Below, piece after piece: positions 1 to 64,000 of a stretch of DNA of 64,000 nt. The notes beneath the pieces were generated by a model, which had not been told where the DNA came from, ran no database searches, and saw only the letters and a program-made list of their open reading frames with translations. The DNA comes from a virus (lineage: Duplodnaviria; Caudoviricetes). A program made the position numbers and the translations under genes. The DNA is taken from IMG/VR virus record IMGVR_UViG_2568526014_000001, positions 5,958-69,957 of that record. The stretch is one strand, 5' to 3'. Positions within the stretch are counted from its first letter, which is position 1. Each line of letters begins with the position of its first letter.

Positions 1-46
1 AGTAATCCAAAATTAACTGAACGAAGCTAAAAACGAAAAATCGTGA

Positions 47-265
47 TTACGTGCAGCGGGACATCATGCAGTGCGGCGTGCCCTCACGCACCTGGTCGAG
101 ATACTGAAGGTAGCCAACCACGAGCAGATAGAGGAAGCACACGCCAAGAGCGGCCAGCCCATTTCGAGTCCAGCGTGCCGCTGCGCTGACGAGCCTACGG
201 AACCGATTCGGGCGAAATTTCCAGTCGATGATGTTTTGCATGGAGGTCTCCGGTGCAACGAGCAC
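47..265 (-). CDS. small hypothetical membrane protein
   Basis: 72-aa ORF with one hydrophobic stretch (LAALGVCFLYLLVVGYL), leftward of the repressor. Confidence 0.45.
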   Translation of the reverse strand: MLVAPETSMQNIIDWKFRPNRFRRLVSAAARWTRNGLAALGVCFLYLLVVGYLQYLDQVREGTPHCMMSRCT

Positions 266-370
266 TCAGAGAGGACGCCTGTTACTACCTGGAGTGAGCA
301 CGTACGGGCTATTTTGAAGTCGCCGCGACGACTATTCAGGCGTCCCGTCTGAGGGCTGTGCAGACACCAG

Positions 371-440
371 TTAGCGCTGCTCTCTATCAATGTTGATAAA
401 ATAGCAGCGCTAGTTACAGTGTGTCAACAGTGCCACTATT
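371..440. promoter_or_regulatory. putative repressor operators / leftward promoter region
   Basis: TAGCGCTGCT (372) and AGCAGCGCTA (403) are inverted copies; related AGTGCCACTA (429) and AGCGGCGCTA (1202, between cI and cro); AT-rich context. Confidence 0.4.
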
Positions 441-686
441 TTTATTGACATTGCGCAGCCACGGAGGTCTTAAGAGGACCGCAGTTGGGCGAGCCGCCCG
501 TGGTTAGCCGGCGAAGTGATTGATCTGGACTGTGCGTCTAGGTGCGTTAGAGCTTGTCCGAGGAGGGCGGCAAAAGTCTCACCAACACCAAGGTGGGCGG
601 TTGTCTGTCACGTCGATCCGCACGATGCTCTTTGTCGCAGAGCATCGTGTCCGATTTAATGTTTATATTTCCTGGGCCGGAGTGGA

Positions 687-1163
687 CTAAGGTGAGGTGC
701 GGTTTGCTGAGTCAGGGGGGGCCGCGTCTCCCCGTCCGACCATTTCCTCTGCGCCGAGCAATGTAAGCTTTATCGCCGTGATCGTGCTCTCCTTCACCTC
801 TCTAGGCAGCTTCTGGAGGCGGGCGGCTATGTCGCGAATCTCCATGTTGCCGTCCACACTGTTGTTCCCGGCCCGATCGCTTGCGAAGGCCGCGATGCGA
901 TCAATTTCGCCCTGCAGCGAGGGGCTGAAGTCTGATACACGACAAGACAACCCCGCTGCAAATTTGATAGCGGCCGAAACGTTCAGAACACTCCCCTTTG
1001 GCTTGTCCGCATTCAGATACTGCCAAACCATGCCCTGATTGCCTATCTCGTGCTTCTGCCCAAACTCGAGTTGGCTCATTCCTGCGTGCAAGGAAAAGAG
1101 CTCCCGCAACCGGGCAGAGTCGGCGATTTGCTCCGGGCTGGGTGGTGTCTTCGGCTTCTTCAT
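687..1163 (-). CDS. CI-like phage repressor (HTH, no obvious S24 peptidase domain)
   Basis: HTH-like MSQLEFGQKHEIGNQGMVWQYLN...AIKFAAGLSCRVSDFSP; divergent from a cro-like gene; likely start ATG 1163. Confidence 0.75.
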   Translation of the reverse strand: MKKPKTPPSPEQIADSARLRELFSLHAGMSQLEFGQKHEIGNQGMVWQYLNADKPKGSVLNVSAAIKFAAGLSCRVSDFSPSLQGEIDRIAAFASDRAGNNSVDGNMEIRDIAARLQKLPREVKESTITAIKLTLLGAEEMVGRGDAAPPDSANRTSP

Positions 1164-1248
1164 CTCGCAATTAGCGCAAATATTAATGCCACCAGGCAAC
1201 CAGCGGCGCTATTGCAATGCGATGACTAGATGAGCTAGTATTTCTGGC

Positions 1249-1494
1249 ATGGACCGTAACAATATCAAGCAGATCCGTAGATGGCTAGATTTATCTCAGG
1301 CGGCCTTTGCCTCTGCGATAGGCGTCACGCAAGGTTGCGTGAGCCATTACGAATGTGGTCGGCAGGACGTTTCCCCCAACGTTGCTCGCCGGATCATCGC
1401 GCTCGCGAGTGGTCGTGGTGTTGCGGTGACTTTCGACGATATCTATGGACGATCAACATCCGCGCACGAGTGCATCGTTGGCTTGGATCGATAA
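1249..1494 (+). CDS. Cro-like XRE HTH regulator
   Basis: IRRWLDLSQAAFASAIGVTQGCVSHYECGR HTH; divergent from repressor. Confidence 0.85.
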   Translation: MDRNNIKQIRRWLDLSQAAFASAIGVTQGCVSHYECGRQDVSPNVARRIIALASGRGVAVTFDDIYGRSTSAHECIVGLDR

Positions 1495-1525
1495 GCCGTG
1501 CATGACTGCTGCGACGGGAGCGTTG

Positions 1526-1765
1526 ATGAAGTACTTATGTGAACGCCTAGCCAGGTGGGCGCGAGGTCACGAGAGCGGAGCGGATCCGTGGTGCGAGCGC
1601 TTCAAGGTGGCTCGATCGGGCGACACGATATTTCTGGAGGTGACGGATCGGAGCCGTGTGAAGCCGGGATACATCGAAGGGCTGACCAAGTATGCCGAGA
1701 TGCATGGGATCCAGGTTCTCCTGCTAATCGATGGCGTCCGTGTAGCAGAGGAGGGAGAGCCTTGA
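1526..1765 (+). CDS. hypothetical protein
   Basis: ORF in early operon with GGAG upstream of ATG 1526. Confidence 0.45.
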   Translation: MKYLCERLARWARGHESGADPWCERFKVARSGDTIFLEVTDRSRVKPGYIEGLTKYAEMHGIQVLLLIDGVRVAEEGEP

Positions 1766-1977
1766 TGTGATAGTGGCGGCAGTATCGACAGGGGAGCGTG
1801 AGCGTGTGCATGGCGCGTTGTCGTTCCTGATGTCATGCCGCTCGACTGAGGTTGCATAGACGGGCTTGGTAGTTCCGCCATGGAACACGTAGTGCGACAT
1901 TCGATTCGGCATCCTATTCAAATGACTACTGCCATCGGATCGTGCTTTCAACTGTAGATGATGGAGGTGTAGAAATC

Positions 1978-2550
1978 ATGCGAAGGCTGTCGTGCAGGAC
2001 CCCGATTGCGGCGATCAAAGCGGCGATGACGGCATGGCGTAACGCGCACGGTTGGTCGCGCGAAACAGTTGTCGAGGAGATCTTGAATGCGCACGTCCGG
2101 ATCGGGGCCGAGCAGCGTGTCGGTGTCCGGTTCAGTGATCATCACGACCACTCGACGCGGCAAAAGGCGAACGCCGATCGGGTCTATCGCTGGCTCGATG
2201 ACGACGACAACGACCGCAACCTGCTGTCCGTGAACATGCTGCCGTCCGTGCTGGCCGGTTTCCCTGTCGAGAGCCAGCTTGCCTTGTTGGGCGAAATCCT
2301 TTCGCCCTTGGGGCTGACTGTCCGGCTGATCGAGCGCCAGGACGAAGGAGAGGTTCACCCGGGCGAGATCGTCAAGACGATCCTCGGCAGCAACCACCGC
2401 ACGGAGTCGGCAGCTGCCGATTTGCTCGACGGCATCGACCCGGGAGAACTGCGCCGGCTGCACGCGAGCTTGAGCGATGAAATCGGCACGAAACAGGGGC
2501 TTCTGGGGCGCGTTGAAGCGGCAATGCTTCAGGCTGGTGATGGGGCATGA
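1978..2550 (+). CDS. CII/YdaT-like regulatory protein
   Basis: Position after cro; GWSRETVVEEI and ADRVYRWLDD motifs resemble YdaT-type proteins; RBS GGAGG; stop overlaps next ATG. Confidence 0.55.
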   Translation: MRRLSCRTPIAAIKAAMTAWRNAHGWSRETVVEEILNAHVRIGAEQRVGVRFSDHHDHSTRQKANADRVYRWLDDDDNDRNLLSVNMLPSVLAGFPVESQLALLGEILSPLGLTVRLIERQDEGEVHPGEIVKTILGSNHRTESAAADLLDGIDPGELRRLHASLSDEIGTKQGLLGRVEAAMLQAGDGA

Positions 2551-4352
2551 GGACTATGAAGCGGGTCTACAACGTCTTCAGCTTCTGTAGCGGCCTCGGT
2601 GGAGGTGCGAAGGGCTTCCAGAAAGCAATTTCTCGCGTTGGTGCGATGACTGCGTCGTGGCGCTGCATCGGCGGGATCGATAACGATCCGGCAGCGGCAC
2701 GCGACTTCCGCACGCTCGTCGGCACCGACTGCACTGTGATGGATCTCTTCACGCGCGAGCAGTACGTCGCCTTCAATGGTGCTGAGCCGCCGGCTGGCTG
2801 GCGTGAGGCGACTGCTGCTGATGTGCGTGCCGCTGCTGGCAACGAGCACCCGCATTGTGTGTTCATCTCGTCGCCCTGCAAGGGTGCGTCGGGCCTTCTG
2901 TCCGAGACGCTCAGCCGAACGCCGAAGTATCAGGCGCTCAACGAGCTGACGCTCCGGTGCGTCTGGCTCATGTGCGAGGCGTGGAAGGACGACCCGGTCG
3001 AGTTGATCGTGTTCGAGAACGTACCGCGGCTCGCGACGCGCGGGCGACATCTGCTGAACCAGATTGACCAGATCTTTCGGCACTACGGCTACGCCACGAA
3101 CGAGACAACGCACGATTGCGGCAAGATCGCGAAGGGTGGTCTGGCGCAAAGCCGCAAGCGCTACCTCAAGGTCGCACGGCACATCGCGAAGGTGCCGGCG
3201 TTCTTGTACGAGCCGGAGCAGCACCGGCTACAAGGTGTCGGCACGCTGCTCGGCCGTATGCCGCTGCCGGGCGACGTCGCGGTAGCGGGCCCGATGCACC
3301 GTGTCCCGTCGCTCCAATGGAAGACGTGGGTACGGCTCGCGTTCGTCGAAGCGGGCAGCGATTGGCGCAGCCTGAACAAGCTGGCGGTCGAGAACGGCCA
3401 ATTGCGCGACTACCTCATCCTGCCTGAGCGTCGTGGTGGTCACCTCGGCGTCATCGAATGGCACGAGCCGGCTGGCACCGTTGCCGGAGAATTGCTGCCG
3501 ACGAACGGCGCTTTCAGCGTTGCTGATCCTCGCGCCGTGCAATCCGCTGCATGGAACCATGGGCAAAGCTACGGCGTTGTGCCATGGGACCACCACATCG
3601 GAACGATCACCGGGCAGCAGTCGCCTGGCCAAGGCACGTTCAGCGTGGCCGATCCTCGCCACGCCGGCCCGGCGAAGCACAACAACGAATTCCGCATCAT
3701 TCCGTGGCGGGACACGGCCGGCGCGGTGACGAGCGCGCACGGCACGGGCCAGTGCGTCGCAGACCCGCGGCGCGCCGGCGAGCACTTCGGCAAGTACGCG
3801 GTGACCTCCTGGGACAGTGCGACCGGCACGGTCATCTCCGGCAGTACTACTGGACAAGGCGCATACGCCGTGGCCGACCCGCGCCCGGGCATGCGTCGCG
3901 AGCGCGGCGACGCGTACCTCACAGGCGGCCACTATGGCGTGGTCGGTTGGCAGCAGCACAGCGGCGCGGTGTCGGCGGCTGCCGGCCACGACAATGGACG
4001 CTGGTCCGTCGCGGATCCGCGGCTGCCCGCCGCGAACGAGAAGACGGTCGCCGTCATCCGCGCGCTTGACGGCACGTGGCACCGGCCGTTTACCACGCTC
4101 GAACTCGCGGTGCTGCAGTCGCTCGTCGAGCCGGAGGAGCAGCTTGAGCTCGACGGCCTCTCGGATCAGGCTTGGCGCGAGCGAATCGGCAATGCGGTTC
4201 CGCCCGATGCCGCGCAGGCGATCGCCGAGGTGATGGGCACCACGCTGCTGCTCGCTGAGTCCGGTGAGACCTTCAGGCTGTCGTCGACGCCGGTGTGGGT
4301 GCGCCCGGTCGCAGTGGCACTGACGGTCGCGCAGCTGGGGGAGCAGGCATGA
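2547..4352 (+). CDS. DNA (cytosine-5) methyltransferase with five internal ADPR repeats
   Basis: Motif I FCSGLGG, catalytic SSPC, FENV, QSRKR, C-terminal IGNAV. Confidence 0.85.
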   Translation: MRTMKRVYNVFSFCSGLGGGAKGFQKAISRVGAMTASWRCIGGIDNDPAAARDFRTLVGTDCTVMDLFTREQYVAFNGAEPPAGWREATAADVRAAAGNEHPHCVFISSPCKGASGLLSETLSRTPKYQALNELTLRCVWLMCEAWKDDPVELIVFENVPRLATRGRHLLNQIDQIFRHYGYATNETTHDCGKIAKGGLAQSRKRYLKVARHIAKVPAFLYEPEQHRLQGVGTLLGRMPLPGDVAVAGPMHRVPSLQWKTWVRLAFVEAGSDWRSLNKLAVENGQLRDYLILPERRGGHLGVIEWHEPAGTVAGELLPTNGAFSVADPRAVQSAAWNHGQSYGVVPWDHHIGTITGQQSPGQGTFSVADPRHAGPAKHNNEFRIIPWRDTAGAVTSAHGTGQCVADPRRAGEHFGKYAVTSWDSATGTVISGSTTGQGAYAVADPRPGMRRERGDAYLTGGHYGVVGWQQHSGAVSAAAGHDNGRWSVADPRLPAANEKTVAVIRALDGTWHRPFTTLELAVLQSLVEPEEQLELDGLSDQAWRERIGNAVPPDAAQAIAEVMGTTLLLAESGETFRLSSTPVWVRPVAVALTVAQLGEQA

Positions 4353-4369
4353 AGCGCACCACTTCTCGA

Positions 4370-5086
4370 TCATTGATCGGATGCCGCACTCTGGTTGAGA
4401 AATCTTCCTATTTGCTTTGTTTCCCGTCGGCAAATAGACACGGCGTTGTCAAACAAAGCTGCTGCGTCAGTCAGGCGCTTGTGGGCCCGTTGCTTAAGCA
4501 TTTGCTCAATGGTCGCTGGGCGCAAGCCGCGAGCCGAATCGAGCATGTCATGAGCAGAACGAATTCTTGCCTGAGCCGACGCGATCTGTACGGCGCAATG
4601 GTCCGGCAACGCTGTCATCGAACGCATTTCATCGAAGGTCAATTCGCGCGTGTCGTCAATGACGTGGATTACGTCTTCAAGTGTCCATCTAATCAGCTGA
4701 TCTGCGTGATCGCTCGCCTCAATCTTCATCTCATCGCTGCCTGGTTGCGAGCGAATCAGAATGAGAGTTTCCATCATGCTGTCGATTTTAGTGACTGCGA
4801 CTTTAATGGAGCGCTGTGTAGCAGTGAGGCGATACTGAACACTGGCCGCTGTCAAGGCTCCTTTGATCCGCTCATCCTCCTGTTGTTTTCGCTGGCCCGC
4901 CCGCGCGGTATAGAGAGCGACCACGACCGCGCCACACGTTCCGATTGCGGTGGCAACGTCCCAAATGTCTTTCGTAGACTCAGTGGTGCGCGCAACGATC
5001 TTCCATACAAGGAACGCGGCCAAGAATCCGATCGCAAGCAGCAGCCAGACGAACGCCAACTGGGTTACTTCCCAAGCTCGCTTCAT
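4370..5086 (-). CDS. hypothetical membrane protein (moron, opposite strand)
   Basis: Two N-terminal TM segments; lower GC; inserted between the two methyltransferases. Confidence 0.65.
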   Translation of the reverse strand: MKRAWEVTQLAFVWLLLAIGFLAAFLVWKIVARTTESTKDIWDVATAIGTCGAVVVALYTARAGQRKQQEDERIKGALTAASVQYRLTATQRSIKVAVTKIDSMMETLILIRSQPGSDEMKIEASDHADQLIRWTLEDVIHVIDDTRELTFDEMRSMTALPDHCAVQIASAQARIRSAHDMLDSARGLRPATIEQMLKQRAHKRLTDAAALFDNAVSICRRETKQIGRFLNQSAASDQ

Positions 5087-5157
5087 GCTTCCCCCGATTT
5101 AGATTTTTGGGCGATCGTAGCATGTCGTCAGCCGATAGTTTCGGTGAGGTCGGCAGC

Positions 5158-6330
5158 ATGAACTGGCTCGACCGCTCCCACCGCGGCGACTGCCGCGACC
5201 TGATGCGCGAGATGATCGCAGACGGCGTGCGCGTGCAGACGATCGTCACCAGCCCGCCGTATTGGGGGCTGCGTTCATACCTGCCAGACGATCACCCTGA
5301 CAAGGCGTGCGAGATCGGCCAGGAGCCGACCCTGCGCGAGTTCATTGATACGCTCGTCGAGGTGTTCGACCTCGCGCGCCAGCTACTGGCCGACGATGGC
5401 ACGGCGTGGATCAACATGGGCGACAGCTACGCCGGCTCGCGCAGCGGGCCGGACGTCGGCTCGACGCTTCAGGGCACGCGGCGCAATCAGGCCGAGTCTC
5501 GAAAGGCCCGCACGAGCATGACGGCCAGCCGTCGGCGCGACGACACACCGGTGCCGCGCTCCGACGTGCGCGTCGAAGGGCTGAAGCCGAAAGACCTGGT
5601 CGGCCAGCCTTGGCGGCTCGCGTTCGCCCTGCAGGACGCCGGTTGGTGGCTCAGGCAGGACATTGTGTGGGAAAAAAGCAACCCCATGCCAGAAAGCGTG
5701 CGCGATCGCTGCACCAAAGCGCACGAGTATCTATTCCTACTGAGCAAAAACGAGCGCTACTTCTACGACTTTGACGCGATGCAGGAGCCCGTTAGCGGTT
5801 CCGCGCATGCGCGCGGTCCGGGCAATCTTCGCCATGCTGCGGCGGACGCCTATGCCGCGGGCGATGTACACCATAGGACGAAGAGCGGGCTTGTCGCATA
5901 CGCGGAGCGTCAGCGAGCGGCTGGCGTGAATCCGAAGGCAGTGAGTGGATGGGCTGCGGGGCCTGGGCCTCATACAGCGGTCGATCATAACCGCGGAGTG
6001 CGGACACGGAAGCCGAAGCAGAACGCATCGTTCTGCGATCTCGTCACCGAGAGGGTGAGCACCCGCAACCGCCGTTCGGTCTGGCACATCCCGACGCAAT
6101 CGTACAGCGGCGCTCACTTCGCAACTTTTCCGGAGGCGCTCGTTGAGCCATGTGTGCTCGCGGGCAGCCGACCAGGAGATGTCGTGTTCGATCCATTTTT
6201 CGGCAGCGGTACTACCGGACAGGTTTCTCAGCGTCTGGGCCGTCACTTCATCGGCTTCGAACTGAACCCCGAGTACGAGCAACTTCAGCGTGACCGGCTG
6301 CGCCAGCCGAGCCTGATGTTGGAAGGTTGA
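5158..6330 (+). CDS. DNA N4-cytosine/N6-adenine methyltransferase (beta class)
   Basis: TSPPY catalytic motif at N-terminus, HFATFP, and DPFFGSGTT SAM-binding motif at C-terminus. Confidence 0.9.
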   Translation: MNWLDRSHRGDCRDLMREMIADGVRVQTIVTSPPYWGLRSYLPDDHPDKACEIGQEPTLREFIDTLVEVFDLARQLLADDGTAWINMGDSYAGSRSGPDVGSTLQGTRRNQAESRKARTSMTASRRRDDTPVPRSDVRVEGLKPKDLVGQPWRLAFALQDAGWWLRQDIVWEKSNPMPESVRDRCTKAHEYLFLLSKNERYFYDFDAMQEPVSGSAHARGPGNLRHAAADAYAAGDVHHRTKSGLVAYAERQRAAGVNPKAVSGWAAGPGPHTAVDHNRGVRTRKPKQNASFCDLVTERVSTRNRRSVWHIPTQSYSGAHFATFPEALVEPCVLAGSRPGDVVFDPFFGSGTTGQVSQRLGRHFIGFELNPEYEQLQRDRLRQPSLMLEG

Positions 6331-6370
6331 CGCGCGAGCCCCAGTCCCAAACGTAAATCAAGAGACCAGC

Positions 6371-7252
6371 ATGGCAAAAAATTCTGTCGAGGTATACGGC
6401 GCGGCCGGGAAGACCAACGTTCTGTTCTTTGATCCCGATGCTCTGACGCTGATCACCGATCCGAACCACGCGCTGTTCGATCGCCGCGCGCTGCTTCCTC
6501 CGGATGAAGCGCTCGTGCAGAACATCATGAAGCACGGTGTTATCGAGCCGATCGTCGTGTCGAAGGACCCGGAGACGGGGATGACGTTTGTTGTCGACGG
6601 CCGTCGCCGAACAATTGCAGCGCGAGAGGCCAATCGACGCTTGGTTGCAGCAGGCGAGAAGCCGTATCGGATAACGGCCATTCCGCGGCGCGAGAAGATG
6701 GCCACGCTCAACAGTTTGATGGTTGCGACGAACGAGATCCGGCGCCCTGATTCGCCGATCAACAGAGCGGAGAAGATCGCCGGCATGCGTCAGCGCGGAC
6801 ACACGGATGCGGAGATCGCCATCGATTTCGGTATCCAGCCCGGCGCTGTGGGTGCGCAGCTCAAGCTTCTGGATTGCTGCGGCATGGTGCGAGACGCCCT
6901 GGAGGCTGGCGAGATCACGGTGGCCACCGCGTTGAAGCTTGCGCGGTTCCAACCTGACGCGCAGCGGGTCGCTCTGCGCGACATGCGAGCGGCGGCCGAG
7001 GGCAAGGAGGGACACGCACGAGTCCGGGCCCAGAAGGCGGCGCTGAGCGCGTCTCTGGGTACGCCAGCCAGCGCCGCGCCGCGCACACGCACCCGAAAGC
7101 AGATCGAGAAGGTACTTGCGACCGCGGATGGCGACGTAGCCGCGATGCTGAGATGGGTGCTGGGTCTCGACGAGACACCGCCGGCCGGCCAAGCCCGGGG
7201 AGCAGCAGATCACGGGTCGGCAGAGGCGTGTGCCGCGCGCGGGTCGAACTGA
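6371..7252 (+). CDS. ParB/Srx-like N-terminal domain protein
   Basis: GVIEPIVV...VVDGRRRTIAA ParB box followed by an HTH-like region. Confidence 0.8.
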   Translation: MAKNSVEVYGAAGKTNVLFFDPDALTLITDPNHALFDRRALLPPDEALVQNIMKHGVIEPIVVSKDPETGMTFVVDGRRRTIAAREANRRLVAAGEKPYRITAIPRREKMATLNSLMVATNEIRRPDSPINRAEKIAGMRQRGHTDAEIAIDFGIQPGAVGAQLKLLDCCGMVRDALEAGEITVATALKLARFQPDAQRVALRDMRAAAEGKEGHARVRAQKAALSASLGTPASAAPRTRTRKQIEKVLATADGDVAAMLRWVLGLDETPPAGQARGAADHGSAEACAARGSN

Positions 7253-7263
7253 TGGAGGCTGCA

Positions 7264-7947
7264 ATGAAATCCTCACTTGTCTCCCATGAACTGACGATGT
7301 CAAGCCGCGAGATTGCGGATCTTGTCGAATGCCGCCCTGACACGGTCAAGGTCACGATGGAGCGGCTGCGCGAGCGCGGCCTCATCACTTTTACGTCATT
7401 GACGGAGAAGTCCCATGGCGGCCGGCCTGGCGTTGTCTACCGCGTCGGCAAGCGTGACAGCTATGTCGTCGTCGCGCAGTTGTCGCCCGAGTTCACCGCC
7501 AGGCTTGTCGACCGCTGGCAGGAGCTGGAGTCGCGCTCGGCTCAGCCAGCTGTCGATCTGGACGATCCTGCATTCCTCCGCAGCGCGCTGCTCCAGTACA
7601 CGGAGCGTGTGATTCAGCTGGAAAGCACCATCGCCGAGCAGGCGCCGGCCGTCGAGTTCGCGCGAGCCATTCGCAATACCAACGACGCGATCCCAATCGG
7701 CAAGATGGCCGCTGTACTGGGCTTCGGGCGCAACACGTTCTTCGCGAGGCTTCGCGGCGATTACATCCTCATGGACGACAACCGTCCGTACCAGCACTAC
7801 ATCGACCGCGGCTACTTCCGCGTCATCGAAAACGTTTGGATCGACGCGGCGCATGAGCCGCACCCCACATTCAGAACGCTCGTCACGGGCGCCGGGCAGG
7901 TCTATCTGCAGCGGCGCTATGGCGGGGCGTCGGGAGCATCAAGATGA
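7264..7947 (+). CDS. Rha-family / KilAC (ANT) antirepressor-like protein
   Basis: TMSSREIADL, VVAQLSPEFTARLVDRWQELE, C-terminal GRNTFFARLR...PYQHYIDRGYF...TLVTGAGQ. Confidence 0.85.
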   Translation: MKSSLVSHELTMSSREIADLVECRPDTVKVTMERLRERGLITFTSLTEKSHGGRPGVVYRVGKRDSYVVVAQLSPEFTARLVDRWQELESRSAQPAVDLDDPAFLRSALLQYTERVIQLESTIAEQAPAVEFARAIRNTNDAIPIGKMAAVLGFGRNTFFARLRGDYILMDDNRPYQHYIDRGYFRVIENVWIDAAHEPHPTFRTLVTGAGQVYLQRRYGGASGASR

Positions 7948-8852
7948 GCACCGCAAAAATGCCGTGGTTTCGCCTGTACAGCGAGGCGATCGACGACGAG
8001 AAGCTGAAGCTGATCGCGGCCGAGGATCGCTGGTATTTCGTCGCGATCCTCTGCTGCAAGGGGCAAGGGGTTCTCGACAAGGCCGACGCCCTGTTGAAAC
8101 GCAAGGTCGCGGTGAAGCTGGGCGTGCAGCTCGACACGCTCGACGAGATCGCCCGCCGGTTGAGCGAGGTCGGGCTGATCGATCGCGACACGCTCCAGCC
8201 GTTGCGCTGGGAGGCCCGCCAGATGCGCTCGGACACGAGCACCGAGCGCGTTCGCAGGCATCGGGAAGCCAAGCAACGCTCCGGTAACGCGGATGAAACG
8301 TTACATGCAACGTTACATGCAACGTTACATGAAACGGAGGATGAAACGTTACATGAAACGCTCGATGAAACGGATGTGCAACGTTCCAGTAACGCTCTAG
8401 AAGAAGAGGAAGAGGGAGATAAAGAAGAAGACACAGATAAAACCAAAGTCAAAAACAAAAACACGGCGCAGACGCGCAAGCGCGCTGCCGACGCTTCGCC
8501 GAAATCCGTCGACGACGGCGAGAAGCCGCTGACGATCGCCGCGCTCGTTGCCGAGGGCGTTGAGCGCCAACATGCGCGAGATTGGCTGACGCTGCGAAAG
8601 GCGAAGCGCTTGCCGCTGACGCCGACAGCGTGGATGTCGGTGAAGGCTGAGGCCGCGGAGTGTGCGATGACGCCCGCTCAGGCCGTGCAGCATGCCGTCG
8701 AGTCGAATTGGGCCGGCTTCAAGGCCAAGTGGGTGCTCAACAGCGCCGCACTGGCGCGCGCCTCTCCCCGTGTCGATCGGAATGACCGGTCGGCCGCCGC
8801 TGCGGCCATCTTCCCCAGGGGACCCCAACGAGGCGAGGTGATCGATGTCTGA
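7944..8852 (+). CDS. phage replication initiator (O-like)
   Basis: N-terminal WFRLYSE, STERVRRHR, internal iteron-coded repeats, C-terminal RKAKR...WAGFKAKW. Confidence 0.8.
   Translation: MSTAKMPWFRLYSEAIDDEKLKLIAAEDRWYFVAILCCKGQGVLDKADALLKRKVAVKLGVQLDTLDEIARRLSEVGLIDRDTLQPLRWEARQMRSDTSTERVRRHREAKQRSGNADETLHATLHATLHETEDETLHETLDETDVQRSSNALEEEEEGDKEEDTDKTKVKNKNTAQTRKRAADASPKSVDDGEKPLTIAALVAEGVERQHARDWLTLRKAKRLPLTPTAWMSVKAEAAECAMTPAQAVQHAVESNWAGFKAKWVLNSAALARASPRVDRNDRSAAAAAIFPRGPQRGEVIDV
8293..8460. repeat. replication origin: 12-bp iterons (ATG(A/C)AACGTTAC) followed by an A-rich tract
   Basis: About 8 tandem, partly degenerate copies at 8293-8388 inside the initiator gene; purine/A-rich stretch 8400-8460. 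Confidence 0.75.
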
Positions 8853-9369
8853 CGCGATCGACGAAGCGCAAGTCCGCCGGTTGTTCATGCTGCTGCACGG
8901 CATGTACGGCAACTCGGTGCTCGACAAGTACCGGACCGGCCAGGCCGACGAGAGCGGCGAAGACGTGGGCATGGCGACGGCCCGCTCGGTCTGGCTCAAC
9001 GGTCTGCGCGAGTTTACGCCCGAAGTGCTGATGCGAGCGCTGGCGAAGTGCGCGGACAAGCACAAGACGTTTCCGCCGACGCTGCCGGAGTACCGGGATC
9101 TCTGCAAATCGGTCGCGCCGCGCCAGTGGTGCGCGACGGAGACGGTGCCGCGGCTCGACGTGAGCGAGGCACTGCGCTCGGAGCAGGTCGAGTGTGCGCG
9201 TCACGCCATCGCGGAAACGCGTCTACGGCGTCAGGGCGTTCTGCGAACAAACGCGGGCATTCGCGGACTGCATGTGCTGATCGCCAAGGCAGTGGGCTAT
9301 GCCGGTGGCGACGAAGCTGCGGCGCTACGGCGGCTCGACGCGAGCTTGTCGACCGACGGAGTGCGGTGA
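8845..9369 (+). CDS. replication protein P-like / helicase loader
   Basis: Follows initiator; LFMLLHGMYG and FPPTLPEYRDLC motifs. Confidence 0.65.
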   Translation: MSDAIDEAQVRRLFMLLHGMYGNSVLDKYRTGQADESGEDVGMATARSVWLNGLREFTPEVLMRALAKCADKHKTFPPTLPEYRDLCKSVAPRQWCATETVPRLDVSEALRSEQVECARHAIAETRLRRQGVLRTNAGIRGLHVLIAKAVGYAGGDEAAALRRLDASLSTDGVR

Positions 9370-9929
9370 TGACGGCGCGATCAACGAGCCTGCACTTTCC
9401 CGAGGGCACGAAGCGAATCGGCACGGCGCGCGTTCGCGAGGACGCCCGGCCCGCCATGACCACGGCGCAGCGGCTCATCTTCGAAGCGACGGGCAACCGT
9501 CCGAACGCGGACAGTGGCTTCGACGAGATCGCCGACGGCTTCGATCCGTTCGCGCCGGCGCCGCTCAGTACCGCCGAGCCGGAAAAGCCGCCGAAGTACC
9601 GCAACGCGAACTGCGAGCACGACGGCATTCAGTTCGACAGCCGCAAGGAGATGTCGCGCTGGATCGAATTGAGTCGAGAGCTTGCCGCCGGCCTGATTCG
9701 CGATCTCGAGCGCCAGGTGGTGTTCGTGCTGATCGAGTGCCAGCGACGGGAGGACGGCTCGCTGGAGCGGGCATCGAAGTATGTCGCGGACTTCGTCTAT
9801 ACGGACGCCGCGACTGGAAAGCGCGTGGTGGAGGACGTGAAGTCGTCTATCACGCGGCGAAACCCAACCTACGTGCTGAAGCGAAAGCTGATGCTGGAGC
9901 GGCACGGGATCACGATCAAGGAGGTGTGA
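9369..9929 (+). CDS. DUF1064-family PD-(D/E)XK nuclease-like protein
   Basis: KYRN...DGIQFDSRKE...YVADFVY...VVEDVKS. Confidence 0.85.
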   Translation: MTARSTSLHFPEGTKRIGTARVREDARPAMTTAQRLIFEATGNRPNADSGFDEIADGFDPFAPAPLSTAEPEKPPKYRNANCEHDGIQFDSRKEMSRWIELSRELAAGLIRDLERQVVFVLIECQRREDGSLERASKYVADFVYTDAATGKRVVEDVKSSITRRNPTYVLKRKLMLERHGITIKEV

Positions 9930-10276
9930 TGGCTGAAGGAAGAATGGGGATGACGTCCCGCCTGATCTGCGAGTGCGTCTCTGATCACCCAGACCTGACG
10001 GCGAACGAGGTCGCGCGAGAGATAGACGCGAACACCGAGACGGTCAAGAAGCTGGTATGCACGCTGGTCGAGCGCGGCTATCTCAAACGAGGTCGTCGCA
10101 CCGCGGTCGGGTACCGGATCAAGCTAGGGGCGAAGCCGTTTCCGTCGTCGGAGAGCTACAAGCAGCGGCCCGACTGGCTGCGAGAGGTCCAGGCCGAGCG
10201 GGATCGCAAGCGAGTCGTCAATGTGGTCGTGCCGGCGATGTACGCCATGGTCCTGGCCGGGCGGGAGGCGGCATGA
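9929..10276 (+). CDS. winged-HTH hypothetical protein
   Basis: LTANEVAREIDANTETVKKLVCTLVERGYL; overlapping start/stop codons. Confidence 0.6.
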   Translation: MAEGRMGMTSRLICECVSDHPDLTANEVAREIDANTETVKKLVCTLVERGYLKRGRRTAVGYRIKLGAKPFPSSESYKQRPDWLREVQAERDRKRVVNVVVPAMYAMVLAGREAA

Positions 10277-10722
10277 AGCGCTCGACCCCGCTGCAGCGGA
10301 AGAAGCCACTCAACCGTGGCTCCTGGTCTCGGAAGAATGCGCCGCTGCCGGAGCAGTCACCGCAGCGCAAGCGTATGAATTCCCGGCCGCGTCGGCCGAC
10401 GGTCGCGGAGGGTTCGAAGTACTTGGACGCGTGCCGTGGCGAACCTTGCTACCTGCAAGTTCCGGGCGTCTGTCGGCTCAATCCGCAGGACAGGACCGTC
10501 GTGCCATGCCACTCGAACCAATCCCGCCATGGGAAGGCTGGTGCGCTCAAGGCGAAGAACGAGTTCACGGTGCCTGGTTGCACGGCTTGCCATGCATGGA
10601 TCGACCAGAACCGGGTCGGCACGCCGCGTCAGGAGAAATTCGACGTCTGGGACGCCGCGTTTGCCGCATGGGAACCGGTCCGGGCTCGCAAGATGGGACG
10701 GGAGGCTGTATGCGCCCTCTGA
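10273..10722 (+). CDS. DUF1364-like / HNH-like nuclease domain protein
   Basis: CRGEPCYLQVPGVC...VVPCHSN...GCTACHAWID. Confidence 0.75.
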   Translation: MKRSTPLQRKKPLNRGSWSRKNAPLPEQSPQRKRMNSRPRRPTVAEGSKYLDACRGEPCYLQVPGVCRLNPQDRTVVPCHSNQSRHGKAGALKAKNEFTVPGCTACHAWIDQNRVGTPRQEKFDVWDAAFAAWEPVRARKMGREAVCAL

Positions 10723-11057
10723 CGATGCTGGTTGAGGTGCCGACAGGCGGCGTGATCCGGCCGCGACGCTTCGGCAAGCGGCACCTGATCGATGAGCGAA
10801 CCAAGTCCATCGAGACGAGGGTGTTCGCGGTCAGGCGCCTGTTGGGTGGCGGCTCGGGGACGGCACAACACGTCGAAGTCGAGGCGTACATCCCGGAGCG
10901 TCATCGAGCGGGCTTGTCCACGTGCGATCCGAGGTGGGTAGCGCCCGGCGTCCTGCGCACCAAGGCGTACCTGCATTCGAACTACCGGACGATCGAGCGC
11001 TTCTTTGCGAGCGGGTTGAGCGAATGGCTGGATCCCGAGCGGGTGGCGAACCGATGA
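10710..11057 (+). CDS. hypothetical protein
   Basis: Coupled ORF, RBS GGAGG. Confidence 0.55.
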   Translation: MRPLTMLVEVPTGGVIRPRRFGKRHLIDERTKSIETRVFAVRRLLGGGSGTAQHVEVEAYIPERHRAGLSTCDPRWVAPGVLRTKAYLHSNYRTIERFFASGLSEWLDPERVANR

Positions 11058-11293
11058 GCGCGCATCTCTACTTCTACATGAGCGACGTGCCGGACGCGAT
11101 CTCCGCTACCGCTGTCCGGCGGACCGAGGCGCGGACGGGGCGCAGGCTGATCAGCTTTCCCGGTTGCGCGGTGGGCGGTGTCGAGTCGGAGCGCGGCGAG
11201 GTGGAGATGCCGCTGCCGCGCGCGGGCGACGTGGCAGCTTGGGTGGTGAACTGGTTGATGTACTGGGGAATCCCATTCTGCGTGCTGCCGTAG
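11054..11293 (+). CDS. hypothetical protein
   Basis: ATGA overlap with previous ORF. Confidence 0.55.
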   Translation: MSAHLYFYMSDVPDAISATAVRRTEARTGRRLISFPGCAVGGVESERGEVEMPLPRAGDVAAWVVNWLMYWGIPFCVLP

Positions 11294-11345
11294 CAACTGT
11301 TGAGGCGATGGGCACACGACGTCGGCAGGAGGGTTGGAGAGCGAG

Positions 11346-11975
11346 ATGACGAAGGCTAGGGTGGAGAAGACGTCGCCGGCCACGCGCCGGGAGCAGGCAG
11401 CCATCGTGAGGACGATTGGCGCCCGAATGAAGCAGGCACGGGAGCTGTGCAACTTGTCGCAGTCGGTCGCGGCCCGTCGGCTCGGCTACGCCAACTCCTC
11501 GAAGCTGTCGAAGATCGAGGGCGCGATGGATAGCCTGAGCGTGCCGCTCTGGCTGATTCTCCGGGCTTCCAAGGTGTACGAGGTGTCCGTCGATTTCCTG
11601 TTCGGCGCGAGTGACGACTGGGATATCGGGACGCGGATGACGCGCGAGCGCGAGGTGTCGGTCTGGCTATGGGAAGCCATGGAAAAGGCGCGCCTGCGCG
11701 ACATGGAGGCCTTGCGGCGCTTGCACGACAAGGTGGCGGCGATGGAGGAGGGTATGGGCCTCGCCTTGGCCACCTCGCAGGACGTGAGTGCCGCGCTCGC
11801 CCGCTTCGTGGAGTTGAATCCCGAGTTCAACGAGATGCGCGCGGGGAGCCGTCTGGTCGGTGCCGTGGACCGGGCCAGCGAGTCGGCCGCGCACGTCAAG
11901 GCGCGGATGGATCGTTTCCGGGTGGAGTGCGCGCTGGCGGCTGCGGATACCCACCAACTGAGCTTGGCGTTGTGA
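11346..11975 (+). CDS. XRE-family HTH regulator
   Basis: IGARMKQARELCNLSQSVAARRLGYANSSKLSKIEG. Confidence 0.8.
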   Translation: MTKARVEKTSPATRREQAAIVRTIGARMKQARELCNLSQSVAARRLGYANSSKLSKIEGAMDSLSVPLWLILRASKVYEVSVDFLFGASDDWDIGTRMTREREVSVWLWEAMEKARLRDMEALRRLHDKVAAMEEGMGLALATSQDVSAALARFVELNPEFNEMRAGSRLVGAVDRASESAAHVKARMDRFRVECALAAADTHQLSLAL

Positions 11976-11984
11976 GGAAAGAGG

Positions 11985-13262
11985 ATGGCAGCAAAACCGA
12001 AAATGTCCCCGGAGCAATGGGCCGCGGTCCGGATGCATTGGGAGCTCGACCCGCGAGCCGGATACGCCTGGTTGGTCGAGGAACTGCATCTACCGGTGTC
12101 TGCGCCGGCCGTGCGCAAGGTTTCGCTGCGCGATGCGTGGGCTAAGCGCGTGGATGTGAGCACGGCGCCGGCAGCCGGCAAGAAGATGGCTCGGAGTGCC
12201 GCCACATCTCGGTCAGACGCTAGAGCCAGCGATTCGCGCGAGGACGAATTCGAGATCGGAAGCGTGTCGGTCAAGGTTTCTAGAAACCATCGCGCCGAAA
12301 CGGCCGAGCGTAAAACACGGCAAGGACGGGAAACCATGCCCAGGCGCGAAACCATGCCCAGGCGCGAAACCATGCCTCTGACCACGGTCGAGGCGGTGGA
12401 ACGCGATCCTGACCAGTTCGGGGTGTTCGCTGAACTGAGCGACATGCAGGAGCTTTTTGTTCGCGAATACCTGATCGACCTGAACGGGAAGGCGGCAGCA
12501 ATTCGGGCGGGATACAGCGCGCGCTCCGCGGAAACGCAGGCCTCTCGGCTGTTGAGCACTGAAAAGGTGCATGACGCGGTGGCTATGCAACTTTCCATCC
12601 GGGCCAAGCGTCTCGGGATTGACGCCGACGAGGTGATCCGCATCTGGGTGACGATCGTCAACCTCGACTACAACGAGTTCTCCCAGCTGCGCCGCGTCTG
12701 CTGCCCATACTGCTGGGGCGAGGGCCACGCGCGGCAGTACACGCCGTCTGGCCTGCAGGAAGCAATACAGAAGCACGCCCGCGAGCGCGCGCGTCGGAAG
12801 AAGGCGGACGCCACGGACGACATCGGCGAGTTTCCGGAATACACCGACGCTTGGTACGACAAGCGCAAGGCGCCGCACGAGGACTGCCCGGAGTGCCACG
12901 GCCGCGGTATCGAGGAGGTGTTCTTCAACGACACCCGCACCCTCTCGCCAGCGGCGCGCCTCGCCTACTGCGGCGTCAAGGTGGGCAAGGAGGGCATCGA
13001 GGTGCTGACGCTGTCCAAAGAGAAGATGCTGGAGAACCTCGCCCGCGCGCTCGGCTTGTTCAAGGAGAAGGAAGCCGAGGTAAACATCAACCTGGTGTCG
13101 GGGGACGAGCTCTATCGCGTCTACGACGAACGGATGCGGTCTGCCCGAGCCAGGCAGGCGGCCGTGCTGGTTGAGCGCGGATTGACTGCGGAGACGGTCG
13201 AACCGATCTCGGTGGTGGCCAGCCGCGCCGGCGCACAGGACGATGACCTGACGGGCGACTGA
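11985..13262 (+). CDS. terminase small subunit
   Basis: FVREYLIDLNGKAAAIRAGYSARSA motif, Zn-ribbon CCPYC/CPEC; directly before terminase large. Confidence 0.85.
   Translation: MAAKPKMSPEQWAAVRMHWELDPRAGYAWLVEELHLPVSAPAVRKVSLRDAWAKRVDVSTAPAAGKKMARSAATSRSDARASDSREDEFEIGSVSVKVSRNHRAETAERKTRQGRETMPRRETMPRRETMPLTTVEAVERDPDQFGVFAELSDMQELFVREYLIDLNGKAAAIRAGYSARSAETQASRLLSTEKVHDAVAMQLSIRAKRLGIDADEVIRIWVTIVNLDYNEFSQLRRVCCPYCWGEGHARQYTPSGLQEAIQKHARERARRKKADATDDIGEFPEYTDAWYDKRKAPHEDCPECHGRGIEEVFFNDTRTLSPAARLAYCGVKVGKEGIEVLTLSKEKMLENLARALGLFKEKEAEVNINLVSGDELYRVYDERMRSARARQAAVLVERGLTAETVEPISVVASRAGAQDDDLTGD
12275..12376. repeat. GAAACC repeat cluster (14-bp palindrome plus 18-bp tandem repeat), candidate pac site
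   Basis: GGTTTCTAGAAACC 12275-12288; GAAACCATGCC at 12330, 12348, 12366. Confidence 0.5.
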
Positions 13263-14845
13263 TGGCGAGGCAGCCGCGCAAGAAGAACAGGAACCTGCTC
13301 GAGGATCCCCGCTATGGCGACTTCGTCGAGCGGTACCACGCCAATCCGCAGCTGTTCGCGGTGGAGGTGACCGGCTTCGAGCCGAGCGCCGACCAAGAGG
13401 CGCTGTTCCGCGAAATCACCGACCCCGACGCCAAGGTGTCCGTGGTCTCCGGCACCGGCACGGGCAAGACCGCCGCATTCGCGCGGATCGCGCTGTGGCA
13501 TCTGCTCTGCTTCCCGGTGGCGGTCTACGACGGCAAGGTCGAGGTGGGCAGCAACACCTACATCGGTGCGCCGTTCATCCAGCAAGTCGCGGACGGTATC
13601 TGGAAGGAGATGCAGGATGCGCGGATCGCGATCGCCAGCGGCGCGCACGCCTGGATCAACGACTACTTCACGATCACCAAGACGCGGGTCCACGTCAACA
13701 ACTACGCCGAGCAGTGGTTCATCACGCAGATCGCGATGAAGAAGGGCGAGGCCATCGGCGTGGCGGGGAAGCACCGCTACTGGCAGCTCATCATCATCGA
13801 TGAGGCGGCCGGCGTGCCGGACGGACACTTCGATGTGATCGACGGCACCCAGACGCAGCCCGGAAACCGGACGCTGATGGCGTCGCAGGGGGCGCGCAAC
13901 GCCGGCCGGTTCTACGACTCGCATCACACGCTGAAGCTCGAGAACGGCGGCAGCTGGCGGGCGCTGCGGTTCAACTCCGAGTATTCACCCTTCGTCACCT
14001 CGAAGTGGCTGCGCGACCGCGCGGACGAGAGCGGCGGCCGGACATCGGTCGAGTATCAGATCCGGGTGCTCGGGCTGTTCGCCCAGAGCAGCAGCAACGT
14101 CCTGCTGATGCGTGCCGACCTGGAAGCGGCGTTCGAGCCGCGGAAGATCATAGGAGACGATGAACCCTTCGGCCTGATTGTGCTGTCCGACGTCGCCCTG
14201 GGCGAATATCGGGACGATTCGGTCGCAGTGGTGGCCAAGATCATCGGCGATGCCGACACCGGGCCGGACGCGCGCCGGGTGGAATACATCGAGATCCCGA
14301 TCGCGGCCAACGACAAAAACGAAATCGACCTGGCCGGCGATCTGGTGAACCTGGTAGGCAAGCTGTCGAATGCCACCCTCTACGTAGATGCTGGTGGCGT
14401 CGGCGTGACCGTCTGCAAGCTGATCGAGCGATCCGGCGCGACGGTGAAGCGGGTGAACTGGGGCGCGCCGTGCTTCAAGAACGAGTACAAGACCCGGTTC
14501 TATAACCTGCGAGCCTGCGCGATGGTGCGCTTCCGCGATGCGATTCGGCAGGGACGGGTGGTGCTGCCGCAAGGCATAAGCAAACGATTGCGTGAGAAGA
14601 TCATCGACCAAGGCTCGAGGCTGCCGTACCACTTCAGCGAGGCGGGTGGCTTGCGCTACGTGATGATGGCGAAGGAGGAGATGCGTCGGCAGGGGATCAA
14701 GTCGCCTGACTTGATTGACGCCATGAGCTTTGCCTTCCTCGAGAACGTCGCCTACGTTGCGTCAGGTGGCGCTGAGAATGCGCTCGGCGGCCTGACCGAT
14801 GCTGTCGTGCAGCAGACAGAGGCGATATTCGCTGATTTGGAGTGA
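13262..14845 (+). CDS. terminase large subunit (P1 PacB-like)
   Basis: Walker A SGTGTGKT, Walker B IIIDEAAGV, nuclease motifs SDVA and KSPDLIDA. Confidence 0.9.
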   Translation: MARQPRKKNRNLLEDPRYGDFVERYHANPQLFAVEVTGFEPSADQEALFREITDPDAKVSVVSGTGTGKTAAFARIALWHLLCFPVAVYDGKVEVGSNTYIGAPFIQQVADGIWKEMQDARIAIASGAHAWINDYFTITKTRVHVNNYAEQWFITQIAMKKGEAIGVAGKHRYWQLIIIDEAAGVPDGHFDVIDGTQTQPGNRTLMASQGARNAGRFYDSHHTLKLENGGSWRALRFNSEYSPFVTSKWLRDRADESGGRTSVEYQIRVLGLFAQSSSNVLLMRADLEAAFEPRKIIGDDEPFGLIVLSDVALGEYRDDSVAVVAKIIGDADTGPDARRVEYIEIPIAANDKNEIDLAGDLVNLVGKLSNATLYVDAGGVGVTVCKLIERSGATVKRVNWGAPCFKNEYKTRFYNLRACAMVRFRDAIRQGRVVLPQGISKRLREKIIDQGSRLPYHFSEAGGLRYVMMAKEEMRRQGIKSPDLIDAMSFAFLENVAYVASGGAENALGGLTDAVVQQTEAIFADLE

Positions 14846-15259
14846 TCCTCGTGTCGACGACGCTGGCTCGGCCTACTGCGGCCCTTCTTCAGTCTCTACA
14901 ATTGCGAACGAGGGGCGTGGTGCCGCGCTACGGCTATCGGTCACAACTATGATCACAATGGATGCTTTCGACTACGGACAACAGTACGTCCGAAGAACCA
15001 GTTGATTACGGTGGCTCCTGCCGAACTGCGATTGGATGAAAATTCCGCACGCTACACAACTCAGCTGCCGCGATGCGCTAGTTGTGTCGACTACTCACGA
15101 TCTATGTTGAATGGCGTTTCGCGACGATTTTCTGGTTTCCAGAGTTGACTGTCACCGCCTATCTTGAAGCACGCGATGCGGAGCCTGCGTGCTTTATAGC
15201 CGAGCGAGTGTCACTTGCGACGCAATCTTTACTTTCGGGATGCCACATCATTCTCTATC

Positions 15260-16027
15260 TCATGTCTGTGCGAGCTTTCGAAGTGTGGTCCGATATTTTG
15301 ATATGAAATAATCTGCCGGTCTTTCATTTGCATGGAACATCGTTGAGTCGATACCATTATTTTCAGTGAGGTCACACGCTTCACGCACATCCTTTACAAC
15401 TCTACGCGACGCAGTAGCGCCGTCTCGAGGGTAGGGAATTTTTATGACGCGCTCAGACGGCTCCCTTCGATAAGATGGCTGCCGCACAACATCGATCATG
15501 TTGCCGAACGGATTTTCAAGAGAAAATCCATACCTATTTAGAATCGATTTAAGTTCGCGATACGTAAGCAGCTTATCTTGACGATTAATGCGGCGAGTTG
15601 CGTCTCTAAGCCATCGAGAAATACCTTCTACTTCGATATCGGATTGATCTCCTTTGTTGCTAGATCGAAAACCATGGCCGGCGACTCGAACCATAAGCGT
15701 GTAAAGATGATCTTGAGTGACATGAGACTTCATCATTAGATCATTCCGATCCAGATGGCACAGAGTCGCAACCAGCGCAGTGCGTTTGTTGCCGTTAAAA
15801 AATGGATGGTTGCAGCAAACTCCGTAGCATAGAGTTGCTGCATTTAGGTAAGGAGTATTGTACTTAAGTTGACCATCGAAACCGGCCTGCTGACGAGATG
15901 CAGCAGATTCTAGCAGATGTGTCGAGCGCACACCCGGCGGACTTATAGGGTCACCGCTATCAAGAAAATCAGCCGTTAGGATTTCGTGAATATCTTTAAG
16001 TTCTACTGGATGAATGTATTTTATCAT
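15260..16027 (-). CDS. Doc/Fic-family toxin with C-terminal HicA-like extension
   Basis: HPFFNGNKRTA Doc-type motif; AT-rich; C-terminal LTYRELKSILNRYGF...IKIPYP. Confidence 0.85.
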   Translation of the reverse strand: MIKYIHPVELKDIHEILTADFLDSGDPISPPGVRSTHLLESAASRQQAGFDGQLKYNTPYLNAATLCYGVCCNHPFFNGNKRTALVATLCHLDRNDLMMKSHVTQDHLYTLMVRVAGHGFRSSNKGDQSDIEVEGISRWLRDATRRINRQDKLLTYRELKSILNRYGFSLENPFGNMIDVVRQPSYRREPSERVIKIPYPRDGATASRRVVKDVREACDLTENNGIDSTMFHANERPADYFISKYRTTLRKLAQT

Positions 16028-16670
16028 TGCTGTATTGTCAGAGTCGAAGATGCCATAAATTCGCTATAAAACTACGGTGGATTTTTTTAAATCTAAACGT
16101 GATCCTAGAAATTTGTTAACCATCTGAGCGGTCTGCTTTGGTCTTAGTGCGGTGTGGAATTTAGAGATCTTATCTCTATATGTTGAGGTGGATGGATGTG
16201 GAGCGGAAGTTATTTATTAGTTGTTCGCTCGTCCTTGGTGGAAGGTTGAAATGTCCTTGCGTATTTTGTTAATGCGGTGATGGCGCTGGCGCTGCAAGGC
16301 TACCATGCGAATTTATCGCCAGATATTCTCGTAAACAATGACTGAGTCGGTGGCTGGTGTGATGCCGAGGCGGAACTCAACTCGCACGGTCGACAAAAGT
16401 GGACTGTTTGGTGTAAATTTTTTACTAACTGTGCATCGCGCCCGGTATCACAATTCGGTTTTCCTGTGGTTTTATACGTATGAGTCTGACTTGCCGTTCG
16501 CCTGTATGGCGCTCTAAGACGAGAACTGCCAGTCGTACTGCGAAGAGCAATGGCTGTGCTTGACCGCTGCAAACTGCCATGGTCATATCTGCGTCTGGCC
16601 TGAGGCCTTTGAATAAGCTGCGGGTCGGGGGGCGGGCGTGGTTTCTAGTTCACTCTGGGCAGTCCACACC

Positions 16671-17297
16671 ATGGATGTTTCGTCAATCTGGAACACGAGC
16701 ACGGCAATCGTATCGGGGATCGCGGCGCTAGCCGGTGGTGCCATCGGGGCGTTGCTTAAGTGGATCGACGTTCGCCAAAAGCTCGCGACACTTAGCCGCG
16801 AGCTTCAGCAAGCGAAGGACGACGCAGAGTCCCGTCGGGCAGTCGACGTACGTGCCGCCCGCGACATAGCTCTCGGCCTGGAAGCGTTTGCTCTTGCTTG
16901 CTACGCGCTCCGGATCGAGAACGCGCGCGCGGACCGGGCAGGCGACGGCATCGATTTCGGCTTGCCGACACTCGGTCCCGGGGGCCGGGCAGGTAATAGT
17001 CGGGACGCGCTCGAACTGGAGTCGGCGTACAGCGACCTGGAGCAGCAGATCCGCGCCGCGAATGATCATATTGACGAAACCTATCGCGACACCTACAACG
17101 CTGGCCCGCAAAAAGCCCTTATGGTGCATGAGATAGTGGTCCTCGAAGTCGCCGCATTGGCCCTAAAGTTGGCCGCTCGCTATCGTGAAAGTTTTGGCGT
17201 TCCCCGTATGCCCTTGGGCCGGCGTGAGCAACGGATTGAGGAGGAGATTTTGTCGCGGGCAGCGAATGAGGATGCCGCATCGCCGGACGGACACTGA
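16671..17297 (+). CDS. hypothetical membrane-anchored protein
   Basis: N-terminal TM followed by coiled coil. Confidence 0.6.
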   Translation: MDVSSIWNTSTAIVSGIAALAGGAIGALLKWIDVRQKLATLSRELQQAKDDAESRRAVDVRAARDIALGLEAFALACYALRIENARADRAGDGIDFGLPTLGPGGRAGNSRDALELESAYSDLEQQIRAANDHIDETYRDTYNAGPQKALMVHEIVVLEVAALALKLAARYRESFGVPRMPLGRREQRIEEEILSRAANEDAASPDGH

Positions 17298-17383
17298 GAT
17301 GACCGCAATGCTCCATCAACTGACGGCGACGGCCGCGCAGGTGTTCCAGCCGATACCCGCGTCGGATACGGCGCCGGACAGCA

Positions 17384-17570
17384 GCCCGCTGGCGCGTGGT
17401 ACGGGTGCTGTTGCTTCTGATGGGCGACTCCGGCCTGCGCGTGTCGGAGGTGGCCGCGGCGAGGTGCAAGTAGTTGACGTGGCAACTGGGCAACGGCGAG
17501 CTGCCGGCGATCTAGTGGCTGCAGGTGATCGATAACGGCAGGAAGAGGCGCTTCGAGGTGCAGCTGCCGA
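17384..17570 (+). pseudogene. tyrosine recombinase/integrase fragment
   Basis: My translation: ARWRVVRVLLLLMGDSGLRVSEVAAARCK*LTWQ...AI*WLQVIDNGRKRRF, i.e. box I GLRxSE with two in-frame stops. Confidence 0.6.
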
Positions 17571-17923
17571 GCGTGGGCGCGCTACGGTTGCGCGCGGCGA
17601 ACAAGGCGACCGTGCCTGTTGCGTCGTTCGACTTCGAGAGTTATACCCTCTGGCACGAGCCCGAAGCAGACGGCTGGTCGCTGACCAACCCTTACGAGGT
17701 CGACAACTTTGACTTCCTATCGAGCGAGCACGACTTCAGCCAGCTGATTGACGCGGTTCGCTGCGGCCGCAGCCCTGTCCGGCCCGGCAGCGATTCGGAG
17801 GATGGTTCCGACGATCTCTCCGATATGGAATACCCGTATCGGGCACACGATATCGCTGGAACGATCGTGCGGCGTGCCGGTAACGTAATTCCAGTGTCGA
17901 CTTTACGGATCGATCCCCACTAA
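17525..17923 (+). CDS. hypothetical acidic protein (start uncertain; 5' end is integrase remnant)
   Basis: 132-aa ORF in frame with the integrase fragment. Confidence 0.35.
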   Translation: MIDNGRKRRFEVQLPSVGALRLRAANKATVPVASFDFESYTLWHEPEADGWSLTNPYEVDNFDFLSSEHDFSQLIDAVRCGRSPVRPGSDSEDGSDDLSDMEYPYRAHDIAGTIVRRAGNVIPVSTLRIDPH

Positions 17924-17938
17924 CGCCATGGAGACCAT

Positions 17939-18748
17939 GTGAGCGCCGATCTGATGTTCTCATCGAGCCAGCTCGAGGCTATTGCTCGAGCGTTGGGCCA
18001 CACGACGGACGGCCTTTCAGGGACTGAGATCGGGCGTTTGCTGGCCATGGCCCGGATCGACGATACTAATCCCGGGATTACGAAATGGATTCGGCTATTT
18101 AATGCGCTGGAAAACTGCCAGAATCGCCTGGGGCATCGGAGGTATGTCCTTGCGTTCATTCGGTTCGCAATGAAGCCTGATCGCTATGCTTACAATCCCG
18201 AGCGGTTCGAGCCGATGAGAGCGAACCTCAATCGATCGCTTGCGTTCGCCGGACTTCAGGTCCGGCAAAATGGTGAGTTAGTAGATAGCGAACGGGCATC
18301 CACGCTGCCTGATGCCATCCGCAGGGCTGACGAACTGCGTGCGGATCTAGCGGCCAGAGGTGTGCATGCCGATGTACTAGCGTTTTGCCGATCCGAGATC
18401 GTCGCCGATAACTATTTCCACGCTGTTTTGGAAGCAACAAAAAGCGTGGCGGCGAAGCTCCGCGAAAGAACCGGGCTAGTCGACGATGGAGCAGCGTTGG
18501 TTGACCGAGCGCTCGGAGGCAATCCTCCGATGCTTGCGATTAACGGATTGGCTGATGAAAGCCAAATCAGCGAGCAAAGGGGCTTCGCCAACCTAGTGAA
18601 AGGCATGTTCGGGATGTTCCGTAATACTACGGCGCACGCGCCTAAGCTCCTTTGGAGCATGAGCAAGCATGATGCCGAGGATCTATTGACTCTTGCTTCG
18701 CTAATTCACCGCCGCTTAGATGCGGCCACGATGCCCGCACGCATTTAG
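17939..18748 (+). CDS. TIGR02391-family protein (putative defence-associated)
   Basis: NYFHAVLEATKSV...DGAALV...EQRGFANLVKGMFGMFRNTTAH. Confidence 0.85.
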   Translation: MSADLMFSSSQLEAIARALGHTTDGLSGTEIGRLLAMARIDDTNPGITKWIRLFNALENCQNRLGHRRYVLAFIRFAMKPDRYAYNPERFEPMRANLNRSLAFAGLQVRQNGELVDSERASTLPDAIRRADELRADLAARGVHADVLAFCRSEIVADNYFHAVLEATKSVAAKLRERTGLVDDGAALVDRALGGNPPMLAINGLADESQISEQRGFANLVKGMFGMFRNTTAHAPKLLWSMSKHDAEDLLTLASLIHRRLDAATMPARI

Positions 18749-18784
18749 GAAAACGCTGATCTGGCCGGCCAAAGGAAACAAACT

Positions 18785-18997
18785 ATGAATCTGAGAGATG
18801 AACTTGGCATTGCACCCGCCAATGAGTTGCGCCACGTCGGTTCGCGCACGAAAGGCACCTTGGGGCAGACCGAGATCTACGAATACGAAGAGGTCACCCC
18901 CGATGGCAAAGTGATCGCAAAATACACCGTCACGGAGCATACGAACCTGCGCGGTCTCGATACGACCCGCACGGTCCAGAAGCAGGTCGTCGCTTAA
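18785..18997 (+). CDS. small hypothetical protein
   Basis: RBS AAGGA, 70 aa. Confidence 0.6.
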   Translation: MNLRDELGIAPANELRHVGSRTKGTLGQTEIYEYEEVTPDGKVIAKYTVTEHTNLRGLDTTRTVQKQVVA

Positions 18998-19101
18998 TCA
19001 ATCAGAAAATGCGCCGGCCTGGCCGGTCCGAGGGAACACGCGGGCCGCGCGTGCCTGCAGCAGGGAAAACGCCGGATCGGCCAGCCTCAAGGAACATATC
19101 C

Positions 19102-19317
19102 ATGAGCATATCGAAGGTAGACCACGGGATGAGATGGCTCGCGTTCGCGGTGATCTTCGCTGTCTTGGTTGCCGCCTTCATGCTTCGATACCAGTACGAA
19201 CGCGAGGGCACCGTCCGCGTCAATCGATGGACTGGAGAAAGGCAGGAGATTTGCGAACTTGTAGGTGATCGCTGGGCCTGGGTTGAGGATTGCTTCAACG
19301 CGCAGCACCGGCAGTGA
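19102..19317 (+). CDS. small membrane protein
   Basis: RBS AAGGA; TM WLAFAVIFAVLVAAFML; RVNRWTGE. Confidence 0.55.
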   Translation: MSISKVDHGMRWLAFAVIFAVLVAAFMLRYQYEREGTVRVNRWTGERQEICELVGDRWAWVEDCFNAQHRQ

Positions 19318-19342
19318 TGGTGAAACTATTCGGAAGGCGACC

Positions 19343-20101
19343 ATGACCGCCGTGCTTAACGGATACCTTCGCTTTGATCACGGCCGCTGGCACTATGAAC
19401 TGATCGAGGCGCTCGGGTGCTCGGAGACCTTGCAGGAATTTTGCCAGGATGAACAAGCCGTTCAAGCATACTTGCTCGGCGCCGATCGACCTCAGAAGAT
19501 CGATCGCGATGGACAGCTAACGGGAATAGATGACGCCGGTGTCTCGCGATTCGCGGTTCCGATAATGGGTTCCATTGAGATCGCAATCTCAGCCTATAAC
19601 AGGCAGCTCGTCGTCGTGGTTGTATCTATAACAGAAGCCGCGATCGCGGAGGCATTTCGGGTTCTATTCTCATATCGCCCCTTGGTCATGAAGGACCTCG
19701 AAAGCAACGATCAAAGCCTTCGCCTATCAGTGGGTCTGGAGGACCTAGTCGCGGCCAGCGACCTCCGATCGCTGTCTTCCAAGGTCATCGAGCGGGCCGT
19801 CTCCGCGGCAACGCAAGGCAACAAGCAATCCGTCTTGAAGCGGCTTGAACGGCTATTCAAGCGCAAACTTCCTAGTATCGTAAGGGACGGATATATAGCC
19901 TTGGTGGACCGGCGCAACCGCATCGTTCACGACAATTGGCGAGGAGATTTGTCTCGCCAAGAAGTCAGGGATTACTTTGATGTGGGGTGCGAGATCGTCG
20001 AGGAGCTTGGTAGATTCGTGTCGGCGCGATCGCTGCCGATTGACGATCCGATGCATCTATTTGACAACATGCCCAGCGAGCCCACCGAGGCCAGCGACTA
20101 G
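19343..20101 (+). CDS. HEPN-like protein
   Basis: Rx4H motif RNRIVH plus upstream ITEAAI helix; helical character. Confidence 0.6.
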   Translation: MTAVLNGYLRFDHGRWHYELIEALGCSETLQEFCQDEQAVQAYLLGADRPQKIDRDGQLTGIDDAGVSRFAVPIMGSIEIAISAYNRQLVVVVVSITEAAIAEAFRVLFSYRPLVMKDLESNDQSLRLSVGLEDLVAASDLRSLSSKVIERAVSAATQGNKQSVLKRLERLFKRKLPSIVRDGYIALVDRRNRIVHDNWRGDLSRQEVRDYFDVGCEIVEELGRFVSARSLPIDDPMHLFDNMPSEPTEASD

Positions 20102-20126
20102 GAAAATGCCGGATGCCCGGCGCTAG

Positions 20127-20982
20127 AGCGTGTTATGCACTTTTCTAGCTCACCTGGGTCGAAGCGGGATGGAAAAACGCCGCCCTTACCCAAGCGATGT
20201 AACGGATGAAGAATGGGGCTTCGTGGCCCCCTATCTGACCTTGATGAAAGAGGACGCCCCGCAGCGGCAATATGAACTGCGAGAGCTGTACAACGCGCTG
20301 CGCTGGCTGGCCCGCGCAGGCGCGCCGTGGCGGTTACTGCCGACCAATTTCCCGCCGTGGGAAGCCGTTTATCAGCAAACACAGCGATGGCTTCGCACCG
20401 GGTGTTTTGAAGCGATGACCGACGATCTGCGCTCGATCATTCGCGTCGCGCAAGCGCGTCAGGGCCAGCCCAGTGCGGTCATTCTCGATGGGCGAACGCT
20501 TCAGTCCACATGCGAAAGCGGTCCGCGCGCAGGATACGATGGCTACAAACGCAAGCGTGGCAGCAAAACGCATATTGCTGTCGACACATTGGGTCATCTA
20601 TTGGCCGTCTACATCACGCCAGCCGACGAGCAAGAGCGTGCTCAGGTTCAGGAACTGGCGCAACAAGTCCAGCAAGCGACGGGCAAAACGGTGAAACTCG
20701 CTTTCGCGGACCAAGGCTACACCGGCAAGGATGCGGCAGCGGCCGCGAGCGCTGAGGGCATCGAGCTACAGGTCATCAAACTACCCGAGGCGAAGAAAGG
20801 CTTCGTGCTTTTGCCGCGACGCTGGGTAGTCGAACGCAGCTTCGGCTGGCTCAATCGCTTTCGCAGGCTAGCGCGTGATTACGAGCGTCTACCTGAAACG
20901 CTGGCTGGCCTGCACTTCGTCGTCTTTGTCTCGTTGATGCTCGCTCGCGCTGTCCAGTATTTTTGAAAGTGCATAACACGCT
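20127..20982 (+). mobile_element. IS5-family element (IS1031-like)
   Basis: Terminal IRs AGCGTGTTATGCACTTT / AAAGTGCATAACACGCT, flanked by CTAG on both sides. Confidence 0.9.
20169..20966 (+). CDS. IS5-family transposase
   Basis: YPSDVTDEEW, GYDGYKRKRGSK, ADQGY, RRWVVERSFGW. Confidence 0.95.
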   Translation: MEKRRPYPSDVTDEEWGFVAPYLTLMKEDAPQRQYELRELYNALRWLARAGAPWRLLPTNFPPWEAVYQQTQRWLRTGCFEAMTDDLRSIIRVAQARQGQPSAVILDGRTLQSTCESGPRAGYDGYKRKRGSKTHIAVDTLGHLLAVYITPADEQERAQVQELAQQVQQATGKTVKLAFADQGYTGKDAAAAASAEGIELQVIKLPEAKKGFVLLPRRWVVERSFGWLNRFRRLARDYERLPETLAGLHFVVFVSLMLARAVQYF

Positions 20983-21015
20983 CTAGGCAAAACCTAGAGA
21001 TGAGGAAGATTCGAG

Positions 21016-21183
21016 ATGATGCTCCTGGTGCTGCTGCCCGGCCTACCAATTTGGTTTATCTCCGGCCTCCTTCTCAGTAGCTTCTTGAGCGATCACATGG
21101 GAGTCGGCGAGCACACATCCAGAATATTGGGTTGGGCTATCCCGCTCATCGTTTTCGCGATATGGCTTTACTCGGGGAAGTAG
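21016..21183 (+). CDS. 55-aa two-TM membrane protein (below ORF-track cutoff)
   Basis: MMLLVLLPGLPIWFISGLLLSSFLSDHMGVGEHTSRILGWAIPLIVFAIWLYSGK; RBS GAGGAAG. Confidence 0.45.
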   Translation: MMLLVLLPGLPIWFISGLLLSSFLSDHMGVGEHTSRILGWAIPLIVFAIWLYSGK

Positions 21184-21392
21184 CAGAATTATTCAAAGTT
21201 TATTGAATTGGGTTGCATGTCTGATCGGAAGGCATCCGTGGAAGCAATGTCACGGGTATCAATACATTCTTAACGATAGCGGCATCCATTTCTATCAGTG
21301 CGCTCTTTGTGGAAAGACGAAGTCGATGTAGGAGACGACAGCTGCGGCGTGCAAAAACGTCTACCAAGGGAAACGCCGGCTCGTCCGGCATG

Positions 21393-21468
21393 GGAAAACG
21401 GTACGCTGACGTTCAGCGTATGCGGCTTAGCATCAGGTAAGTCAAGGAGGCTTACCCGATGCAAACCG
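21393..21468 (+). promoter_or_regulatory. orphan duplicate of the late promoter, RBS and first codons of the protease gene
   Basis: GGAAAA-N29-TAGCAT then C(A/G)GGTAAGTCAAGGAGGCTTACCCGATGCAAACC, also at 28349-28388. Confidence 0.75.
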
Positions 21469-21607
21469 GACCGCTCGTGTAGCCCGCTCCTTCCGCTCAT
21501 TCCTAAGCGGGCGACAAGGATGAGCGAAAAATCGCTTCCAATTTTTCCGATCTTGCGGTAAACGGACACGGTGGCAGGCGAGATTCCGGAGCCTATACTC
21601 GTCCCAA

Positions 21608-21700
21608 CGTCGGTAGACAGCCGATGTGCGGGATTGGCGTCCCGGAATCAAAAGGCGCACGAAAGCCGCGCCGTCTCATGACACGCGGCTTTGTTTTTGT
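21608..21700 (+). ncRNA. C4-like antisense RNA, copy 1
   Basis: -10 TATACT at 21594; cloverleaf-like stems with loop GGG-ATTGGCGT-CCC; complementary target ACGCCAA downstream at ~21809. Confidence 0.65.
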
Positions 21701-21911
21701 GCGCTCGCTCGGCAGTTGCTCCTATGGGCGGCTCCGGATGGGTGGGGCTTCAGCATCACGAGACTACGTCCTGTCGTGCTTTGGTCCACCGGTTTCCTTT
21801 TGGCCGGCACGCCAACTCCTGTTCGGTAGCCGCCCACCCCCGATTGGCGTCGCGGGGGCGGTCTGAATCCTCGTGGTCAACCGTCGTATTAATGAGTCGA
21901 AGTATGCTGGG

Positions 21912-22817
21912 TTATCGACTTAGTACGCTGGTGTCGTTGAGTTGTGCCCAAAAAGCTGCCTCCGAGGCTTTAAGTGCGTTGTGGCCATTTCTTAGTCGCG
22001 TATCTTCGGGCGAGTCGAGGGTATGGGCATGGAGAAGAAGTAACGCATTAATTTCCATCCATCCAGGAAAATATTTTTCGTTTTCGAGTAAGCAAGCCTG
22101 ATTCTCGATCAACATCTCCGGGATGATGGTAATTGGGGTAAGTGGATGGTTCGGGTCGTGATATACCGAGCAAAATACAGACGAAGAACCAGATCCGATA
22201 AGATGATTGCACTCGTCGCCGTGAACAAAGATTTTTTCCGCCCATTCTCGCCGATTCGCACCTTGAAGAAAGAGGCAGCCCGAGTGCTGAAACTTGTCGG
22301 GCTTGGGGCGTATTATGCCGGCGAAAGCGTTATCTCTTTTGATCTCAGAAAGTATATCTTTGAACCGCGCATGCACTTGGGCGTTGTGCTGCCTAGCATG
22401 TGCAAACCGCTCTTCCTGTAGCCTCGCTCGTCGTTTTGCCCGATCTTCTCGTGACTCCGAGATTGTGATCGAACCCGATTTTTTTGCTGGAGCTTCGGGT
22501 ATCGACAACGCACGTACATCGCCCACTCCTAACTTGTCGCGATGGTCTGCGAGGAATGCAGTAACTTCCGACAACACTTCTATCTGAAACCATTCAGTGT
22601 AACCATCGCCGCGTGGCATGTCATATGATCGGTTTCGAAATAAATAATGCAGAGTGCTCTCGATTTTGTATGCATTCCCATTATTCACTTCTACTTCAAG
22701 GCTGATGGTTAGGTCTATTTTGACGGCGAAGCTTGATAGGCGACGGTATGGGTTTCGGCTGACCCCGATTTTGAACGCAGTTCTACTCCTGTTGACGAGG
22801 AGATACAGAAGACTCAT
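21912..22817 (-). CDS. T5orf172 / GIY-YIG-like domain protein
   Basis: LYLL...FKIGVSRNPYRRL...IESTLHYLF...GYTEWF. Confidence 0.8.
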   Translation of the reverse strand: MSLLYLLVNRSRTAFKIGVSRNPYRRLSSFAVKIDLTISLEVEVNNGNAYKIESTLHYLFRNRSYDMPRGDGYTEWFQIEVLSEVTAFLADHRDKLGVGDVRALSIPEAPAKKSGSITISESREDRAKRRARLQEERFAHARQHNAQVHARFKDILSEIKRDNAFAGIIRPKPDKFQHSGCLFLQGANRREWAEKIFVHGDECNHLIGSGSSSVFCSVYHDPNHPLTPITIIPEMLIENQACLLENEKYFPGWMEINALLLLHAHTLDSPEDTRLRNGHNALKASEAAFWAQLNDTSVLSR

Positions 22818-22940
22818 GGTGTGCGGGGTTGATGAGGGGCGGTTGATAACTATTATGTTCAGGACGAGTTTCGATTCACTCAATACTACCGGATGGTGGC
22901 GGCAAACGAGCATAAGTTTTAGTCTAGCCTAGACTACTTA

Positions 22941-23805
22941 AAGTCGCTAACACAAGTCATCCACAAATCTCGAGCAGATGATGGCGGCAGCCAGGACGAG
23001 CAAAGCGGTATGAATATCGAGGCGGCGCTCGAAGCGAATCCGGAGCTTTCCGAATCCGGCGAACCAGGCATGCGTGCGTTCGACCACCCAACGATGCCGC
23101 CCAAGGCGATCGCGACTTTCGACGCCACGACGCGCGATACGGGCCTTGATGCCGCGCTGTCTCAGATAACGTCGACAGCGCGCAAAGTCATACCCTTTGT
23201 CAGCGTGCAGTTTGGTCGGCCGCTTGCGCGGCTGACCAGTCAGGCCAGCCACGGCAGGGATGGCATCAAGCGTGAACTCGAATGCCATCGAATCGTGCCG
23301 ATTGGCTCCCGTGATCGTGACAGCCAGCGGGATGCCACGCGCATCTACGACGATGTGTCGTTTCGATCCGAGCTTGCCGCGGTCCGTCGGGTTGGGGCCG
23401 GTTTCCTGGCCCCCCGGGGGCTGGAGACGCTGGCTCCATCGAGGCTGGCGCGCTCCCAATCGATCTGGTCGTGCTCACGCAGCCGACGCAGCATCGCCAG
23501 ATGCAGCCGATGCCATACACCGGCCGCTTGCCAGTCTCGCAGACGCCGCCAGCACGTCATGCCGCTGCCAAAACCCAGCTCCTGCGGAAGGTCTTCCCAC
23601 GGGATGCCAGTTTGCAGCACATACAGGATGCCGTTGAGCGCAGCTCGGTCGTTGACCGTGCGCCGCCGTCCGCCCTTGGGCGATGGGGTGAATTCCGGAA
23701 TCAGAGGTTCCAGCACTACCCACAACTCGTTGCTGATTTTGCGTCTTGCCATGTCGCAGACGATACGACTTCTGCTACGTCATGTCTAGGTTGCGTTAGC
23801 GATTC
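22941..23805 (-). mobile_element. IS5-family element (IS427/IS402-like, frameshifted transposase)
   Basis: Imperfect IRs AAGTCGCTAAC / GTTAGCGATTC, TTA duplication; orfA 23345-23752 and orfB 22947-23459 overlap at a C/G run. Confidence 0.9.
22947..23752 (-). CDS. IS5 transposase (two frames, probable programmed frameshift)
   Basis: ISNELW...GIPWEDLP; GPNPTDRGKLGSKRH, ADKGYD, RWVVERT. Confidence 0.9.
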
Positions 23806-23936
23806 TTAGGGCCCCTGGGCGGGCACACTACGAGGCTTTGAGGCAAGATCGGGTGAAAAATCGCTTCCAATTTTCTCGATCTTGCGGTAAACGGACACAG
23901 TGGCAAGTGAGATTCCGGAGCCTATACTCGTTCCAA

Positions 23937-24030
23937 CGTCGGTAGACAACCGGCGTGCGGGCTTGGCAGCCCGGAAAGGAGGCGCACAGTAGCCGCGCCG
24001 TCATCTCATGACTCGCGGCTTTTGTGTCTG
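23937..24030 (+). ncRNA. C4-like antisense RNA, copy 2 (immI-like)
   Basis: -10 TATACT at 23923; loop GGG-CTTGGCAG-CCC; target CTGCCAA at ~24110 inside a long hairpin upstream of the antirepressor operon. Confidence 0.7.
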
Positions 24031-24187
24031 TGCGCATGCTCGGCAGCTGCTCCAATGGGCGGCCCCGAGTGGGGACCCTTTCGCGAGGGTGCCGGTGACT
24101 CCTACCGGTCTGCCAACCCTGCTCGGTGGCCGCCCACCCTTCATGGCAGGAGGGTGGTGGTCGATAGAACCGCTTAGGAGCCTTGTC

Positions 24188-24787
24188 ATGAGCACCGCAT
24201 CAACTGGTGGGCGCCCGCTCGCCCATACATCTTCTATTCTCAACGAATCGTCGCCGGCTCAATCGCCGGAAGAGGGCGTTCAACCGCTAGCGCTCGATGA
24301 GTTGACGATCCACATGCGCCCCTACGACATGTCGTGCTGCGACTACGTCGGCACACGAGCTCAACTCGAGGCTGAAGGACTGATTCCGATGGGAACGGTC
24401 TGGCCGGACGGCTTTAGGGCCGGCCCGCGCTGGGAGGCCAATGGGCTGCAGTTCAAGCTGAATCGTCGGCGCCCCGAGGGGGTGAAGGGCCCGCGGAGAG
24501 AGTTCATCGACTGTGACAACTGGTGCCTGCGCATCGAGGTACTCGGAAGCAACGCATTCACGGACGCGGTTGCGCGGAAAACGAGGGAACTGCACGAGCT
24601 TCTCAATTGCTCGAAGCCGGAGTCGGCCGAAGTTCGGAAGGCTCGACATGTGCGCTGCGAGCTGTATGGCGCTGCGGTGAGGGACGAGCAGTTCCAGGCC
24701 TTCAAGAGGCTGGTTCCGTGTTTGGTGCCGCCGCCTCGGAAGCGCCGCCGGCCGGCCGCAGCAGCCAATCGATCGCAGGAGGCCTGA
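24188..24787 (+). CDS. hypothetical protein in antirepressor operon
   Basis: RBS AGGAG before ATG 24188; the upstream extension in the ORF track overlaps the RNA target hairpin. Confidence 0.6.
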   Translation: MSTASTGGRPLAHTSSILNESSPAQSPEEGVQPLALDELTIHMRPYDMSCCDYVGTRAQLEAEGLIPMGTVWPDGFRAGPRWEANGLQFKLNRRRPEGVKGPRREFIDCDNWCLRIEVLGSNAFTDAVARKTRELHELLNCSKPESAEVRKARHVRCELYGAAVRDEQFQAFKRLVPCLVPPPRKRRRPAAAANRSQEA

Positions 24788-24788
24788 G

Positions 24789-25577
24789 ATGAGCAACGTG
24801 CTTCCGTTCCGATTCGATAGCCATGAAGTGCGTGTCGTGACAGACGGTCAAGGCGCGCCATGGTTTCCGGCGAATGCTGTCTGTGCAGTCCTAGGCTACG
24901 GTAACCCACGTCAGGCAGTCGAATCGCATATTGATCCGGATGATGTCCAGAAACTGGACGTCATCGACAGCCTTGGCCGGACGCAGCTCGCGAACCATAT
25001 CAACGAGTCAGGTCTATACGCGCTGATTCTCGGCAGCACGAAGGACGAGGCCAAGCGCTTCAAGCGGTGGGTGACGAGCGACGTGCTGCCGGCGATCCGG
25101 AAGACTGGATCCTATGCGTTGCCACAGCATGCAGTGGCGCGAGCGTCTGCAGTCCAGCTTCAGCCTGTCCGCGACCTTCTCCTGGTCGGCCGAGCAATGA
25201 GTCGGGTGAAGGGCGTGAACGAGGCGCTGGCAATGGCCTACACGCTGGACGCGATCGAGAAGTCGACAGGACTGCCGGCGACGATGTTGGCCAAGGCGCT
25301 GCCCGCGGTCGCGCCCGATGAGGTGGTCACGCTGAATGCAACGCAGGTCGGCGAGCCGCTGTCTCTGAGCAACCAAGCCGCCAACCGGCTGCTGGAGGAG
25401 CTCGGTTTCCAGTACAGGGACGAGAGCAAGCGCTGGAATCTCACCGAGGCGGGCACGGCCTATGGAGAGGCGAAGCCGTTCCACCGGCGGGGCCACAGCG
25501 GCTACGAGATCCGTTGGAAGGCGTCGGTGGTTGAGGTCATCCGCAAGTATCTCAGTTCGTCGGCGGCGAGCGCGTAG
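24789..25577 (+). CDS. BRO-N phage antirepressor
   Basis: FRFDSHEVRVV...PWF...INESGLYALILGS...AKRFKRWVTSDVLPAIRKTGSY. Confidence 0.9.
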   Translation: MSNVLPFRFDSHEVRVVTDGQGAPWFPANAVCAVLGYGNPRQAVESHIDPDDVQKLDVIDSLGRTQLANHINESGLYALILGSTKDEAKRFKRWVTSDVLPAIRKTGSYALPQHAVARASAVQLQPVRDLLLVGRAMSRVKGVNEALAMAYTLDAIEKSTGLPATMLAKALPAVAPDEVVTLNATQVGEPLSLSNQAANRLLEELGFQYRDESKRWNLTEAGTAYGEAKPFHRRGHSGYEIRWKASVVEVIRKYLSSSAASA

Positions 25578-25689
25578 CGAGTACGGCACGGAAGCGACCG
25601 CGCAAGCGACTATAGCGGGTCCGAACACGCGTGCGAGACGTGCGCCTGCCACTTCGGAAATGACGCCGGCCAGCCCGACCGGCTGCCCA

Positions 25690-25971
25690 CGCGCGCTGCA
25701 TGCGTCGACCTCACATTGCGCGTTCGGCGGAAGCGGCCGGGCGGGCGCGCAGCAAAGCGCGCGCTCGAGCGCGAACTGCTCGCCCCGGAATCTGCGGACG
25801 CCGACGCGCAACGGCCACACCGCTCTGCAGGTGGAGTTCGCCTCGGCCGACTTGTTCGACCGCGAGATCGATGACCTGGTCGCGGCGCTCGCGTTGATGG
25901 CTGACCGTCACGAATGCGTATCGGAAAGCGAGGCGCGCGCTGTGGTCGACGGCCAGCCGTGGCGCTGGTGA
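25690..25971 (+). pseudogene. possible remnant of a resolvase-associated C-terminal domain (frameshifted)
   Basis: VDLTLRVRRK...RALERELL in one frame, then LFDREIDDLVAALALMADRHECVSESEAR in another. Confidence 0.3.
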
Positions 25972-26194
25972 TGGTCCCATATCTCGGGTAGGTGGCCGAT
26001 ACCGTTCAATTGCTCCAGGGTCATTCACAACTCGATCATGTGATGCCATACCTCGATGTATCGGCCCGTGATCGGCGCGAAGCGATCGCTGCGATGAATC
26101 CAGACGAATGACAACAGGAGCGCCGGGGTACTGGTAGGCATGCAAAGCAGCATCATATGATGCTATAATGTGTGCATAACGAAAGGAGATTCTC

Positions 26195-26392
26195 ATGCGC
26201 ACCACTATTGCCCTTGACGACGACTTGATCGCCAAAGCCCAAGCATATACGGGCGTGGAGGAAAAATCCGCGCTTGTGCGCGAGGCACTGAAGGCACTGA
26301 TACAGCGCGAGGCCGCAAAACGCTTGGCAAATCTCGGGGGGAGTCAACCGGGCATCAAAAGCGTGTCGCGTCGACGACAGGATGTCGAATGA
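26195..26392 (+). CDS. vapB: VapB antitoxin (DUF2191-like)
   Basis: MRTTIALDDDL...SALVREALKALI ribbon-helix-helix; ATGA overlap with PIN gene. Confidence 0.9.
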   Translation: MRTTIALDDDLIAKAQAYTGVEEKSALVREALKALIQREAAKRLANLGGSQPGIKSVSRRRQDVE

Positions 26393-26760
26393 TCCTCGTT
26401 GACACCTCGGTTTGGATCGACCACATCAATACTGCCGATCCGATGCTGATAGCGTTGCTTGCCGAGGAGCGCGTTCTGATCCATCCCTACGTGATTGGGG
26501 AGATTTCACTCGGCAGCTTGCGCAATCGCGACATCGTGCTTGGCGCATTGCTGGATTTGCCTCACGCTGCAGTTGCAACGCCGGATGAGACGTTCTTTCT
26601 AATTGAACGTGAGGGCTTGTTCAATAGGGGCGTCGGGTATGTGGACGTCTCTCTGCTAGCTTCGGCCCGTCTCATGCCAGGCGTCACCGTCTGGACACGC
26701 GACAAGCGTTTAAAGAATCTCGCTGAGGAACTTCGCCTCGGTGCAATGCTTGGGCACTAA
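26389..26760 (+). CDS. vapC: VapC PIN-domain toxin
   Basis: MILVDTSVWIDH, HPYVIGE, VGYVD, WTRDKRL. Confidence 0.92.
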   Translation: MILVDTSVWIDHINTADPMLIALLAEERVLIHPYVIGEISLGSLRNRDIVLGALLDLPHAAVATPDETFFLIEREGLFNRGVGYVDVSLLASARLMPGVTVWTRDKRLKNLAEELRLGAMLGH

Positions 26761-26864
26761 CAAACGGAAAACGCCGGCGGCGCCGGCACCAGGGAAAATT
26801 CGCTTGCTCGGCCGGCACGGGAAAATTGGCCGGTGCGGCAAGCGCTCGAAACTAAGGAGCCTCC

Positions 26865-27116
26865 ATGCCAACGGGACGTGTTGTAGCAGTCAATCAACGG
26901 CGCGGCATGTTCATTGTCGCGATCGATAACGGGGATCACGTGGTGTTCGAACTTCTCGCGGGCATCGACGTTGCAGTCGGCGACCTCGTGCAAGGAGATC
27001 TTGAAGCGCTGGGCCGTGAGACATTGCGCCACCTGGGGCAAGGTCGTAACTTCGACGCGTATGGACAGAGTGGACCAAGCAGCCTTTCTGCCTGCAACCG
27101 TCTCCTTGGTGCCTAA
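26865..27116 (+). CDS. small hypothetical beta-rich protein
   Basis: RBS AAGGAG, 83 aa. Confidence 0.6.
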   Translation: MPTGRVVAVNQRRGMFIVAIDNGDHVVFELLAGIDVAVGDLVQGDLEALGRETLRHLGQGRNFDAYGQSGPSSLSACNRLLGA

Positions 27117-27133
27117 CTGGGCCGAGAAACTCC

Positions 27134-28258
27134 ATGCTACCTAAGCTTGACCAAAGCGTGCTGCAGTCCATTGTCGATACTGCTGCCCGGGAGTCAATCG
27201 AACTCGACTTCAAGAGAGAATTTAACCCAGAAAGCCCCGACCATCGGCGAGGTCTGATTGAGGATGTCTGCGCATTGGCAAATGCGCGTGGCGGTTGGCT
27301 GCTGCTCGGAATAAGAGAGGTGGCGGGCGCAGCAACATACTTGTCGGGGATACAAATCGATGATGAGGATACCTTCCGATTAAGGCTCTTGCGCATGATC
27401 GAGAGCGGTCTTGAGCCTCGACTAGGTGGCGTCCATGTCGAATGTGTGCCGCTCCCAGCCGGCGGCTACGTCGTAGGCCTACGCGTGCCGCAGAGTTGGA
27501 CCGGGCCGCACCGCACCAGTAGTGGCCGTCGCTTTATGGTGCGCGGCGATGGCAGCAACAGCGAGTACGATATTCATGGCCTGCGCCACGCCTTCTTGGT
27601 GGGGGGTGATGTCACGCGAGCCTGGGAGGCATTCCGCGATGACCGGATAGCGCGATATTACGCCAATCGATTGCCGATAGCGGTCAAGGCGGGGGCTGCG
27701 GCACTGACCCATCTATACCCTCTCAGCGCGGCGGCTACACCAAATACCATAGACGTTACTGCGGCCGCCGCACTGCCAGATCTTGTCCGTCAGACTGACG
27801 AGAACCGTCGTAGCAGGCTCCATGTTGACGGTGTCGTGCGCTGCGGTGGTGCGGAAGTGGACGGTGAATCGACACGCCACGTACAAGTCTTTCGCAGCGG
27901 GGCGCTAGAGGCGTTCGAGGTAATCGACCCGGATGTGGGCAAGCCGGGACTCGCACTTCCTTGGGTACAAAGGACGGTAACTGAACTGCTGCCGAGATGG
28001 CTGCGTGGTCTAGCGAAGCTCGAAGTCACCGGACCATATCAGTTCGGTGTGACCTTGGCCGGTGTGCGCGACATGCGGCCAATGCGCGACGAAGATGGTT
28101 TTCCATATTGGGGCGAATCGGCGAGGGAAGAAACCTTGCTCTTACCGGCGCAGACCATCGACCCAGCAGAGTTTGACGAGACGCAGTTCCTCGAGGAAAT
28201 GCGCGTGCTTCTGCATCAAGCTTTCGGGCGGGATGGGGTCCATACGCGGTATTTCTAG
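27134..28258 (+). CDS. Schlafen/AlbA_2 domain protein
   Basis: ESIELDFKRE...EDVCALANARGGWLLLGIRE...PH...RGD. Confidence 0.85.
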   Translation: MLPKLDQSVLQSIVDTAARESIELDFKREFNPESPDHRRGLIEDVCALANARGGWLLLGIREVAGAATYLSGIQIDDEDTFRLRLLRMIESGLEPRLGGVHVECVPLPAGGYVVGLRVPQSWTGPHRTSSGRRFMVRGDGSNSEYDIHGLRHAFLVGGDVTRAWEAFRDDRIARYYANRLPIAVKAGAAALTHLYPLSAAATPNTIDVTAAAALPDLVRQTDENRRSRLHVDGVVRCGGAEVDGESTRHVQVFRSGALEAFEVIDPDVGKPGLALPWVQRTVTELLPRWLRGLAKLEVTGPYQFGVTLAGVRDMRPMRDEDGFPYWGESAREETLLLPAQTIDPAEFDETQFLEEMRVLLHQAFGRDGVHTRYF

Positions 28259-28313
28259 CTCGACGTTTTCACGTGATTATCGGCTGTCTTCAGTTCATCA
28301 TTGGAGGCACAAC

Positions 28314-28354
28314 GGAAAACGTCCCCTCAACGGGCGGCGCGGGTGACATAGCAT
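28314..28354 (+). promoter_or_regulatory. late promoter GGAAAA-N29-TAGCAT
   Basis: One of 7 copies with identical spacing. Confidence 0.75.
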
Positions 28355-28379
28355 CGGGTAAGTCAAGGAGGCTTACCCG

Positions 28380-29201
28380 ATGCAAACCTCGATCATCAGC
28401 TACAACCTGAAGGAGCGCGGACGGCATTTCCGCGGTAAGGAGCGGAACTTCGACATCCGCTCGATCGTCGACGCGATCAACGGTCCTGCCTGCCAGGAGC
28501 GCGTGAAGAGTCGCGACATGACGGGCTACTACGGCCACTGGCCGCGCATCAAGTTCGGCATGAACCCAACCGAAGGCGGACTCGATGACGGGCGCCCGGC
28601 GCTTGTCGAGCCCGCTCTCGTGACCACGCTGCTGCGCGCGAGCGCGGACGGCTCCATTGAGCACCAGGCCGAGTTCCTGAACAACGATCCCGGCCAAGTG
28701 GCCGCCAAGCTGTACGCCGGCCGCGTCGGTGGCTTCAGCTCGGCCATCGATCCGCTGCGGCCGGAGTTCTTCGGCTTCGACTACGTCCTCGAGCCGAACT
28801 ACTCGACCAACCGCGGTTACACGCTGGACGACGTCAACGACATGACGCCCGACGACATCGAGGCGGCGATCTACGACGAGCAGCTGCGCGGCGTGCTGCG
28901 CCTGCTGGACTCGGTCAACGCCGAGCGCGACCAGGCCAGCGAGGCGATCGAACACCTGCGCGCCGAGAACGAGCAACTGTTGTCCATGCTGGCGGCGAAG
29001 GGCATCGAGAGCAGTGTGGTGCTTGACGCTGCGGCCGTGGCGCCGATGGTGGTGGATGAGGAGCCGTTCGAGCGGCTGCGCCGCGATGCTGCCGAGTTCC
29101 GCGGCGCCGGCTCGCTGCCGGGGTTCGTCAAGCCGCAGGTGGCCGGGCCGGCGGATACCGTGCCGGCATACGGGCGCTTGCTCAGCAAGTTCTCGCGCTG
29201 A
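28380..29201 (+). CDS. prohead processing protease (P1 Pro-like)
   Basis: GYYGH, HQAEFLNNDPG, GGFSSA, FGFDYVLEPNY match the P1 Pro pattern as I recall it. Confidence 0.75.
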   Translation: MQTSIISYNLKERGRHFRGKERNFDIRSIVDAINGPACQERVKSRDMTGYYGHWPRIKFGMNPTEGGLDDGRPALVEPALVTTLLRASADGSIEHQAEFLNNDPGQVAAKLYAGRVGGFSSAIDPLRPEFFGFDYVLEPNYSTNRGYTLDDVNDMTPDDIEAAIYDEQLRGVLRLLDSVNAERDQASEAIEHLRAENEQLLSMLAAKGIESSVVLDAAAVAPMVVDEEPFERLRRDAAEFRGAGSLPGFVKPQVAGPADTVPAYGRLLSKFSR

Positions 29202-29209
29202 GCGCCGCC

Positions 29210-29998
29210 ATGCTTCAATCCGTCAAGGCCGCGTTTGGCGCGTTCATGGGGCGCTACTACGCGATTCTCGCGCCGACCACGAAGCCACTTGAGCAGTATG
29301 TGACGCGTGGTCTGGCCACGAGCGTTCTGTGGGCGCCGTCCCGCATGATCGACATGGCCGAGGAAATGCTCGCGCTGCTGATGCGCAGCGATCTCACCGG
29401 CACTGCGACCCAACCGCCTGAACTGCCGGTGATCATCGTGGCGATGGCGAAGGACTACGCGCCGACGAACCGCGACTACACGCGCCAGGTGGCCGATCGA
29501 GAACTGGTAACGATCCCTGGTGACGAGAAGGAGCGCGCCTTCGGCCTGCGCGCGGTAGCCGGCGACATCCGGGTCCAGATCGCGATCTTCGCCACGGACG
29601 AGCCTTCGGCGCACTCGCTGGCGGCGCAGTTCTCGCTGTTCCTCGACGCCGCACCCAATCGCCGATTCACGGCGCGCTATCACTTTGCCGGGCATGACGT
29701 CTATTGGCCGGTGCAGGTCGAGCTGCCGGACGTCCCAGCCATGTCGATCCAGACCGAGGCAAAGAACCTGACGATTCTCGCGATCGACCTGAACCTCCAC
29801 GCCGAGATCCCGCTATTCGATGCGCCGGCTGCGGGCGAGCCGAACGACGGCAGGGGCGTGCCAGGAACAGACGATCCAGCCGGATACCCGTTGGTGCAGA
29901 CCATTACCGTAGATAGCGCGGAGGGCGGCGCGCAGGGCGGTGAGGCTGAAATCCGCACCTACACCGAATCCACCGAAGACGAAGGCGGCCCGACGTGA
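29210..29998 (+). CDS. virion structural protein (putative head-tail/tail completion)
   Basis: Position and coupling in late operon. Confidence 0.55.
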   Translation: MLQSVKAAFGAFMGRYYAILAPTTKPLEQYVTRGLATSVLWAPSRMIDMAEEMLALLMRSDLTGTATQPPELPVIIVAMAKDYAPTNRDYTRQVADRELVTIPGDEKERAFGLRAVAGDIRVQIAIFATDEPSAHSLAAQFSLFLDAAPNRRFTARYHFAGHDVYWPVQVELPDVPAMSIQTEAKNLTILAIDLNLHAEIPLFDAPAAGEPNDGRGVPGTDDPAGYPLVQTITVDSAEGGAQGGEAEIRTYTESTEDEGGPT

Positions 29999-30483
29999 TC
30001 CAGATCCAAGCGACGTTCGCTGGCTACGGCGACAAGGCTTGCTCGTTGTTTTCAGCCTATGACGCGGACGCGCGGGTACTGGTCATCGGTGCCGAGGCGG
30101 ACTACCGCACCGAGCGCCGGGATCACTGCATCGTGCTGACCAACATTCCCGACCTGCCGCGCGATTCACTGTTTGTCGAGGAAGATCTGTCGGCTGCCAT
30201 CGGTGCCTTCTATGCGTTGAAGGCGGGCGTTGCCGCCGATGGCAAGAGCTCACGACTGGTGTTCGCGAAGCGTGCCGCGCGCGCGAACCCGGAGCAATCC
30301 ATCGAGCAGGACGGTATCGAGGCGAGCGGGCCGCGGTATCGGATCTCGGCTGCAATCACCTGCGCCCAGGTTGCGGCGCTCGCGACGTGCCAATACGCGC
30401 TGCGCTCGGACATGGTCGAGCGCGTGGTCGAGCTCGCAGACCATTTCCGACGATTGGCGCTGGGCGGCATCGTCACCATCTGA
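29995..30483 (+). CDS. hypothetical late protein
   Basis: GTGA overlap, phage codon usage. Confidence 0.65.
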   Translation: MIQIQATFAGYGDKACSLFSAYDADARVLVIGAEADYRTERRDHCIVLTNIPDLPRDSLFVEEDLSAAIGAFYALKAGVAADGKSSRLVFAKRAARANPEQSIEQDGIEASGPRYRISAAITCAQVAALATCQYALRSDMVERVVELADHFRRLALGGIVTI

Positions 30484-30493
30484 AGGAGGAACG

Positions 30494-30832
30494 ATGCTCG
30501 ACAAGGACACCCGGGCGGCAAAGTCTTTCTATCGCGAGGTGCGCAAGTTTGCCGAGACGGCGAAGGCTTGGGACACCGCGTCCATTTTCTATGAGACGCG
30601 GCCGGACGAAGCCTTCGATCTAACGCTAGTGTCGCAGCGCGTCTATGGGCGGCGCGACGAGTTTCTGGCCGTCATGGCCGCCGCGGGGCTCGACTCGGCG
30701 TTTCAGCCGCTACCGCAGAAACGGATCGTGTTGCCGAACGAAGGGCGGCTTCTCGCCATCAAGCGGCGGACAGGCTTCGAGTCGATCGCTGACTATCGCG
30801 AGGACTATGCGCCCACGTGGGCGCAGGGATAG
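30494..30832 (+). CDS. LysM/tail-X-like baseplate protein
   Basis: YETRPDEAFDLTLVSQRVYG...AAAGLD...IVLP; RBS AAGGAGG. Confidence 0.6.
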   Translation: MLDKDTRAAKSFYREVRKFAETAKAWDTASIFYETRPDEAFDLTLVSQRVYGRRDEFLAVMAAAGLDSAFQPLPQKRIVLPNEGRLLAIKRRTGFESIADYREDYAPTWAQG

Positions 30833-31043
30833 CCATGCCGACATCCAGGAATGGCACGCCATCTCGTTTGGTTTGACGCAGAGTGCGGCCAGGAGAACTT
30901 GATGTGAGGGCCAGCGTATCCAAAGGTAGTTCGGCGGCAGTGGATAGATGGGTCTGGGCCGACAACAGCTACCCCAGACGACGCTGACGCATTGATTTTA
31001 GAGTTTGGAGCTATGAAGACGCAAATCGAGAGTGGGTCTGGCG

Positions 31044-32111
31044 ATGGTCGGTAAGAAGCCTCCGGGCGGCTCAGGCGCGGACGGGTGGTTACCGAAGCTG
31101 CGCGGTTCTGCCGCTGACTCCAAGGCCCGAGCCGCACGAGACGCCGCCGAGCGCCGGGCCGCCGGTCGGCATCCGAAGTCCGTCATCCTCAACGCCAAGG
31201 ACGTCCAGGGCGACTACGACGCGCACCGACTGCTGTTCACCACCATGGGCGGCGAGGTGCGGCCGCTCACGCATGACGACCTTGCGACCTTCCGGCACAA
31301 CGTGCGCACGGCGCAGGCGAAGTACAAGGGCGGTATCCGCGCTCGACAGGTGCTCGACCTATCCTTGCCCGACGACCGATCGCGAGCGAACCAGCAAATT
31401 CGCTTCGCCGTACCCGTGGCGGCCTACGGCGGCCGTGTGCGCTTCATGACGAACGCCGGGCCCGAATCGGACGTGCAGCACCACAACGTGACCGTTGAGT
31501 TCCTGTCCTATGCCTCGGCCGCGTCGGGGGCGCGCGGGGACGCGAAGAAGTCCGCTGCGTGGTTGCGTCGCGAGCCCTTGAAGATCGAGTGCGACTGTGG
31601 CAGGTGGCGGTTCTGGTTCCGTTATATCGCCACGATCGGGAAATTCAACGCTGGCCGCGACGAGACGGGCTACCCGAAGATCCGCAACCCCAACCTGCAC
31701 GGCGTGGCTTGCAAGCACATCCTGCGCGTGATGGCGGAGGTGGAGTCGGCGAACTCGGTTCAGACCTTCCTGGCCCGTCTCATCGACAAGGCGCGCGCCC
31801 AGGACGAAAACCGCGTGCGCGTCCAGACGTCGCAGAGGGAGGCCGAGCAACTGACGAGCAAGCCGGCCAGCCGCATTCGCGACGTGGAAACCACAATGCG
31901 TCAGCGTCAACGCGCGAGAGAGAAGGCGGCGCTCACGCGGGCGGCGAAGGCGAGCGGCGCGAGTCCGCCGAAGCGAGCGAGCCCAGCCACGCGGAAGATC
32001 CAGGCTGCCATGGCGGCGGGCAGGGTGAACCAGCAGGATCTCGACGTATTCCGCCGTTTCGGCATGACTGACGCCGAAATCGCTCGCCGGATCGACAAAA
32101 AGGTGGAGTAA
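31044..32111 (+). CDS. P1 gp25-like protein with SWIM-type Zn finger
   Basis: ECDCGRWRFWFRY...YPKIRNPNLHGVACKH. Confidence 0.7.
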   Translation: MVGKKPPGGSGADGWLPKLRGSAADSKARAARDAAERRAAGRHPKSVILNAKDVQGDYDAHRLLFTTMGGEVRPLTHDDLATFRHNVRTAQAKYKGGIRARQVLDLSLPDDRSRANQQIRFAVPVAAYGGRVRFMTNAGPESDVQHHNVTVEFLSYASAASGARGDAKKSAAWLRREPLKIECDCGRWRFWFRYIATIGKFNAGRDETGYPKIRNPNLHGVACKHILRVMAEVESANSVQTFLARLIDKARAQDENRVRVQTSQREAEQLTSKPASRIRDVETTMRQRQRAREKAALTRAAKASGASPPKRASPATRKIQAAMAAGRVNQQDLDVFRRFGMTDAEIARRIDKKVE

Positions 32112-32114
32112 CCG

Positions 32115-32618
32115 ATGCTGACCAATGTGCCCGATGCAGTGAACCGGATGACGCGCAACGTCATCATGAACCACCCCAACACCTTCAACTGTCAGCTCTT
32201 CCGCAAGGTCATCACGCGCAAGGCGGATGAGACGGTGGGCGGCAATCCGACACTGGGCGGCTTGGGCGTGCTCGACACGATGGACGAGGAGGAGTTCGAG
32301 TACGAATTCGTTGGCAACGGTTACGCGCTGCTGGCCGAGCCGTTCACGCCGGCGCCCGTCGTGAGTCGACACGATGCCTCCCTGTCGACCGAAGACGAGT
32401 TCCGCTTCCTGATCCAGCCCGAGGGCGAGTCGGGCAGCGATGAATGGTTCGACGTTCGCAAGCACGACGTGATGTACCTGCTGCTCGGGATCGGGCCACA
32501 GCCGGCGCGGCTCGCGTTCGAGATCATCGGCACGGAAACCACCTCCAACATCCCGCCGTACACGACCCGCTACGTCGCGAACCGCCGCGACGATCTGCAC
32601 CTGCGCGAAGGCGAGTAG
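32115..32618 (+). CDS. hypothetical virion protein
   Basis: Late operon, RBS GGAG. Confidence 0.65.
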   Translation: MLTNVPDAVNRMTRNVIMNHPNTFNCQLFRKVITRKADETVGGNPTLGGLGVLDTMDEEEFEYEFVGNGYALLAEPFTPAPVVSRHDASLSTEDEFRFLIQPEGESGSDEWFDVRKHDVMYLLLGIGPQPARLAFEIIGTETTSNIPPYTTRYVANRRDDLHLREGE

Positions 32619-32626
32619 CGAAAGAC

Positions 32627-32667
32627 GGAAAAACGCCCTCGGGACGCTGTCGTGCCCCTTCGAGAAT
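32627..32667 (+). promoter_or_regulatory. late promoter GGAAAA-N29-GAGAAT
   Basis: Upstream of major capsid gene. Confidence 0.65.
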
Positions 32668-32726
32668 ACCTGTGAGTCGGCTGTTGCCGGCGCCCAGTGT
32701 TTGAACAGCCGAAAGGACACGAAACC

Positions 32727-34403
32727 ATGACGATGCGCATCAAGCAGGATTACTTCAAGCGCGAGACGGCCGAAGTAGCCAAATTCATCGACAACCTGAA
32801 GGAGGGCGCCACCAAGGGCGGCGTCTTCGATTCCGCTGCCGCCAACGACTTCATGTCGGGTGCGCTGAACCAGAATGCCACCGCGGTTCCGGGCAAGCTT
32901 CAAGCCGTTCTCGACGATTGTGCCGACGACGGTCAGCGCGAGCTCGTCACCAAGGCGATTCTCGATGGGGTACGGGTCTACGAAGAGCAGCACGGCACGT
33001 CCGTGCCCGCCGACGTGTCCGAACAGGCGCTGCACCTAGCTTATGCCACGACTGAGGCGGCCCGACGCAAGTATGGCTCGATTCTCGATTCCGCATCGTC
33101 GGTCCACCACGATCCGCTTTCACTGCAACCGAATCGAGCCGTCGTTTCGATTCTGACGGCCTTCGCCGAAGCGGTGCCCTGGGCGCACTATTTGCCCGCC
33201 GACATCGGGTCGAACGAAGCCAAACTGGCCATCGTGAGCCACAACGCGGGAAGCAGCTTTGGCGCTTACGCGCAGAACGACTTGCTTGATGGCACCCATT
33301 CAGGCGACTCCTATGTGTCGTCGGCGCGCATCCACACCACCACGCCCGGCGCAGACGGCACCGTCTCCGGAAAACTGAGCGTAGGCCAAACTACCAGCGA
33401 CACATGCGACCAGAAAGCAGATGGTGTCCCGCTGCTGCGTGGCCGCACGCTGGTGTACGTCAACGGCATCCTCGCGGCAAAGGAGCCCATCGATAGCGCG
33501 GGCTCGGGTAATTCGCCAGTCAATGGCTCGATCACCCTGGCGGGTACCACTTTCGTGATCGGCGGCACCGTCAATACCGACACCGGTGTGTACGCCTTGA
33601 CGACCACGCCCAAGATGCCCGATAGCATCCCCGTATCGGTCGAAGGCTTCATCGATTTCGAGCGCAGCCCGAATCTGACGCCGACCATCATCACGTCGGT
33701 CAACATGTTCAGCCTGTATGCGAACCCGTGGCGTGTGCTGACCCGTCAATCGATCGACGGCCGCACCCAGATGGCAAACGAACTGAATCTCGACCCGTAC
33801 AGCGAATCGGTCATCGCGATCCAGAACCAGTTTGCCAACGAGCGGCACTACAACGTGCTGGCTAAGGCCCGCCGTCTGGCAGGCAACAACCAGTCGGACT
33901 ACAACTTCGACTGGAAGAACCGTTCGGCACAGCTCAAGCGCAACGACATCTGGCATGACTTCGGGCCTGCCCTGGCGAAGGCATCGCAGCAAATGGCCGT
34001 CGACACGATGAACCACGGCATCACTCACCTTTACGTCGGCAAGGACATCGCATCGCAGTGGCTGACGCTGGCCAACGACATTTTCGAGCCGTCGGGCATC
34101 GCCGTGCGGCCCGGCATCTTTCGCGTGGGGCGGCTGTTCGGCCAGTACGAGGTGTATTACAGCCCGAAACAGGTGAAGGAAAGCCCCCAGGGCGGCGAAA
34201 TCCTGTGCGTGGGACGCGCGACCGACGTGGCACGCAATCCGGTCGTGCTCGGTGATGCGGTGCCGCCGACCGTCAAGCCGCTGCTGGCCGGCGACGACCT
34301 CCGTGAGGGAGCTGGTTTCTACGCCCGCAACTTCACCTCCACCAACCCGCACGAGCCGTCTGCGCGTGGGTGCGCCATCATCAACGTCACCGATATGCGG
34401 TAA
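32727..34403 (+). CDS. major capsid protein (P1 gp23-like)
   Basis: About 558 aa, strong codon bias, own late promoter, precedes sheath as in P1; N-terminal helical prodomain ending near SILDSA. Confidence 0.75.
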   Translation: MTMRIKQDYFKRETAEVAKFIDNLKEGATKGGVFDSAAANDFMSGALNQNATAVPGKLQAVLDDCADDGQRELVTKAILDGVRVYEEQHGTSVPADVSEQALHLAYATTEAARRKYGSILDSASSVHHDPLSLQPNRAVVSILTAFAEAVPWAHYLPADIGSNEAKLAIVSHNAGSSFGAYAQNDLLDGTHSGDSYVSSARIHTTTPGADGTVSGKLSVGQTTSDTCDQKADGVPLLRGRTLVYVNGILAAKEPIDSAGSGNSPVNGSITLAGTTFVIGGTVNTDTGVYALTTTPKMPDSIPVSVEGFIDFERSPNLTPTIITSVNMFSLYANPWRVLTRQSIDGRTQMANELNLDPYSESVIAIQNQFANERHYNVLAKARRLAGNNQSDYNFDWKNRSAQLKRNDIWHDFGPALAKASQQMAVDTMNHGITHLYVGKDIASQWLTLANDIFEPSGIAVRPGIFRVGRLFGQYEVYYSPKQVKESPQGGEILCVGRATDVARNPVVLGDAVPPTVKPLLAGDDLREGAGFYARNFTSTNPHEPSARGCAIINVTDMR

Positions 34404-34430
34404 TCCCAAGCCAGGAAAGGAGCCTTCATC

Positions 34431-34865
34431 ATGACGCGCAGTATCGAAATCGGCGCTCCGTCCCTGACCGGGAAGGACGCCAACGACGCGGTGACCGAAG
34501 TGTTCGGTGATGCCGCATTTCCACTGAAAGTGCTCGCGCAGAATCTCATGCCGCGCGACGTCGTGTTTCCCGAGGTGCCGGGTCTATTCCTGAAGCACGT
34601 GGCGAACACGGCGGAGAGCCGGGCCGTGGTGGAGGTCGTCAACCTCGATCTGTTCCACCGTGTCACTTCGAGCATCGAGCAAATCGCCGAGCTCAACGGT
34701 TACCCGCATGCGCTGACCTTCACGGAGGTCGAAGGCGCAGCCTCGACTGATGCGAATACCGCGGCCAAGGGCAAGAAGGGCAAGGCGCCGACGGCGGATG
34801 CCGGCACGGACGACGCGCGGCCGGCGGCCGGTGAGAGCAAGTCCGGCGCCACTGCCAAGGAGTGA
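34431..34865 (+). CDS. hypothetical virion protein
   Basis: RBS AAGGAG, between capsid and sheath. Confidence 0.7.
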   Translation: MTRSIEIGAPSLTGKDANDAVTEVFGDAAFPLKVLAQNLMPRDVVFPEVPGLFLKHVANTAESRAVVEVVNLDLFHRVTSSIEQIAELNGYPHALTFTEVEGAASTDANTAAKGKKGKAPTADAGTDDARPAAGESKSGATAKE

Positions 34866-34869
34866 CGAC

Positions 34870-36537
34870 ATGACCACCGCTTTCACGCGACAGCTCGGTG
34901 CGGAGTCTGGCGTGCAGCTCAACCCGCTGCGCGACGACTCCGAGATCCCGAGCACGGACAACTCGGACCAGATCTTCGGCATCGTGATGCGCGCCACGCG
35001 CGGGCGCATCGACAAGCCGTTCGTCGTGGACAAGGGCAACGTCTTCAAGCGACTGGGCAGCGGGGAGCAGGTGCGGCTGAACGCGCTGAACGAGGCCTGG
35101 GTGTGTGTCGTGGAGGCCCTGAACAAGGGCGCCTATCAGGCCGTCGTGCAACGCCTGGTGCCATCCACGGCGCGCATCAGCTACGCGATCGTGACGGTCG
35201 AGCGCACACCTGACGCCAAGTCGATGCCCACGGGAAAGTTCACCTACTCGGTCGACGAGGTCCTGCCGTCCGCGCGGTTCCTGTTCGCCGTCCGGCATCT
35301 CGAATGCTTCAACGACGGCATCGTGCTCGAGTTCCATGCCGAGGAGAAAACGATCGGCAGCAGTTTCCAGGCACCCAACGATCGCATCACGCTTCGTCTG
35401 CGCGATACGGCAGGCGGCCTACTGTACGAGTTCTCGGGATCGTTGGATCAGGATGCCAAGGACGACTATGGCAATTCTGCATATTTGCGGGACGTCGTGG
35501 CGTCGCAAACTGATGCCGTGGAGGTGGCAGTCGGTGCTCAAGGTATCGATGCCCGGATCGCCGTGGATTCCGAGGCCTACGGCTACGGCCCGACCGGACA
35601 GCAGCAATGGGCCAGATCGGGCGTGCTGCGGTGCTTCAACGAAGGCGGCACGTCGTACACCACGCAGGATTACATGGCGGCGCGCGAGAAGCTGCAGTAC
35701 ACGCAGTTCGACTACGCCTATCTGTCGTCTGGCGCAACTGAAGCCCCGGCGCTGCTCGCGCAGCTGGCGCAGTTGTCGTTCGATACGAACCGGCAACTGA
35801 AATTCGACGTGCCCGGCGATCTGTCGGTGGATGCCGCCCGGGCATTCGTTGATCAACTGAACATGGGCGCAAGCGAAACCGCGCACTTGCTGCACGCATT
35901 CTGGACGCCGCTGAAATCGGACGATCCGACGGGCGTGAACCCGAAAGGCTTTTTCGGCACCGCCACGCTGAATATCGCCTACGCCTGTCTGCGCAACGCC
36001 GCAAAGAACGCCAAGGGATTCGCGCGCAAGAACTACCCGATTGCCGGCCGGGAGTGGCCGATCCAGCGCACGGGCGTGGCGCAGATGGTGAAGCTGCGCG
36101 ACCAGGACAAGAACGCGCTCGCGCGGGCGAAGATCAACCCGGTCGTGTACGAAACCTACACCGGCGGCGGCCGTTACGTATTCCTCGACTCGCTGACCTG
36201 TGCCCAGGTCGACTCGAGCCTGAAGAAGCTGATTTCGGTGGCCGACATGTCGACCAGCATCGACGACGCGGTGACGCGCACCGCGAAGGACTACCTGCAG
36301 CTGCCGATCGCCGTCTCGGTGAAGAAGACGCAGGACTTTCTCACCACGCTGTTCGAGGCGGCCGACGCATCGAAGTGGTTGGTGCCGTCGAGCGAGCCAT
36401 CGATGAACGGCCGGTCCTGGGTCTTCGATGTTCGTCCGAACGCGCAACGTCCCTATGACGCGATGGACGTGTCGTACTGGCTCCGCTACGACGGGACGAA
36501 CCGCGCCACGTTCGTGACCCAGACGCTGACGCGCTAA
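34870..36537 (+). CDS. contractile tail sheath (P1 gp22-like)
   Basis: About 555 aa; RGRIDKPFVV; C-terminal LARAKINPV...FLDSLT sheath-like pattern. Confidence 0.75.
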   Translation: MTTAFTRQLGAESGVQLNPLRDDSEIPSTDNSDQIFGIVMRATRGRIDKPFVVDKGNVFKRLGSGEQVRLNALNEAWVCVVEALNKGAYQAVVQRLVPSTARISYAIVTVERTPDAKSMPTGKFTYSVDEVLPSARFLFAVRHLECFNDGIVLEFHAEEKTIGSSFQAPNDRITLRLRDTAGGLLYEFSGSLDQDAKDDYGNSAYLRDVVASQTDAVEVAVGAQGIDARIAVDSEAYGYGPTGQQQWARSGVLRCFNEGGTSYTTQDYMAAREKLQYTQFDYAYLSSGATEAPALLAQLAQLSFDTNRQLKFDVPGDLSVDAARAFVDQLNMGASETAHLLHAFWTPLKSDDPTGVNPKGFFGTATLNIAYACLRNAAKNAKGFARKNYPIAGREWPIQRTGVAQMVKLRDQDKNALARAKINPVVYETYTGGGRYVFLDSLTCAQVDSSLKKLISVADMSTSIDDAVTRTAKDYLQLPIAVSVKKTQDFLTTLFEAADASKWLVPSSEPSMNGRSWVFDVRPNAQRPYDAMDVSYWLRYDGTNRATFVTQTLTR

Positions 36538-36565
36538 CCGCTACTCTTCAGACAAGGAATTCAAG

Positions 36566-37252
36566 ATGAGCATGACCGAACTGTTGCGCAGCGCGATGGC
36601 GCGCCGCGCGTCTGCGCCCAAGCCGGTGCTGGATAGCACTACCGATGCCGACGATTCTCCGCCGGCTGGTGCGGGCGACTATACCGTGGCCGATATCAGC
36701 ATGTCGGCGGTGGCGGTGGTCCAGCAATGGGCTGAAACCGAGGACCTCGGCGACGGCGAGACCAACGCGGACCGCCTGATGGCACTGTTCATCGGGATCG
36801 CCGACGCGAACAAGGACGGCGAGATCACCGACGACGAGCAGGGCGTGCTGGAGGTCGCGCTCAACGCCGCGTGGGACTATCTCGTTGGGCTCGGCGTGAC
36901 GGAGGCGGATGCCGGCGCGCTCCTGAACGACTGGGACAGCGATACGGCCGATCGCGTCCGTGATCTGGTGGCGTCCGCGCTGCCGGAAGGCGACGACGCG
37001 GCGAGCGCCGGCATCGACGATTTCGTGTTCGCGGATGACGATCAGGCGCCGGCTCTGGATGCCGTGTATCGCAAGACGCTGGTGGTGCGCGGTGGCAAGA
37101 AAACGCGCATCAACAAGCGGATCTCCGGCAAGGTGCGTTTGTCCGCGGCCCAGAAGGTGGCGATTCGCAAGGCGCGGATGAAGAGCCATTCGGCGTCGGC
37201 GATGATGCGCCGCATGAAGTCGATGCGCTTGCGCCGCAAGTCGGGCCTGTGA
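36566..37252 (+). CDS. prohead core-like protein (acidic body, very basic tail)
   Basis: Tail RLSAAQKVAIRKARMKSH...RLRRKSGL recalls T4 gp68-type core proteins. Confidence 0.55.
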   Translation: MSMTELLRSAMARRASAPKPVLDSTTDADDSPPAGAGDYTVADISMSAVAVVQQWAETEDLGDGETNADRLMALFIGIADANKDGEITDDEQGVLEVALNAAWDYLVGLGVTEADAGALLNDWDSDTADRVRDLVASALPEGDDAASAGIDDFVFADDDQAPALDAVYRKTLVVRGGKKTRINKRISGKVRLSAAQKVAIRKARMKSHSASAMMRRMKSMRLRRKSGL

Positions 37253-37285
37253 CAATTCGCTGTCGTTGCGGCTCATCTCTCGACC

Positions 37286-38107
37286 ATGCCAACCATTCCC
37301 GCCATTGGCGTCTCGCCCAGTCTGGACGGTAGCGCGCTCACCTCGATCTGGGACGGCCTCTCGCCGCACCTGATCGCGAGCTTCTACGAGGTGGCGAAGA
37401 CGGGGGAGGACAGTTGGGGCCGCATTCCCGAGAAGACCGACCCGGTGACGGTGCTGGCCCCGCTCGGCGACGCGAGCCTCGAGATGGTGTTGAATTGGCA
37501 AAGTCCGTTCGAGCAGGCTGGCCCGGAATCCCGGGCGCCGACACTGATGGCGATGCTGCAATCCGGCGCACTGCAACCGATCATCGAGGCGGTGATCGGG
37601 AAGAAGCACGATGCGTCCAACTCAGGCGCGCAGCAGCAGTCCAGCGATTTCCTTCGGCAGTTCGAAGGGCGCACCGGCATCACGAAGTTGAACTCCACGC
37701 AGGTATTCAACGGCATGCCGCCGGTCAAGATCACGGTGACGGCGCTTTTCCGCGCGTGGCGGGACGCGGCCAGCGAGGTAGAGGCGCCGTTCAACAAGCT
37801 GATGGAATGGGCGCTCCCCATCGAGCTATCGAAGGACGGATCGGTGCTGGCGCGTGCAGCTGAAACGCTCAAGGGAGGAATGGGCGCCGTCGAGGCGCTG
37901 ATGCCGTCGAGGTCGCCGACGCGCATCGCCATGCGCTACAAGGGGCGCACGTTCTCCCCGCTGGTGATCGAGTCCATCGGCATGCCGCTGAATTCCCCGG
38001 TGGACGTCAATGGCCGGTACGTCGAACTGGCCGTCCCGCTGACCCTCTGCACGCTGACCGCGATAGACCGCAAGGATTGGAGCAACGCGTCCGTGACGTC
38101 TCTCTAG
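37286..38107 (+). CDS. tail/baseplate structural protein
   Basis: Tube-initiator-like beta pattern; late operon. Confidence 0.55.
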   Translation: MPTIPAIGVSPSLDGSALTSIWDGLSPHLIASFYEVAKTGEDSWGRIPEKTDPVTVLAPLGDASLEMVLNWQSPFEQAGPESRAPTLMAMLQSGALQPIIEAVIGKKHDASNSGAQQQSSDFLRQFEGRTGITKLNSTQVFNGMPPVKITVTALFRAWRDAASEVEAPFNKLMEWALPIELSKDGSVLARAAETLKGGMGAVEALMPSRSPTRIAMRYKGRTFSPLVIESIGMPLNSPVDVNGRYVELAVPLTLCTLTAIDRKDWSNASVTSL

Positions 38108-38117
38108 AAGGAACAAC

Positions 38118-38867
38118 GTGATCCATTTTCCGCCGCTGCGCACGCGGCGCCTGACGCTGCAGCTGCGCGAACTGTCGTTCAGTGACTCGATCGCCGTGGC
38201 GTCGATGCCGCCGCATCTGGCGGAGGCGGAATGCACGGCGTTCCTGCGCGCCGCTGTCCAGTCGGCCAAGGGCCTCGACGATCCGGCCCGGTGGACGGTC
38301 CAGGAGCGCATGCTGGTGGTGTGCCATTACCTTGCCGCGACGGCGGAAGATGGTCCGGATTTCGCCGTCGGCGAGGGGCATTACTCGGACTACCTGGACG
38401 GCGGCACGGATATTCAGACGGCGGCGCCGATGCTCGAACTGGGCGAAGTTGGCGGCGATGTCTGGCACATCCGCCACCTGACTGGGGCGATGGCCGAGTC
38501 CATCGAGCGCATGGTCGGCGAGGTCGCAGGCATTGGCGCGCGACTTCACTGGCTGCTCGGCGCGATGGCCGCGCAGATGGTCCGTGCCGGCGAGAGCGTG
38601 CCCGACGCCTCGGACGGGGAAGGCGCGTTCGACGAGTTTCTGGTCGGGCGGATGCGGATCCTGAGCGGCTTTCCCGAGACGGATTTCGCGGCGCTCATGG
38701 GCCTGTTCTTCGAGGGGCGCGAGAAGCTGCACCACCTATTCAGGATCGAGTTGACGGGCGACGGCATCGTAGCGATGCCGAAAGGAGGGGCGGCAGCCGA
38801 TCTGCCGCCCGCCCGATTTCCGGCACGTACCTGTCTCTCCGGAATCGCGCGCGAACTGGTCGGATAA
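38118..38867 (+). CDS. hypothetical tail assembly protein
   Basis: RBS AAGGA, GTG start. Confidence 0.6.
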   Translation: MIHFPPLRTRRLTLQLRELSFSDSIAVASMPPHLAEAECTAFLRAAVQSAKGLDDPARWTVQERMLVVCHYLAATAEDGPDFAVGEGHYSDYLDGGTDIQTAAPMLELGEVGGDVWHIRHLTGAMAESIERMVGEVAGIGARLHWLLGAMAAQMVRAGESVPDASDGEGAFDEFLVGRMRILSGFPETDFAALMGLFFEGREKLHHLFRIELTGDGIVAMPKGGAAADLPPARFPARTCLSGIARELVG

Positions 38868-38871
38868 TCTG

Positions 38872-39096
38872 ATGGCGTTGGCGTCCAGCCTCACGCTGTA
38901 TTCCGCCACGTCCTTGAACGATGCGATGGCCATGCCACCGAGCGTCGTGCGAGCGTTCTTCGGTGGAAAGCCGTTCGAGGCGTGGAAGCAGACGAGGGAA
39001 ACCGAGCAAAAGACGCAGGCGGCGATCGTGAGCCGGCTCAACGATGTGATACGCGGTACCGGGGTAGTGGCGAAGCTTGTCGCCAAGGCGCGATAG
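38872..39096 (+). CDS. small tail-assembly chaperone-like protein
   Basis: Follows previous ORF; AMAMPPSVVRAFF. Confidence 0.5.
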   Translation: MALASSLTLYSATSLNDAMAMPPSVVRAFFGGKPFEAWKQTRETEQKTQAAIVSRLNDVIRGTGVVAKLVAKAR

Positions 39097-39517
39097 AAAT
39101 GAGGACCACAATTTCCGTGGTCGATGCTATCTGAGACGCGAGGTAGCTCAAGTGTATTGCGCGCGGCGATCTTTTACGTGGTAAGCGGCTTGAATGACAC
39201 CGACGGGCCGTAGAGCCCTAAAGCGCTAGTATGCCGAGCTCGTATGGCTAGGTAGGCTTCGTATTGCCTCATGTGTACTTGATATTCATGCTGCTGTGCT
39301 TCTTCTAACCGCTGTCATTAGCTGCACATGGTTCGTCGATAGCTTGTGTCGTTGCCTTTTGAACGCTAACGAAAAATTAGTTTGACTGTGTGGTAATTTA
39401 ATTTAATATATTTCAAGAAATTTTATCCGCCCATGTGTGAGTTCATCAGACAAAAGCAACAAAATGTGAGCTTGCGCAAAAATGGTGCTGATTTCACATC
39501 AATGATGCGGGGGAAAT

Positions 39518-39898
39518 ATGTCTGGAAGTGGCGGCGGTGGTGGCGGAGATTGGCGGCCGGAACCCAAAGCACCTGTGCCGGTGCCGAATGCGGGTGGAAA
39601 CGGAGGCGGTGGTGTCGGCGGAAGTGACCCGTGTGTGATCGACGAAGTGACCTCCCTTAATTCTGTTTCGCCAGCTGCACTACGTAATGTGGGAGCGGGT
39701 ACTCTACTCAATGTGGTGTTCGTGGCTGGACCACCGCAACGACTCGTCGCTCAGGACGCTTCTGGGCAGATTGTGGGGTCTATTACGTCGCGCTCAATGC
39801 TTCAGATTATCGAATGTATCCAGAACGGCCGTAGGTACGTCGTGGAGGTACTGGGAATCCAAGGGGGCTCTTGCCAAGTCCGGGTGCGACTGGCATGA
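39518..39898 (+). CDS. Gly-rich N-terminus, HIRAN-like small protein (island gene 1)
   Basis: MSGSGGGGGG...GGNGGGGVGG, then GTLLNV...SGQIVGSI...IQNGRRYVVEV; ATGA overlap with next gene. Confidence 0.7.
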   Translation: MSGSGGGGGGDWRPEPKAPVPVPNAGGNGGGGVGGSDPCVIDEVTSLNSVSPAALRNVGAGTLLNVVFVAGPPQRLVAQDASGQIVGSITSRSMLQIIECIQNGRRYVVEVLGIQGGSCQVRVRLA

Positions 39899-41094
39899 CG
39901 CAAAGCAAAATTGATGTCGTCGGTGGCGTCTACCACGAGCAGTGTATTTGGCCTGCGTGGGACCAAATCTTTGGTTCTGGTGGGCGAGCTGCAACTGCGC
40001 TTGTTAGTCACGTCGACAAAGTGTTGCTACACACCTATGCGCACCCTGACGTCGAAAATGAATTCAAAAAAGCTGCAACGGTGTATAAATTCGACTTGGC
40101 CACAACTGCTGCTCGGGCCGGGATCTCGTTTGAATACGTGCATTGCATGTCGACACCTGTAATTCGTCCAGCCATAGCACGCATTCATAGGTACGAGCCC
40201 ATTGAAGTAAGCGCCAATGCAGTGCTGCGCTTCGGGATGCTGGAGGGGGCAGGAAAGGTGAACGCGAAATGGTGCGTTTACGACCCACAATCAGCGTTCC
40301 ATCCGGAGTCGTTCTGGGCTAACGGTAGCCAGGCCGAGCACCTTGCGATTGTCGCCAATCGAAGCGAAATTACTGCAATGGCCGGGGATTCAAACCCGAA
40401 GACGGCTGCAGAGACGTTGTTGCAGCGCGGTGCTGAAGTTGTTGTGGTCAAGTCGGGGCCAACTGGCGCGTACGTGTACAGCGCCAGCGGCACCGAGATA
40501 CATATCCCCGCCTACCGCAGCGACATGGTATGGACCATTGGCTCGGGGGACGTATTTGCCGCTATCTTCGCAGCTCAATGGGCGGTGCATGGCGCTAGCC
40601 CTGCTGCCGCAGCAGAGCTGGCTTCCCGTGCGGTCTCGCAATACGCAGAAACGATGGGGCTGCCTGCAGCCCCAGTTCAAGAATTATCGGCGACTCAGCG
40701 TACGCCCGCGTCTACGGTTGCTGGGAAGGTCTATTTGGCCAGCCCTTTCTTCAATCTTGGGCAAAGGTGGCTCGTGGACGAGGCGCGACGTTGCCTAGTT
40801 GAGCTCGGCCTCGATGTGTTTTCTCCTGTTCATGACGTCGGCCGCGGTCCTGCCCACGATGTAGCACCGAAAGACATCGAAGCCTTAAACTCCTGTGACC
40901 GAGTCTTTGCGATTCTCGATGGCCTTGACGCCGGCACCATCTTTGAGGTCGGCTACGCGCGTTCAAAGAAAATCCCCGTATATGCGCTCGCGCAAGCGGT
41001 CAACGAAGAGGACCTGAAAATGGTTGTTGGAACGGACTGCCGGTTGTTCTTCGACTTGGTAACGGCGCTCCATCACACGGCATGGAAAGCATGA
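39895..41094 (+). CDS. PfkB-family kinase fused to nucleoside 2-deoxyribosyltransferase domain
   Basis: VVVKSGPTGA and TIGSGDVF (PfkB); VYLASPFF...DIEAL..CD...DAGTIFEVGYA (NDT/Rcl). Confidence 0.85.
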   Translation: MTQSKIDVVGGVYHEQCIWPAWDQIFGSGGRAATALVSHVDKVLLHTYAHPDVENEFKKAATVYKFDLATTAARAGISFEYVHCMSTPVIRPAIARIHRYEPIEVSANAVLRFGMLEGAGKVNAKWCVYDPQSAFHPESFWANGSQAEHLAIVANRSEITAMAGDSNPKTAAETLLQRGAEVVVVKSGPTGAYVYSASGTEIHIPAYRSDMVWTIGSGDVFAAIFAAQWAVHGASPAAAAELASRAVSQYAETMGLPAAPVQELSATQRTPASTVAGKVYLASPFFNLGQRWLVDEARRCLVELGLDVFSPVHDVGRGPAHDVAPKDIEALNSCDRVFAILDGLDAGTIFEVGYARSKKIPVYALAQAVNEEDLKMVVGTDCRLFFDLVTALHHTAWKA

Positions 41095-41687
41095 GGACAG
41101 CACTTCTTCTATCCGGGGGTATGGACTCGGTTGCCATCGCCTACTGGGTACGCCCAGAAGTCGGTATCACGGTCGCGTATGGGCAGCGCGCAGCCCAGGC
41201 AGAGGCGCGTGCAGCGGCAGCAGTCTGTGATGCGCTCAATATCGAGCATCATTTGATCCAGGCCGACTTAAGCGCGTTAGGTAGTGGCGATATGGCCGGT
41301 CTGTCGCCCGCGACTCTCGCTCCTGTATCGGAGTGGTGGCCATTTCGCAACCAGATGCTGGTCACTCTGGCGGCAATGAAGGCCGTCACGCTCAATGTAA
41401 ACAGGCTCATGATAGGTTCGCTGCGTACCGATGATATCCATGCCGATGGCAAACCTGAGTTCATCACGGCCATGAGTGCAGTGTTGCAATGCCAGGAAGG
41501 CGGGATAACGCTCGATGCTCCCGCTATCCAGTTGAGTGGAGCGGAGCTCATCAAGACGTCCGGCGTTCCCACTGACTTACTCGCATGGGCCCACTCTTGT
41601 CACGTAGCAAATGAAGCTTGCGGGATGTGCCGCGGCTGCCGAAAGCACTACGAGACGCTCGAGGAGCTTGGGCTTGATCCTTACTGA
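41091..41687 (+). CDS. QueC-family (7-cyano-7-deazaguanine synthase-like) PP-loop protein
   Basis: LLSGGMDS, YGQR, PFRNQML, SC...CGMCRGC Zn site. Confidence 0.88.
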   Translation: MRTALLLSGGMDSVAIAYWVRPEVGITVAYGQRAAQAEARAAAAVCDALNIEHHLIQADLSALGSGDMAGLSPATLAPVSEWWPFRNQMLVTLAAMKAVTLNVNRLMIGSLRTDDIHADGKPEFITAMSAVLQCQEGGITLDAPAIQLSGAELIKTSGVPTDLLAWAHSCHVANEACGMCRGCRKHYETLEELGLDPY

Positions 41688-42336
41688 AGATCCACGACCG
41701 CTAGGCGATGGTCCGTACTCGGACTACGCGTGGCCGGTCGAATCGAGTACTCCGTTCGAGCCATTCAGAGCTCCTGAAGAACTAGCGTTCGTGGATGTGT
41801 TCGAACAACGCCGCTCTACCCGAACGCTGTTGCCAGTCCCGCTAGACTTGACGGTTGGAGCGATGCTTTTTGGGCTAATGCCTCGGTTCTGGAAAGAGGG
41901 GGACGCGCTGAGGCGAAGTCGCCGCCCAACACTGTCGGCTGGCGCCCTTCATCCAATCTCGGTTTTGATATTCGACAACTCGGCTGTTTTTCGCATCAAC
42001 GCCGATTCATGCATGCTTGAGAAGCTCACATTTGCGCCCGAGGCAAGGGACGCATGGATCGATAAATGCCAACGGGTACTCCCTGGCTCGAACGGAGCAC
42101 TCCTAACGTTTGTCGCCGACATGGCTCGCCCAGCGAGCGCTTATGCGCATTGCGAGACGCTTGTTTGGCGAGACGCAGGCGCTATGCTTCAAACGCTTGC
42201 GCTCGTCGCGACATTGTTTGGACTCAGTTTCTGCCCGTTAGGTCTACTCGGCAGCGAGGTCGTTTCGGCCCTTCCATTGAGCGAACAGCTTCTTGCTGTC
42301 GGTGCGGCGGCAATCGGATTGCCAGTAGAAAACTGA
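41674..42336 (+). CDS. SagB-like nitroreductase/dehydrogenase
   Basis: RRSTR, RPTLSAGALHP, RDAGAMLQTL...GLSFCPLG; TTG start behind GAGGAG. Confidence 0.8.
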   Translation: MILTEDPRPLGDGPYSDYAWPVESSTPFEPFRAPEELAFVDVFEQRRSTRTLLPVPLDLTVGAMLFGLMPRFWKEGDALRRSRRPTLSAGALHPISVLIFDNSAVFRINADSCMLEKLTFAPEARDAWIDKCQRVLPGSNGALLTFVADMARPASAYAHCETLVWRDAGAMLQTLALVATLFGLSFCPLGLLGSEVVSALPLSEQLLAVGAAAIGLPVEN

Positions 42337-42351
42337 TCGGCGCCGGTTCGA

Positions 42352-43143
42352 TTAGTGAACACCGACGCTGTTGTCAACGAAGAGATCGAGCTGCTCGGAC
42401 TGCGTGTGCATCTTCCTCATGATGGCGGACAAACGGCGCATGTGATCCCACATAAGACCGTCGAGCGTGGCTGCCGAGGCGTCGATAGCACGCGCAAACG
42501 CGATGAAACGAGCCTCCAGTTGTCGATAGTGTGTCTCTGGCTGCCAATCCACCGGGAACAGGCCAAGGTGTTGGCCCACTCGAAGAATGTGAATGTCCAG
42601 AATCGCTACTTCGCTCTGCGGGCGCAGGTTGCGAACAATCCACGAAGCCGTCTTGAGACCGATCCCCGGCAACTCGTTTAGCTTGTCCCGAAAAGCAATG
42701 TCATTTTCGGGAGGAGTAAAGCCGGCCAGACGTTCAAGGCAACCGCTTAGATATCGTGCCTTCTGTCGGATAAATCGATATTTGCGTTCGCGACCTTGAA
42801 AGATGAACGGCTCACTCAACGCATTTTCGAGATCTTGCGCAGTGATACCAGCGTGTAGGAGGTTGCGCTCTCGAACGCGCGAATAAGCAGCCAACGCTAA
42901 CTCTGCTGGCATCCCCCAGCCCCCTAGCAGACACGCAGCCACTTCCTCCTCTAGCGAGCGACCGAGACGAAAATCGCAGAATGTGCCGGACTCAGTGTGT
43001 TGCCAAGCTTGCCCACACCAATATGCCGGAGTCATCAGCTCATCGAATGCTCCCCAGCAGATGCCAGGAAGTACTTCTTCATGCACTGCTGGTAGGGTCA
43101 ATTCGCGGACTTCGCCCGCGATGTGTGCGTACATGGTTTGCAT
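42352..43143 (-). CDS. 8-oxoguanine DNA glycosylase-like HhH protein
   Basis: LPGIGLKTASWIVRN...VAILDIHILR; YRF..QKA. Confidence 0.85.
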   Translation of the reverse strand: MQTMYAHIAGEVRELTLPAVHEEVLPGICWGAFDELMTPAYWCGQAWQHTESGTFCDFRLGRSLEEEVAACLLGGWGMPAELALAAYSRVRERNLLHAGITAQDLENALSEPFIFQGRERKYRFIRQKARYLSGCLERLAGFTPPENDIAFRDKLNELPGIGLKTASWIVRNLRPQSEVAILDIHILRVGQHLGLFPVDWQPETHYRQLEARFIAFARAIDASAATLDGLMWDHMRRLSAIMRKMHTQSEQLDLFVDNSVGVH

Positions 43144-43276
43144 CTGGACTGGTGCTTGTCTGATGATTTTTTAATGCGCAGCTACGTTCGCAGCTGCGAG
43201 GCGTCGCATCATACAGCAGTCCCGTCAACGATAGACGAATCCTCGCCTACCGGCAATGACTACGGGTGATCCAGAT

Positions 43277-43317
43277 GGAAAACCACGCCTGGATCCGAAC
43301 GTGCGCAGTTCTATCCT
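43277..43317 (+). promoter_or_regulatory. late promoter GGAAAA-N29-TATCCT
   Basis: Upstream of tail tube gene. Confidence 0.75.
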
Positions 43318-43352
43318 AGACGCCGATTAATTGCACATCGACAGGACACGCC

Positions 43353-43853
43353 ATGACCGTCTCGACCGCCTCCCTCCTGAAGGGGCACTACGACACGACC
43401 CGCGCGCTCGGCGCGAAGGTCATATCTTCCGACTTCGCCTTCGAGATCGAGGGCTTCGAGGCCAACTGGCTGCTGGCGAAGCAATGCCCGTGGCCCGAGA
43501 TCTCGCCGACCGGGGAAGTCGAAGTGCCCATGCCGCTCGGCGCCAACATGTGGCAGCCCCAGCAGATCAAGATCGCCCAGCAAGGTCAGATTTCCATGCA
43601 GGAGACGGTGGCCGGGAGCGTCGACAACATGCTCATCGACATCATCGCCCGCGGTGGCCTCTTCAACGCCAAGGTGTACGAGGGCACGCCGCAGAAGTAC
43701 CTGCGCGCCAAGCGGATCGTCGACTGCTTCATGCAGATGGACAACCCGGATCGTGACTGGGAGAACCGCTCGCAGGTGCTGGTGTTCTCCGGCACGCTGT
43801 TTTTCCACTATTTCGGCGAAACGCTGCCGGGGAACTCGGGCGATTACCGCTGA
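43353..43853 (+). CDS. tail tube protein (P1 BplB-like)
   Basis: LKGHY...GAKVISSDF...QISMQETVAG resembles BplB as I recall it. Confidence 0.7.
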   Translation: MTVSTASLLKGHYDTTRALGAKVISSDFAFEIEGFEANWLLAKQCPWPEISPTGEVEVPMPLGANMWQPQQIKIAQQGQISMQETVAGSVDNMLIDIIARGGLFNAKVYEGTPQKYLRAKRIVDCFMQMDNPDRDWENRSQVLVFSGTLFFHYFGETLPGNSGDYR

Positions 43854-44236
43854 TGGCGACGCTGGTCGAACTGGCGGAGCGCTTCGCGTCGCAGGAGCGG
43901 CCGGCCGGTAACCTGCTGGACGAGGGCACCTTGCTGGCGCAGTTGCTGGCCGCGACCCGGTTCTATGCCGGATTCGCGGCGATCCGCTCATTCGAGACCG
44001 CAACGCCGCCACGCGAGGTCGGCAAGGACACCGAGATCAACGATTCCGAATGGGCGCTGATCCGTCCATTGTTCATGCTCTACGTCGAGCGCGAGACGGC
44101 GCTCCAGCTGGAGGCCTCCAGAGGCTTGGGCATCGATCCGTTTGGCCGCTCGGCCAGCGAGGTCGCCGCGGAAATCGCGCAGATCGAGGCGGACATGCCG
44201 CGCAAGGCATTTTGCCAGCCGATCGTAACCGTCTAG
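43853..44236 (+). CDS. hypothetical virion protein
   Basis: Coupled ORF. Confidence 0.65.
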   Translation: MATLVELAERFASQERPAGNLLDEGTLLAQLLAATRFYAGFAAIRSFETATPPREVGKDTEINDSEWALIRPLFMLYVERETALQLEASRGLGIDPFGRSASEVAAEIAQIEADMPRKAFCQPIVTV

Positions 44237-44243
44237 ACGCGCC

Positions 44244-45143
44244 ATGATCCTGCTTCTGTCCGACGGCAACCAGATTCGTGGCGACTTGATCAAGTCCGCG
44301 ACACTGCGCTCAGATCTCGCCCCCATTCCGGTCACGCTGGAGGCGGAGATCCGGGCCGGCGACGACAGCCTGGAGAAACTGCTGAAGGAAGGGCAGACGC
44401 TCTCGACGGGCGGCGGTGACGTGCTGCGCATCGTCAAGTCGGTGCGTGTGGGCAGCCGGGTTGCTCAGGGCATACGCGAGATGGCGGCGTTCCGAGTTAT
44501 CGCGCTGCTCGATGCGTGCCAGGGTGCCGCGTACGTGCGCAGCCGCGCCATTCTCAAGGAGAGCGCAGCGCTATCGGCGATCTACCGAGCCGCCGGGGCG
44601 ACGATCAAAGCCGTCGATGCGGATTTCCCAGTGCCGCGGTTCTACTGCCCAGTGGGAGAGACGCCGACGTTTCAGATCGCGCGAGTCCTGCAGGAAGAGG
44701 GCGGCGTGGTTCGGTGGCGCAGGGGCAGGCTTCAGTTCGTCCGCTTGCCGGATTTGCTGAAGCAGACGCCCGTGATGACGTTGCCTGACGTGGCGGCGGA
44801 TGACATCGACAGCGGTTTCATGGAGCGGCATGAGGTGCCCTGGTTCTTCTCGCTGGACGCCGCCGGCGCGGCCATCTTCGGCAACCGCAGCAAGCCCCGC
44901 GTCGTGCGCTTCTCACCATTCAAGGATGTCCAGCGCCTGCGCAACATGACGCGCTGTCTCGTGCATCGCAAGACGCCGCGGATGGCCTACAACGGCAGCA
45001 TCGGTGCCGGTGATCTCGTCGCCCTTGCCAGCGGTGCCAAGCTGGTCGTCATCACGGCGGCGCATGCCTTCGTCTCGGGCACCGATGACGGCGGCGCGAG
45101 CGACACCTACAGCCGGTTGTGGCTGGGCAGCGTGGAGGAATGA
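44244..45143 (+). CDS. baseplate hub-like protein
   Basis: Precedes spike gene; LRSDLAPIPVTLE. Confidence 0.6.
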   Translation: MILLLSDGNQIRGDLIKSATLRSDLAPIPVTLEAEIRAGDDSLEKLLKEGQTLSTGGGDVLRIVKSVRVGSRVAQGIREMAAFRVIALLDACQGAAYVRSRAILKESAALSAIYRAAGATIKAVDADFPVPRFYCPVGETPTFQIARVLQEEGGVVRWRRGRLQFVRLPDLLKQTPVMTLPDVAADDIDSGFMERHEVPWFFSLDAAGAAIFGNRSKPRVVRFSPFKDVQRLRNMTRCLVHRKTPRMAYNGSIGAGDLVALASGAKLVVITAAHAFVSGTDDGGASDTYSRLWLGSVEE

Positions 45144-45760
45144 TGGAGTATGGCCTGATGCCTGGCCGCTATCCGGCCATCGTGCGCGGCTATCACGCAG
45201 GCCGCAGGACGTGCCGCGTCGAAATCCCCGGGCTGACCGATGGCGGTGACGTACTGCCCGAGGCGGAAATCGAATACCCCATCGGAGATAAATCCCGCGA
45301 CGGCGCGCATTCAACCGAGCTCGAGATCACGCTGGGCGATGCAGTGTGGATCGCGTTCATTGGAGGTGATCCGCGGTATCCGATTATCACCGGATACCGC
45401 AACCCGCAGGCCGGCAATGCGGTGGACTGGCGCCGCTGGCATCACGCGAACCTGGAGTTGCTGGCCGACACGCTGATGAACCTGATTGCAGGCGGCGACG
45501 TGCTGGTCAAATCGGGCTCGCACGTGACCGTGAAGGCGCCCAGTGTGACCGTCGATGCGGCCGAGACGACCTGCACGGGCAACCTGACAGTGGATGGCGG
45601 TCTGAACGTCAAGGGCGGTGGTAGCGGCGGCACGTCGAGGATTCACGGCAACTTCCAGATCACCGGGGGCGAACTGACGCACAACGGCAAGAACGTCGGC
45701 AGCGAGCACAAGCATCCTGGCGTGAAGCGTGGTGGCGGCACGACCGATGGCCCAACGTAA
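45143..45760 (+). CDS. baseplate spike (gpV/gp5-like)
   Basis: GDAVWIAFIGGDPRYPII OB fold; beta-helix; C-terminal HKHPGV metal-binding apex. Confidence 0.85.
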   Translation: MEYGLMPGRYPAIVRGYHAGRRTCRVEIPGLTDGGDVLPEAEIEYPIGDKSRDGAHSTELEITLGDAVWIAFIGGDPRYPIITGYRNPQAGNAVDWRRWHHANLELLADTLMNLIAGGDVLVKSGSHVTVKAPSVTVDAAETTCTGNLTVDGGLNVKGGGSGGTSRIHGNFQITGGELTHNGKNVGSEHKHPGVKRGGGTTDGPT

Positions 45761-45770
45761 AGGATCAACC

Positions 45771-46247
45771 ATGAAGAATCTGCTATTCAGTTTTCGCGAT
45801 CTCTCGGCAAAGTCGACCGCGGCGAAACAGGTCGTACGCTACTTCACGCGAGCGGGCGCCACCGTCGTTCAGCAGGACATCGTGTCCGGCCTGAAGCGCA
45901 CCTCGGGCGTGACCTACCGTGAGATGGATCTGACGTTCGCCGACTCGCAGCGCGTGACGTTTCGCATCAAGCAGACGGGCGACATCTTCCAGGTGCTGCT
46001 CAACGGCAGAGTCCTGCCGATCAAGAACCAGGACGATCACGTCCGGGCGATCGCGGAGATCGCACAGATGATGGATGCGGGACGCTCACGCTTCCAGAAA
46101 CTGTTGGCCGCGGCGAAGGTGCGGCCGCCGGTCGGCATTCGTACGGCGGTGCCGAAGATGGAGCAGGTCCTGGTCGAGAAGCGCGACGCGCTGAAAGCGG
46201 CCATCGCTGAGGTGCGCATGCAGATTGCCGCGCTGGATCTGACGTAG
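45771..46247 (+). CDS. Hdf/DarA_N-like protein
   Basis: KRTSGVTYREMDLTFADSQRVTFRIKQTGDIFQVLLNGRVLPIKN; adjacent to darA-like gene as in P1. Confidence 0.7.
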   Translation: MKNLLFSFRDLSAKSTAAKQVVRYFTRAGATVVQQDIVSGLKRTSGVTYREMDLTFADSQRVTFRIKQTGDIFQVLLNGRVLPIKNQDDHVRAIAEIAQMMDAGRSRFQKLLAAAKVRPPVGIRTAVPKMEQVLVEKRDALKAAIAEVRMQIAALDLT

Positions 46248-46281
46248 CAGGGTGGGCCCACGCTGCGTGAAGTCGTAGGGC

Positions 46282-46322
46282 GGAAAACACCGCACATTCC
46301 TCGTACCTCCGAGCCATACCAT
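46282..46322 (+). promoter_or_regulatory. late promoter GGAAAA-N29-TACCAT
   Basis: Upstream of darA-like gene. Confidence 0.75.
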
Positions 46323-46450
46323 TTCCTTGGCAGGCCGCATCAGCAGTGAGCGCGGCCGGAAAGGCTCGATCGCATGGTTTTCGCTTCGTTGCAGCAGATA
46401 GGCAAGTGCCACGCGTTCAGCCGATACCCTACCCAGGAAGGACTGAATTC

Positions 46451-49400
46451 GTGAGCCAGAAAGTGCAGTGGGGCAGCGACGCGCTGCCCGTCGACAGAAC
46501 CCTTGATCGAGTGCTTTACGAGATCCGATGCTCGGACGCGCTTGACGGCTTGCTGTTGGACTCGGTGAGCGAGCAGGAAGTCATCGAGGATGCAGAGGGG
46601 CTGCTGACGCTCGATGCGCTCGTGTCGCCCTATGCACGCTTGCCGCGCAAGATGGAGCTATTGCGCGTCGTCATGGAGCGGACCGGCCATGACGTCAAGC
46701 CGCTCGCGGTACAGATCACGCAGCCATTCAAGCAGCGCGGGGTTGCCAATGTCGCGGCGATCTTCGAGTTGTCCGACGGCCAGACCGTGAGCATCTACTT
46801 CCACAATCCGGACGTGACGCCGAACAAGATGGCGCCCGCCGACGAGGTGATCTCGTGGAAGTGGTTGCTGAACAAGCGCGACATCACGATCGTCGTCGCA
46901 CCCGAGCGCGGTATCGACCTGAACCTGCGCGATGTGGCGCGCCGGGTCATGCGGCTGGCCGAGAGGAATAGTGCGGCGTTCCAACGCGTCAACGCCAAGC
47001 GCGCCGAGCGCATGGAGAGCATCCGGTCGCTGAAAGGCGAAATCGCCGAGCTTGAGAACGAGCTGGACACGGCGCAGCACGATCTTGAGGTGGCGCATGT
47101 GGCGGCCGAGGACGCGGCGCGTGCGCGGGCACTCGCAGCAGCCCAGGCAGAACGCGATGAGCAGGAAGTGCGGCACGCGCCCGCTACGGACATCGAGGCG
47201 TCGCCCGGAGAGAGTGGGATCGACACTGACGAGCCCCATGAGCCCGAACAGCCCGAGCTCGATGTGCCAAACCAGCCGCACGAGCCGGGTGGTGATGGAG
47301 ATGCGGCGGCCGACGTCTCACATCCGAACACAGTGCTCACTGCTTCTGCTGAGCCGATCACCTTGCGGGGCAATGAACTCGGCGATTTTCCCGACACGGA
47401 CGAGGGGCGAACGGCTTTGCGAGCTGCAGCGAAGGACTTCTTGATGGCGATGCGCGGCGAGTGGATCGAATGCGCTGTCCTGAAGCAGTCGGTCGAAATT
47501 CGCAAGCGCGGCATCAATGAGACGATCCACTTCAGCGCCAGTCCGAAAAAGCTGAAGCTGATCCCGGCGATCAGGAGGTTGATCGAGACGGCGCAGGAGA
47601 GTGTCGAAGAGCCCAATCACAAAAGGGGCAGCAAGCCGGACGTGCGCCGGTACTTCCTCCTGAAAAATACGGTAGCGCTCGACGGAGAGATCGTGCGGGT
47701 CGCTGTGCTGATCGAAGAAGACAGTAACGGGCTCCTTCACTACGACCTGCTTGTGGATCGTTCAGAAACAAAAACGACGCTCGATTCCTCAAGCGCCGTC
47801 CTTGTGCCCGAACGTTCCCAAGACAACGATTCTTGGCATCCGGACGCTTCCAATATAGATAGCCAAGGTATCGATGTCAACGAGGCGGCTCTGGATTCCG
47901 TCGTCGAGGGTGCGCTGGTTCTCAACCTGTTCATCGATGGGGAAGAGAATGCGATTGCAAGCCGCGACGAAGCGTCAGCCGTCTCGGCAAAATCCCAAGT
48001 CGTTCAAGCGGACACCGAGGACGCAAGCTCGGTCGACGCGAAGATTCCGTTCCACAAGATGACGCCCGACCAGCAGCGCGCCGCGATGGCCGCCGAGAAG
48101 TCGGTGGTGTCGGACGAGCAGGTAGACCAGTTCCTGGCGGCCTGGGGTGGCCTCACGACGGACTACATGACGGCCGGCTATCGCGTGGCGGGCCGCATCG
48201 TGGCCGGGGCGCCCGATGCGTTCCGCGTCGAGGCTGGCAAGGTGGAAGCGGTTTCGCCCGATGGCATGACCACCACCGAGGCCACGGCCGACCAAGTGGA
48301 CGAGCTGCGCGACGCGATGCGGGGCGGCCAGGTGCAGGTGGAGCTGTATCGCCGCTGGGGCGGCAGCGTCGATGCCGCGAAGCCGATCAAGGTGCTGCAC
48401 CAGGCCACGGGCAAGTTCAAGCCGTTCGAGGGCAAGTTCGAGCTGCCGAGCGCGCCAGCCGCCTCCGACGACTTTGACCCGACGACGCCCGAGCAGCACG
48501 CGGGCGAGGTGGACGGAGAGGCAATGGCCGAGGCCGCACGCCGCGCGCGGGCGCCTGACGTGAATCCCGAGGCGGACGTGCCTGTCGTGGTCGCCGGCAA
48601 TGAGCTGGGAGATTTCCCCGATACCGAGGAAGGCAAGGTTGAGTTGCGCGCCGCTGCGCGTGAATATCTCCGCTCCTTGCGTGGCAAGCTCGTTTCTTGC
48701 CCGGCGCTGGGCAAGCCGGTGGAGATTCGCCAGCGTGGCATCAAGGAAACGTTGGCCTTCAGTGCCGATCCGCGTAAATTGAAGCTGATCGCGGCGATCG
48801 AGAAGATCATTGGTGCGGGCAAGAACCCGGTGCGCGAGGTAAACCACAAGCTCAGCGCAAAGCCCACCGTGGATGCGTACTACCACCTCGAATCGGCGGC
48901 TGTCCTGAATGGAAATCCGCTGGCGCTGCAACTGGTCATCGAGGAAGACAAGAGCGGGACGCTGTACTACGACTTTCTGATTGACCGGCGCGAGGCCAAA
49001 ACAAAAACGGCACTGGATAGCTCCAGCGCCGCTTCTGTGCCGCAATCGATCCCCGATCACAATTCGGGGGATGGCGACGAAAATACGTTAGCCGATGTTG
49101 ATAGCAGCGTCAAGACTCTGGATTCCGCCGACGATGAGGGTGGGGACATGGTGCTCAACCTGTTCATCGTCGGCGATGAGGCTGTCGATGTCCTCCCTGC
49201 TTCTGCCGCCGCGCAGGCCGACGCGGAGAATGCGCTGGGGGCGTCGGATGATGCTGCGAACGACGATGACGGCCTGTCCGACGACCCAAACAGCTCGAAC
49301 TACCGTTACCGCGACACCGGCTACATCGCCGACAGCCGCAAGGAGAAGGCGGCCAACCTGATCTCCAGCGCACGCAAGACTGGCCAGCGGCTGCGTGCGA

Positions 49401-51427
49401 GCGACATTGACTTCGACGCCATTGAGCACAACCCGCGCCAAGCGAAGGAAATGGTGGTCAAGGCCAACCTGTTCGGCAAGACTGGCTGGCAAGCGCTGCA
49501 GGATGCCGGCATGGAGCCGGCTGCCGGGTTCCTGATCGACAAGATCTACGCCAGCATCGCGCCGGCGCCGGCCGAAGACAGTCCCGGCGCACGCCGGGAT
49601 TACGCCATCGGTCTGGAGTCGATTCGCGATCGCCTGCAATCGGTCAAGACCGTGGCCCAGGTGCTGGATGTCGTGGCGGAGATCCATGACGAACTGAACG
49701 GGACGATGCTTCGCCCGGACGAGGCCGAGCAGTACGAGCTGCTGACCGAGCAGATGCGGGAGATGTCGACCCAGGTCCGGGCGCTGGACGGCTCCAGTAA
49801 CGCCGTCCATCAAGAGGCCCAGGAAGCACGCAGCGCCCTGTACACCGCCGAGCGGGCCTTGGAGCAGCGCAAGCGGCGCGGCTGGTCCATCAGCGTCGAG
49901 CAGCAGCGCACGGTGGACGAGGCGAAGACGCTTGCCGATGGGCTCTGGTCTCAGTTCGGTACGATTCGCGCGGACGTGAATCCGAAGATCGAGGCGCTGC
50001 GCGAGCAGATCACCGGTATGAGCCGCGAGCGTGAAGCTCTCGTGAAGGCGGCGCGGACGCGCAATCTGGTCGAAAACCAAACGACGCGTTCCTGGCTGAC
50101 ATTCGGAGAGCGCTTCGTGAAGCTCGTTCATTACCGGAGCTTCCGTGGCTCGGGTTCCTTCGCCGGGCATGTCACCAATGCCAAGGTCGGCAAGATCATG
50201 GATTGGTCATGGGCCGACAAGGAGCGGCCGACCGTGCCGAGGGATGCCACCAGGCAGGAGGTGAGCTTCCAACTGCGGGTGGCCGACCAGTTCGAGCGGC
50301 GGGGTGGCGCGCCCGTGGCGGTCAACTCGACGCAGGCGCTGAAGGACATGCTGGGCCTGCGCGACGTGCAGTCAGGCAATTGGGTGCTGAAAGACCCGAA
50401 CAGCGCCAAGTTCCATGTGGAGCAGACCGCTGCCGCGATGTCCGACCTGGCCGACATGCTCGGTATCGAGGTTTCCGCGCTAGGCCTCGGCGGCCGGCTC
50501 GGCATGGCCTTCGGCGCACGCGGAACGGGTGGCAAGAACGCGGCGCGGGCGCACTACGAGCCTGTTCATCGCGTTGTCAACCTGACCAAGATGGGCGGCG
50601 GTGGGTGCCTTGGCCATGAGCTGTTCCACGCCATCGACAATATCCTGCACGAACTGGTGAAGGAGGAACCCAGCGGAGGAAAGAACGATTTCGTGACGAT
50701 GAATCCAGATCTGCTGCCACCTGGCCCGATTCGAGACGCGGTGGTCGAGCTGCGCGAGGCCATGCTGACCGGTGACAACCGCCTGACCGAACGCATCGAC
50801 TTTTCCGAGCAGGACGTCCGGGTAGCGCATGTCAATGTCGACTCGCCACGCAATGCGCTGGCACGCGCCATCAAGGACGCTGGCGGCGCCGAAGCGGCGG
50901 TGCTGGCCGTGGATGCCTACTTCGGTAGTCGAAGCGATCCGCGCAGCCTGAAGAATCGCAAGAACTGGCGCAAGCTCGCCGCGGCCTTCTATGCGATGCC
51001 GGGTGAGACATCAGCACATCTGAAGACGGGACAGGCAGTGTCGAGCTTCGCCAAGGAGGCAGCCGTTCTGGACAACGGAAGCTACGGCAAGTATTGGTCG
51101 AGCCACGAAGAAATGGCCGCGCGCGGCTTCCAATCCTGGCTGGAAGACAAGCTCGCCAGTGCGGACCGCCGCAACGACTACTTGAGCGTCTACGCGGACA
51201 ATCAGTATCACGTCGACCCTCTGTTCGGGACCGAATGGAAGCCGTATCCCGAAGGTGACGAGCGTACCCGCATCAATGCGGCCTTCGACCGACTGTTCGG
51301 CGTGGTCGCCGAGGGGAAGGTGTTCGAGAAGGCGACGAGCAATCCCACGCTGTTGGACGCGATCTTCGGCAATGCCGCGACGGCAGAGAGCGAGGGCGCC
51401 ATGGCGCACCTCGGTTCAGGCAGTTAG
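46451..51427 (+). CDS. DarA-like polyvalent head protein (DarA_N, 2x LPD3, zincin/LPD1)
   Basis: FELSDGQTVSIYFHNPD...WKWLLNKRDIT; two GNELGDFPDT repeats; GHELFHAID; YWSSHEEMAARGFQ...YPEGDER; GTG start with RBS. Confidence 0.8.
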   Translation: MSQKVQWGSDALPVDRTLDRVLYEIRCSDALDGLLLDSVSEQEVIEDAEGLLTLDALVSPYARLPRKMELLRVVMERTGHDVKPLAVQITQPFKQRGVANVAAIFELSDGQTVSIYFHNPDVTPNKMAPADEVISWKWLLNKRDITIVVAPERGIDLNLRDVARRVMRLAERNSAAFQRVNAKRAERMESIRSLKGEIAELENELDTAQHDLEVAHVAAEDAARARALAAAQAERDEQEVRHAPATDIEASPGESGIDTDEPHEPEQPELDVPNQPHEPGGDGDAAADVSHPNTVLTASAEPITLRGNELGDFPDTDEGRTALRAAAKDFLMAMRGEWIECAVLKQSVEIRKRGINETIHFSASPKKLKLIPAIRRLIETAQESVEEPNHKRGSKPDVRRYFLLKNTVALDGEIVRVAVLIEEDSNGLLHYDLLVDRSETKTTLDSSSAVLVPERSQDNDSWHPDASNIDSQGIDVNEAALDSVVEGALVLNLFIDGEENAIASRDEASAVSAKSQVVQADTEDASSVDAKIPFHKMTPDQQRAAMAAEKSVVSDEQVDQFLAAWGGLTTDYMTAGYRVAGRIVAGAPDAFRVEAGKVEAVSPDGMTTTEATADQVDELRDAMRGGQVQVELYRRWGGSVDAAKPIKVLHQATGKFKPFEGKFELPSAPAASDDFDPTTPEQHAGEVDGEAMAEAARRARAPDVNPEADVPVVVAGNELGDFPDTEEGKVELRAAAREYLRSLRGKLVSCPALGKPVEIRQRGIKETLAFSADPRKLKLIAAIEKIIGAGKNPVREVNHKLSAKPTVDAYYHLESAAVLNGNPLALQLVIEEDKSGTLYYDFLIDRREAKTKTALDSSSAASVPQSIPDHNSGDGDENTLADVDSSVKTLDSADDEGGDMVLNLFIVGDEAVDVLPASAAAQADAENALGASDDAANDDDGLSDDPNSSNYRYRDTGYIADSRKEKAANLISSARKTGQRLRASDIDFDAIEHNPRQAKEMVVKANLFGKTGWQALQDAGMEPAAGFLIDKIYASIAPAPAEDSPGARRDYAIGLESIRDRLQSVKTVAQVLDVVAEIHDELNGTMLRPDEAEQYELLTEQMREMSTQVRALDGSSNAVHQEAQEARSALYTAERALEQRKRRGWSISVEQQRTVDEAKTLADGLWSQFGTIRADVNPKIEALREQITGMSREREALVKAARTRNLVENQTTRSWLTFGERFVKLVHYRSFRGSGSFAGHVTNAKVGKIMDWSWADKERPTVPRDATRQEVSFQLRVADQFERRGGAPVAVNSTQALKDMLGLRDVQSGNWVLKDPNSAKFHVEQTAAAMSDLADMLGIEVSALGLGGRLGMAFGARGTGGKNAARAHYEPVHRVVNLTKMGGGGCLGHELFHAIDNILHELVKEEPSGGKNDFVTMNPDLLPPGPIRDAVVELREAMLTGDNRLTERIDFSEQDVRVAHVNVDSPRNALARAIKDAGGAEAAVLAVDAYFGSRSDPRSLKNRKNWRKLAAAFYAMPGETSAHLKTGQAVSSFAKEAAVLDNGSYGKYWSSHEEMAARGFQSWLEDKLASADRRNDYLSVYADNQYHVDPLFGTEWKPYPEGDERTRINAAFDRLFGVVAEGKVFEKATSNPTLLDAIFGNAATAESEGAMAHLGSGS
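47764..47880 (-). ncRNA. putative antisense sRNA unit 1 (sigma70 promoter, hairpin, terminator) inside darA-like CDS
   Basis: TTGACA-17-TATATT (47880-47852); 7-nt-loop hairpin 47818-47836; terminator stem 47776-47797 plus U-tract. Confidence 0.6.
48997..49113 (-). ncRNA. putative antisense sRNA unit 2 inside darA-like CDS
   Basis: TTGACG-17-TAACGT (49113-49085); hairpin 49051-49069; terminator stem 49008-49031 plus U-tract. Confidence 0.6.
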
Positions 51428-51428
51428 C

Positions 51429-51469
51429 GGAAAATCGATCGAAGTCGGCCATTGCGGGAAGCCTACCCT
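51429..51469 (+). promoter_or_regulatory. late promoter GGAAAA-N29-TACCCT (leaderless portal mRNA)
   Basis: ATG starts 7 nt after the end of the -10, no RBS. Confidence 0.75.
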
Positions 51470-51475
51470 CCCAGC

Positions 51476-53071
51476 ATGGCCGATACACAACACCCTTCCA
51501 ACCCGAGCAAGCCGGGTTTCCTGGCGCGCTTCGGCTTGTCCCGAAAGCGATGGACTTCCACGAACGTCGAGCCGGTCAAGGAAATCGACCAGTCCGACAC
51601 GTTTCTCTACGGCGCCGGCACCACCACGGTCGCGTCGCTGCTCGGCTCGGGCAGTCGCGGCGCGCGGGCACGGCAGATCATCTACGAAAAGTGGTCCTTG
51701 ATGGAGGGCAGCCCCATCGTCTCCACCGCGGTGGGGCTGCTCGTGACCGCCGCGCTCGGTGGCCACGAAACCAGCGGCGACCTCGTGTTCATCGAGCAGA
51801 CCGCCGCCGCCAAGAAGAACCGGAGCCTGTCGGCGATCAGCCAGGAAATCGCGGCCGACCTGACGCCACTCTTCAACCGGGTGGCGCATCAGATGGCCTA
51901 TACCGGGTCGACGTTTGGAGACGCCTATGCGCGGATCTACGCGAATTCGCGAGGGGTGAACGATCTGTACGTCGACGAGATGGTGCGGCCACCGCTGGTG
52001 CAGCCCTACGAGCGCGGCAGTCGCACGGTGGGATTCGCCGTCTATACGGGCGAACGCAATTTCGAGCGCCTGGACGTCTCGCAGATGGCGCGCTTGAAGA
52101 TGCCGCGCACGCAATGGGTGCCGCAGTATGGCGTGGTTGAAAAGGCGCTTCGTCTGGCGATCACCGAGGACAACCTCGACAACCTGCCGATCATGCCCAG
52201 CATGGCGGGCGGATCGCTGCTCTACAACGCCGAGGAGGCATACGACAACCTGACCGCATCGCTCTTGGGCTTGGTGGGACAGCGCTGGATGGATTCCATC
52301 GACGAGCAGATGGTGGCCGTCAACCTCGAGTCCATGACGCTGGAGCAGCAGAAGCGGTTCGTTGACTCCCTCACGGACATGCTCAAGGCGTCGAAAAGCT
52401 ACGCCGAGCAAGCCGTGAAGCGGGGCCGACCTGTGATGGAGCGGATCCGCCACCTCATCCCGGTGTTCGGCGAGAAGCAACTGACGACCGTGGGGCCGGC
52501 CAACGGCGGCCAGCCCGGCCGGGCCGGCAGCATCAGCATCGAGGATGTGTTGCTGCACGCCCGGTTGCTGTCGGGGACCATCGGCGTCGATCTGTCCATG
52601 ATCGGATTCGCCGACCAAATGTCGGGCGGCCTCGGCGAGGGTGGCTTCTTTCGTACCTCGGCGCAGGCCGCGGAGCGTGCCCGGATCATCCGGGTGGCGC
52701 TCGCCGAGTTCTTCAACCACGTCATCGACATTCACACCATGCGTCGCTACGGCATGGTGTTCAACCCGTCCGATCGCCCCTGGGCCATCAACTTCTTCGG
52801 CTCGATCTCGGCGCTGGAGGCCGAGAAGCAGCGTACCCGTACCGATTCGATGAATGCCGGCATGCTGCTCGCGCAGGGCATGCAGATGATGCGCGAGATG
52901 GGCGCGAGCAAGGAGGTGATGATCGAGTTCCTGACCAAGGCCATGATGCTCGACGAGGACCAGGCGAAGCTGTACGCGACGATCGTCGATGCGAAACCGC
53001 CAGACGGCGGCCGAGATCCCAGTAGCGGCGGGTTCGGCGCGATGGAGGATCGTGAAGGGGAGCCGCTATGA
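51476..53071 (+). CDS. portal protein (P1 Prt-like)
   Basis: IYEKWSLMEGSPIVSTAV, GDAYARIY, GGSLL, GFADQMSGGLGEGGFFRTSAQAA. Confidence 0.8.
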   Translation: MADTQHPSNPSKPGFLARFGLSRKRWTSTNVEPVKEIDQSDTFLYGAGTTTVASLLGSGSRGARARQIIYEKWSLMEGSPIVSTAVGLLVTAALGGHETSGDLVFIEQTAAAKKNRSLSAISQEIAADLTPLFNRVAHQMAYTGSTFGDAYARIYANSRGVNDLYVDEMVRPPLVQPYERGSRTVGFAVYTGERNFERLDVSQMARLKMPRTQWVPQYGVVEKALRLAITEDNLDNLPIMPSMAGGSLLYNAEEAYDNLTASLLGLVGQRWMDSIDEQMVAVNLESMTLEQQKRFVDSLTDMLKASKSYAEQAVKRGRPVMERIRHLIPVFGEKQLTTVGPANGGQPGRAGSISIEDVLLHARLLSGTIGVDLSMIGFADQMSGGLGEGGFFRTSAQAAERARIIRVALAEFFNHVIDIHTMRRYGMVFNPSDRPWAINFFGSISALEAEKQRTRTDSMNAGMLLAQGMQMMREMGASKEVMIEFLTKAMMLDEDQAKLYATIVDAKPPDGGRDPSSGGFGAMEDREGEPL

Positions 53072-53973
53072 GCCTCTACAACAACATCGCCGACACGCTG
53101 TCGAGCCGCGGCTTGATCGACTCGGTTCGCTCCGGCCTGACCACCGGTATCGGCGGCGTGACCGATGCGGCGGCCGGCTTCCTGGGCGGCGGCAAGCTCG
53201 CGCAGGCTGTCACGGGCATGGGTCAGAGCATGGGCGTCAACGCCGGCATGAACCTGGTGAACAAGTACGTGCCGATTCAGGCACAGCGCGCCGCGAATGT
53301 GGGGGCCGGCGCCTTGGGCGATCTGCTGAACGGTGACTGGAACGCCGCCGGCATGCGTCTGCTCGACTCCGGGCTGCTGAATGATCTGCTGCCCGGCATG
53401 AGCGGCGTTGCCGCGCAGACGATGTTCTGGGGCTCGCCGACGCCGCTGTTCGGCGGGATCAGTCCCACCGAAGCCCGTCAGATCTATGACCAGATGCGCG
53501 GTGAGCGCTTGGCCAAGCGAAACCTGTGGCTGATCGAGGCGTCGAGCCGCTTGGCCGGCGACATGTCGCAGCGCTTCAATCTCTTTGCCACGGAAGTCGA
53601 GTATTCCCCGTTCATCGTGACTGGTGACAAGCGTCGTGTCGGCGGCGCGGTGATCGACGTCGTTCAGGGCGCCGAGCCCGTGGAGCTGCGCATCACGACG
53701 CTCGATGATCAGAACGGTTCCTTGAAGCGGTGGTTCGCGGCCCACCACGGCGCTGCTGCCGCACGTGACGGCACGGTCGGCGTTCCCGACTCGTTCGCGA
53801 TCACGTTCAAGGTCGTCCATGCGTTCATCACGCGAGGTAGCAACCGAGGGGGATACGAAGACATCGGCCTGTTTCGTCCGGCCAATCTCGATCTGAGTCT
53901 GTCGCGCCGGGAGGACGGACTGTCGGAGATGCACATGACGTTCTCGCAACTTGACACTTTTATGAGGCCGTGA
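53068..53973 (+). CDS. tail tube-like/baseplate protein with Gly-rich N-terminus
   Basis: Coupled to portal and tape-measure genes. Confidence 0.55.
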   Translation: MSLYNNIADTLSSRGLIDSVRSGLTTGIGGVTDAAAGFLGGGKLAQAVTGMGQSMGVNAGMNLVNKYVPIQAQRAANVGAGALGDLLNGDWNAAGMRLLDSGLLNDLLPGMSGVAAQTMFWGSPTPLFGGISPTEARQIYDQMRGERLAKRNLWLIEASSRLAGDMSQRFNLFATEVEYSPFIVTGDKRRVGGAVIDVVQGAEPVELRITTLDDQNGSLKRWFAAHHGAAAARDGTVGVPDSFAITFKVVHAFITRGSNRGGYEDIGLFRPANLDLSLSRREDGLSEMHMTFSQLDTFMRP

Positions 53974-56498
53974 TGGCAACGCTCAAACATGATGCCCAGG
54001 GGTTTCTGGTGGGTGATGCCATCGATCTGGAAAGGAGCAGATCGTTGGCAGCGATGCGTAACGACGTGCGGGCGATCCGGGCCGGTGTCGCGGGTATCGC
54101 GTCGTTGCTGGCCCATGCGCAGACCGTGCCGCGAGTTGGGTCACGGGCCGCTGTTGTGCCGCAGCCAGCCCCACGCGTGGATTCGGGGCGCAGACCTGCG
54201 AGTGCTCAACCTCCGCAGCGGCCTTCCGCGGTGCCAGTCGCGTCCGAGGTGCGTGCGGCACGCACGATGACGCATCACGCGGTAGCCCAGCCGCGGAATC
54301 GTGACAGTCGCGGACGATTCATCGGCACTTCGGGACAGTCGACGTCCCAACCAGTACGGCACCCACGTACTGCCCCCGGCGCTGGTGCGGGAGTCGATGA
54401 CGAAGAGGAAGGCAGACTGCACGATTTCGCGGAGCGGCTAGTCGGCGCGATCAAGGAGTCGAGCGTCGGTATGGAGGAGGCGGACCCGGCCATCAAAGCC
54501 TTTCGGGAGGTCGCGCAGCCGATGGCGCGTGGCTACGAACTGCTGAGCGGTGGCGACAAGCAGAAGCGGCAGGAGGGGTGGCTACGACGTATCTACGCGT
54601 CGCTGACGGGTTTCCGCAAAGACGAGAGCGCCTTCAGCAAGGCGGCCGCCAAGCGCCTCAAATCCCTCGACGAGAAGCCGGCCGCCAAAGCAGGCGGCGA
54701 TTCAGGTTGGCTTGGCACTCTGGGGGCCATGCTCAAACGGATTCCCGGCGTAGGCACATTGACGGCCGGTGCCGGGAAATTCCTGTCCGGTGGCGGTGGT
54801 CTCCTGGCAGGCGTGGCGCGAGGCGTGCTTGGATTCGGCAAGGGAATGCTGCGCCGTCTGCCGTTCATCGGATCGCTGCTCAGTGGGATCGGCGCCGCGT
54901 CCGAGATTTACGATACCGAGACCGACGATGCGATGTCGCGTCGCGAGAAAGACAAGCACGATGGCGCCGCCGTTGGGGGATTCGCCGGCACGGTAGGCGG
55001 GATGTTCGCTGGTGCGAAGGTTGGGGCGCTGCTCGGTAGTTTCGCCGGCCCGATTGGCACCGCTATCGGTGGTGCTGTGGGTGGTGCGGCCGGCATGTTC
55101 TTTGGCGACCAGGCAGGCCAGATCATTGGCGACAAAGTCGGCGAGTGGGTGACGGATCTACGTGAGGCCGACATCCCCGGCAAGATCACCGCCGCTTGGG
55201 ATGCAACAACTGAAACGTTGAGAAAAGCGTGGGACAGCGCACTCGCCCGGTTGTCCGAGGGATGGCAGAGCGTCAAGAAAGCCGGGCAGAAAGCTGGCAA
55301 CTGGGTCGCGACGCAGGGAGACGCCGCCAACGATTTCGTCAAGGACAAGACCGGCGTCGACATCAAGGGCGCTGCGTCGCGTGTTTGGTCGTCGGTGTCG
55401 AAGACAGTCAAGGATTTCGGCACCGTCGTTGAGCGCAAGGCGGTGAACGGGATCAAGCATGGCGCGCAATGGGCCGCGACGCATTCAACGGCCGGGCGTG
55501 GTGTCTCGACGCTCTTGCATGGCGCGCAGTCAATAGGCGGCGGCATTGCGGCTCGATGGCGCGACGCCAAACGCTATCTGCTCGGCGCTTCCGAAAAGGC
55601 GGGAGTGGACGCTGGTACGGTCGCGAAGATCGCCAACTTCGAGAGCGGGTTTAATGCGGAGGCGGCGCCGATCCGAAAGGACGGCACCCGCATTTCGTCG
55701 GCGCACGGCTACGGCCAGTTCCTCGACAGTACGTGGACGGACATGCTCAACAAGTACGGCGCGAAGTATGGCGTGGCGGGAGCGGGCCGGTTGACGCGGG
55801 ATCAGGCGGCGAAGTACCGGAGCGACAAGACGGTCCAGGCCGGCATGCTGGCCGAATTCACGAGAGAGAACATCGAGAAGGGGCGCAAATATGGTGGCGC
55901 CGACGATGATGCGAACGTCTACGCCTTCCACAATCTCGGCGACAGGGACGCCAAGAGCCTGTTGAAGGGGATGCAACGCGATCCCAGTATGACCGTCCGC
56001 GATGCGCTGTTGCAGGGTGCGAGGAACGACAAGCAGCGCGCTCGCATTGAGGCCGTCATATCGGGCAACAAGAGTCTGTATGGCGACGGCAGTGTGACTG
56101 CCGCCGAGGCGTACGCCCGCATGGGGAAGATGATGCGACGAGGCGATGCCTTCGCTTCGGATGTCCGGCAGGCACAGGACAAGATCTCGGTTGCGGACGT
56201 CGGGGCGAGTCGCAGTCCGAAGCCGGCCGCGCCGGCCGTCGTCGCCGCGGCGCCGATGCCCGTTGCGCCGGTGGGCATCGCGGCACCGGGGATGCCAATC
56301 GTGGCGTCGGCTCGTGTGCCGGCGGTACCGAGTGTGCCAGCTGTGCCGGCCGTGGCCGAAGCGCCAAGGATCGATGTGCCGCTTGCGTCCGGCGACCGCC
56401 ACAAGCCCGTGGTCGTTACGCCAGCGCCGTCGGACGTCAATCAAGACCTGCGCGAGCGTGGCATCGCGCATATCGTGACTGGCGGATTGGGGGCGTAG
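53973..56498 (+). CDS. tape measure / injection protein with lytic transglycosylase domain (P1 Sit-like)
   Basis: Gly/Ala-rich hydrophobic repeats; IANFESGFN...SSAHGYGQFLDSTW...YAFHNLG. Confidence 0.8.
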   Translation: MATLKHDAQGFLVGDAIDLERSRSLAAMRNDVRAIRAGVAGIASLLAHAQTVPRVGSRAAVVPQPAPRVDSGRRPASAQPPQRPSAVPVASEVRAARTMTHHAVAQPRNRDSRGRFIGTSGQSTSQPVRHPRTAPGAGAGVDDEEEGRLHDFAERLVGAIKESSVGMEEADPAIKAFREVAQPMARGYELLSGGDKQKRQEGWLRRIYASLTGFRKDESAFSKAAAKRLKSLDEKPAAKAGGDSGWLGTLGAMLKRIPGVGTLTAGAGKFLSGGGGLLAGVARGVLGFGKGMLRRLPFIGSLLSGIGAASEIYDTETDDAMSRREKDKHDGAAVGGFAGTVGGMFAGAKVGALLGSFAGPIGTAIGGAVGGAAGMFFGDQAGQIIGDKVGEWVTDLREADIPGKITAAWDATTETLRKAWDSALARLSEGWQSVKKAGQKAGNWVATQGDAANDFVKDKTGVDIKGAASRVWSSVSKTVKDFGTVVERKAVNGIKHGAQWAATHSTAGRGVSTLLHGAQSIGGGIAARWRDAKRYLLGASEKAGVDAGTVAKIANFESGFNAEAAPIRKDGTRISSAHGYGQFLDSTWTDMLNKYGAKYGVAGAGRLTRDQAAKYRSDKTVQAGMLAEFTRENIEKGRKYGGADDDANVYAFHNLGDRDAKSLLKGMQRDPSMTVRDALLQGARNDKQRARIEAVISGNKSLYGDGSVTAAEAYARMGKMMRRGDAFASDVRQAQDKISVADVGASRSPKPAAPAVVAAAPMPVAPVGIAAPGMPIVASARVPAVPSVPAVPAVAEAPRIDVPLASGDRHKPVVVTPAPSDVNQDLRERGIAHIVTGGLGA

Positions 56499-56501
56499 GC
56501 G

Positions 56502-56966
56502 ATGCTGCAACTACATGAATACAGGGCCATTCTTCATCCGGTACTCCTGGATGCGGTACCGACTGGACCGGCAAATATCAAGCGTGGTTTGGCTGCGATC
56601 GATAAGGCCCTGAAGGAAAGAACCACGGTTCACCGTGCCATGTACCGAGAGGGCTTGGGCTGGGTGGATTTCGTGTGGGGCACCGAGGGGAGATGGCCGC
56701 CGGATGCGCGTGGCAGGCGCAAGGGAGAGAAAGGTATCTCGCACGTGCTGGAGGCAAGGCCGCGCAAGGATGGCATGACAGCCGGACAGGCCCTGGCGAC
56801 GCTTCATCGCATGGTGCGGACCATAGCCGAGGGTGCGGAGACCGGGCGGTTCTCGGTGAAGAGCGTGGAGCGCATCATCGTCGGCCGGGATGGCACTGAA
56901 GTCCATCTCATCAAGCGGCCGGGCTCGAATGCTTGGGCGCTGACGGTCTTCATCGAACAGGATTAA
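56502..56966 (+). CDS. phage Barnase/EndoU/ColicinE5/RelE-like (PBECR) nuclease
   Basis: AMYREGLGWVDFVWG...KGISHVLEAR...NAWALTVF. Confidence 0.65.
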   Translation: MLQLHEYRAILHPVLLDAVPTGPANIKRGLAAIDKALKERTTVHRAMYREGLGWVDFVWGTEGRWPPDARGRRKGEKGISHVLEARPRKDGMTAGQALATLHRMVRTIAEGAETGRFSVKSVERIIVGRDGTEVHLIKRPGSNAWALTVFIEQD

Positions 56967-57147
56967 GGGTGATGGCGGTGCGCCGGGGGCGGGGGCTGAC
57001 GCACCCCGGCCTACGCTTGCGGAGCCTACACAACGTCGTCTCGGCAAGGGTGCGCCATCGTGGCTGCCGGTGACATCCGCCATCGCTGGCGGGGCTACGC
57101 ACGGGACTCTACGAGAGAGGCAGCCCGTGGGCGCGGCTGACACCCTG
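56966..57147. ncRNA. tandem two-unit structured RNA candidate
   Basis: Units 56971-57059 and 57062-57138 share the layout stem-GGTG-hairpin-CTACGC-hairpin(CTAC)-GG(T/C)GC-stem. Confidence 0.5.
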
Positions 57148-57185
57148 AATTTAGCAAAGCGAGCGGCTCGCGTCCATCCTGACCC

Positions 57186-57226
57186 GGAAAATGCCGCGCT
57201 TCCCGTCGTGCCCCAACCTTTACCGT
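57186..57226 (+). promoter_or_regulatory. late promoter GGAAAA-N29-TACCGT (leaderless)
   Basis: ATG 57233 starts 7 nt after the end of the -10. Confidence 0.75.
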
Positions 57227-57232
57227 TGGGGC

Positions 57233-57523
57233 ATGGCTACGATCACTGGCAACGACATTCAGGACATGGTGCGGCACTGGCTTGACACGCCAGTGAGCGG
57301 CTACCTGGGATCCGATTACGGGCAGGATGCCAAGTCCCTGTTGCAACTCCCGCAGGCAGACGGTGCGCCCGAGGCGTTCCTGCAGAAGCTTCGGGCCGAC
57401 GTCCCGGTGCTCCAGAGCTTGCCGGCGGGCGCGCTGAATCTCTACGGCGTGCCTTCCCTACCGGACCGCCTCGAGCTCATCGTTGAAGTGGGTGGCCGGG
57501 CAATCCAGGTTCCGGGGACATGA
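57233..57523 (+). CDS. baseplate wedge/sheath initiator (P1 PmgA-like)
   Basis: HWLDTPVSGYLGSDYG...FLQKLRADVP. Confidence 0.7.
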   Translation: MATITGNDIQDMVRHWLDTPVSGYLGSDYGQDAKSLLQLPQADGAPEAFLQKLRADVPVLQSLPAGALNLYGVPSLPDRLELIVEVGGRAIQVPGT

Positions 57524-57524
57524 C

Positions 57525-59021
57525 GTGCTGACCAAAGCCGATTTCCAGAAGCTGATCCGCGACACGATCGCCGATTACCCAGCGATCGCGCCGCTGTACC
57601 ACGCAGGCGATCCGAGAATCACACAGCATCTGGACGCCATGGCGACAATGCTGGGCGCGCTGTCGGCTCAGATAGAAGTCGCGCAGATCGAGCCGTTCGA
57701 GAAAACGCGCGACAGCACGGTGATGGCCGATGCCGCAATGCGCGGCATCGTGCGCAAGGCGACGCCCGCGCGCGTGCTTGTTCGCGCGAGGAACGCTGGG
57801 TCCAGCCCATTCCTGATCGAGTCAGGGACTGCCGTGCTCGATTCCTCAGGCCTGCCGTATCGCGTTGAGACGGCCGCCACCGTGCCTCCTGGCGATGAGG
57901 CGACGTTCGAGGCCAGTCAACGGCGAGCGGTCACGTTCACGCATATCGTGAACGGAAGCGAGCCGTTCTACTCGATCCCGATCCCACCGGCCGACGATGA
58001 GGCTGTGCTGTGCGCGGTCGCCGTGAGCGACGGTGACGGCATCTACGAATACCGCGACCGCTACGTGAACACCATGCCGGAAGAACGCGTGTATCACGTC
58101 GAGGCCGACGACCAGCAGCAAGTCTATGTGCGCTTCGGCTTCGACGGCGTGGTCGGCGTCCAGCCGAAGGATGGCGCAGCGATCACATTGACGGTGTTCT
58201 ACACCGCGGGCGACGTGAGCCCTGATTTCGGCAGCCCGTTTGCGTTCGCGTATCTGAGCTCACCGTCCGAGGCTGCTGTCGACATGAAGATGGATGCATT
58301 ACTGGCCGCCGGCCAGAACCCGATGCCGATGTCGGTGCTGCGGGATCTCGCGCGCTACCCGTCGATCTACAACGGGAACGCGGTGTTCCTCGGTGAATTT
58401 GATTTCCTGGTGCGCCGGACATTCCCGACGTTGCAGTTCCTTTCCGTGTGGAATGAGGCAACAGAGGAGGCGGCTCGCGGGGCCAGCTTGGACAACATCA
58501 ACGCGCTGTTTATCGCCTGCCTGTCGAGCGACGGAGGCGAGGCGATTCGGGGCGAGGGCGACTCGCGCCACCCAGCGCCTGCCGTCGAGATCGAGGATGC
58601 CGACCTGACGGCCACGCAGATCGCAATCAAGGCGGCCGTGCGCGCTGCCGACGACAGCTATCGTGTGCGGTTCTTCACACCGGTCATCTCGCGGATCCGG
58701 ATGACCATCAATGCCACGGTATCGACGTCGTATATCGCTTCGGACGTGCGACGGAAGATCAGCGAAGCCTTGTTGCGTGAGTACGGTCGGGAAGCGAGTG
58801 CGTCGCGGCGTGGTCGAACCCGCCCGCGTTACAAGCGCGTCTATGCGTTGCTGCGCGAGAAGGTGCCGGCGCTGGCCGATGCCGGTTCCGACTTGACGGT
58901 CAGTATTGACGAGCCGTCCGGCATCCAGATCCGCCCGGAGATGTGGCGCTACCTGGATGCGGAAAGCCTGACCGTCAACGTCGCGACGGCCAACATCGTG
59001 ATCCCTTCCTGGGGCGCATAG
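57525..59021 (+). CDS. baseplate J-like protein (P1 BplA-like)
   Basis: VRFGFDGVVGVQP, GQNP...LRDLARYP. Confidence 0.75.
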   Translation: MLTKADFQKLIRDTIADYPAIAPLYHAGDPRITQHLDAMATMLGALSAQIEVAQIEPFEKTRDSTVMADAAMRGIVRKATPARVLVRARNAGSSPFLIESGTAVLDSSGLPYRVETAATVPPGDEATFEASQRRAVTFTHIVNGSEPFYSIPIPPADDEAVLCAVAVSDGDGIYEYRDRYVNTMPEERVYHVEADDQQQVYVRFGFDGVVGVQPKDGAAITLTVFYTAGDVSPDFGSPFAFAYLSSPSEAAVDMKMDALLAAGQNPMPMSVLRDLARYPSIYNGNAVFLGEFDFLVRRTFPTLQFLSVWNEATEEAARGASLDNINALFIACLSSDGGEAIRGEGDSRHPAPAVEIEDADLTATQIAIKAAVRAADDSYRVRFFTPVISRIRMTINATVSTSYIASDVRRKISEALLREYGREASASRRGRTRPRYKRVYALLREKVPALADAGSDLTVSIDEPSGIQIRPEMWRYLDAESLTVNVATANIVIPSWGA

Positions 59022-59024
59022 CGC

Positions 59025-59741
59025 ATGGCCTTCGATTTCTCGAATGCCCAGCTTCCGCGGCTCCTGCCGCTGGAGAACAGCTACGTCGAGAACGAGGTCG
59101 AGGCTGATCTCAAACGGCTGTTCTTGCATCTGTTCACGTCGGCGCTGGCACCTGCGCTGTTCGACGTGAACGTGCTTGGCATGGCGCACCTCGGTTCGTT
59201 TGAACTGGTGCGGCGGGCCGTCAATTCGGACGGCCTGGTGCTACTCCAGGGAGACGGTGAGGAGGCTTCCACGCGCTACCTGTATCGCGCCTGGAAAGCC
59301 GGCGATACGCAGGGGCGCGGTTTGCACTTCTTGCGCACCTACCTGCAGTTGCTCTTTCCGAACATCGGCACGGCCGTTCAGCTTTGGCACGGAAAGACGT
59401 CGCCGTACCCCAGTGACGTGCGGGAAGAGAGCGGCGTCGACGCTTTTCTGACCAGCCGGGTGCGTATCACGATCAACAGCTTTCCGGATCCGGAGAAGGA
59501 CGATCTCGTTCGCGGATGCCTGCCCAGTGTCATGCCCGCGCGCCTCGTACCTAGCCTGCGGCATCAAGTGACCAGCAACATCGGAAAAATGCGGCTGATC
59601 GCGGTAGGTAGCGGTGCGCAAAATTGGCACGTGTCGGGTGCCCTCGATCTGCTTGTGCCGATGGAGGGAACAGCCCAGTGGGTTGCTGCGGGTCACGGCA
59701 ATCCCGCCCAACTTTTGAATGCCAGAGGAACGATAGCGTGA
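59025..59741 (+). CDS. baseplate I-like protein
   Basis: RGLHFLRTYLQLLFP, FLTSRVRI; between baseplate J and fibre. Confidence 0.7.
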   Translation: MAFDFSNAQLPRLLPLENSYVENEVEADLKRLFLHLFTSALAPALFDVNVLGMAHLGSFELVRRAVNSDGLVLLQGDGEEASTRYLYRAWKAGDTQGRGLHFLRTYLQLLFPNIGTAVQLWHGKTSPYPSDVREESGVDAFLTSRVRITINSFPDPEKDDLVRGCLPSVMPARLVPSLRHQVTSNIGKMRLIAVGSGAQNWHVSGALDLLVPMEGTAQWVAAGHGNPAQLLNARGTIA

Positions 59742-61648
59742 GCGAACCGCTGAACCTGAAACTGACGACTGTAGGTCAGACCGCCATCTTCAATGCCCAG
59801 AACAACGGGCTCGACGTGACGCTGACTCACATCCAGTTCGGAACCGGGAATCGTGTTCCGGACAGAAAGGAGACGGCGCTCGTCTCACCGAAGCAACTTG
59901 CCACGATCGGGGCGGGCCAGAAGATATCGGACTCGCAGATCCGCATGTCGGCCGTGTTCATCGGGGCGTCGAACTACGAAGTGTGTGAGATCGGGATCTG
60001 GGCCGGTGAGCCGGGAGCGCCCGATTCCGTCCTCTTCGCGTACTGCTCGCAGGAGGCCGGCCGCTACGCGGTCATGTCCGCCGGTGTGGATTTCGTGTTC
60101 TCGTACGACATGAGCATCGACGAGGCGGTTGGCAACGTGGTGAAGATCATCGTCGATCCGAACGGTAGCGCGATGATTGCGCTGATGGCGTCGCACGAAG
60201 CCGCTGCCAATCCTCACCCCCAATACGCGACCCACGTCGAGGTGAAGACGAAGGTCGCTGATGTCGTCGGCGGCGCGCCTGGCCCGCTCGACACGCTCGG
60301 GAAGCTGGCGGGCGCGGTGGGCGGCGATCCAGGGTTTGGAAGAAAGGTTGTGCTCAAGGCCGGTGACACGATGACAGGCCCGCTCAACGTCCCCATCGTG
60401 CGCCTTACCGAAGGTTTGCCCGATGACGGGGCTGCGCCCCAGATATATAACGACCCCAGCAAGCGCAATATCGTGTTCCGAACCGGCTCGGCCGGCGCCT
60501 ATAGATACAGCCACATCAATGACGAGGGCATGTTGACGTTGCCCTTGAGGCCGACTTGGGGAGCGACGCCTTGGGATACGGACAACCTTGATCCTGGTGC
60601 GCTTGTGGCCAAAGCTGGCGGCACGATGACTGGGGCACTGTATCTGCCGAACGTGGCCCTCAATCAAGGTATGCGCGACGGTGATGCTGGCTCGGTCGTC
60701 TATAACGACCCTGGCAAGTGCAATCTCGTGTTCCGGACCGGGCCGGCCGGTGCCTACAACTACGGTGTCATCGATGAGCAAGGTACGTTGAGGTTGCCAA
60801 CTCGTCCGATGTGGAACGCTACGCCGTGGGACACCGGCAACTTCGATCCGAACAGGAAAGCGGCGATCGAATCTCCTGCTTTTGTCGGCAGTCCTAGCGC
60901 GCCCACGCCTAGCTTCGAAGACAACTCGACAAGAATTGCGACCACTGCATTTGTCGTGCGCGCTATAAGCACTGCGGATATCGGGGCGATTTACTTTGAA
61001 GCACGTTCACGACCTCGTGCAGGTCATCTCGTGTTGGACGGCGCGCTGCTTCTCCGAAAAGATTATCCGGCGTTGTGGTCATACGCACAGGAGAGTGGGG
61101 CGCTTGTATCTGACGCCAATTGGCACGACGATAACTGGGGTAATTTTTCTGACGGAGATGGTGCGACAACGTTTCGCGTACCGGAGCTTCGTGGCGAACA
61201 TATTCGATGTTGGGACAACGGTCGGGGCGTTGATAGCGGCCGCGTATGCGGTTCATGGCAAGACAGCATGAACCGCTCACATAGTCACGGCGCCACGGCG
61301 TCTGCGGCGCCAGACCACGTTCATACGGCATGGACTGACACACAGGGGTCGCATTACCACGTCGCGAAAGATCCTGGGCACTCGCACACGGTTGAAATGG
61401 GTCGTGTTGGCGTTGTCGCTGTCGACTATGGCCAAGGATGGGGGCCGTATAACTGGGATCGACAAGACATTCGATACACATCGCATACGGATACCGGAAT
61501 CTGGATCGACTGGGCGGGAAATCACGGTCACAACGTTGGTATCGGCGGCGGTGGCACGCACAGCCATGCCGTTACCGTCAGCGCAGATGGAGGAAGCGAA
61601 TCGCGTCCGCGCAACATCGCGCTGCTGGCAACGATGCGTGCTTATTGA
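59738..61648 (+). CDS. tail fibre protein
   Basis: HEAAANPHPQY, duplicated KAGxTMTG...TPWDT module, collar GDGATTFRVPELRGE, HxH repeats, ESRPRNIAL. Confidence 0.9.
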   Translation: MSEPLNLKLTTVGQTAIFNAQNNGLDVTLTHIQFGTGNRVPDRKETALVSPKQLATIGAGQKISDSQIRMSAVFIGASNYEVCEIGIWAGEPGAPDSVLFAYCSQEAGRYAVMSAGVDFVFSYDMSIDEAVGNVVKIIVDPNGSAMIALMASHEAAANPHPQYATHVEVKTKVADVVGGAPGPLDTLGKLAGAVGGDPGFGRKVVLKAGDTMTGPLNVPIVRLTEGLPDDGAAPQIYNDPSKRNIVFRTGSAGAYRYSHINDEGMLTLPLRPTWGATPWDTDNLDPGALVAKAGGTMTGALYLPNVALNQGMRDGDAGSVVYNDPGKCNLVFRTGPAGAYNYGVIDEQGTLRLPTRPMWNATPWDTGNFDPNRKAAIESPAFVGSPSAPTPSFEDNSTRIATTAFVVRAISTADIGAIYFEARSRPRAGHLVLDGALLLRKDYPALWSYAQESGALVSDANWHDDNWGNFSDGDGATTFRVPELRGEHIRCWDNGRGVDSGRVCGSWQDSMNRSHSHGATASAAPDHVHTAWTDTQGSHYHVAKDPGHSHTVEMGRVGVVAVDYGQGWGPYNWDRQDIRYTSHTDTGIWIDWAGNHGHNVGIGGGGTHSHAVTVSADGGSESRPRNIALLATMRAY

Positions 61649-61664
61649 GGAAGGAAGCGAAATC

Positions 61665-62426
61665 ATGATGATCCATCACTTCAACAGCGAGACCGGCGAG
61701 TACGTGAGCAGTTCTCTGGCTCTGCCTGATCCGAGAAACGAGAAGCGCTGGCTTATGCCCGCTTTTTCTACCGACACCCCGTTGCCGGATCGATCTCGAC
61801 ACACGTGGCCGTTCTGGCGCGACGGGGCGTGGACCTTGTTGCCTGACTATCGCGGGCGCGTGTTGTATCGCACGAGCAATGGCGAACCGGCGGAGATCTC
61901 GCGCGCGGGCGTGACGCCCGAAGAAACTGGCTTGACTGAGAAGGCTCGGCCGTCGGACGAGTATGTCTGGAACGATGGTGATTGGGCGGTCGATCCTCAG
62001 ATTGTGGCGGCAGCGAAACGCAAGCTCGCGATGGAGGATTTCGAGAAGCGCTACGCCGAGGCGCAGCGGCAGACGCTCGGCAAGGAAAGCGCGGTCGCGG
62101 CGGGATTGCTGGACGATCTCGCGACGGCCACGTTCCGCGCATGGAGCGCATATCAGATGCAGCTCGTCGACGTGATCAACGGTTCCGCATTCCCGGATCG
62201 TTGTGACTGGCCTGACAAGCCGACTGCTGACTCGATCGAGCAGATTCGCGGCGAGATCGAAGCGGAGAAGGCCCGTATCGCCGAGGGGCAAGCGCGAATC
62301 GATGCGTCGAAAGAGAAAGCCGAATCGAAGCCAACGGCAGGCGATTCGAGTAAAGACGACGCTCGACAGACGGATGACGCCAGTGAACCTTCCGTGAAAT
62401 CAACGGAGAAGGAGCCCGCCCAGTGA
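61665..62426 (+). CDS. tail fibre assembly chaperone
   Basis: IHHFNSETGEY...PDYRG...WSAYQ...WPDKP. Confidence 0.85.
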   Translation: MMIHHFNSETGEYVSSSLALPDPRNEKRWLMPAFSTDTPLPDRSRHTWPFWRDGAWTLLPDYRGRVLYRTSNGEPAEISRAGVTPEETGLTEKARPSDEYVWNDGDWAVDPQIVAAAKRKLAMEDFEKRYAEAQRQTLGKESAVAAGLLDDLATATFRAWSAYQMQLVDVINGSAFPDRCDWPDKPTADSIEQIRGEIEAEKARIAEGQARIDASKEKAESKPTAGDSSKDDARQTDDASEPSVKSTEKEPAQ

Positions 62427-62839
62427 TGGACAGACAGACATTGGTCGCCGAACTCAGCCGGGATGAAGGACGGCGGTTGATGCCCTACACCGACACCGTA
62501 GGCAAGATCACCATCGGCGTCGGTCGTAACCTCACCGACGTTGGCATCAGCGAGAGTGAATGCGACATGCTGCTCGCAGACGATATCGACCGCACGGTGG
62601 CCTGGCTTGACGCCAAGCTACCGTGGTGGCGAGAACTCGACTCGGTCCGACAGCGCGTGATGGTCAACATGGCATTCAATATGGGCGGCGGCCTGCTGAC
62701 GTTCGTGAACACCCTCGATGCGATAAAGCGAGGCGACTACGCTGCGGCATCAAAAGGCATGTTGGATTCGAAATGGGCAAGGCAGGTCGGTGCGCGCGCG
62801 ACGCGGCTCGCAGAGATGATGACCACCGGCAAATCTTGA
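62426..62839 (+). CDS. endolysin (GH24/T4-type lysozyme)
   Basis: DEGRRLMPYTDTVGKITIGVGRNL...NMAFNMG...SKWARQV. Confidence 0.92.
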   Translation: MDRQTLVAELSRDEGRRLMPYTDTVGKITIGVGRNLTDVGISESECDMLLADDIDRTVAWLDAKLPWWRELDSVRQRVMVNMAFNMGGGLLTFVNTLDAIKRGDYAAASKGMLDSKWARQVGARATRLAEMMTTGKS

Positions 62840-63186
62840 TGGAGGGGGCAGTGGACTACGTGCGTTACCTGACCGGCCCGCTATCCGTTTTCGCGGCAGG
62901 CGCGGCCGGCTCGCTCGTGCGGGTCGTCGTAGTGCCCCCTGCGAATCGTCGATTGATGTTCGCGCACATCATCATTGGCGCTCTGATGGCGCTGTTCGTC
63001 GCACCCGCGGTGGTCGAATACTGGTTGCGTGGCGACAGTATTGCTTTGCAGCGAGGCGTCGCGCTGGTGATCGGGACGGCTGGTCCGATCGTCGCTGAGA
63101 TCGCAATACGTGTGATTCAGCGACGTGGCGACAGAGTCGCAGAGGAACTGCTCGATCGCGTTGCGGGATCGGAGGAAAAGGAATGA
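62839..63186 (+). CDS. holin-like membrane protein
   Basis: Three hydrophobic segments, in lysis cassette. Confidence 0.65.
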   Translation: MEGAVDYVRYLTGPLSVFAAGAAGSLVRVVVVPPANRRLMFAHIIIGALMALFVAPAVVEYWLRGDSIALQRGVALVIGTAGPIVAEIAIRVIQRRGDRVAEELLDRVAGSEEKE

Positions 63187-63458
63187 GCGCTTTGATTTTG
63201 GTGTACGTGTTGCTTCACCTCGTGCTGTGCGCCGCGGTGGGATGGCTCCTGATTCTGCCGCAGTCGTTCGCGTGGCGCATCGTCCTGGGCATGACGCAGT
63301 TCGGTGGCCTCTGGAATCTCGCCGGGCTGATCTGGCTAGGCTACGACGAAGTGTGGCCGGGAGAGCCCGTGATCACGGGCGGGTTCTGCCTGGCCGTGCT
63401 CGGAATGATGTTCTTCAAGCAACCATTGGTGACACGGAAGAGGCCGCAGCAGTCATGA
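63183..63458 (+). CDS. holin/antiholin-like membrane protein
   Basis: Three TM segments, basic C-terminus. Confidence 0.6.
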   Translation: MSALILVYVLLHLVLCAAVGWLLILPQSFAWRIVLGMTQFGGLWNLAGLIWLGYDEVWPGEPVITGGFCLAVLGMMFFKQPLVTRKRPQQS

Positions 63459-64000
63459 TAGGGCGAGCAGGAGGATACATGCTTGCAGTTGCACTCTCGA
63501 TATCCGCGGGGGCGTATGGCATGCATGTGTTCGATGCGCGTGCTCTGGCTGCCGAAAAGGCCGAGCGCGCCACCGATGGGCAGAAGCATGCGGCTGATCT
63601 ACTGGCGATCTCGCGCACTGCGCTCGATGCCCAGCAGCGCGCGATTGCCGCTCACGATACGGCGGCTGCGCGCGTGGCCGCCGTGGACTCAAAATTCACG
63701 AAGGAGCGGATGGATCATGAGAACGACAATCGCCGTTATCGCGATGCTCTGGCTGCCGGCACTGACCAGCTGCGCGTCACGGTCCGAAACTGTTCTCCAG
63801 CCGGTGCCGACAGCTTGTCCGGAGCTGCCGGCGCCGCCAGCGTGGGCGATGGTGCCACCGCCGTCGCAGACCTCGACCGAGCGACTGCGGAACGCGCTTT
63901 CGCTGTCGCCGGCGACGATCAACGGGAAATCGATAAATTGAGGGCACTTCAAGAGTACGTATGCACAGTTCGCCCGGCAAGCCCCGGCTGCGTGCGTTAG
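63455..64000 (+). CDS. Rz-like i-spanin
   Basis: N-terminal TM, coiled coil, LRVTVRNC...LRALQEYV. Confidence 0.85.
   Translation: MIGRAGGYMLAVALSISAGAYGMHVFDARALAAEKAERATDGQKHAADLLAISRTALDAQQRAIAAHDTAAARVAAVDSKFTKERMDHENDNRRYRDALAAGTDQLRVTVRNCSPAGADSLSGAAGAASVGDGATAVADLDRATAERAFAVAGDDQREIDKLRALQEYVCTVRPASPGCVR
63717..63941 (+). CDS. Rz1-like o-spanin lipoprotein (nested in Rz)
   Basis: Lipobox LTSC, Pro-rich CPELPAPPAWAM, alternate frame within Rz. Confidence 0.8.
   Translation: MRTTIAVIAMLWLPALTSCASRSETVLQPVPTACPELPAPPAWAMVPPPSQTSTERLRNALSLSPATINGKSIN

Follow-up and report, generated by a model that had tools for sequence, protein, structure and literature searches.

Two described systems in which a QueC-family protein acts on the N-terminus of a partner protein are closest to the locus reported here, as far as the accessible text of the respective papers goes. 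In type IV CBASS, the QueC-like Cap9, the TGT-like Cap10 and the Ogg-like Cap11 form a module that modifies the N-terminus of the CD-NTase (10.1101/2025.04.06.647259), and in Cap9 the residue Asp117 binds the base while Tyr115 stacks (10.1101/2025.04.06.647259, PMC13639016). In QatABCD, QatC is the QueC-family protein and QatB its substrate (PMC13279940, PMC13639016, PMC13376578), and a reaction of QatC with carboxy-deazaguanine could not be shown (PMC13639016). The known substrates start with MGGS (CdnD) or MGTS (QatB), in both cases on a disordered tail (PMC13279940). A sister architecture is found in TIR (Thoeris-like) operons with Cap9, Cap10 and Cap11 (bioRxiv 10.64898/2025.12.03.692087).

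The cassette analyzed here belongs to a provirus record of 69,957 nt, of which a stretch of 64,000 nt (the window) was studied. ORF calling revealed five intact genes, g1 to g5, between positions 39518 and 43143 of the window. The features of the region are:

34750-36537, tail sheath gene (PHROGs)
37286-38867, PmgG/PmgB-like genes (PHROGs)
39100..43250, no strand, low-GC inserted block (moron), delimited by the drop in GC, the PHROGs-typed flanks and the cassette-only sharing with another provirus (L014)
39382..39409, plus strand, promoter-like TTGACT-16-TAATAT, about 110 nt 5' of g1
39518..39898, plus strand, g1, 126 aa, proposed conjugation substrate with conserved N-terminus and HIRAN-like fold
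39895..41094, plus strand, g2, 399 aa when counted from ATG (TTG 39871 would give the longest ORF)
g2, about residues 1-265, plus strand, N-terminal PfkB-family kinase (PF00294, 8.8e-15, above cut-off)
g2, about residues 277-399, plus strand, nucleoside 2-deoxyribosyltransferase, NDT (PF05014, 1.1e-15, above cut-off)
41082 or 41091..41687, plus strand, g3, 201 or 198 aa, proposed N-terminal ligase (PF06508, 2.2e-24)
41611 or TTG 41674..42336, plus strand, g4, 241 or 220 aa, ThcOx/SagB-like flavin oxidase by model (longest ORF from 41611; homologues have about 220 aa)
42352..43143, minus strand, g5, 263 aa, Ogg-like HhH DNA glycosylase/lyase (PF22175, 1.8e-11, above cut-off)
43353-43853, tail tube gene (PHROGs)

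The cassette is inserted between the tail-sheath and tail-tube genes, and the GC content of the block (39000-43250) amounts to 0.48-0.59 as compared to 0.64-0.67 on either side, in agreement with the preliminary description, which had seen a lower-GC block interrupting the tail genes. The serial overlaps of the first four genes were recovered as well: an ATGA overlap joins g1 and g2 (39895-39898), a second one joins g2 and g3, provided that g3 starts at 41091, and g3 and g4 overlap by 14 or 77 nt, depending on the start chosen for g4. A convergent HhH glycosylase does close the block, since g5 lies on the minus strand with 15 nt between its stop and that of g4. The domains assigned to the five genes are borne out by Pfam and fold calls, for g1 by fold only. 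Neither QueD nor TGT is encoded in the 69,957-nt provirus record, as had been stated, and no CD-NTase or classical effector (nuclease, pore, NADase) was recognized in the five-gene form.

The combination had also been called undescribed. This holds insofar as no system is named, analyzed or tested in the accessible text of two listings in print, but the operon and the pairing of its genes are already listed there: four of the five genes appear as an operon in a 2021 preprint on S. maltophilia (10.1101/2021.08.12.455975), and the pairing of QueC 'Cluster 4' with a PfkB-NDT fusion was noted by Libby et al. 2026 (PMC13329287). PADLOC models cover the QueC component alone, while g1, g2, g4 and g5 have no model.

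The protein g3 is a PP-loop ATPase and a QueC paralogue of PF06508 'Cluster 4' (PADLOC QueC model: 7.4e-18), scoring 69.6 bits with the canonical QueC equivalog and thus below its cut-off of 150.3 bits. As far as 'Cluster 4' is characterized in the accessible text of Libby, de Crecy-Lagard, Hutinet et al. 2026 (PMC13329287), g3 carries its short length, SGGxDS, YGQ and CH(x)5CxxCxGCxK, together with the adjoining PF00294-PF05014 fusion; the main text of that paper contains the words nitroreductase, OGG, SagB and glycosylase not once and no small protein with an N-terminal tail. The nearest solved relative is Cap9 (9nto_B, 2.4e-6), followed by QueC (3bl5, 4.3e-6). With Cap9, g3 shares the base-binding Asp, the RN motif, the GSG[DE] loop and the Zn cysteines. 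According to the PDB alignment and 30 g3 homologues, the invariant D122 is the equivalent of Cap9 Asp117, whereas Tyr115 is replaced by the near-invariant H120; furthermore, the Cys of YPDC is replaced by Gly. Because of these two replacements, the acyl substrate of g3 may not be carboxy-deazaguanine. Compared to the described QatC (about 400 aa), g3 (201 aa) has neither the N- nor the C-terminal extension, and it keeps the Asp where QatC has Thr.

The presumed partner of g3 is g1, which consists of a disordered Gly-rich tail starting with MSGSGG (residues 1-38) and a beta domain (residues 40-126). No match to g1 was found in Pfam, PADLOC or NCBIfam, and both the Pfam HIRAN model and a profile search of PDB sequences were negative. 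By fold, the HIRAN-like character claimed before is nevertheless suggested, with E-values between 1e-3 and 1e-1: the AF2 model (mean pLDDT 85.5, above 90 in the domain, tail disordered) matches 3k2y at 3.3e-3 and HLTF HIRAN entries at 0.03-0.08 in Foldseek, and its BFVD matches include named HIRAN proteins. Among the relatives of g1, which form 514 representative clusters, the best-conserved feature is the near-invariant N-terminus, mostly MSG. Gly3 shows at least 90% conservation, and the best 150 relatives have Ser (106) or Gly (18) at position 2. A conserved N-terminus on a disordered tail fits the pattern of QueC-family conjugation substrates. Like QatB, as described so far, g1 is a small protein of no known family with an essential or strongly conserved N-terminal motif on a long disordered tail, and a partner with a conserved Gly/Ser-rich N-terminus is also found in type IV CBASS. 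However, g1 would expose Ser after Met1, whereas it is a Gly that receives the modification in CdnD and that is needed in QatB. A link between Ser2 and the presence of g4 comes down to 2-3 independent contrasts on the tree (sign test p = 1).

There are further differences to both systems, as far as their published descriptions are accessible. In contrast to type IV CBASS, with which it has an Ogg-like gene in common, the cassette lacks a CD-NTase, a TGT and a recognized effector, its partner protein is HIRAN-like, and it adds a PfkB-NDT fusion and a ThcOx-like oxidase. In contrast to QatABCD, it lacks the QatA ATPase and the QatD TatD nuclease, and g1 has a beta domain where QatB is helical.

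On the basis of its model, g4 appears to be an FMN oxidase of the ThcOx/SagB (azoline oxidase) kind. Its sequence matches nitroreductase/SagB families below threshold (TIGR03605: 4.8e-6, under the cut-off) and its homologues carry the names nitroreductase or SagB/ThcOx. The AF2 model (pLDDT 94.4) has ThcOx (4.2e-11, TMq 0.81), BmdC (1.5e-8) and McbC (3e-6) as top structural matches, and the FMN motif RRSxR (R46, R47, S48, R50) is invariant or nearly so. Unlike these oxidases, g4 is a single 220-aa domain without a YcaO/cyclodehydratase partner. Since these folds belong to the cyanobactin, bacillamide and microcin B17 pathways, and since the g1 tail, like microcin B17, abounds in Gly and Ser, g1 could be imagined as a RiPP-like precursor, whose N-terminus is converted by g3 and g4 into an azole peptide that is released as a bacteriocin. 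We consider this highly improbable: YcaO or any other cyclodehydratase, protease and exporter are absent from the cassette and the loci examined, the conserved extreme N-terminus followed by a folded C-terminal domain is the reverse of a leader-core layout, and a pathway of this type has no use for NDT, PfkB and Ogg genes.

In g2, the GSGD motif lines up with GAGD of solved PfkB kinases, and YLASPFFN and D.GT..E.G line up with solved NDTs. None of the 11 homologues compared departs from GG, N155-x-x-E158, G216-S-G-D219 and E351. A g2-like protein (38% identity, 3e-62) also occurs in TIR operons on plasmids of Agrobacterium sp. MA01 (L047) and Neorhizobium petrolearium (L048), in the same operon as a QueC protein (31%, 4e-14) and an Ogg-like 'DNA lyase' (26%, 8e-12, compared to g5). 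These operons differ from the cassette by a TIR-TGT fusion and by the absence of a ThcOx-like oxidase; the g2-like protein has eroded NDT motifs, and the presumed substrate, a 155-aa TIR protein starting with MGGG, is not HIRAN-like. In the g2 tree, the TIR-operon g2 groups among the HIRAN-type loci without g4 (96% SH-aLRT). The idea that the NDT replaces Cap10 is doubtful, since the g2-like protein coexists with a TGT in these operons. The accessible text of the paper on the TIR operons (bioRxiv 10.64898/2025.12.03.692087) does not mention a PfkB protein. The PDB matches of g5 are the archaeal-type Ogg proteins 3fhg, 9o00 and 3n0u, with whose HhH Lys/Asp stretch GIGLK...ILD lines up.

The analysis of 50 related HIRAN-type loci revealed that the genes co-occur widely elsewhere. 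g1 is present in all 45 loci with upstream sequence and is always first in the operon, g3 is present in 48 of 49, g4 in 35 of 43 and g5 in 34 of 40 assessable loci. g1-g2-g3 form a core found in essentially every assessable related locus; all five genes occur together in about 30 loci, far beyond chance. The phage flanks of the window recur in none of the related loci, and provirus L014 matches the window only from about 39626 to 43190, without matching flanks. The cassette is a mobile unit that occurs in unrelated contexts, namely chromosomal defence islands, plasmids and another provirus. Its hosts are Burkholderiales, Alpha- and Gammaproteobacteria, one cyanobacterium, Armatimonadota and three haloarchaea, and its carriers include 37 plasmids, haloarchaeal ones among them (19 of 37 conjugative). 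PADLOC matches adjoin the cassette in five of the 11 loci checked protein by protein (dGTPase in L003 and L009, PDC-S31 in L004, PDC-S24 and LmuA in L010, BilD in L012), and the 102 flank ORFs also include HamA, ThsB, DrmD, Dsr2 and LmuB. Plasmid neighbours include TIR, DUF262, anti-phage dGTPase, Mrr nucleases and multiubiquitin/ThiF, and a VUT-type transporter adjoins one plasmid copy.

It is conceivable, though rather unlikely, that the defence is exerted by a free small molecule without any conjugation. In that case, g3 (with g4) would remodel a deazapurine-type base, which the NDT would deoxyribosylate and PfkB phosphorylate to an antiviral nucleotide analogue or signal, with g5 handling the analogue in DNA. 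All three enzyme types retain their catalytic motifs and can use free bases or nucleosides, QueC homologues participate in deazapurine nucleoside antibiotic pathways, and a dGTPase, which releases deoxyguanosine, adjoins or lies within the operon at five loci (L003, L009, L039, L041, L052). The defence context would be the same as for a conjugating system. However, g1 with its constant first place and its best-kept extreme N-terminus would be left unexplained, every biosynthetic QueC ranks behind Cap9 among the PDB matches of g3, and ThcOx-type oxidases use peptide- or carrier-bound azolines according to the descriptions of the Foldseek matches.

The cassette was also found in eight RNA runs from two studies. 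In the four runs examined, the cassette lies in a single contig with a depth of 160-336 as compared to 4-25 for contigs of the left-side tail genes, an approximately ten-fold contrast to be read with the proviso that such contigs carry no strand and may include DNA carry-over. This suggests that the cassette is on while the left-hand tail genes are low; in two of the four runs the deep contig extends rightward over the tail-tube gene. Contigs covering the cassette start at 39428, 39436 and 39451 in three of the four runs, which is a faint hint at a promoter at 39382-39409. The TTGACT at 39382, regarded as promoter-like before, is followed by TAATAT, but as the only sigma-70-like site in 38800-43500 (shuffle mean 2.3) it does not stand out in number from shuffled sequence.

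A module that places a modified purine in the DNA of the element or its host, for self-marking or anti-restriction, would be compatible with prophage and conjugative plasmids as carriers and with the g1 fold, known from DNA-end binding. g5 and a Dam-like methylase would then work on DNA, akin to Dpd or restriction-modification; L038, L039, L042 and L049 carry a D12-class adenine methylase in translational coupling with g5, and Mrr-type nucleases lie within the operon in L021, L044 and L053. DNA hypermodification pathways usually reside in phages, whereas the cassette had no match in 50,697 GenBank phage records. The provirus record moreover lacks a TGT/DpdA-type transglycosylase and QueD, the methylase is absent from the copy in the window and from most others, and the RNA data suggest an active cassette next to low left tail genes. 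We therefore judge this unlikely, even though an insertion of deazaguanine into DNA is what the S. maltophilia preprint guesses in its accessible part (10.1101/2021.08.12.455975).

The same preprint also proposes oxidative-damage repair, and Libby et al. 2026 (PMC13329287), in the accessible text, read the pairing of Cluster 4 with PfkB-NDT as purine salvage. The cassette enzymes do have housekeeping relatives, so that ordinary salvage or repair genes might merely ride on mobile DNA. This is quite improbable in the light of the patchy, mobile distribution within defence islands and of variants that swap in dGTPase or Mrr nucleases. Furthermore, four of five host genomes tested already possess a separate canonical QueC (QueD: five of five) while the cassette copy stays under the equivalog cut-off, and g1 and the ThcOx-like oxidase fit nowhere in salvage.

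A defence role of the cassette and a conjugation are inferred, as is the 'modified-purine signal' proposed before; the chemistry and the effector of the cassette might be pictured as follows. As a prophage moron switched on in the lysogen, it would be kin to the Cap9 and QatC systems. Removal of Met1 from g1 would expose Ser2 on the disordered Gly-rich tail of about 38 residues. g3 would adenylate a carboxylated 7-deazaguanine-type base from the queuosine pathway of the host and, judging from homology and tail conservation, join it to the N-terminal amine of g1. Such a supply of the base is in line with the canonical QueC and the QueD of the host genomes and with the VUT-type transporter beside one plasmid copy. 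g4 might work on this adduct, perhaps by oxidizing an oxazoline derived from Ser2. g2 might process the base or its sugar, with the NDT binding or deoxyribosylating a purine-type base and PfkB phosphorylating a sugar hydroxyl, or might itself be an effector that disturbs deoxynucleoside pools. The HIRAN-like domain, going by its fold, could deliver the adduct to the DNA 3' ends of an invading phage or sense them, and g5 may, as has been suggested for Cap11, reverse or restrain the reaction, or else attack DNA.

g1-g2-g3 would then constitute the core, with g4, g5, Dam, the Mrr-type nuclease and the dGTPase as exchangeable accessories or effectors. There is, in our estimation, about an even chance that the cassette represents a QueC-family defence system without a name as yet, one that couples a nucleobase to the N-terminus of a protein and spreads as a mobile anti-phage cassette; the flexible tip of a small protein that binds DNA ends would then be the probable site at which the QueC-like enzyme places a modified nucleobase.

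The cassette comprises five intact open reading frames between 39518 and 43143, as called on the window, which is itself a part of a provirus record of 69,957 nt. Together with the tail genes on either side, typed by PHROGs, they are arranged as follows:

34750-36537, tail sheath
37286-38867, PmgG-like and PmgB-like proteins
39518-39898, plus strand, g1: 126-aa protein with a Gly-rich tail and a HIRAN-like domain
39895-41094, plus strand, g2: fusion of a PfkB kinase and a nucleoside 2-deoxyribosyltransferase (NDT), 399 aa
41082 or 41091 to 41687, plus strand, g3: short QueC paralogue, 201 aa when counted from 41082
41611 or, more likely, TTG at 41674 to 42336, plus strand, g4: ThcOx/SagB-like oxidase
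42352-43143, minus strand, g5: Ogg-like glycosylase, 263 aa
43353-43853, tail tube, with more tail proteins beyond

Since PHROGs types both flanks as tail genes, the cassette interrupts a contractile-tail module, as the preliminary description had proposed. The lower-GC block described there is likewise evident (about 0.65 in the flanks and 0.48-0.59 over 39000-43250), and so are the ATGA start/stop overlaps, which were found at g1/g2 and g2/g3. The 3' end of g3 is overlapped by g4, and the glycosylase gene is indeed convergent, with the stops of g4 and g5 lying 15 nt apart. Of the proposed promoter, the sequence TTGACT-16-TAATAT is present at 39382-39409, but since one such site was found in 4.7 kb, compared to 2.3 from shuffled sequences, it is unsupported by count. 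Rfam gave zero matches over 38700-43500 at E-values up to 1, and a preQ1 or other riboswitch is therefore absent from this region. No direct or inverted repeats were found that flank the cassette as insertion marks. The stated absence of queD and tgt holds for the whole provirus record, in which neither QueD nor TGT was detected; the control of the TGT search (PF01702) was positive in 14 of 14 genomes.

The same provirus carries a second low-GC accessory island (window 15000-23500, GC 0.48-0.59), which is possibly a further cargo of defence or toxin-antitoxin genes:

15260-16027, minus strand, Fic/DOC
17939-18748, plus strand, Hypoth_Ymh
19265-20101, plus strand, HEPN RiboL-PSP
20130-20966, plus strand, and 22947-23459, minus strand, two IS4/5 transposase ORFs
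21912-22913, minus strand, T5orf172/MUG113 protein

The five genes belong together far beyond this provirus. We scanned 53 loci with a relative of g2 by tblastn and HMMs, namely 12 reference genomes, one provirus, 23 metagenome contigs and 17 of the 37 matching plasmid records. Three of them (L043, L047 and L048) encode a TIR protein and were set aside as TIR-type, which leaves 50 loci of the HIRAN-type. In these, g1 is present wherever upstream sequence is available (45 of 45), g3 in 48 of 49 (missing from L020), g4 in 35 of 43 and g5 in 34 of 40. A search of gene neighbourhoods thus confirmed the five-gene synteny, with all genes present in approximately 30 of the 50 loci, near-duplicates included (L004/L005, L007/L019 and L026/L027). 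Gene order and orientation are constant down to about 37-45% identity of g2, with the exception of L033, L036, L050, L052 and L053, where g5 lies upstream on the same strand. None of the window's phage genes recurs beside the related loci. Since the genes co-occur across loci and the phage flanks recur nowhere, the cassette is a mobile unit with the core g1-g2-g3.

Its hosts are found among the Burkholderiales and the Alpha- and Gammaproteobacteria; further copies come from a cyanobacterium, an Armatimonadota MAG and three haloarchaeal plasmids. Of the 37 plasmids, 19 were typed as conjugative. In 50,697 GenBank phage records g2 has no match, and a scan of viral contigs revealed just one further provirus.

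The neighbours of the cassette point to defence. Among 102 flank ORFs pooled from 11 loci, PADLOC identified dGTPase, LmuA/LmuB, BilA/C/D, HamA, ThsB, DrmD, Dsr2, PD-T4-2_B, PDC-S14, PDC-S24 and a type II methylase. When 20 larger neighbours were considered one by one, strong PADLOC matches lay directly beside the cassette in five of the 11 loci (L003, L004, L009, L010 and L012). Pfam detected integrases and Mrr nucleases in the same 102 ORFs and, in the other provirus (L014), a phage portal and a terminase. Plasmid copies are accompanied by TIR proteins, DUF262, multiubiquitin/ThiF/DUF6527 and toxin-antitoxin genes. Taken as plain counts, such neighbours look like those that defence genes usually have, and we consider a defence function of the cassette probable.

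Ubiquitin-like conjugation systems adjoin the cassette in three unrelated loci. These are multiubiquitin/ThiF/DUF6527 in L042 (2471-5279) and L052 (7175-9472), and BilD in L012 (8946-10843), with matches to BilA and BilC in the flank tally.

Within the cassette itself, PADLOC recognized just g3, by its QueC model, and gave no match for g1, g2, g4 and g5, for which PADLOC-DB 2.0 contains no models; NCBIfam gave no equivalog above cut-off for any of the five proteins. The protein g3 is a QueC-family PP-loop ATPase (2.2e-24 in Pfam and 7.4e-18 with the PADLOC model), and its best match by phmmer against the PDB is Cap9, the QueC-like accessory of type IV CBASS (9nto_B, 2.4e-6), followed by QueC of B. 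subtilis (4.3e-6). It does not qualify as a canonical QueC, scoring 69.6 bits with TIGR00364 against a cut-off of 150.3, and it carries H-A-D-G in place of the YPDC substrate motif of the canonical enzymes. Since a separate canonical QueC (about 230 bits) is encoded in four of five host genomes tested and QueD in all five, g3 is an extra paralogue in cells that are able to make the carboxy-deazaguanine precursor.

In Cap9, Asp117 holds the conjugated deazaguanine, which stacks on Tyr115 and Arg86, and QatC, the QueC-family enzyme of QatABCD, has Thr at the positions equivalent to Asp117 and Tyr115, according to the part of the source that was available (10.1101/2025.04.06.647259, PMC13639016). 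By phmmer, Asp117 aligns to D122 of g3, which is invariant in 30 homologues, and Tyr115 to H120, which is nearly so. The RN motif (R89, N90) is invariant as well. R89 is equated to Arg86 by motif, with B. subtilis QueC as the aligned intermediate; the pairwise alignment of g3 and Cap9 does not itself show it. A GSG[DE] loop is common to g3 and Cap9 and missing from two canonical QueC structures. Since the Asp117 equivalent, the RN motif and this loop are all kept, g3 looks more similar to Cap9 than QatC does.

A candidate substrate for such an enzyme is g1. No sequence family was found for it in Pfam, PADLOC or NCBIfam. In the structural model, a disordered tail (residues 1-38) is followed by a compact beta domain, for which Foldseek gave 3k2y as best match (3.3e-3, TMt 0.71) and five HIRAN entries of HLTF at 0.03-0.08, none reaching 1e-3 or below. 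In the viral library BFVD, named HIRAN proteins occupy ranks 3, 7 and 49, and a HIRAN cluster in the ESM Atlas (0.85) is merely a lead. For the earlier label HIRAN-like there are thus fold matches with weak E-values of 3e-3 to 8e-2, and nothing at the sequence level: PF08797 (HIRAN) gave no Pfam match at E up to 0.1, and a profile of the g1 alignment (A1) gave only chance matches to PDB sequences (E 2.2). Because the Foldseek E-values are weak and the profile search is empty, HIRAN-like is to be read as a statement about the fold only.

The N-terminus of g1 is highly conserved. Relatives of g1 comprise 514 representatives at E ≤ 1e-3 and 81 at E ≤ 1e-10 among 1.84 billion. Met-Ser-Gly followed by Gly or Ser within a few residues is found in 98 of the best 150, some of them with an over-long start call and the motif inside. 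Another eight start with Met-Ser (Ser2 in 106 of 150 altogether) and 18 with Met-Gly-Gly, the remainder being mostly fragments or proteins with doubtful starts. In an alignment of 86 rows, Met1 is invariant and Gly3 at least 90% conserved, and the tail after them is variable and disordered. Cys39 (39632-39634) and Cys100 (39815-39817) are also invariant in these 86 relatives, and a third cysteine near the C-terminus (Cys118, 39869-39871) is the majority consensus; judged from the sequences, they could serve the HIRAN-like domain as a metal or redox site.

CdnD, the proven substrate in type IV CBASS, starts with Met-Gly-Gly-Ser and carries the adduct on Gly2, and QatB, the partner of QatC, starts with Met-Gly-Thr-Ser and needs its Gly2, as stated in the part of PMC13279940 that was accessible. 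The N-terminus of g1 is a close parallel, with the difference that it exposes a Ser: it starts with Met-Ser-Gly and hence lacks the type IV CBASS substrate motif Met-Gly-Gly-Ser with its modified Gly2. Since g1 has the disordered tail with a conserved N-terminus but not the motif, the likeness of g1 to the CBASS substrate is one of function and not of membership. We lean towards g1 being modified by g3. That the conjugated base is a 7-deazaguanine we regard as a tentative assignment, rather to be doubted than accepted.

A different role has been suggested for this group of QueC paralogues. Cluster 4 of PF06508 consists of short QueC paralogues with a PF00294-PF05014 fusion nearby, for which purine salvage was suggested (Libby et al. 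2026, PMC13329287, in the part seen by us). The signature of this cluster is found in g3 and kept in 30 homologues (SGGMDS for SGGxDS, YGQ and CH-x5-C-x2-C-x-G-C-x-K), and such a fusion, g2, is encoded directly upstream. A preprint on S. maltophilia from 2021 (10.1101/2021.08.12.455975) guesses, in the available part, repair or deazaguanine DNA modification. The main argument against salvage or repair is that g1 and its conserved N-terminus would be left without a role. The earlier claim that the combination is not a named system stands insofar as the full-text literature accessible to us gives neither a name, nor an analysis of g1, nor an experiment, but the cassette does receive mention in these two sources, and supplementary neighbourhood tables (PMC13329287 and the TIR preprint) may list g1, g4 and g5.

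In its components, the cassette differs from type IV CBASS and from QatABCD. As noted before, neither a CD-NTase nor QatA is encoded: no CD-NTase family match was obtained for the five proteins with Pfam or PADLOC, and Pfam revealed no QatA ATPase and no TatD nuclease domain of QatD. Of the accessories of type IV CBASS, a Cap9-type QueC paralogue is present as g3, whereas PF01702, typical of the TGT-like Cap10, is absent from the whole provirus record. QatC has about 400 aa with extensions, compared to 201 aa of g3. DNA marking by a mobile element has also to be considered, in line with one of the guesses in the S. maltophilia preprint. However, 7-deazaguanine DNA modification of the Dpd type needs DpdA, a member of the TGT family, and preQ0 genes, and the provirus record is devoid of a TGT-family gene and of QueD; above all, marking of DNA would give no task to g1 and its N-terminus.

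A link to an accepted immune context is provided by sister operons of the TIR-type. Two are located on Rhizobiaceae plasmids, of Agrobacterium sp. MA01 (L047, 4947-9358) and Neorhizobium petrolearium (L048, 5004-9398), and L043 was assigned to the type by HMM. Encoded are a g2-like protein (38% identity to g2, 3e-62), a fusion of TIR and TGT, an Ogg-like 'DNA lyase' (26% to g5), a QueC (31% to g3) and a TIR protein of 155 aa with Met-Gly-Gly-Gly as its start. These operons match those described as 'Thoeris with Cap9, Cap10, Cap11', and the PfkB protein is unmentioned in the part of that text available to us (10.64898/2025.12.03.692087). The sister operons tie the PfkB-NDT protein to this immune context. 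In a tree of g2 (quick search), the TIR-type proteins group with HIRAN-type loci devoid of g4 (96% SH-aLRT). A role of the NDT as a plain substitute for Cap10 was rejected, since L047 and L048 hold both the g2-like protein and the TIR-TGT fusion; g2 may instead serve as effector or act at a later processing step.

Both domains of g2 are well supported in Pfam, with 55.2 bits for PfkB (PF00294, cut-off 25.8) and 58.2 bits for NDT (PF05014, cut-off 28.8). G10-G11, N155/E158 and G216-S-G-D219 do not vary among 11 homologues, and the GSGD aligns to GAGD of 3pl2, 4du5 and 2qcv; we take these to be the functional GG, NxxE and GxGD motifs of PfkB kinases. E351 is invariant in the same number of homologues and aligns to the Glu of (F/W/V)-E-L-G in 6evs, 7o62 and 8rh3, presumably the NDT nucleophile. 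The production of a free antiviral or signalling nucleoside is a rival explanation, against which it speaks mainly that g1 with its conserved start would then be superfluous.

For g4, sequence comparison remained below the thresholds (TIGR03605 26.2 bits with a cut-off of 78.4, Pfam Nitroreductase 17.5 with a cut-off of 23.5, best E against PDB sequences just 0.22). The structural model (pLDDT 94.4) is closest in fold to ThcOx (4.2e-11, TMq 0.81), BmdC (1.5e-8) and McbC (3e-6), and the FMN-type RRSxR motif is conserved (R46, R47, S48, R50). A RiPP pathway, in which an oxidase of this fold would be at home, is a very unlikely rival explanation. Neither the cassette nor the annotated homologous loci examined contain a YcaO or similar cyclodehydratase, and any azoline would, speculatively, have to be made by g3; the chief objection to a RiPP pathway is again the lack of a role for g1 and its N-terminus. 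The glycosylase g5 matches the archaeal-type Ogg family (PF22175, 44.4 bits, cut-off 27). Its GIGLK...ILD aligns to GIG/GLG-M-(Q/K)-E-A-S...I-I-D of 3fhg and 9o00, so that the HhH stretch with Lys and Asp is kept, both of which we assume to be catalytic.

Ser2 and g4 occur together on the tree of g2 (g4 in 30 of 34 rows with Ser2 and in none of six without Ser), from which 13 loci without a known N-terminus of g1 or an assessable g4 are omitted. Since this amounts to two or three independent contrasts (sign test p = 1, no power), the pairing is not evidence. That Ser2 and an azoline-type oxidase belong together via oxazoline-to-oxazole chemistry is appealing but unproven.

Around the core, the loci vary considerably. 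A D12-class adenine methylase is translationally coupled to g5 in gammaproteobacterial and cyanobacterial plasmid copies (L038, 9243-9920; L039, 9282-9950; L042, 9224-9973; L049, 7734-8411) and missing from the window. An Mrr_cat nuclease is found between g4 and g5 in L021 (2626-3834) and L044 (8496-9578), the two being 33% identical to each other, and in the place of g4 in L053 (6284-7006); it is a candidate for a swappable effector. An anti-phage-type dGTPase (HD and HD_assoc) adjoins the cassette in L003 (5069-6427), L009 (3862-5391) and L039 (10376-11740). In L041 from Moraxella, which lacks g4 and g5, it takes the place of g4 (7795-9285) and its start overlaps g3 at the 3' end; in L052 from Rhizobium, which lacks g4, it is encoded upstream in the same orientation (1882-3249). 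This association may be a functional link, perhaps with deoxyguanosine as NDT donor, or mere neighbourhood within an island. The 'HD domain' protein of L044 gave no match at 1e-5 to the four dGTPases compared and is thus no homologue of these.

The haloarchaeal loci consist of g1-g2-g3 alone, and their g1 (L040, 4919-6007; L045, 4387-5022; L046, 4339-4998) contains two tandem HIRAN-like copies and starts with MGG or MCG, with an additional acidic linker of about 190 residues in Halorubrum. A protein with an Nmad3 domain adjoins L046. On a Roseivivax plasmid (L050, 7001-7540), g4 is directly followed by a VUT-family (Vut_1) transporter annotated in the record with queuosine salvage; this single case would tie the cassette to uptake of a deazaguanine precursor.

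There are also signs that the cassette is transcribed. Of its sampled words, 97-100% were found in eight RNA-seq runs from two studies. In each of four runs mapped over 32000-50000, the cassette lies in a single contig with a mean depth of 160-336, compared to 4-25 for contigs over the left-hand tail genes, although such contigs give neither the strand nor the local or true level and may reflect DNA carry-over. In three of the four runs, the deep contig has its left end at 39428-39451, shortly after the promoter-like site, and in two runs it extends to 44.4-44.9 kb over the right-hand tail-tube gene; low-cover parts and contig ends are weak hints. Altogether, this is a moderate hint that the cassette is transcribed as a moron with the left-hand tail genes almost silent. 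A separate rise in contig depth (40-50, with 7-25 around it) was seen in three of the four runs (X1, X2 and X5) at 46900-47850, a lower-GC stretch inside a 1693-aa tail ORF (46346-51427).

In the reading that we prefer, g3 would load a deazaguanine-type carboxy-base onto the tail of g1, g4 would mature the linkage between base and g1, and g2 would process the base or its sugar or serve as effector. The HIRAN-like domain would couple the conjugation to DNA ends, and g5 would reverse or restrain the reaction. Taken as a whole, with its later steps left unspecified, the proposal of a defence system that acts by N-terminal conjugation of the QueC-family type is in our view evenly balanced.

A far more specific version, in which the cassette attaches a nucleotide to a protein, is very unlikely to be correct in all its steps. 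According to it, g3 would couple carboxy-7-deazaguanine to Ser2 of g1 and reuse the second ATP-dependent step of QueC, in which the amide oxygen is activated, to close an oxazoline with the side chain of Ser, which the ThcOx-like g4 would oxidise to an oxazole. Relative to des-Met g1, the predicted shift is +176.03 Da at the amide stage and +156.01 Da at the subsequent oxazole stage. The NDT would deoxyribosylate the free N9 with deoxyguanosine from the often associated dGTPase as donor, and the PfkB domain would then phosphorylate the 5' position. Finally, the HIRAN-like domain would put the deoxynucleotide, tethered to the protein, at the 3' end of phage DNA and block replication, and the Ogg-like g5 would cut it off again.

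QueC-family enzymes have been known to conjugate a nucleobase to a protein only since 2025, when this was discovered in type IV CBASS, and Qat represents a second case, the reaction of which is not yet settled. If the preferred reading is true, the cassette would constitute a third and widespread lineage of QueC conjugation, ranging from Proteobacteria to haloarchaea and carried by plasmids, prophages and defence islands, and it would correct the purine salvage guessed for Cluster 4 in the part of PMC13329287 seen by us. The compact core of three to five genes is testable in laboratory strains. The lineage would differ from the other two in its substrate, which has the fold of a DNA-end binder, and in its enzymes, a kinase-deoxyribosyltransferase, an azoline-type oxidase and a glycosylase, and this enzyme set would bear on the fate of the conjugated base after its attachment.

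Follow-up and report, generated by a model that had tools for sequence, protein, structure and literature searches.

Probable antisense small RNA genes in the LPD3 linkers of a phage DarA-like polyvalent protein gene

Cis-antisense RNAs of phages are already known. The lambda OOP RNA is ~77 nt long, has a constitutive promoter and an intrinsic terminator of its own, is convergent with a protein-coding region whose 3′ part it overlaps, and it is thought to act via duplex formation and RNase III. In the type I toxin-antitoxin systems of Bacillus prophages, such as txpA/RatA and bsrG/SR4, a convergent antisense RNA overlaps the toxin gene at its 3′ end, and the toxins are small hydrophobic peptides. 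The type III antitoxin ToxI is a series of tandem direct repeats that precedes the toxin on the same strand and that the toxin itself processes. The 64-kb stretch of phage DNA analyzed here (the window) itself contains a P1/P7 C4 antisense RNA (RF01695) at 24051-24141 on the plus strand, the only Rfam family that passed threshold there. Here we describe two further elements, A and B, which we believe are probably real, independently transcribed, structured antisense sRNA genes of ~80 nt and members of a previously undescribed RNA family located in LPD3 linkers. A full-text literature search found no paper describing an LPD3-linker RNA gene.

Both elements lie within a plus-strand gene at 46346..51427 whose open reading frame and translation give a DarA-like polyvalent protein of 1693 aa. 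Pfam analysis of the protein returned DarA_N (9.5e-45), LPD3 (4.5e-35, in two stretches) and LPD1 (8.8e-18), with LPD3 (PF18798) at 120.7 bits, above the curated cut-off of 27. PHROGs assignments place the gene in a late virion operon with an Hdf-like gene and a portal gene on either side. The folded domain of LPD3 module 1 (approximately aa 343-472) is encoded at 47372..47761 (+) and that of module 2 (approximately aa 752-883, best Pfam stretch aa 764-875) at 48599..48994 (+), and the two form an internal repeat with 47% identity. Linker 1, SETKTTLDSSSAVLVPERSQDNDSWHPDASNIDSQGIDVNEAALDS...VLNLFIDGEE, follows at 47762..47965 (+), as delimited by codon display and protein alignment, and linker 2, EAKTKTALDSSSAASVPQSIPDHNSGDGDENTLADVDSSVKTLDS...MVLNLFIVGDE, at 48995..49198 (+), as delimited by codon display. 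An AlphaFold model of module 2, with an input alignment of 12 sequences and a pTM of 0.57, had pLDDT of 83-94 across most of residues 11-130 and below 50 at model residues 137-194 (linker 2, ~40 overall), indicating that linker 2 is predicted to be disordered; linker 1 is the equivalent linker of module 1. By this model, A and B both sit in a predicted-disordered linker behind an LPD3 domain.

sRNA gene A occupies 47764..47880 on the minus strand and was recovered from the sequence, by a promoter scan (11/12), by covariance model R1 (91 bits) and by a strict terminator scan. The -35 box TTGACA (47880-47875) and the -10 box TATATT (47857-47852) are separated by a 17-nt spacer, and the predicted RNA extends from 47845 to the end of the U-tract at 47764. 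It comprises a P1 stem (47845-47841 with 47810-47804), the P2 hairpin CCAAGA-AUCGUUG-UCUUGG (47836-47818), the sequence GGCACA (~47809-47804) and a terminator stem P3 formed by ACGGCGCUUGA/UCGAGCGUCGU (47799-47774) and followed by UUUUUGUUU, all on the minus strand. sRNA gene B (48997..49113, minus strand; R1 98.3 bits and the strict terminator scan) has a -35 box TTGACG (49113-49108), again a 17-nt spacer, and a -10 box TAACGT (49090-49085), which together score 8/12 and fall under the scan threshold. Its predicted RNA (49078-48997, with the U-tract running to 48997) carries the P2 hairpin CCCCGA-AUUGUGA-UCGGGG (49069-49051), GGCACA and a P3 stem (49031-49008) followed by UUUUUGUUUU. The initial annotation had described a promoter, a 6-bp hairpin with a 7-nt loop, GGCACA and a terminator with U-tract in each unit, and every listed element was present in the sequence of both. 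As read from the sequence, the shared anatomy is a predicted host-type sigma70 promoter with a 17-nt spacer, P1 enclosing a 6-bp P2, a short ACA-rich single-stranded spacer, and P3 with its U-tract. The number of RNA gene copies in the window equals the number of LPD3 modules (two).

A lone promoter-like site is not above chance, as one was found where 2.4 were expected in 14 kb. The strict terminator scan, which asked for stems of ≥7 bp that include ≥4 G-C pairs, loops of 3-8 nt and ≥7 T in 9, returned exactly two loci on both strands of the 64-kb window, which are the terminators of A and B; these terminators were not among the predictions of a standard terminator scan. When codons were shuffled with the protein held fixed, copy A was distinguished from the shuffles in both folding energy (MFE p=0.010) and promoter (p=0.004), and copy B in folding energy (MFE z=-3.84, p<0.002). 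Rfam 15 gave a best E of 1.1 over 47300-49300, with no family at the gathering threshold. GenBank phages and PLSDB plasmids were searched with 47354-49200 by nucleotide BLAST, and phages with LPD3 module 2 by tblastn; neither search yielded a match.

The decisive evidence is comparative: layout, pairing and promoter are kept in diverged homologues. The arrangement of promoter, hairpin and terminator was retained on the minus strands of homologues with 35-57% protein identity and 37-65% GC. Covariance model R1, built from the RNA part only, was applied to 41 loci found by protein similarity and matched the strand antisense to the LPD3 gene in 29 of them at E<=0.01, and in the window and the 70-kb record it matched at sites A and B only. 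Three of the 12 loci lacking an R1 match are truncated or weak homologues and most of the others have a linker of a different type, type C. Inspection by eye of type C linkers (L017, L020, L023-L028 and the second unit of L029) revealed promoter boxes together with a hairpin that has a CGGC loop and contains G.U pairs, and no clear terminator. A sigma70-like site was present on the linker minus strand of 26/32 modules, with a spacer of 17 nt in all 26, compared to 2/32 for the linker plus strand and 119/4276 (2.8%) for background windows. Conservation of promoter and terminator behind LPD3 homologues, on which the initial annotation had staked its proposal, was found.

Stem sequences differ between the two copies, and the initial annotation had remarked that pairing is nonetheless kept. 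This holds across the family. Among 16 sequences, 94.5% of stem cells were paired, as against 74.7% in shuffles (0/500 reaching the observed value) and 29-39% in slid controls, where the alignment used (A5) was fitted to the covariance model and inflates pairing somewhat; double changes occurred at 13/23 pairs in these sequences. RNAalifold reported double changes at 10/28 pairs. P3 and the U-tract behind it are conserved, and P3 shows G-C to G.U as well as double changes. Type B, a two-hairpin variant represented by 8 sequences, has 42 pairs of which 9 are doubly compensated, including a case in which both changes are synonymous (Ile ATC>ATT together with Ala GCG>GCA). Compensation was also achieved through amino-acid replacement, as in P>Q with G>W and PD..SG>TN..SV. 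R1 applied to 151 genomes of one bacterial family, with 30 candidates per genome scored and hence weak on prevalence, matched in the seed genome only. A pattern search gave 43 matches, 15 of which came from one metagenome and shared CCCCGAATAGTCATCGGGG; the three examined (L045, L048 and L062) had no R1 match, the group had no LPD3 directly in front, and we set it aside as chance or a different element.

We considered if these features could have no function at the nucleic-acid level, with the similarity arising from duplication of a protein motif or from recent phage recombination at linkers. In protein alignment the linker peptide motifs are kept in 35 proteins, the genetic code makes the P-D...S-G motif (CCNGA...TCNGG) self-complementary, KTKT imposes an A-rich sense strand, and with the protein fixed the null rate of promoter-like sites reaches 0.44 in some loci. 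Against this, codon resampling with the protein fixed placed the minus-strand MFE below the null at p<=0.018 in 12/13 elements, the exception being L021, which was no more stable than its codon shuffles, and it is also opposed by the compensatory changes, both synonymous and amino-acid-replacing, by the strand bias and by the read pile described below. We disfavor this explanation and regard it as extremely improbable. For the most part, the linker motifs KTKT, ALDSSSA, PDHNSG, D-V-N and N-I are what results when the U-tract, P3, P2 and both promoter boxes are read in antisense. We rejected an antisense promoter driving a minus-strand protein gene, since extended open stretches occur downstream only in high-GC loci and show no conservation, and we dropped a programmed frameshift at the A5 run before the hairpin, for which the two window copies, as read, have alternative frames that end differently.

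The hairpins could also be features of the plus strand, acting as mRNA stability, processing or translational-pause elements with no antisense RNA being made. Most stem pairs are Watson-Crick and would form on both strands, and the plus-strand MFE was below the codon-shuffle null (p<0.05) in 7/13 elements, though only in those 7. However, the G.U pairs of the A and B stems form on the minus strand only, as the initial annotation had pointed out for the terminator stems, and family-wide there were 35 G.U cells and 8 A.C cells, which favors a minus-strand RNA. A plus-strand element also leaves unexplained the -35 and -10 boxes with their exact 17-nt spacer (26/32) and the minus-strand U-tract after P3, and it does not fit the stand-alone copies, which lie outside any mRNA coding region. 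We consider a plus-strand feature very unlikely.

RNA-seq bears on both of these points. Reads at copy A formed a one-directional pile at 47704-47865 with a depth of ~70 in X12 and X13, two of the four raw RNA-seq runs; the other two, X9 and X10, were without any reads and so provide no test. Read starts at 47837 and 47835 recurred in X12 and X13, as did a start at 47832, tabulated for X13, and 47866-48405 had zero reads. These starts fall downstream of the predicted one (~47845) by 8-13 nt, and the 101-nt reads extend ~30 nt beyond the copy A terminator. No reproducible pile was found at copy B in X12 and X13. The pile at A is a discrete and reproducible RNA, for which we infer a minus-strand origin in vivo, its strand depending on the library convention. 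If X12 and X13 are of the dUTP type, the pile would instead be a plus-strand mRNA fragment ending at the P2 hairpin. Together with the conserved promoter, structure and terminator and the compensatory changes, the discrete RNA at A supports the central proposal of the initial annotation, that a hidden antisense sRNA gene lies directly behind each LPD3 domain. We take the earlier observation as confirmed and its interpretation as partly supported.

Two full members of the family, L046 and L059, are intergenic. They scored 66.1 and 64.5 bits with R1, have compensatory terminator stems, and carry promoters (ATGACA or GTGACA, 17 nt, TAGACT or TACACT) and a strong terminator each. All six frames have stops around the element, and the proviruses, which are rated 100% complete, yielded no LPD3 candidate; Rfam gave 0 matches on either. 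The stand-alone copies adjoin DNA methyltransferase, integrase and HNH genes, and a frame reading PDHYSGHRL is still present at them. Because family members occur in LPD3-free proviruses, the RNA does not need LPD3.

The most likely function, by analogy with described systems and held tentatively as to mechanism, is OOP-like or type-I-like cis-antisense silencing of the late gene. Host RNA polymerase would make the RNA while the late operon is off, the RNA would pair with any mRNA of the polyvalent protein immediately 3′ of the segments that encode LPD3, and the duplex would then be cut or degraded, as for lambda OOP or the 3′-overlapping type I antitoxin RNAs, with the outcome that RelE-like LPD3 modules would be kept silent in lysogens. 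Three observations count against silencing in cis. The target sites fall 1.4 and 2.7 kb into an ORF of 5 kb, where pairing cannot block initiation; the two intergenic members reside in LPD3-free proviruses and thus have no such antisense target; and a perfectly complementary antisense RNA needs no invariant loop bases.

The latter two points bring in an alternative that we judge unlikely, although it is the stronger of those concerning a minus-strand RNA: an autonomous, trans-acting phage sRNA, directed at another transcript or serving as a decoy for a host factor or defense, that was buried in the polyvalent gene when its neighbors joined across an intergenic sRNA gene and whose antisense position is incidental. 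L046 and L059 are complete units with their own promoter and terminator in proviruses without LPD3. Across 32 family hairpins the P2 loop has the consensus A-U-N-G-U-N-R (A1 28/32, U2 32/32, G4 31/32), and its bases are nearly invariant at third codon positions (A1 and G4) and variable at first codon positions; A1, U2, G4 and U5 show hardly any variation, even where a codon change would be synonymous. On the other hand, in 20/20 pattern matches beside an LPD3 match the RNA was antisense and 39-186 nt behind the domain, and in the window the copies equal the LPD3 modules. The stand-alone examples number only two and, given the persisting PDHYSGHRL frame, could be remnants of deleted modules.

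Cis-silencing has also to be weighed against a role of the RNA as an antitoxin or decoy for LPD3, which would bind, or be cut by, a RelE/BECR-like RNase domain and neutralize it in the producing cell or lysogen. Tight physical linkage of RNA gene and LPD3 across many domain architectures, the invariant Arg, Lys and Tyr residues of LPD3 and the conserved hairpin loop are in favor of such a role, as are the best structural matches of the domain. Membership of the BECR or RelE/ParE fold is recognized by an N-terminal helix and a core sheet of 4-5 strands that superpose on known members. VIA-align of the LPD3 model returned the CdiA-CT structures 7m5f_C (Z 5.9, rmsd 3.1, 83 aligned) and 6cp9_A (Z 5.8), RelE 1wmi_C (Z 5.7), and ParE, BrnT, YoeB, YafQ and colicin D (Z 4.5-5.4), all of them below Z 8, where a match may mean only a common arrangement of helices and strands; Foldseek against the PDB gave 0 matches at E<=0.001. 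The resemblance of the modeled domain to RelE, ParE, CdiA-CT and colicin D is therefore suggestive, a consistent list at Z 4.5-5.9 that remains below the safe level. Iyer et al. 2017 (PMC5512222) place LPD3 with the LPDs of which the function is called elusive, give the BECR assignment to PBECR domains and not to LPD3, and do not class LPD3 as likely enzymatic, which does not agree with the statement of the initial annotation that LPD3 is a predicted BECR RNase.

The proposed tRNA mimicry did not stand either. In the 7-nt loop of an anticodon arm, U33 takes position 2, the anticodon spans positions 3-5 and a purine (position 37) takes position 6, and in the family GUN falls at loop positions 4-6, one out of register, with U at position 6 in 11/32. 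A YGUN motif had been seen in both loops, but GU is preceded by A or G in 11/32, indicating that YGUN is not conserved. The match to the tRNA-His anticodon arises from a GUG dictated by the His codon CAC of D-H-N-S-G, to which it is antisense, and ARAGORN found 0 tRNA-like genes in the window. With family members also present in phages without LPD3, we consider an antitoxin or decoy for LPD3 quite improbable.

If cis-antisense genes of this kind are real, they have consequences for how such loci are read. A conserved structured RNA gene with promoter and terminator in a disordered interdomain linker of a virion-delivered polyvalent protein appears to be undescribed, as does the occurrence of one RNA copy per LPD3 domain and conservation across phages of 37 to 65% GC; the RNA family was also found in dozens of distantly related phages. 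Conserved protein linker motifs could be shadows of antisense RNA genes, and annotation pipelines that mask coding regions miss such RNAs. Phage anti-defense cassettes would gain a regulatory or effector layer, and LPD3, a domain of unknown function, would gain a physically linked RNA as a testable partner. More speculatively, and with considerable doubt on our part, polyvalent genes might be two-stranded effector modules, in which a RelE/BECR-like domain is encoded in sense and a linker RNA in antisense (an antitoxin or decoy, or an anti-defense effector of its own), with a stand-alone gene beside methyltransferases, domain and RNA shuffling as one unit, and the LPD3 linker motifs as footprints of the RNA genes.

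The gene that holds A and B, with DarA_N, LPD3 and LPD1, is typical of the phage-type polyvalent proteins in PMC5512222, in the main text of which the word antisense has 0 occurrences and a linker RNA gene is not described. Like C4, the elements would be phage regulatory antisense RNAs, but C4 lies in an immunity region and acts on ant/icd mRNA, and RF01695 does not match the LPD3-linker elements. They share with type III systems, the idea behind the earlier proposal, an RNA encoded next to a putative RNase toxin; unlike ToxI, A and B are each a single structured RNA, encoded behind the domain on the opposite strand, with a promoter and terminator of their own. Their likeness to type I systems is that of a convergent, prophage-encoded antisense RNA overlapping the 3′ end of a putatively toxic region, whereas the overlapped product is not a hydrophobic peptide of less than ~60 aa but a linker that follows an alpha/beta domain, soluble and ~130 aa long, within a virion protein of 1693 aa. 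OOP has no sequence or Rfam relationship to A and B, yet, as judged from the sequence, these resemble it in having their own promoter opposite the overlapped gene and a terminator that would give a short transcript. OOP overlaps the end of the small cII gene and an intergenic spacer, while A and B lie wholly inside a 5-kb ORF, one for each LPD3 module.

The DarA-like polyvalent ORF (46346-51427, plus strand) lies in a provirus of 61% GC and encodes a 1693-aa product with the Pfam domains DarA_N, LPD3 in two stretches, and LPD1; its closest named protein is a Burkholderia plantarii "LPD1 domain-containing protein" (97% identity). PHROGs assignments place an Hdf-like antirestriction gene (45729-46247) immediately upstream and a portal gene (51452-53071) immediately downstream, and the polyvalent ORF between them is part of a late, virion-associated "dar"-type operon. 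Upstream of this operon, nucleoside deoxyribosyltransferase-like and QueC-like genes (39871-41687, plus strand; PHROGs) may form a DNA-modification, deazaguanine-type, anti-restriction cluster. The window also carries a C4 antisense RNA (24051-24141, plus strand; Rfam RF01695, 57.8 bits). C4 is the immunity RNA of P1/P7-type phages, which indicates that the prophage has a P1-like immI region.

The initial annotation had proposed a hidden antisense sRNA gene behind each LPD3 repeat, and every element that it listed, from promoter to U-tract, was found in place on the minus strand behind both modules, in copy A (47764-47880) and copy B (48997-49113). Our promoter scan gave 11/12 for the copy A promoter and 8/12, under the scan threshold, for that of copy B. 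A built-in terminator scan of 42000-56000 listed neither terminator, and a stricter scan of our own over the whole window and both strands returned exactly two terminator loci, copy A and copy B; the built-in scan, having missed the two strongest stem-plus-U-tract sites of the window, possibly has a blind spot. The LPD3 modules (aa 343-540 and aa 752-951) are 47% identical to each other, and the sRNA units fall outside the folded domain, in the stretch C-terminal to it. AlphaFold, run on an alignment of 12 sequences, predicts most of residues 11-130 with a pLDDT of 83-94 and residues 137-200 with one of about 40, so the stretch behind LPD3 looks like a disordered linker.

Linkers of 35 proteins have in common the peptide motifs [KE]TKTALDSSSA, (S/P)PDHNSG, D-V-N, LDS and VLNLFIEGE, and most of these can be read as the antisense of the RNA unit: the K-T-K-T codons (AAA ACA AAA ACG) oppose the U-tract, A-L-D-S-S-S-A the terminator stem, P-D-H-N-S-G the small 6-bp hairpin P2, D-V-N the -35 box and N-I the -10 box. 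The genetic code itself makes P-D...S-G (CCNGA...TCNGG) self-complementary, a trivial point, and the RNA could in principle be a by-product of such a protein motif. We regard this as highly improbable. Pairing is kept where residues are swapped, as in copy A (P>Q with G>W) and in two homologous loci, L032 and L014, where PD..SG is replaced by TN..SV; codons are frozen (ACA AAA ACG for T-K-T, TCC TCA AGC for S-S-S) in lineages that are divergent elsewhere. When codons were resampled from each gene's own usage with the protein fixed (500 resamples per element), minus-strand folding energy was below the null in 12 of 13 elements (p ≤ 0.018; the exception was L021), that of the plus strand passed p < 0.05 in just 7 of 13, and the best promoter score exceeded the null in 8 of 13 (p < 0.05).

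Homologous modules were gathered by protein similarity only (28 viral, 1 genome and 12 metagenome loci, spanning about 35-57% protein identity and 37-65% GC), and the layout of the units is kept on their minus strands. RNAalifold on 11 elements gave three helices, a 5′ stem P1 enclosing P2 and the terminator stem P3, with double compensatory changes in 10 of 28 pairs; the GGCACA singled out by the initial annotation is the 3′ half of P1. A covariance model built from the RNA part with the promoter excluded (R1) matched the strand opposite the LPD3 gene in 29 of 41 loci (E ≤ 0.01), missing L017, L020, L022-L028, L037, L043 and L044, three of which are truncated or weak homologues. Within the window it matched the two sites only (98.3 and 91 bits, with plus-strand echoes of 24-27 bits), and no further copy was found in the full 70-kb record. 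Among 16 model-aligned elements, 94.5% of stem cells were paired against 74.7% in shuffles (0/500 as high) and 29-39% in slid controls, the first figure being somewhat inflated by the fit of this alignment to R1, and both sides had changed in 13 of 23 pairs. Homologous linkers also carry a second architecture, type B, of two long hairpins, each with the same cap, plus a long-range terminator stem; of the 42 pairs in its 8 sequences, 9 are doubly compensated, for example GGCGAUG/CAUCGCC to GGCAAUG/CAUUGCC through two synonymous changes. In L029 (about 1890-2290, minus strand) two tandem promoter-plus-hairpin units share one linker, one with the layout of the window units (type A) and one of type C (TTGAAA-17-TATACT, hairpin CCCGAGUGA-CGGC-UCAUUUGGG). 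Type C also occurs, with no obvious terminator, in L017, L020 and L023-L028.

A structure that acts in the mRNA only is very unlikely. In the stems, 35 cells hold G.U, a pair possible only in a minus-strand RNA, versus 8 that hold A.C, which would pair only if the RNA came from the plus strand; G.U exceeded A.C in 13 of 16 sequences, with the reverse in L015 and ties in two. Sites matching the promoter criteria occurred on the minus strand of the linker in 26 of 32 modules, all 26 with a 17-nt spacer, as compared with 2 of 32 on the linkers' plus strand and 119 of 4276 (2.8%) same-length background windows. This count is taken without near-duplicates (L004, L025, L033, L036), truncated or weak loci (L037, L041, L043, L044), and loci whose protein anchors were not located (L038, L040, L042). 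We looked for a conserved minus-strand ORF downstream of the units and found none. We conclude that a conserved unit of host-type promoter boxes, structured RNA and terminator lies antisense to the linker.

The gene is present as contigs in eight RNA runs from two studies, and raw reads of four runs were mapped to 47650-49250. From X12 and X13, which are single-end and belong to one study, 153 and 187 reads mapped; X9 and X10 gave 0 and hence provide no test. In both X12 and X13 a pile covers copy A (47704-47865) with all reads in one direction ("on -"), a depth of 70 and 69 in bin 47758-47811, and recurring read starts at 47837 and 47835 (16-19 reads each); a start at 47832 (10 reads) was tabulated for X13. 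No read in either direction fell in 47866-48405 in either run. Both runs thus place a discrete RNA end 15-20 nt past the copy A -10 box, with nothing upstream of the promoter. Depending on library strand convention, the pile represents the minus-strand RNA predicted here or, alternatively, a fragment of the plus strand that stops at P2. Outside the pile, "+" versus "-" reads (summed bins) numbered about 75 versus 60 in X12 and 164 versus 43 in X13, an excess that weakly points to background late mRNA in a sense-reading library. The 101-nt reads of the pile extend about 30 nt past the terminator; since size selection would remove an RNA as short as about 75 nt, the pile would then consist of read-through molecules. 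At copy B no reproducible pile was seen in X12 or X13. In both runs 13-25% of reads are variant at 47765 (G>C) and 47769 (C>A), inside or just after the sRNA A U-tract, which would mean E>Q and T>K in the protein; that strain may have a second allele or copy, or the RNA may be heterogeneous. A smaller "on -" cluster (48622-48783, depth 7-15 in both runs, common start 48761 in X12) lies inside LPD3 module 2, where no promoter-like site was seen. These cultures contain a discrete RNA at copy A while the gene body is almost silent. Our tentative reading is that the RNA is a cis-antisense silencer of the polyvalent-gene mRNA: it would pair with the message just after each LPD3 segment, and the duplex would trigger cleavage or decay.

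An autonomous RNA acting in trans is also conceivable, if rather unlikely, and is favored by stand-alone copies and by loop bases (A-U-N-G-U-N-R) that are near-invariant at synonymous sites. A hairpin-motif search of viral contigs returned 43 stretches, 20 of them 39-186 nt behind an LPD3 match and always on the opposite strand, many on contigs already collected, and 23 with no LPD3 match nearby. R1 was run on 17 of the 43, and two of these, L046 (66.1 bits) and L059 (64.5 bits), are complete members of the family: their terminator stems carry compensatory changes, and each has its own -35 and -10 boxes separated by 17 nt. Their surroundings have stops in all six frames, their neighbors are DNA methyltransferase, integrase and HNH genes, and no LPD3 candidate was found in either provirus (both rated 100% complete), indicating that the RNA can exist as an ordinary intergenic gene. 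Fifteen viral contigs of one metagenome (L045, L048, L056, L057, L061, L062, L065, L070, L071, L072, L074, L077, L080, L081, L086) share a hairpin CCCCGA-AUAGUCA-UCGGGG followed by an A-run/T-run structure. R1, run on three of them (L045, L048, L062), had no hit; the hairpin is not directly preceded by LPD3, and in one record an LPD3-like stretch scores weakly (24 bits) at a distance of 1.5 kb. This is a related but distinct element, or chance.

The stand-alone copies argue that the RNA functions as an independent unit and weaken any model that requires LPD3, including the proposal of the initial annotation that the RNA is an antitoxin or decoy directed at LPD3, which we consider improbable. 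The GUG taken there for a tRNA-His anticodon in the loop is nothing more than a His codon read in antisense. The premise, given there as established, of a predicted BECR fold for LPD3 is absent from the accessible text of Iyer et al. 2017 (PMC5512222), which describes LPDs as domains whose functions "remain elusive", does not place LPD3 among the potentially enzymatic ones, and applies BECR to the PBECR families. The best structural matches of the LPD3 model are almost all RelE/ParE/BECR-type toxins, namely CdiA-CT (Z 5.9 and 5.8), RelE (Z 5.7), ParE, BrnT, YoeB and YafQ (about Z 5) and colicin D (Z 4.5), and Foldseek with the same model gave 0 hits at E ≤ 0.001. With all Z scores below 8, the predicted toxin-like fold is only suggestive by the calibration of the structure tool.

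No family in Rfam 15 matches the RNA, and no description of such an RNA was found among the papers listed by full-text searches on LPD3/polyvalent proteins, darA/P1 antisense RNA, or Burkholderia prophage sRNAs. Phage cis-antisense sRNAs are a known kind of element, and the same logic of duplex cleavage or decay underlies lambda OOP and 3′-overlapping type I antitoxin RNAs; what appears to be new here is an RNA gene that is written inside an interdomain linker, travels with the protein domain and dictates the latter's "conserved" peptide motifs.
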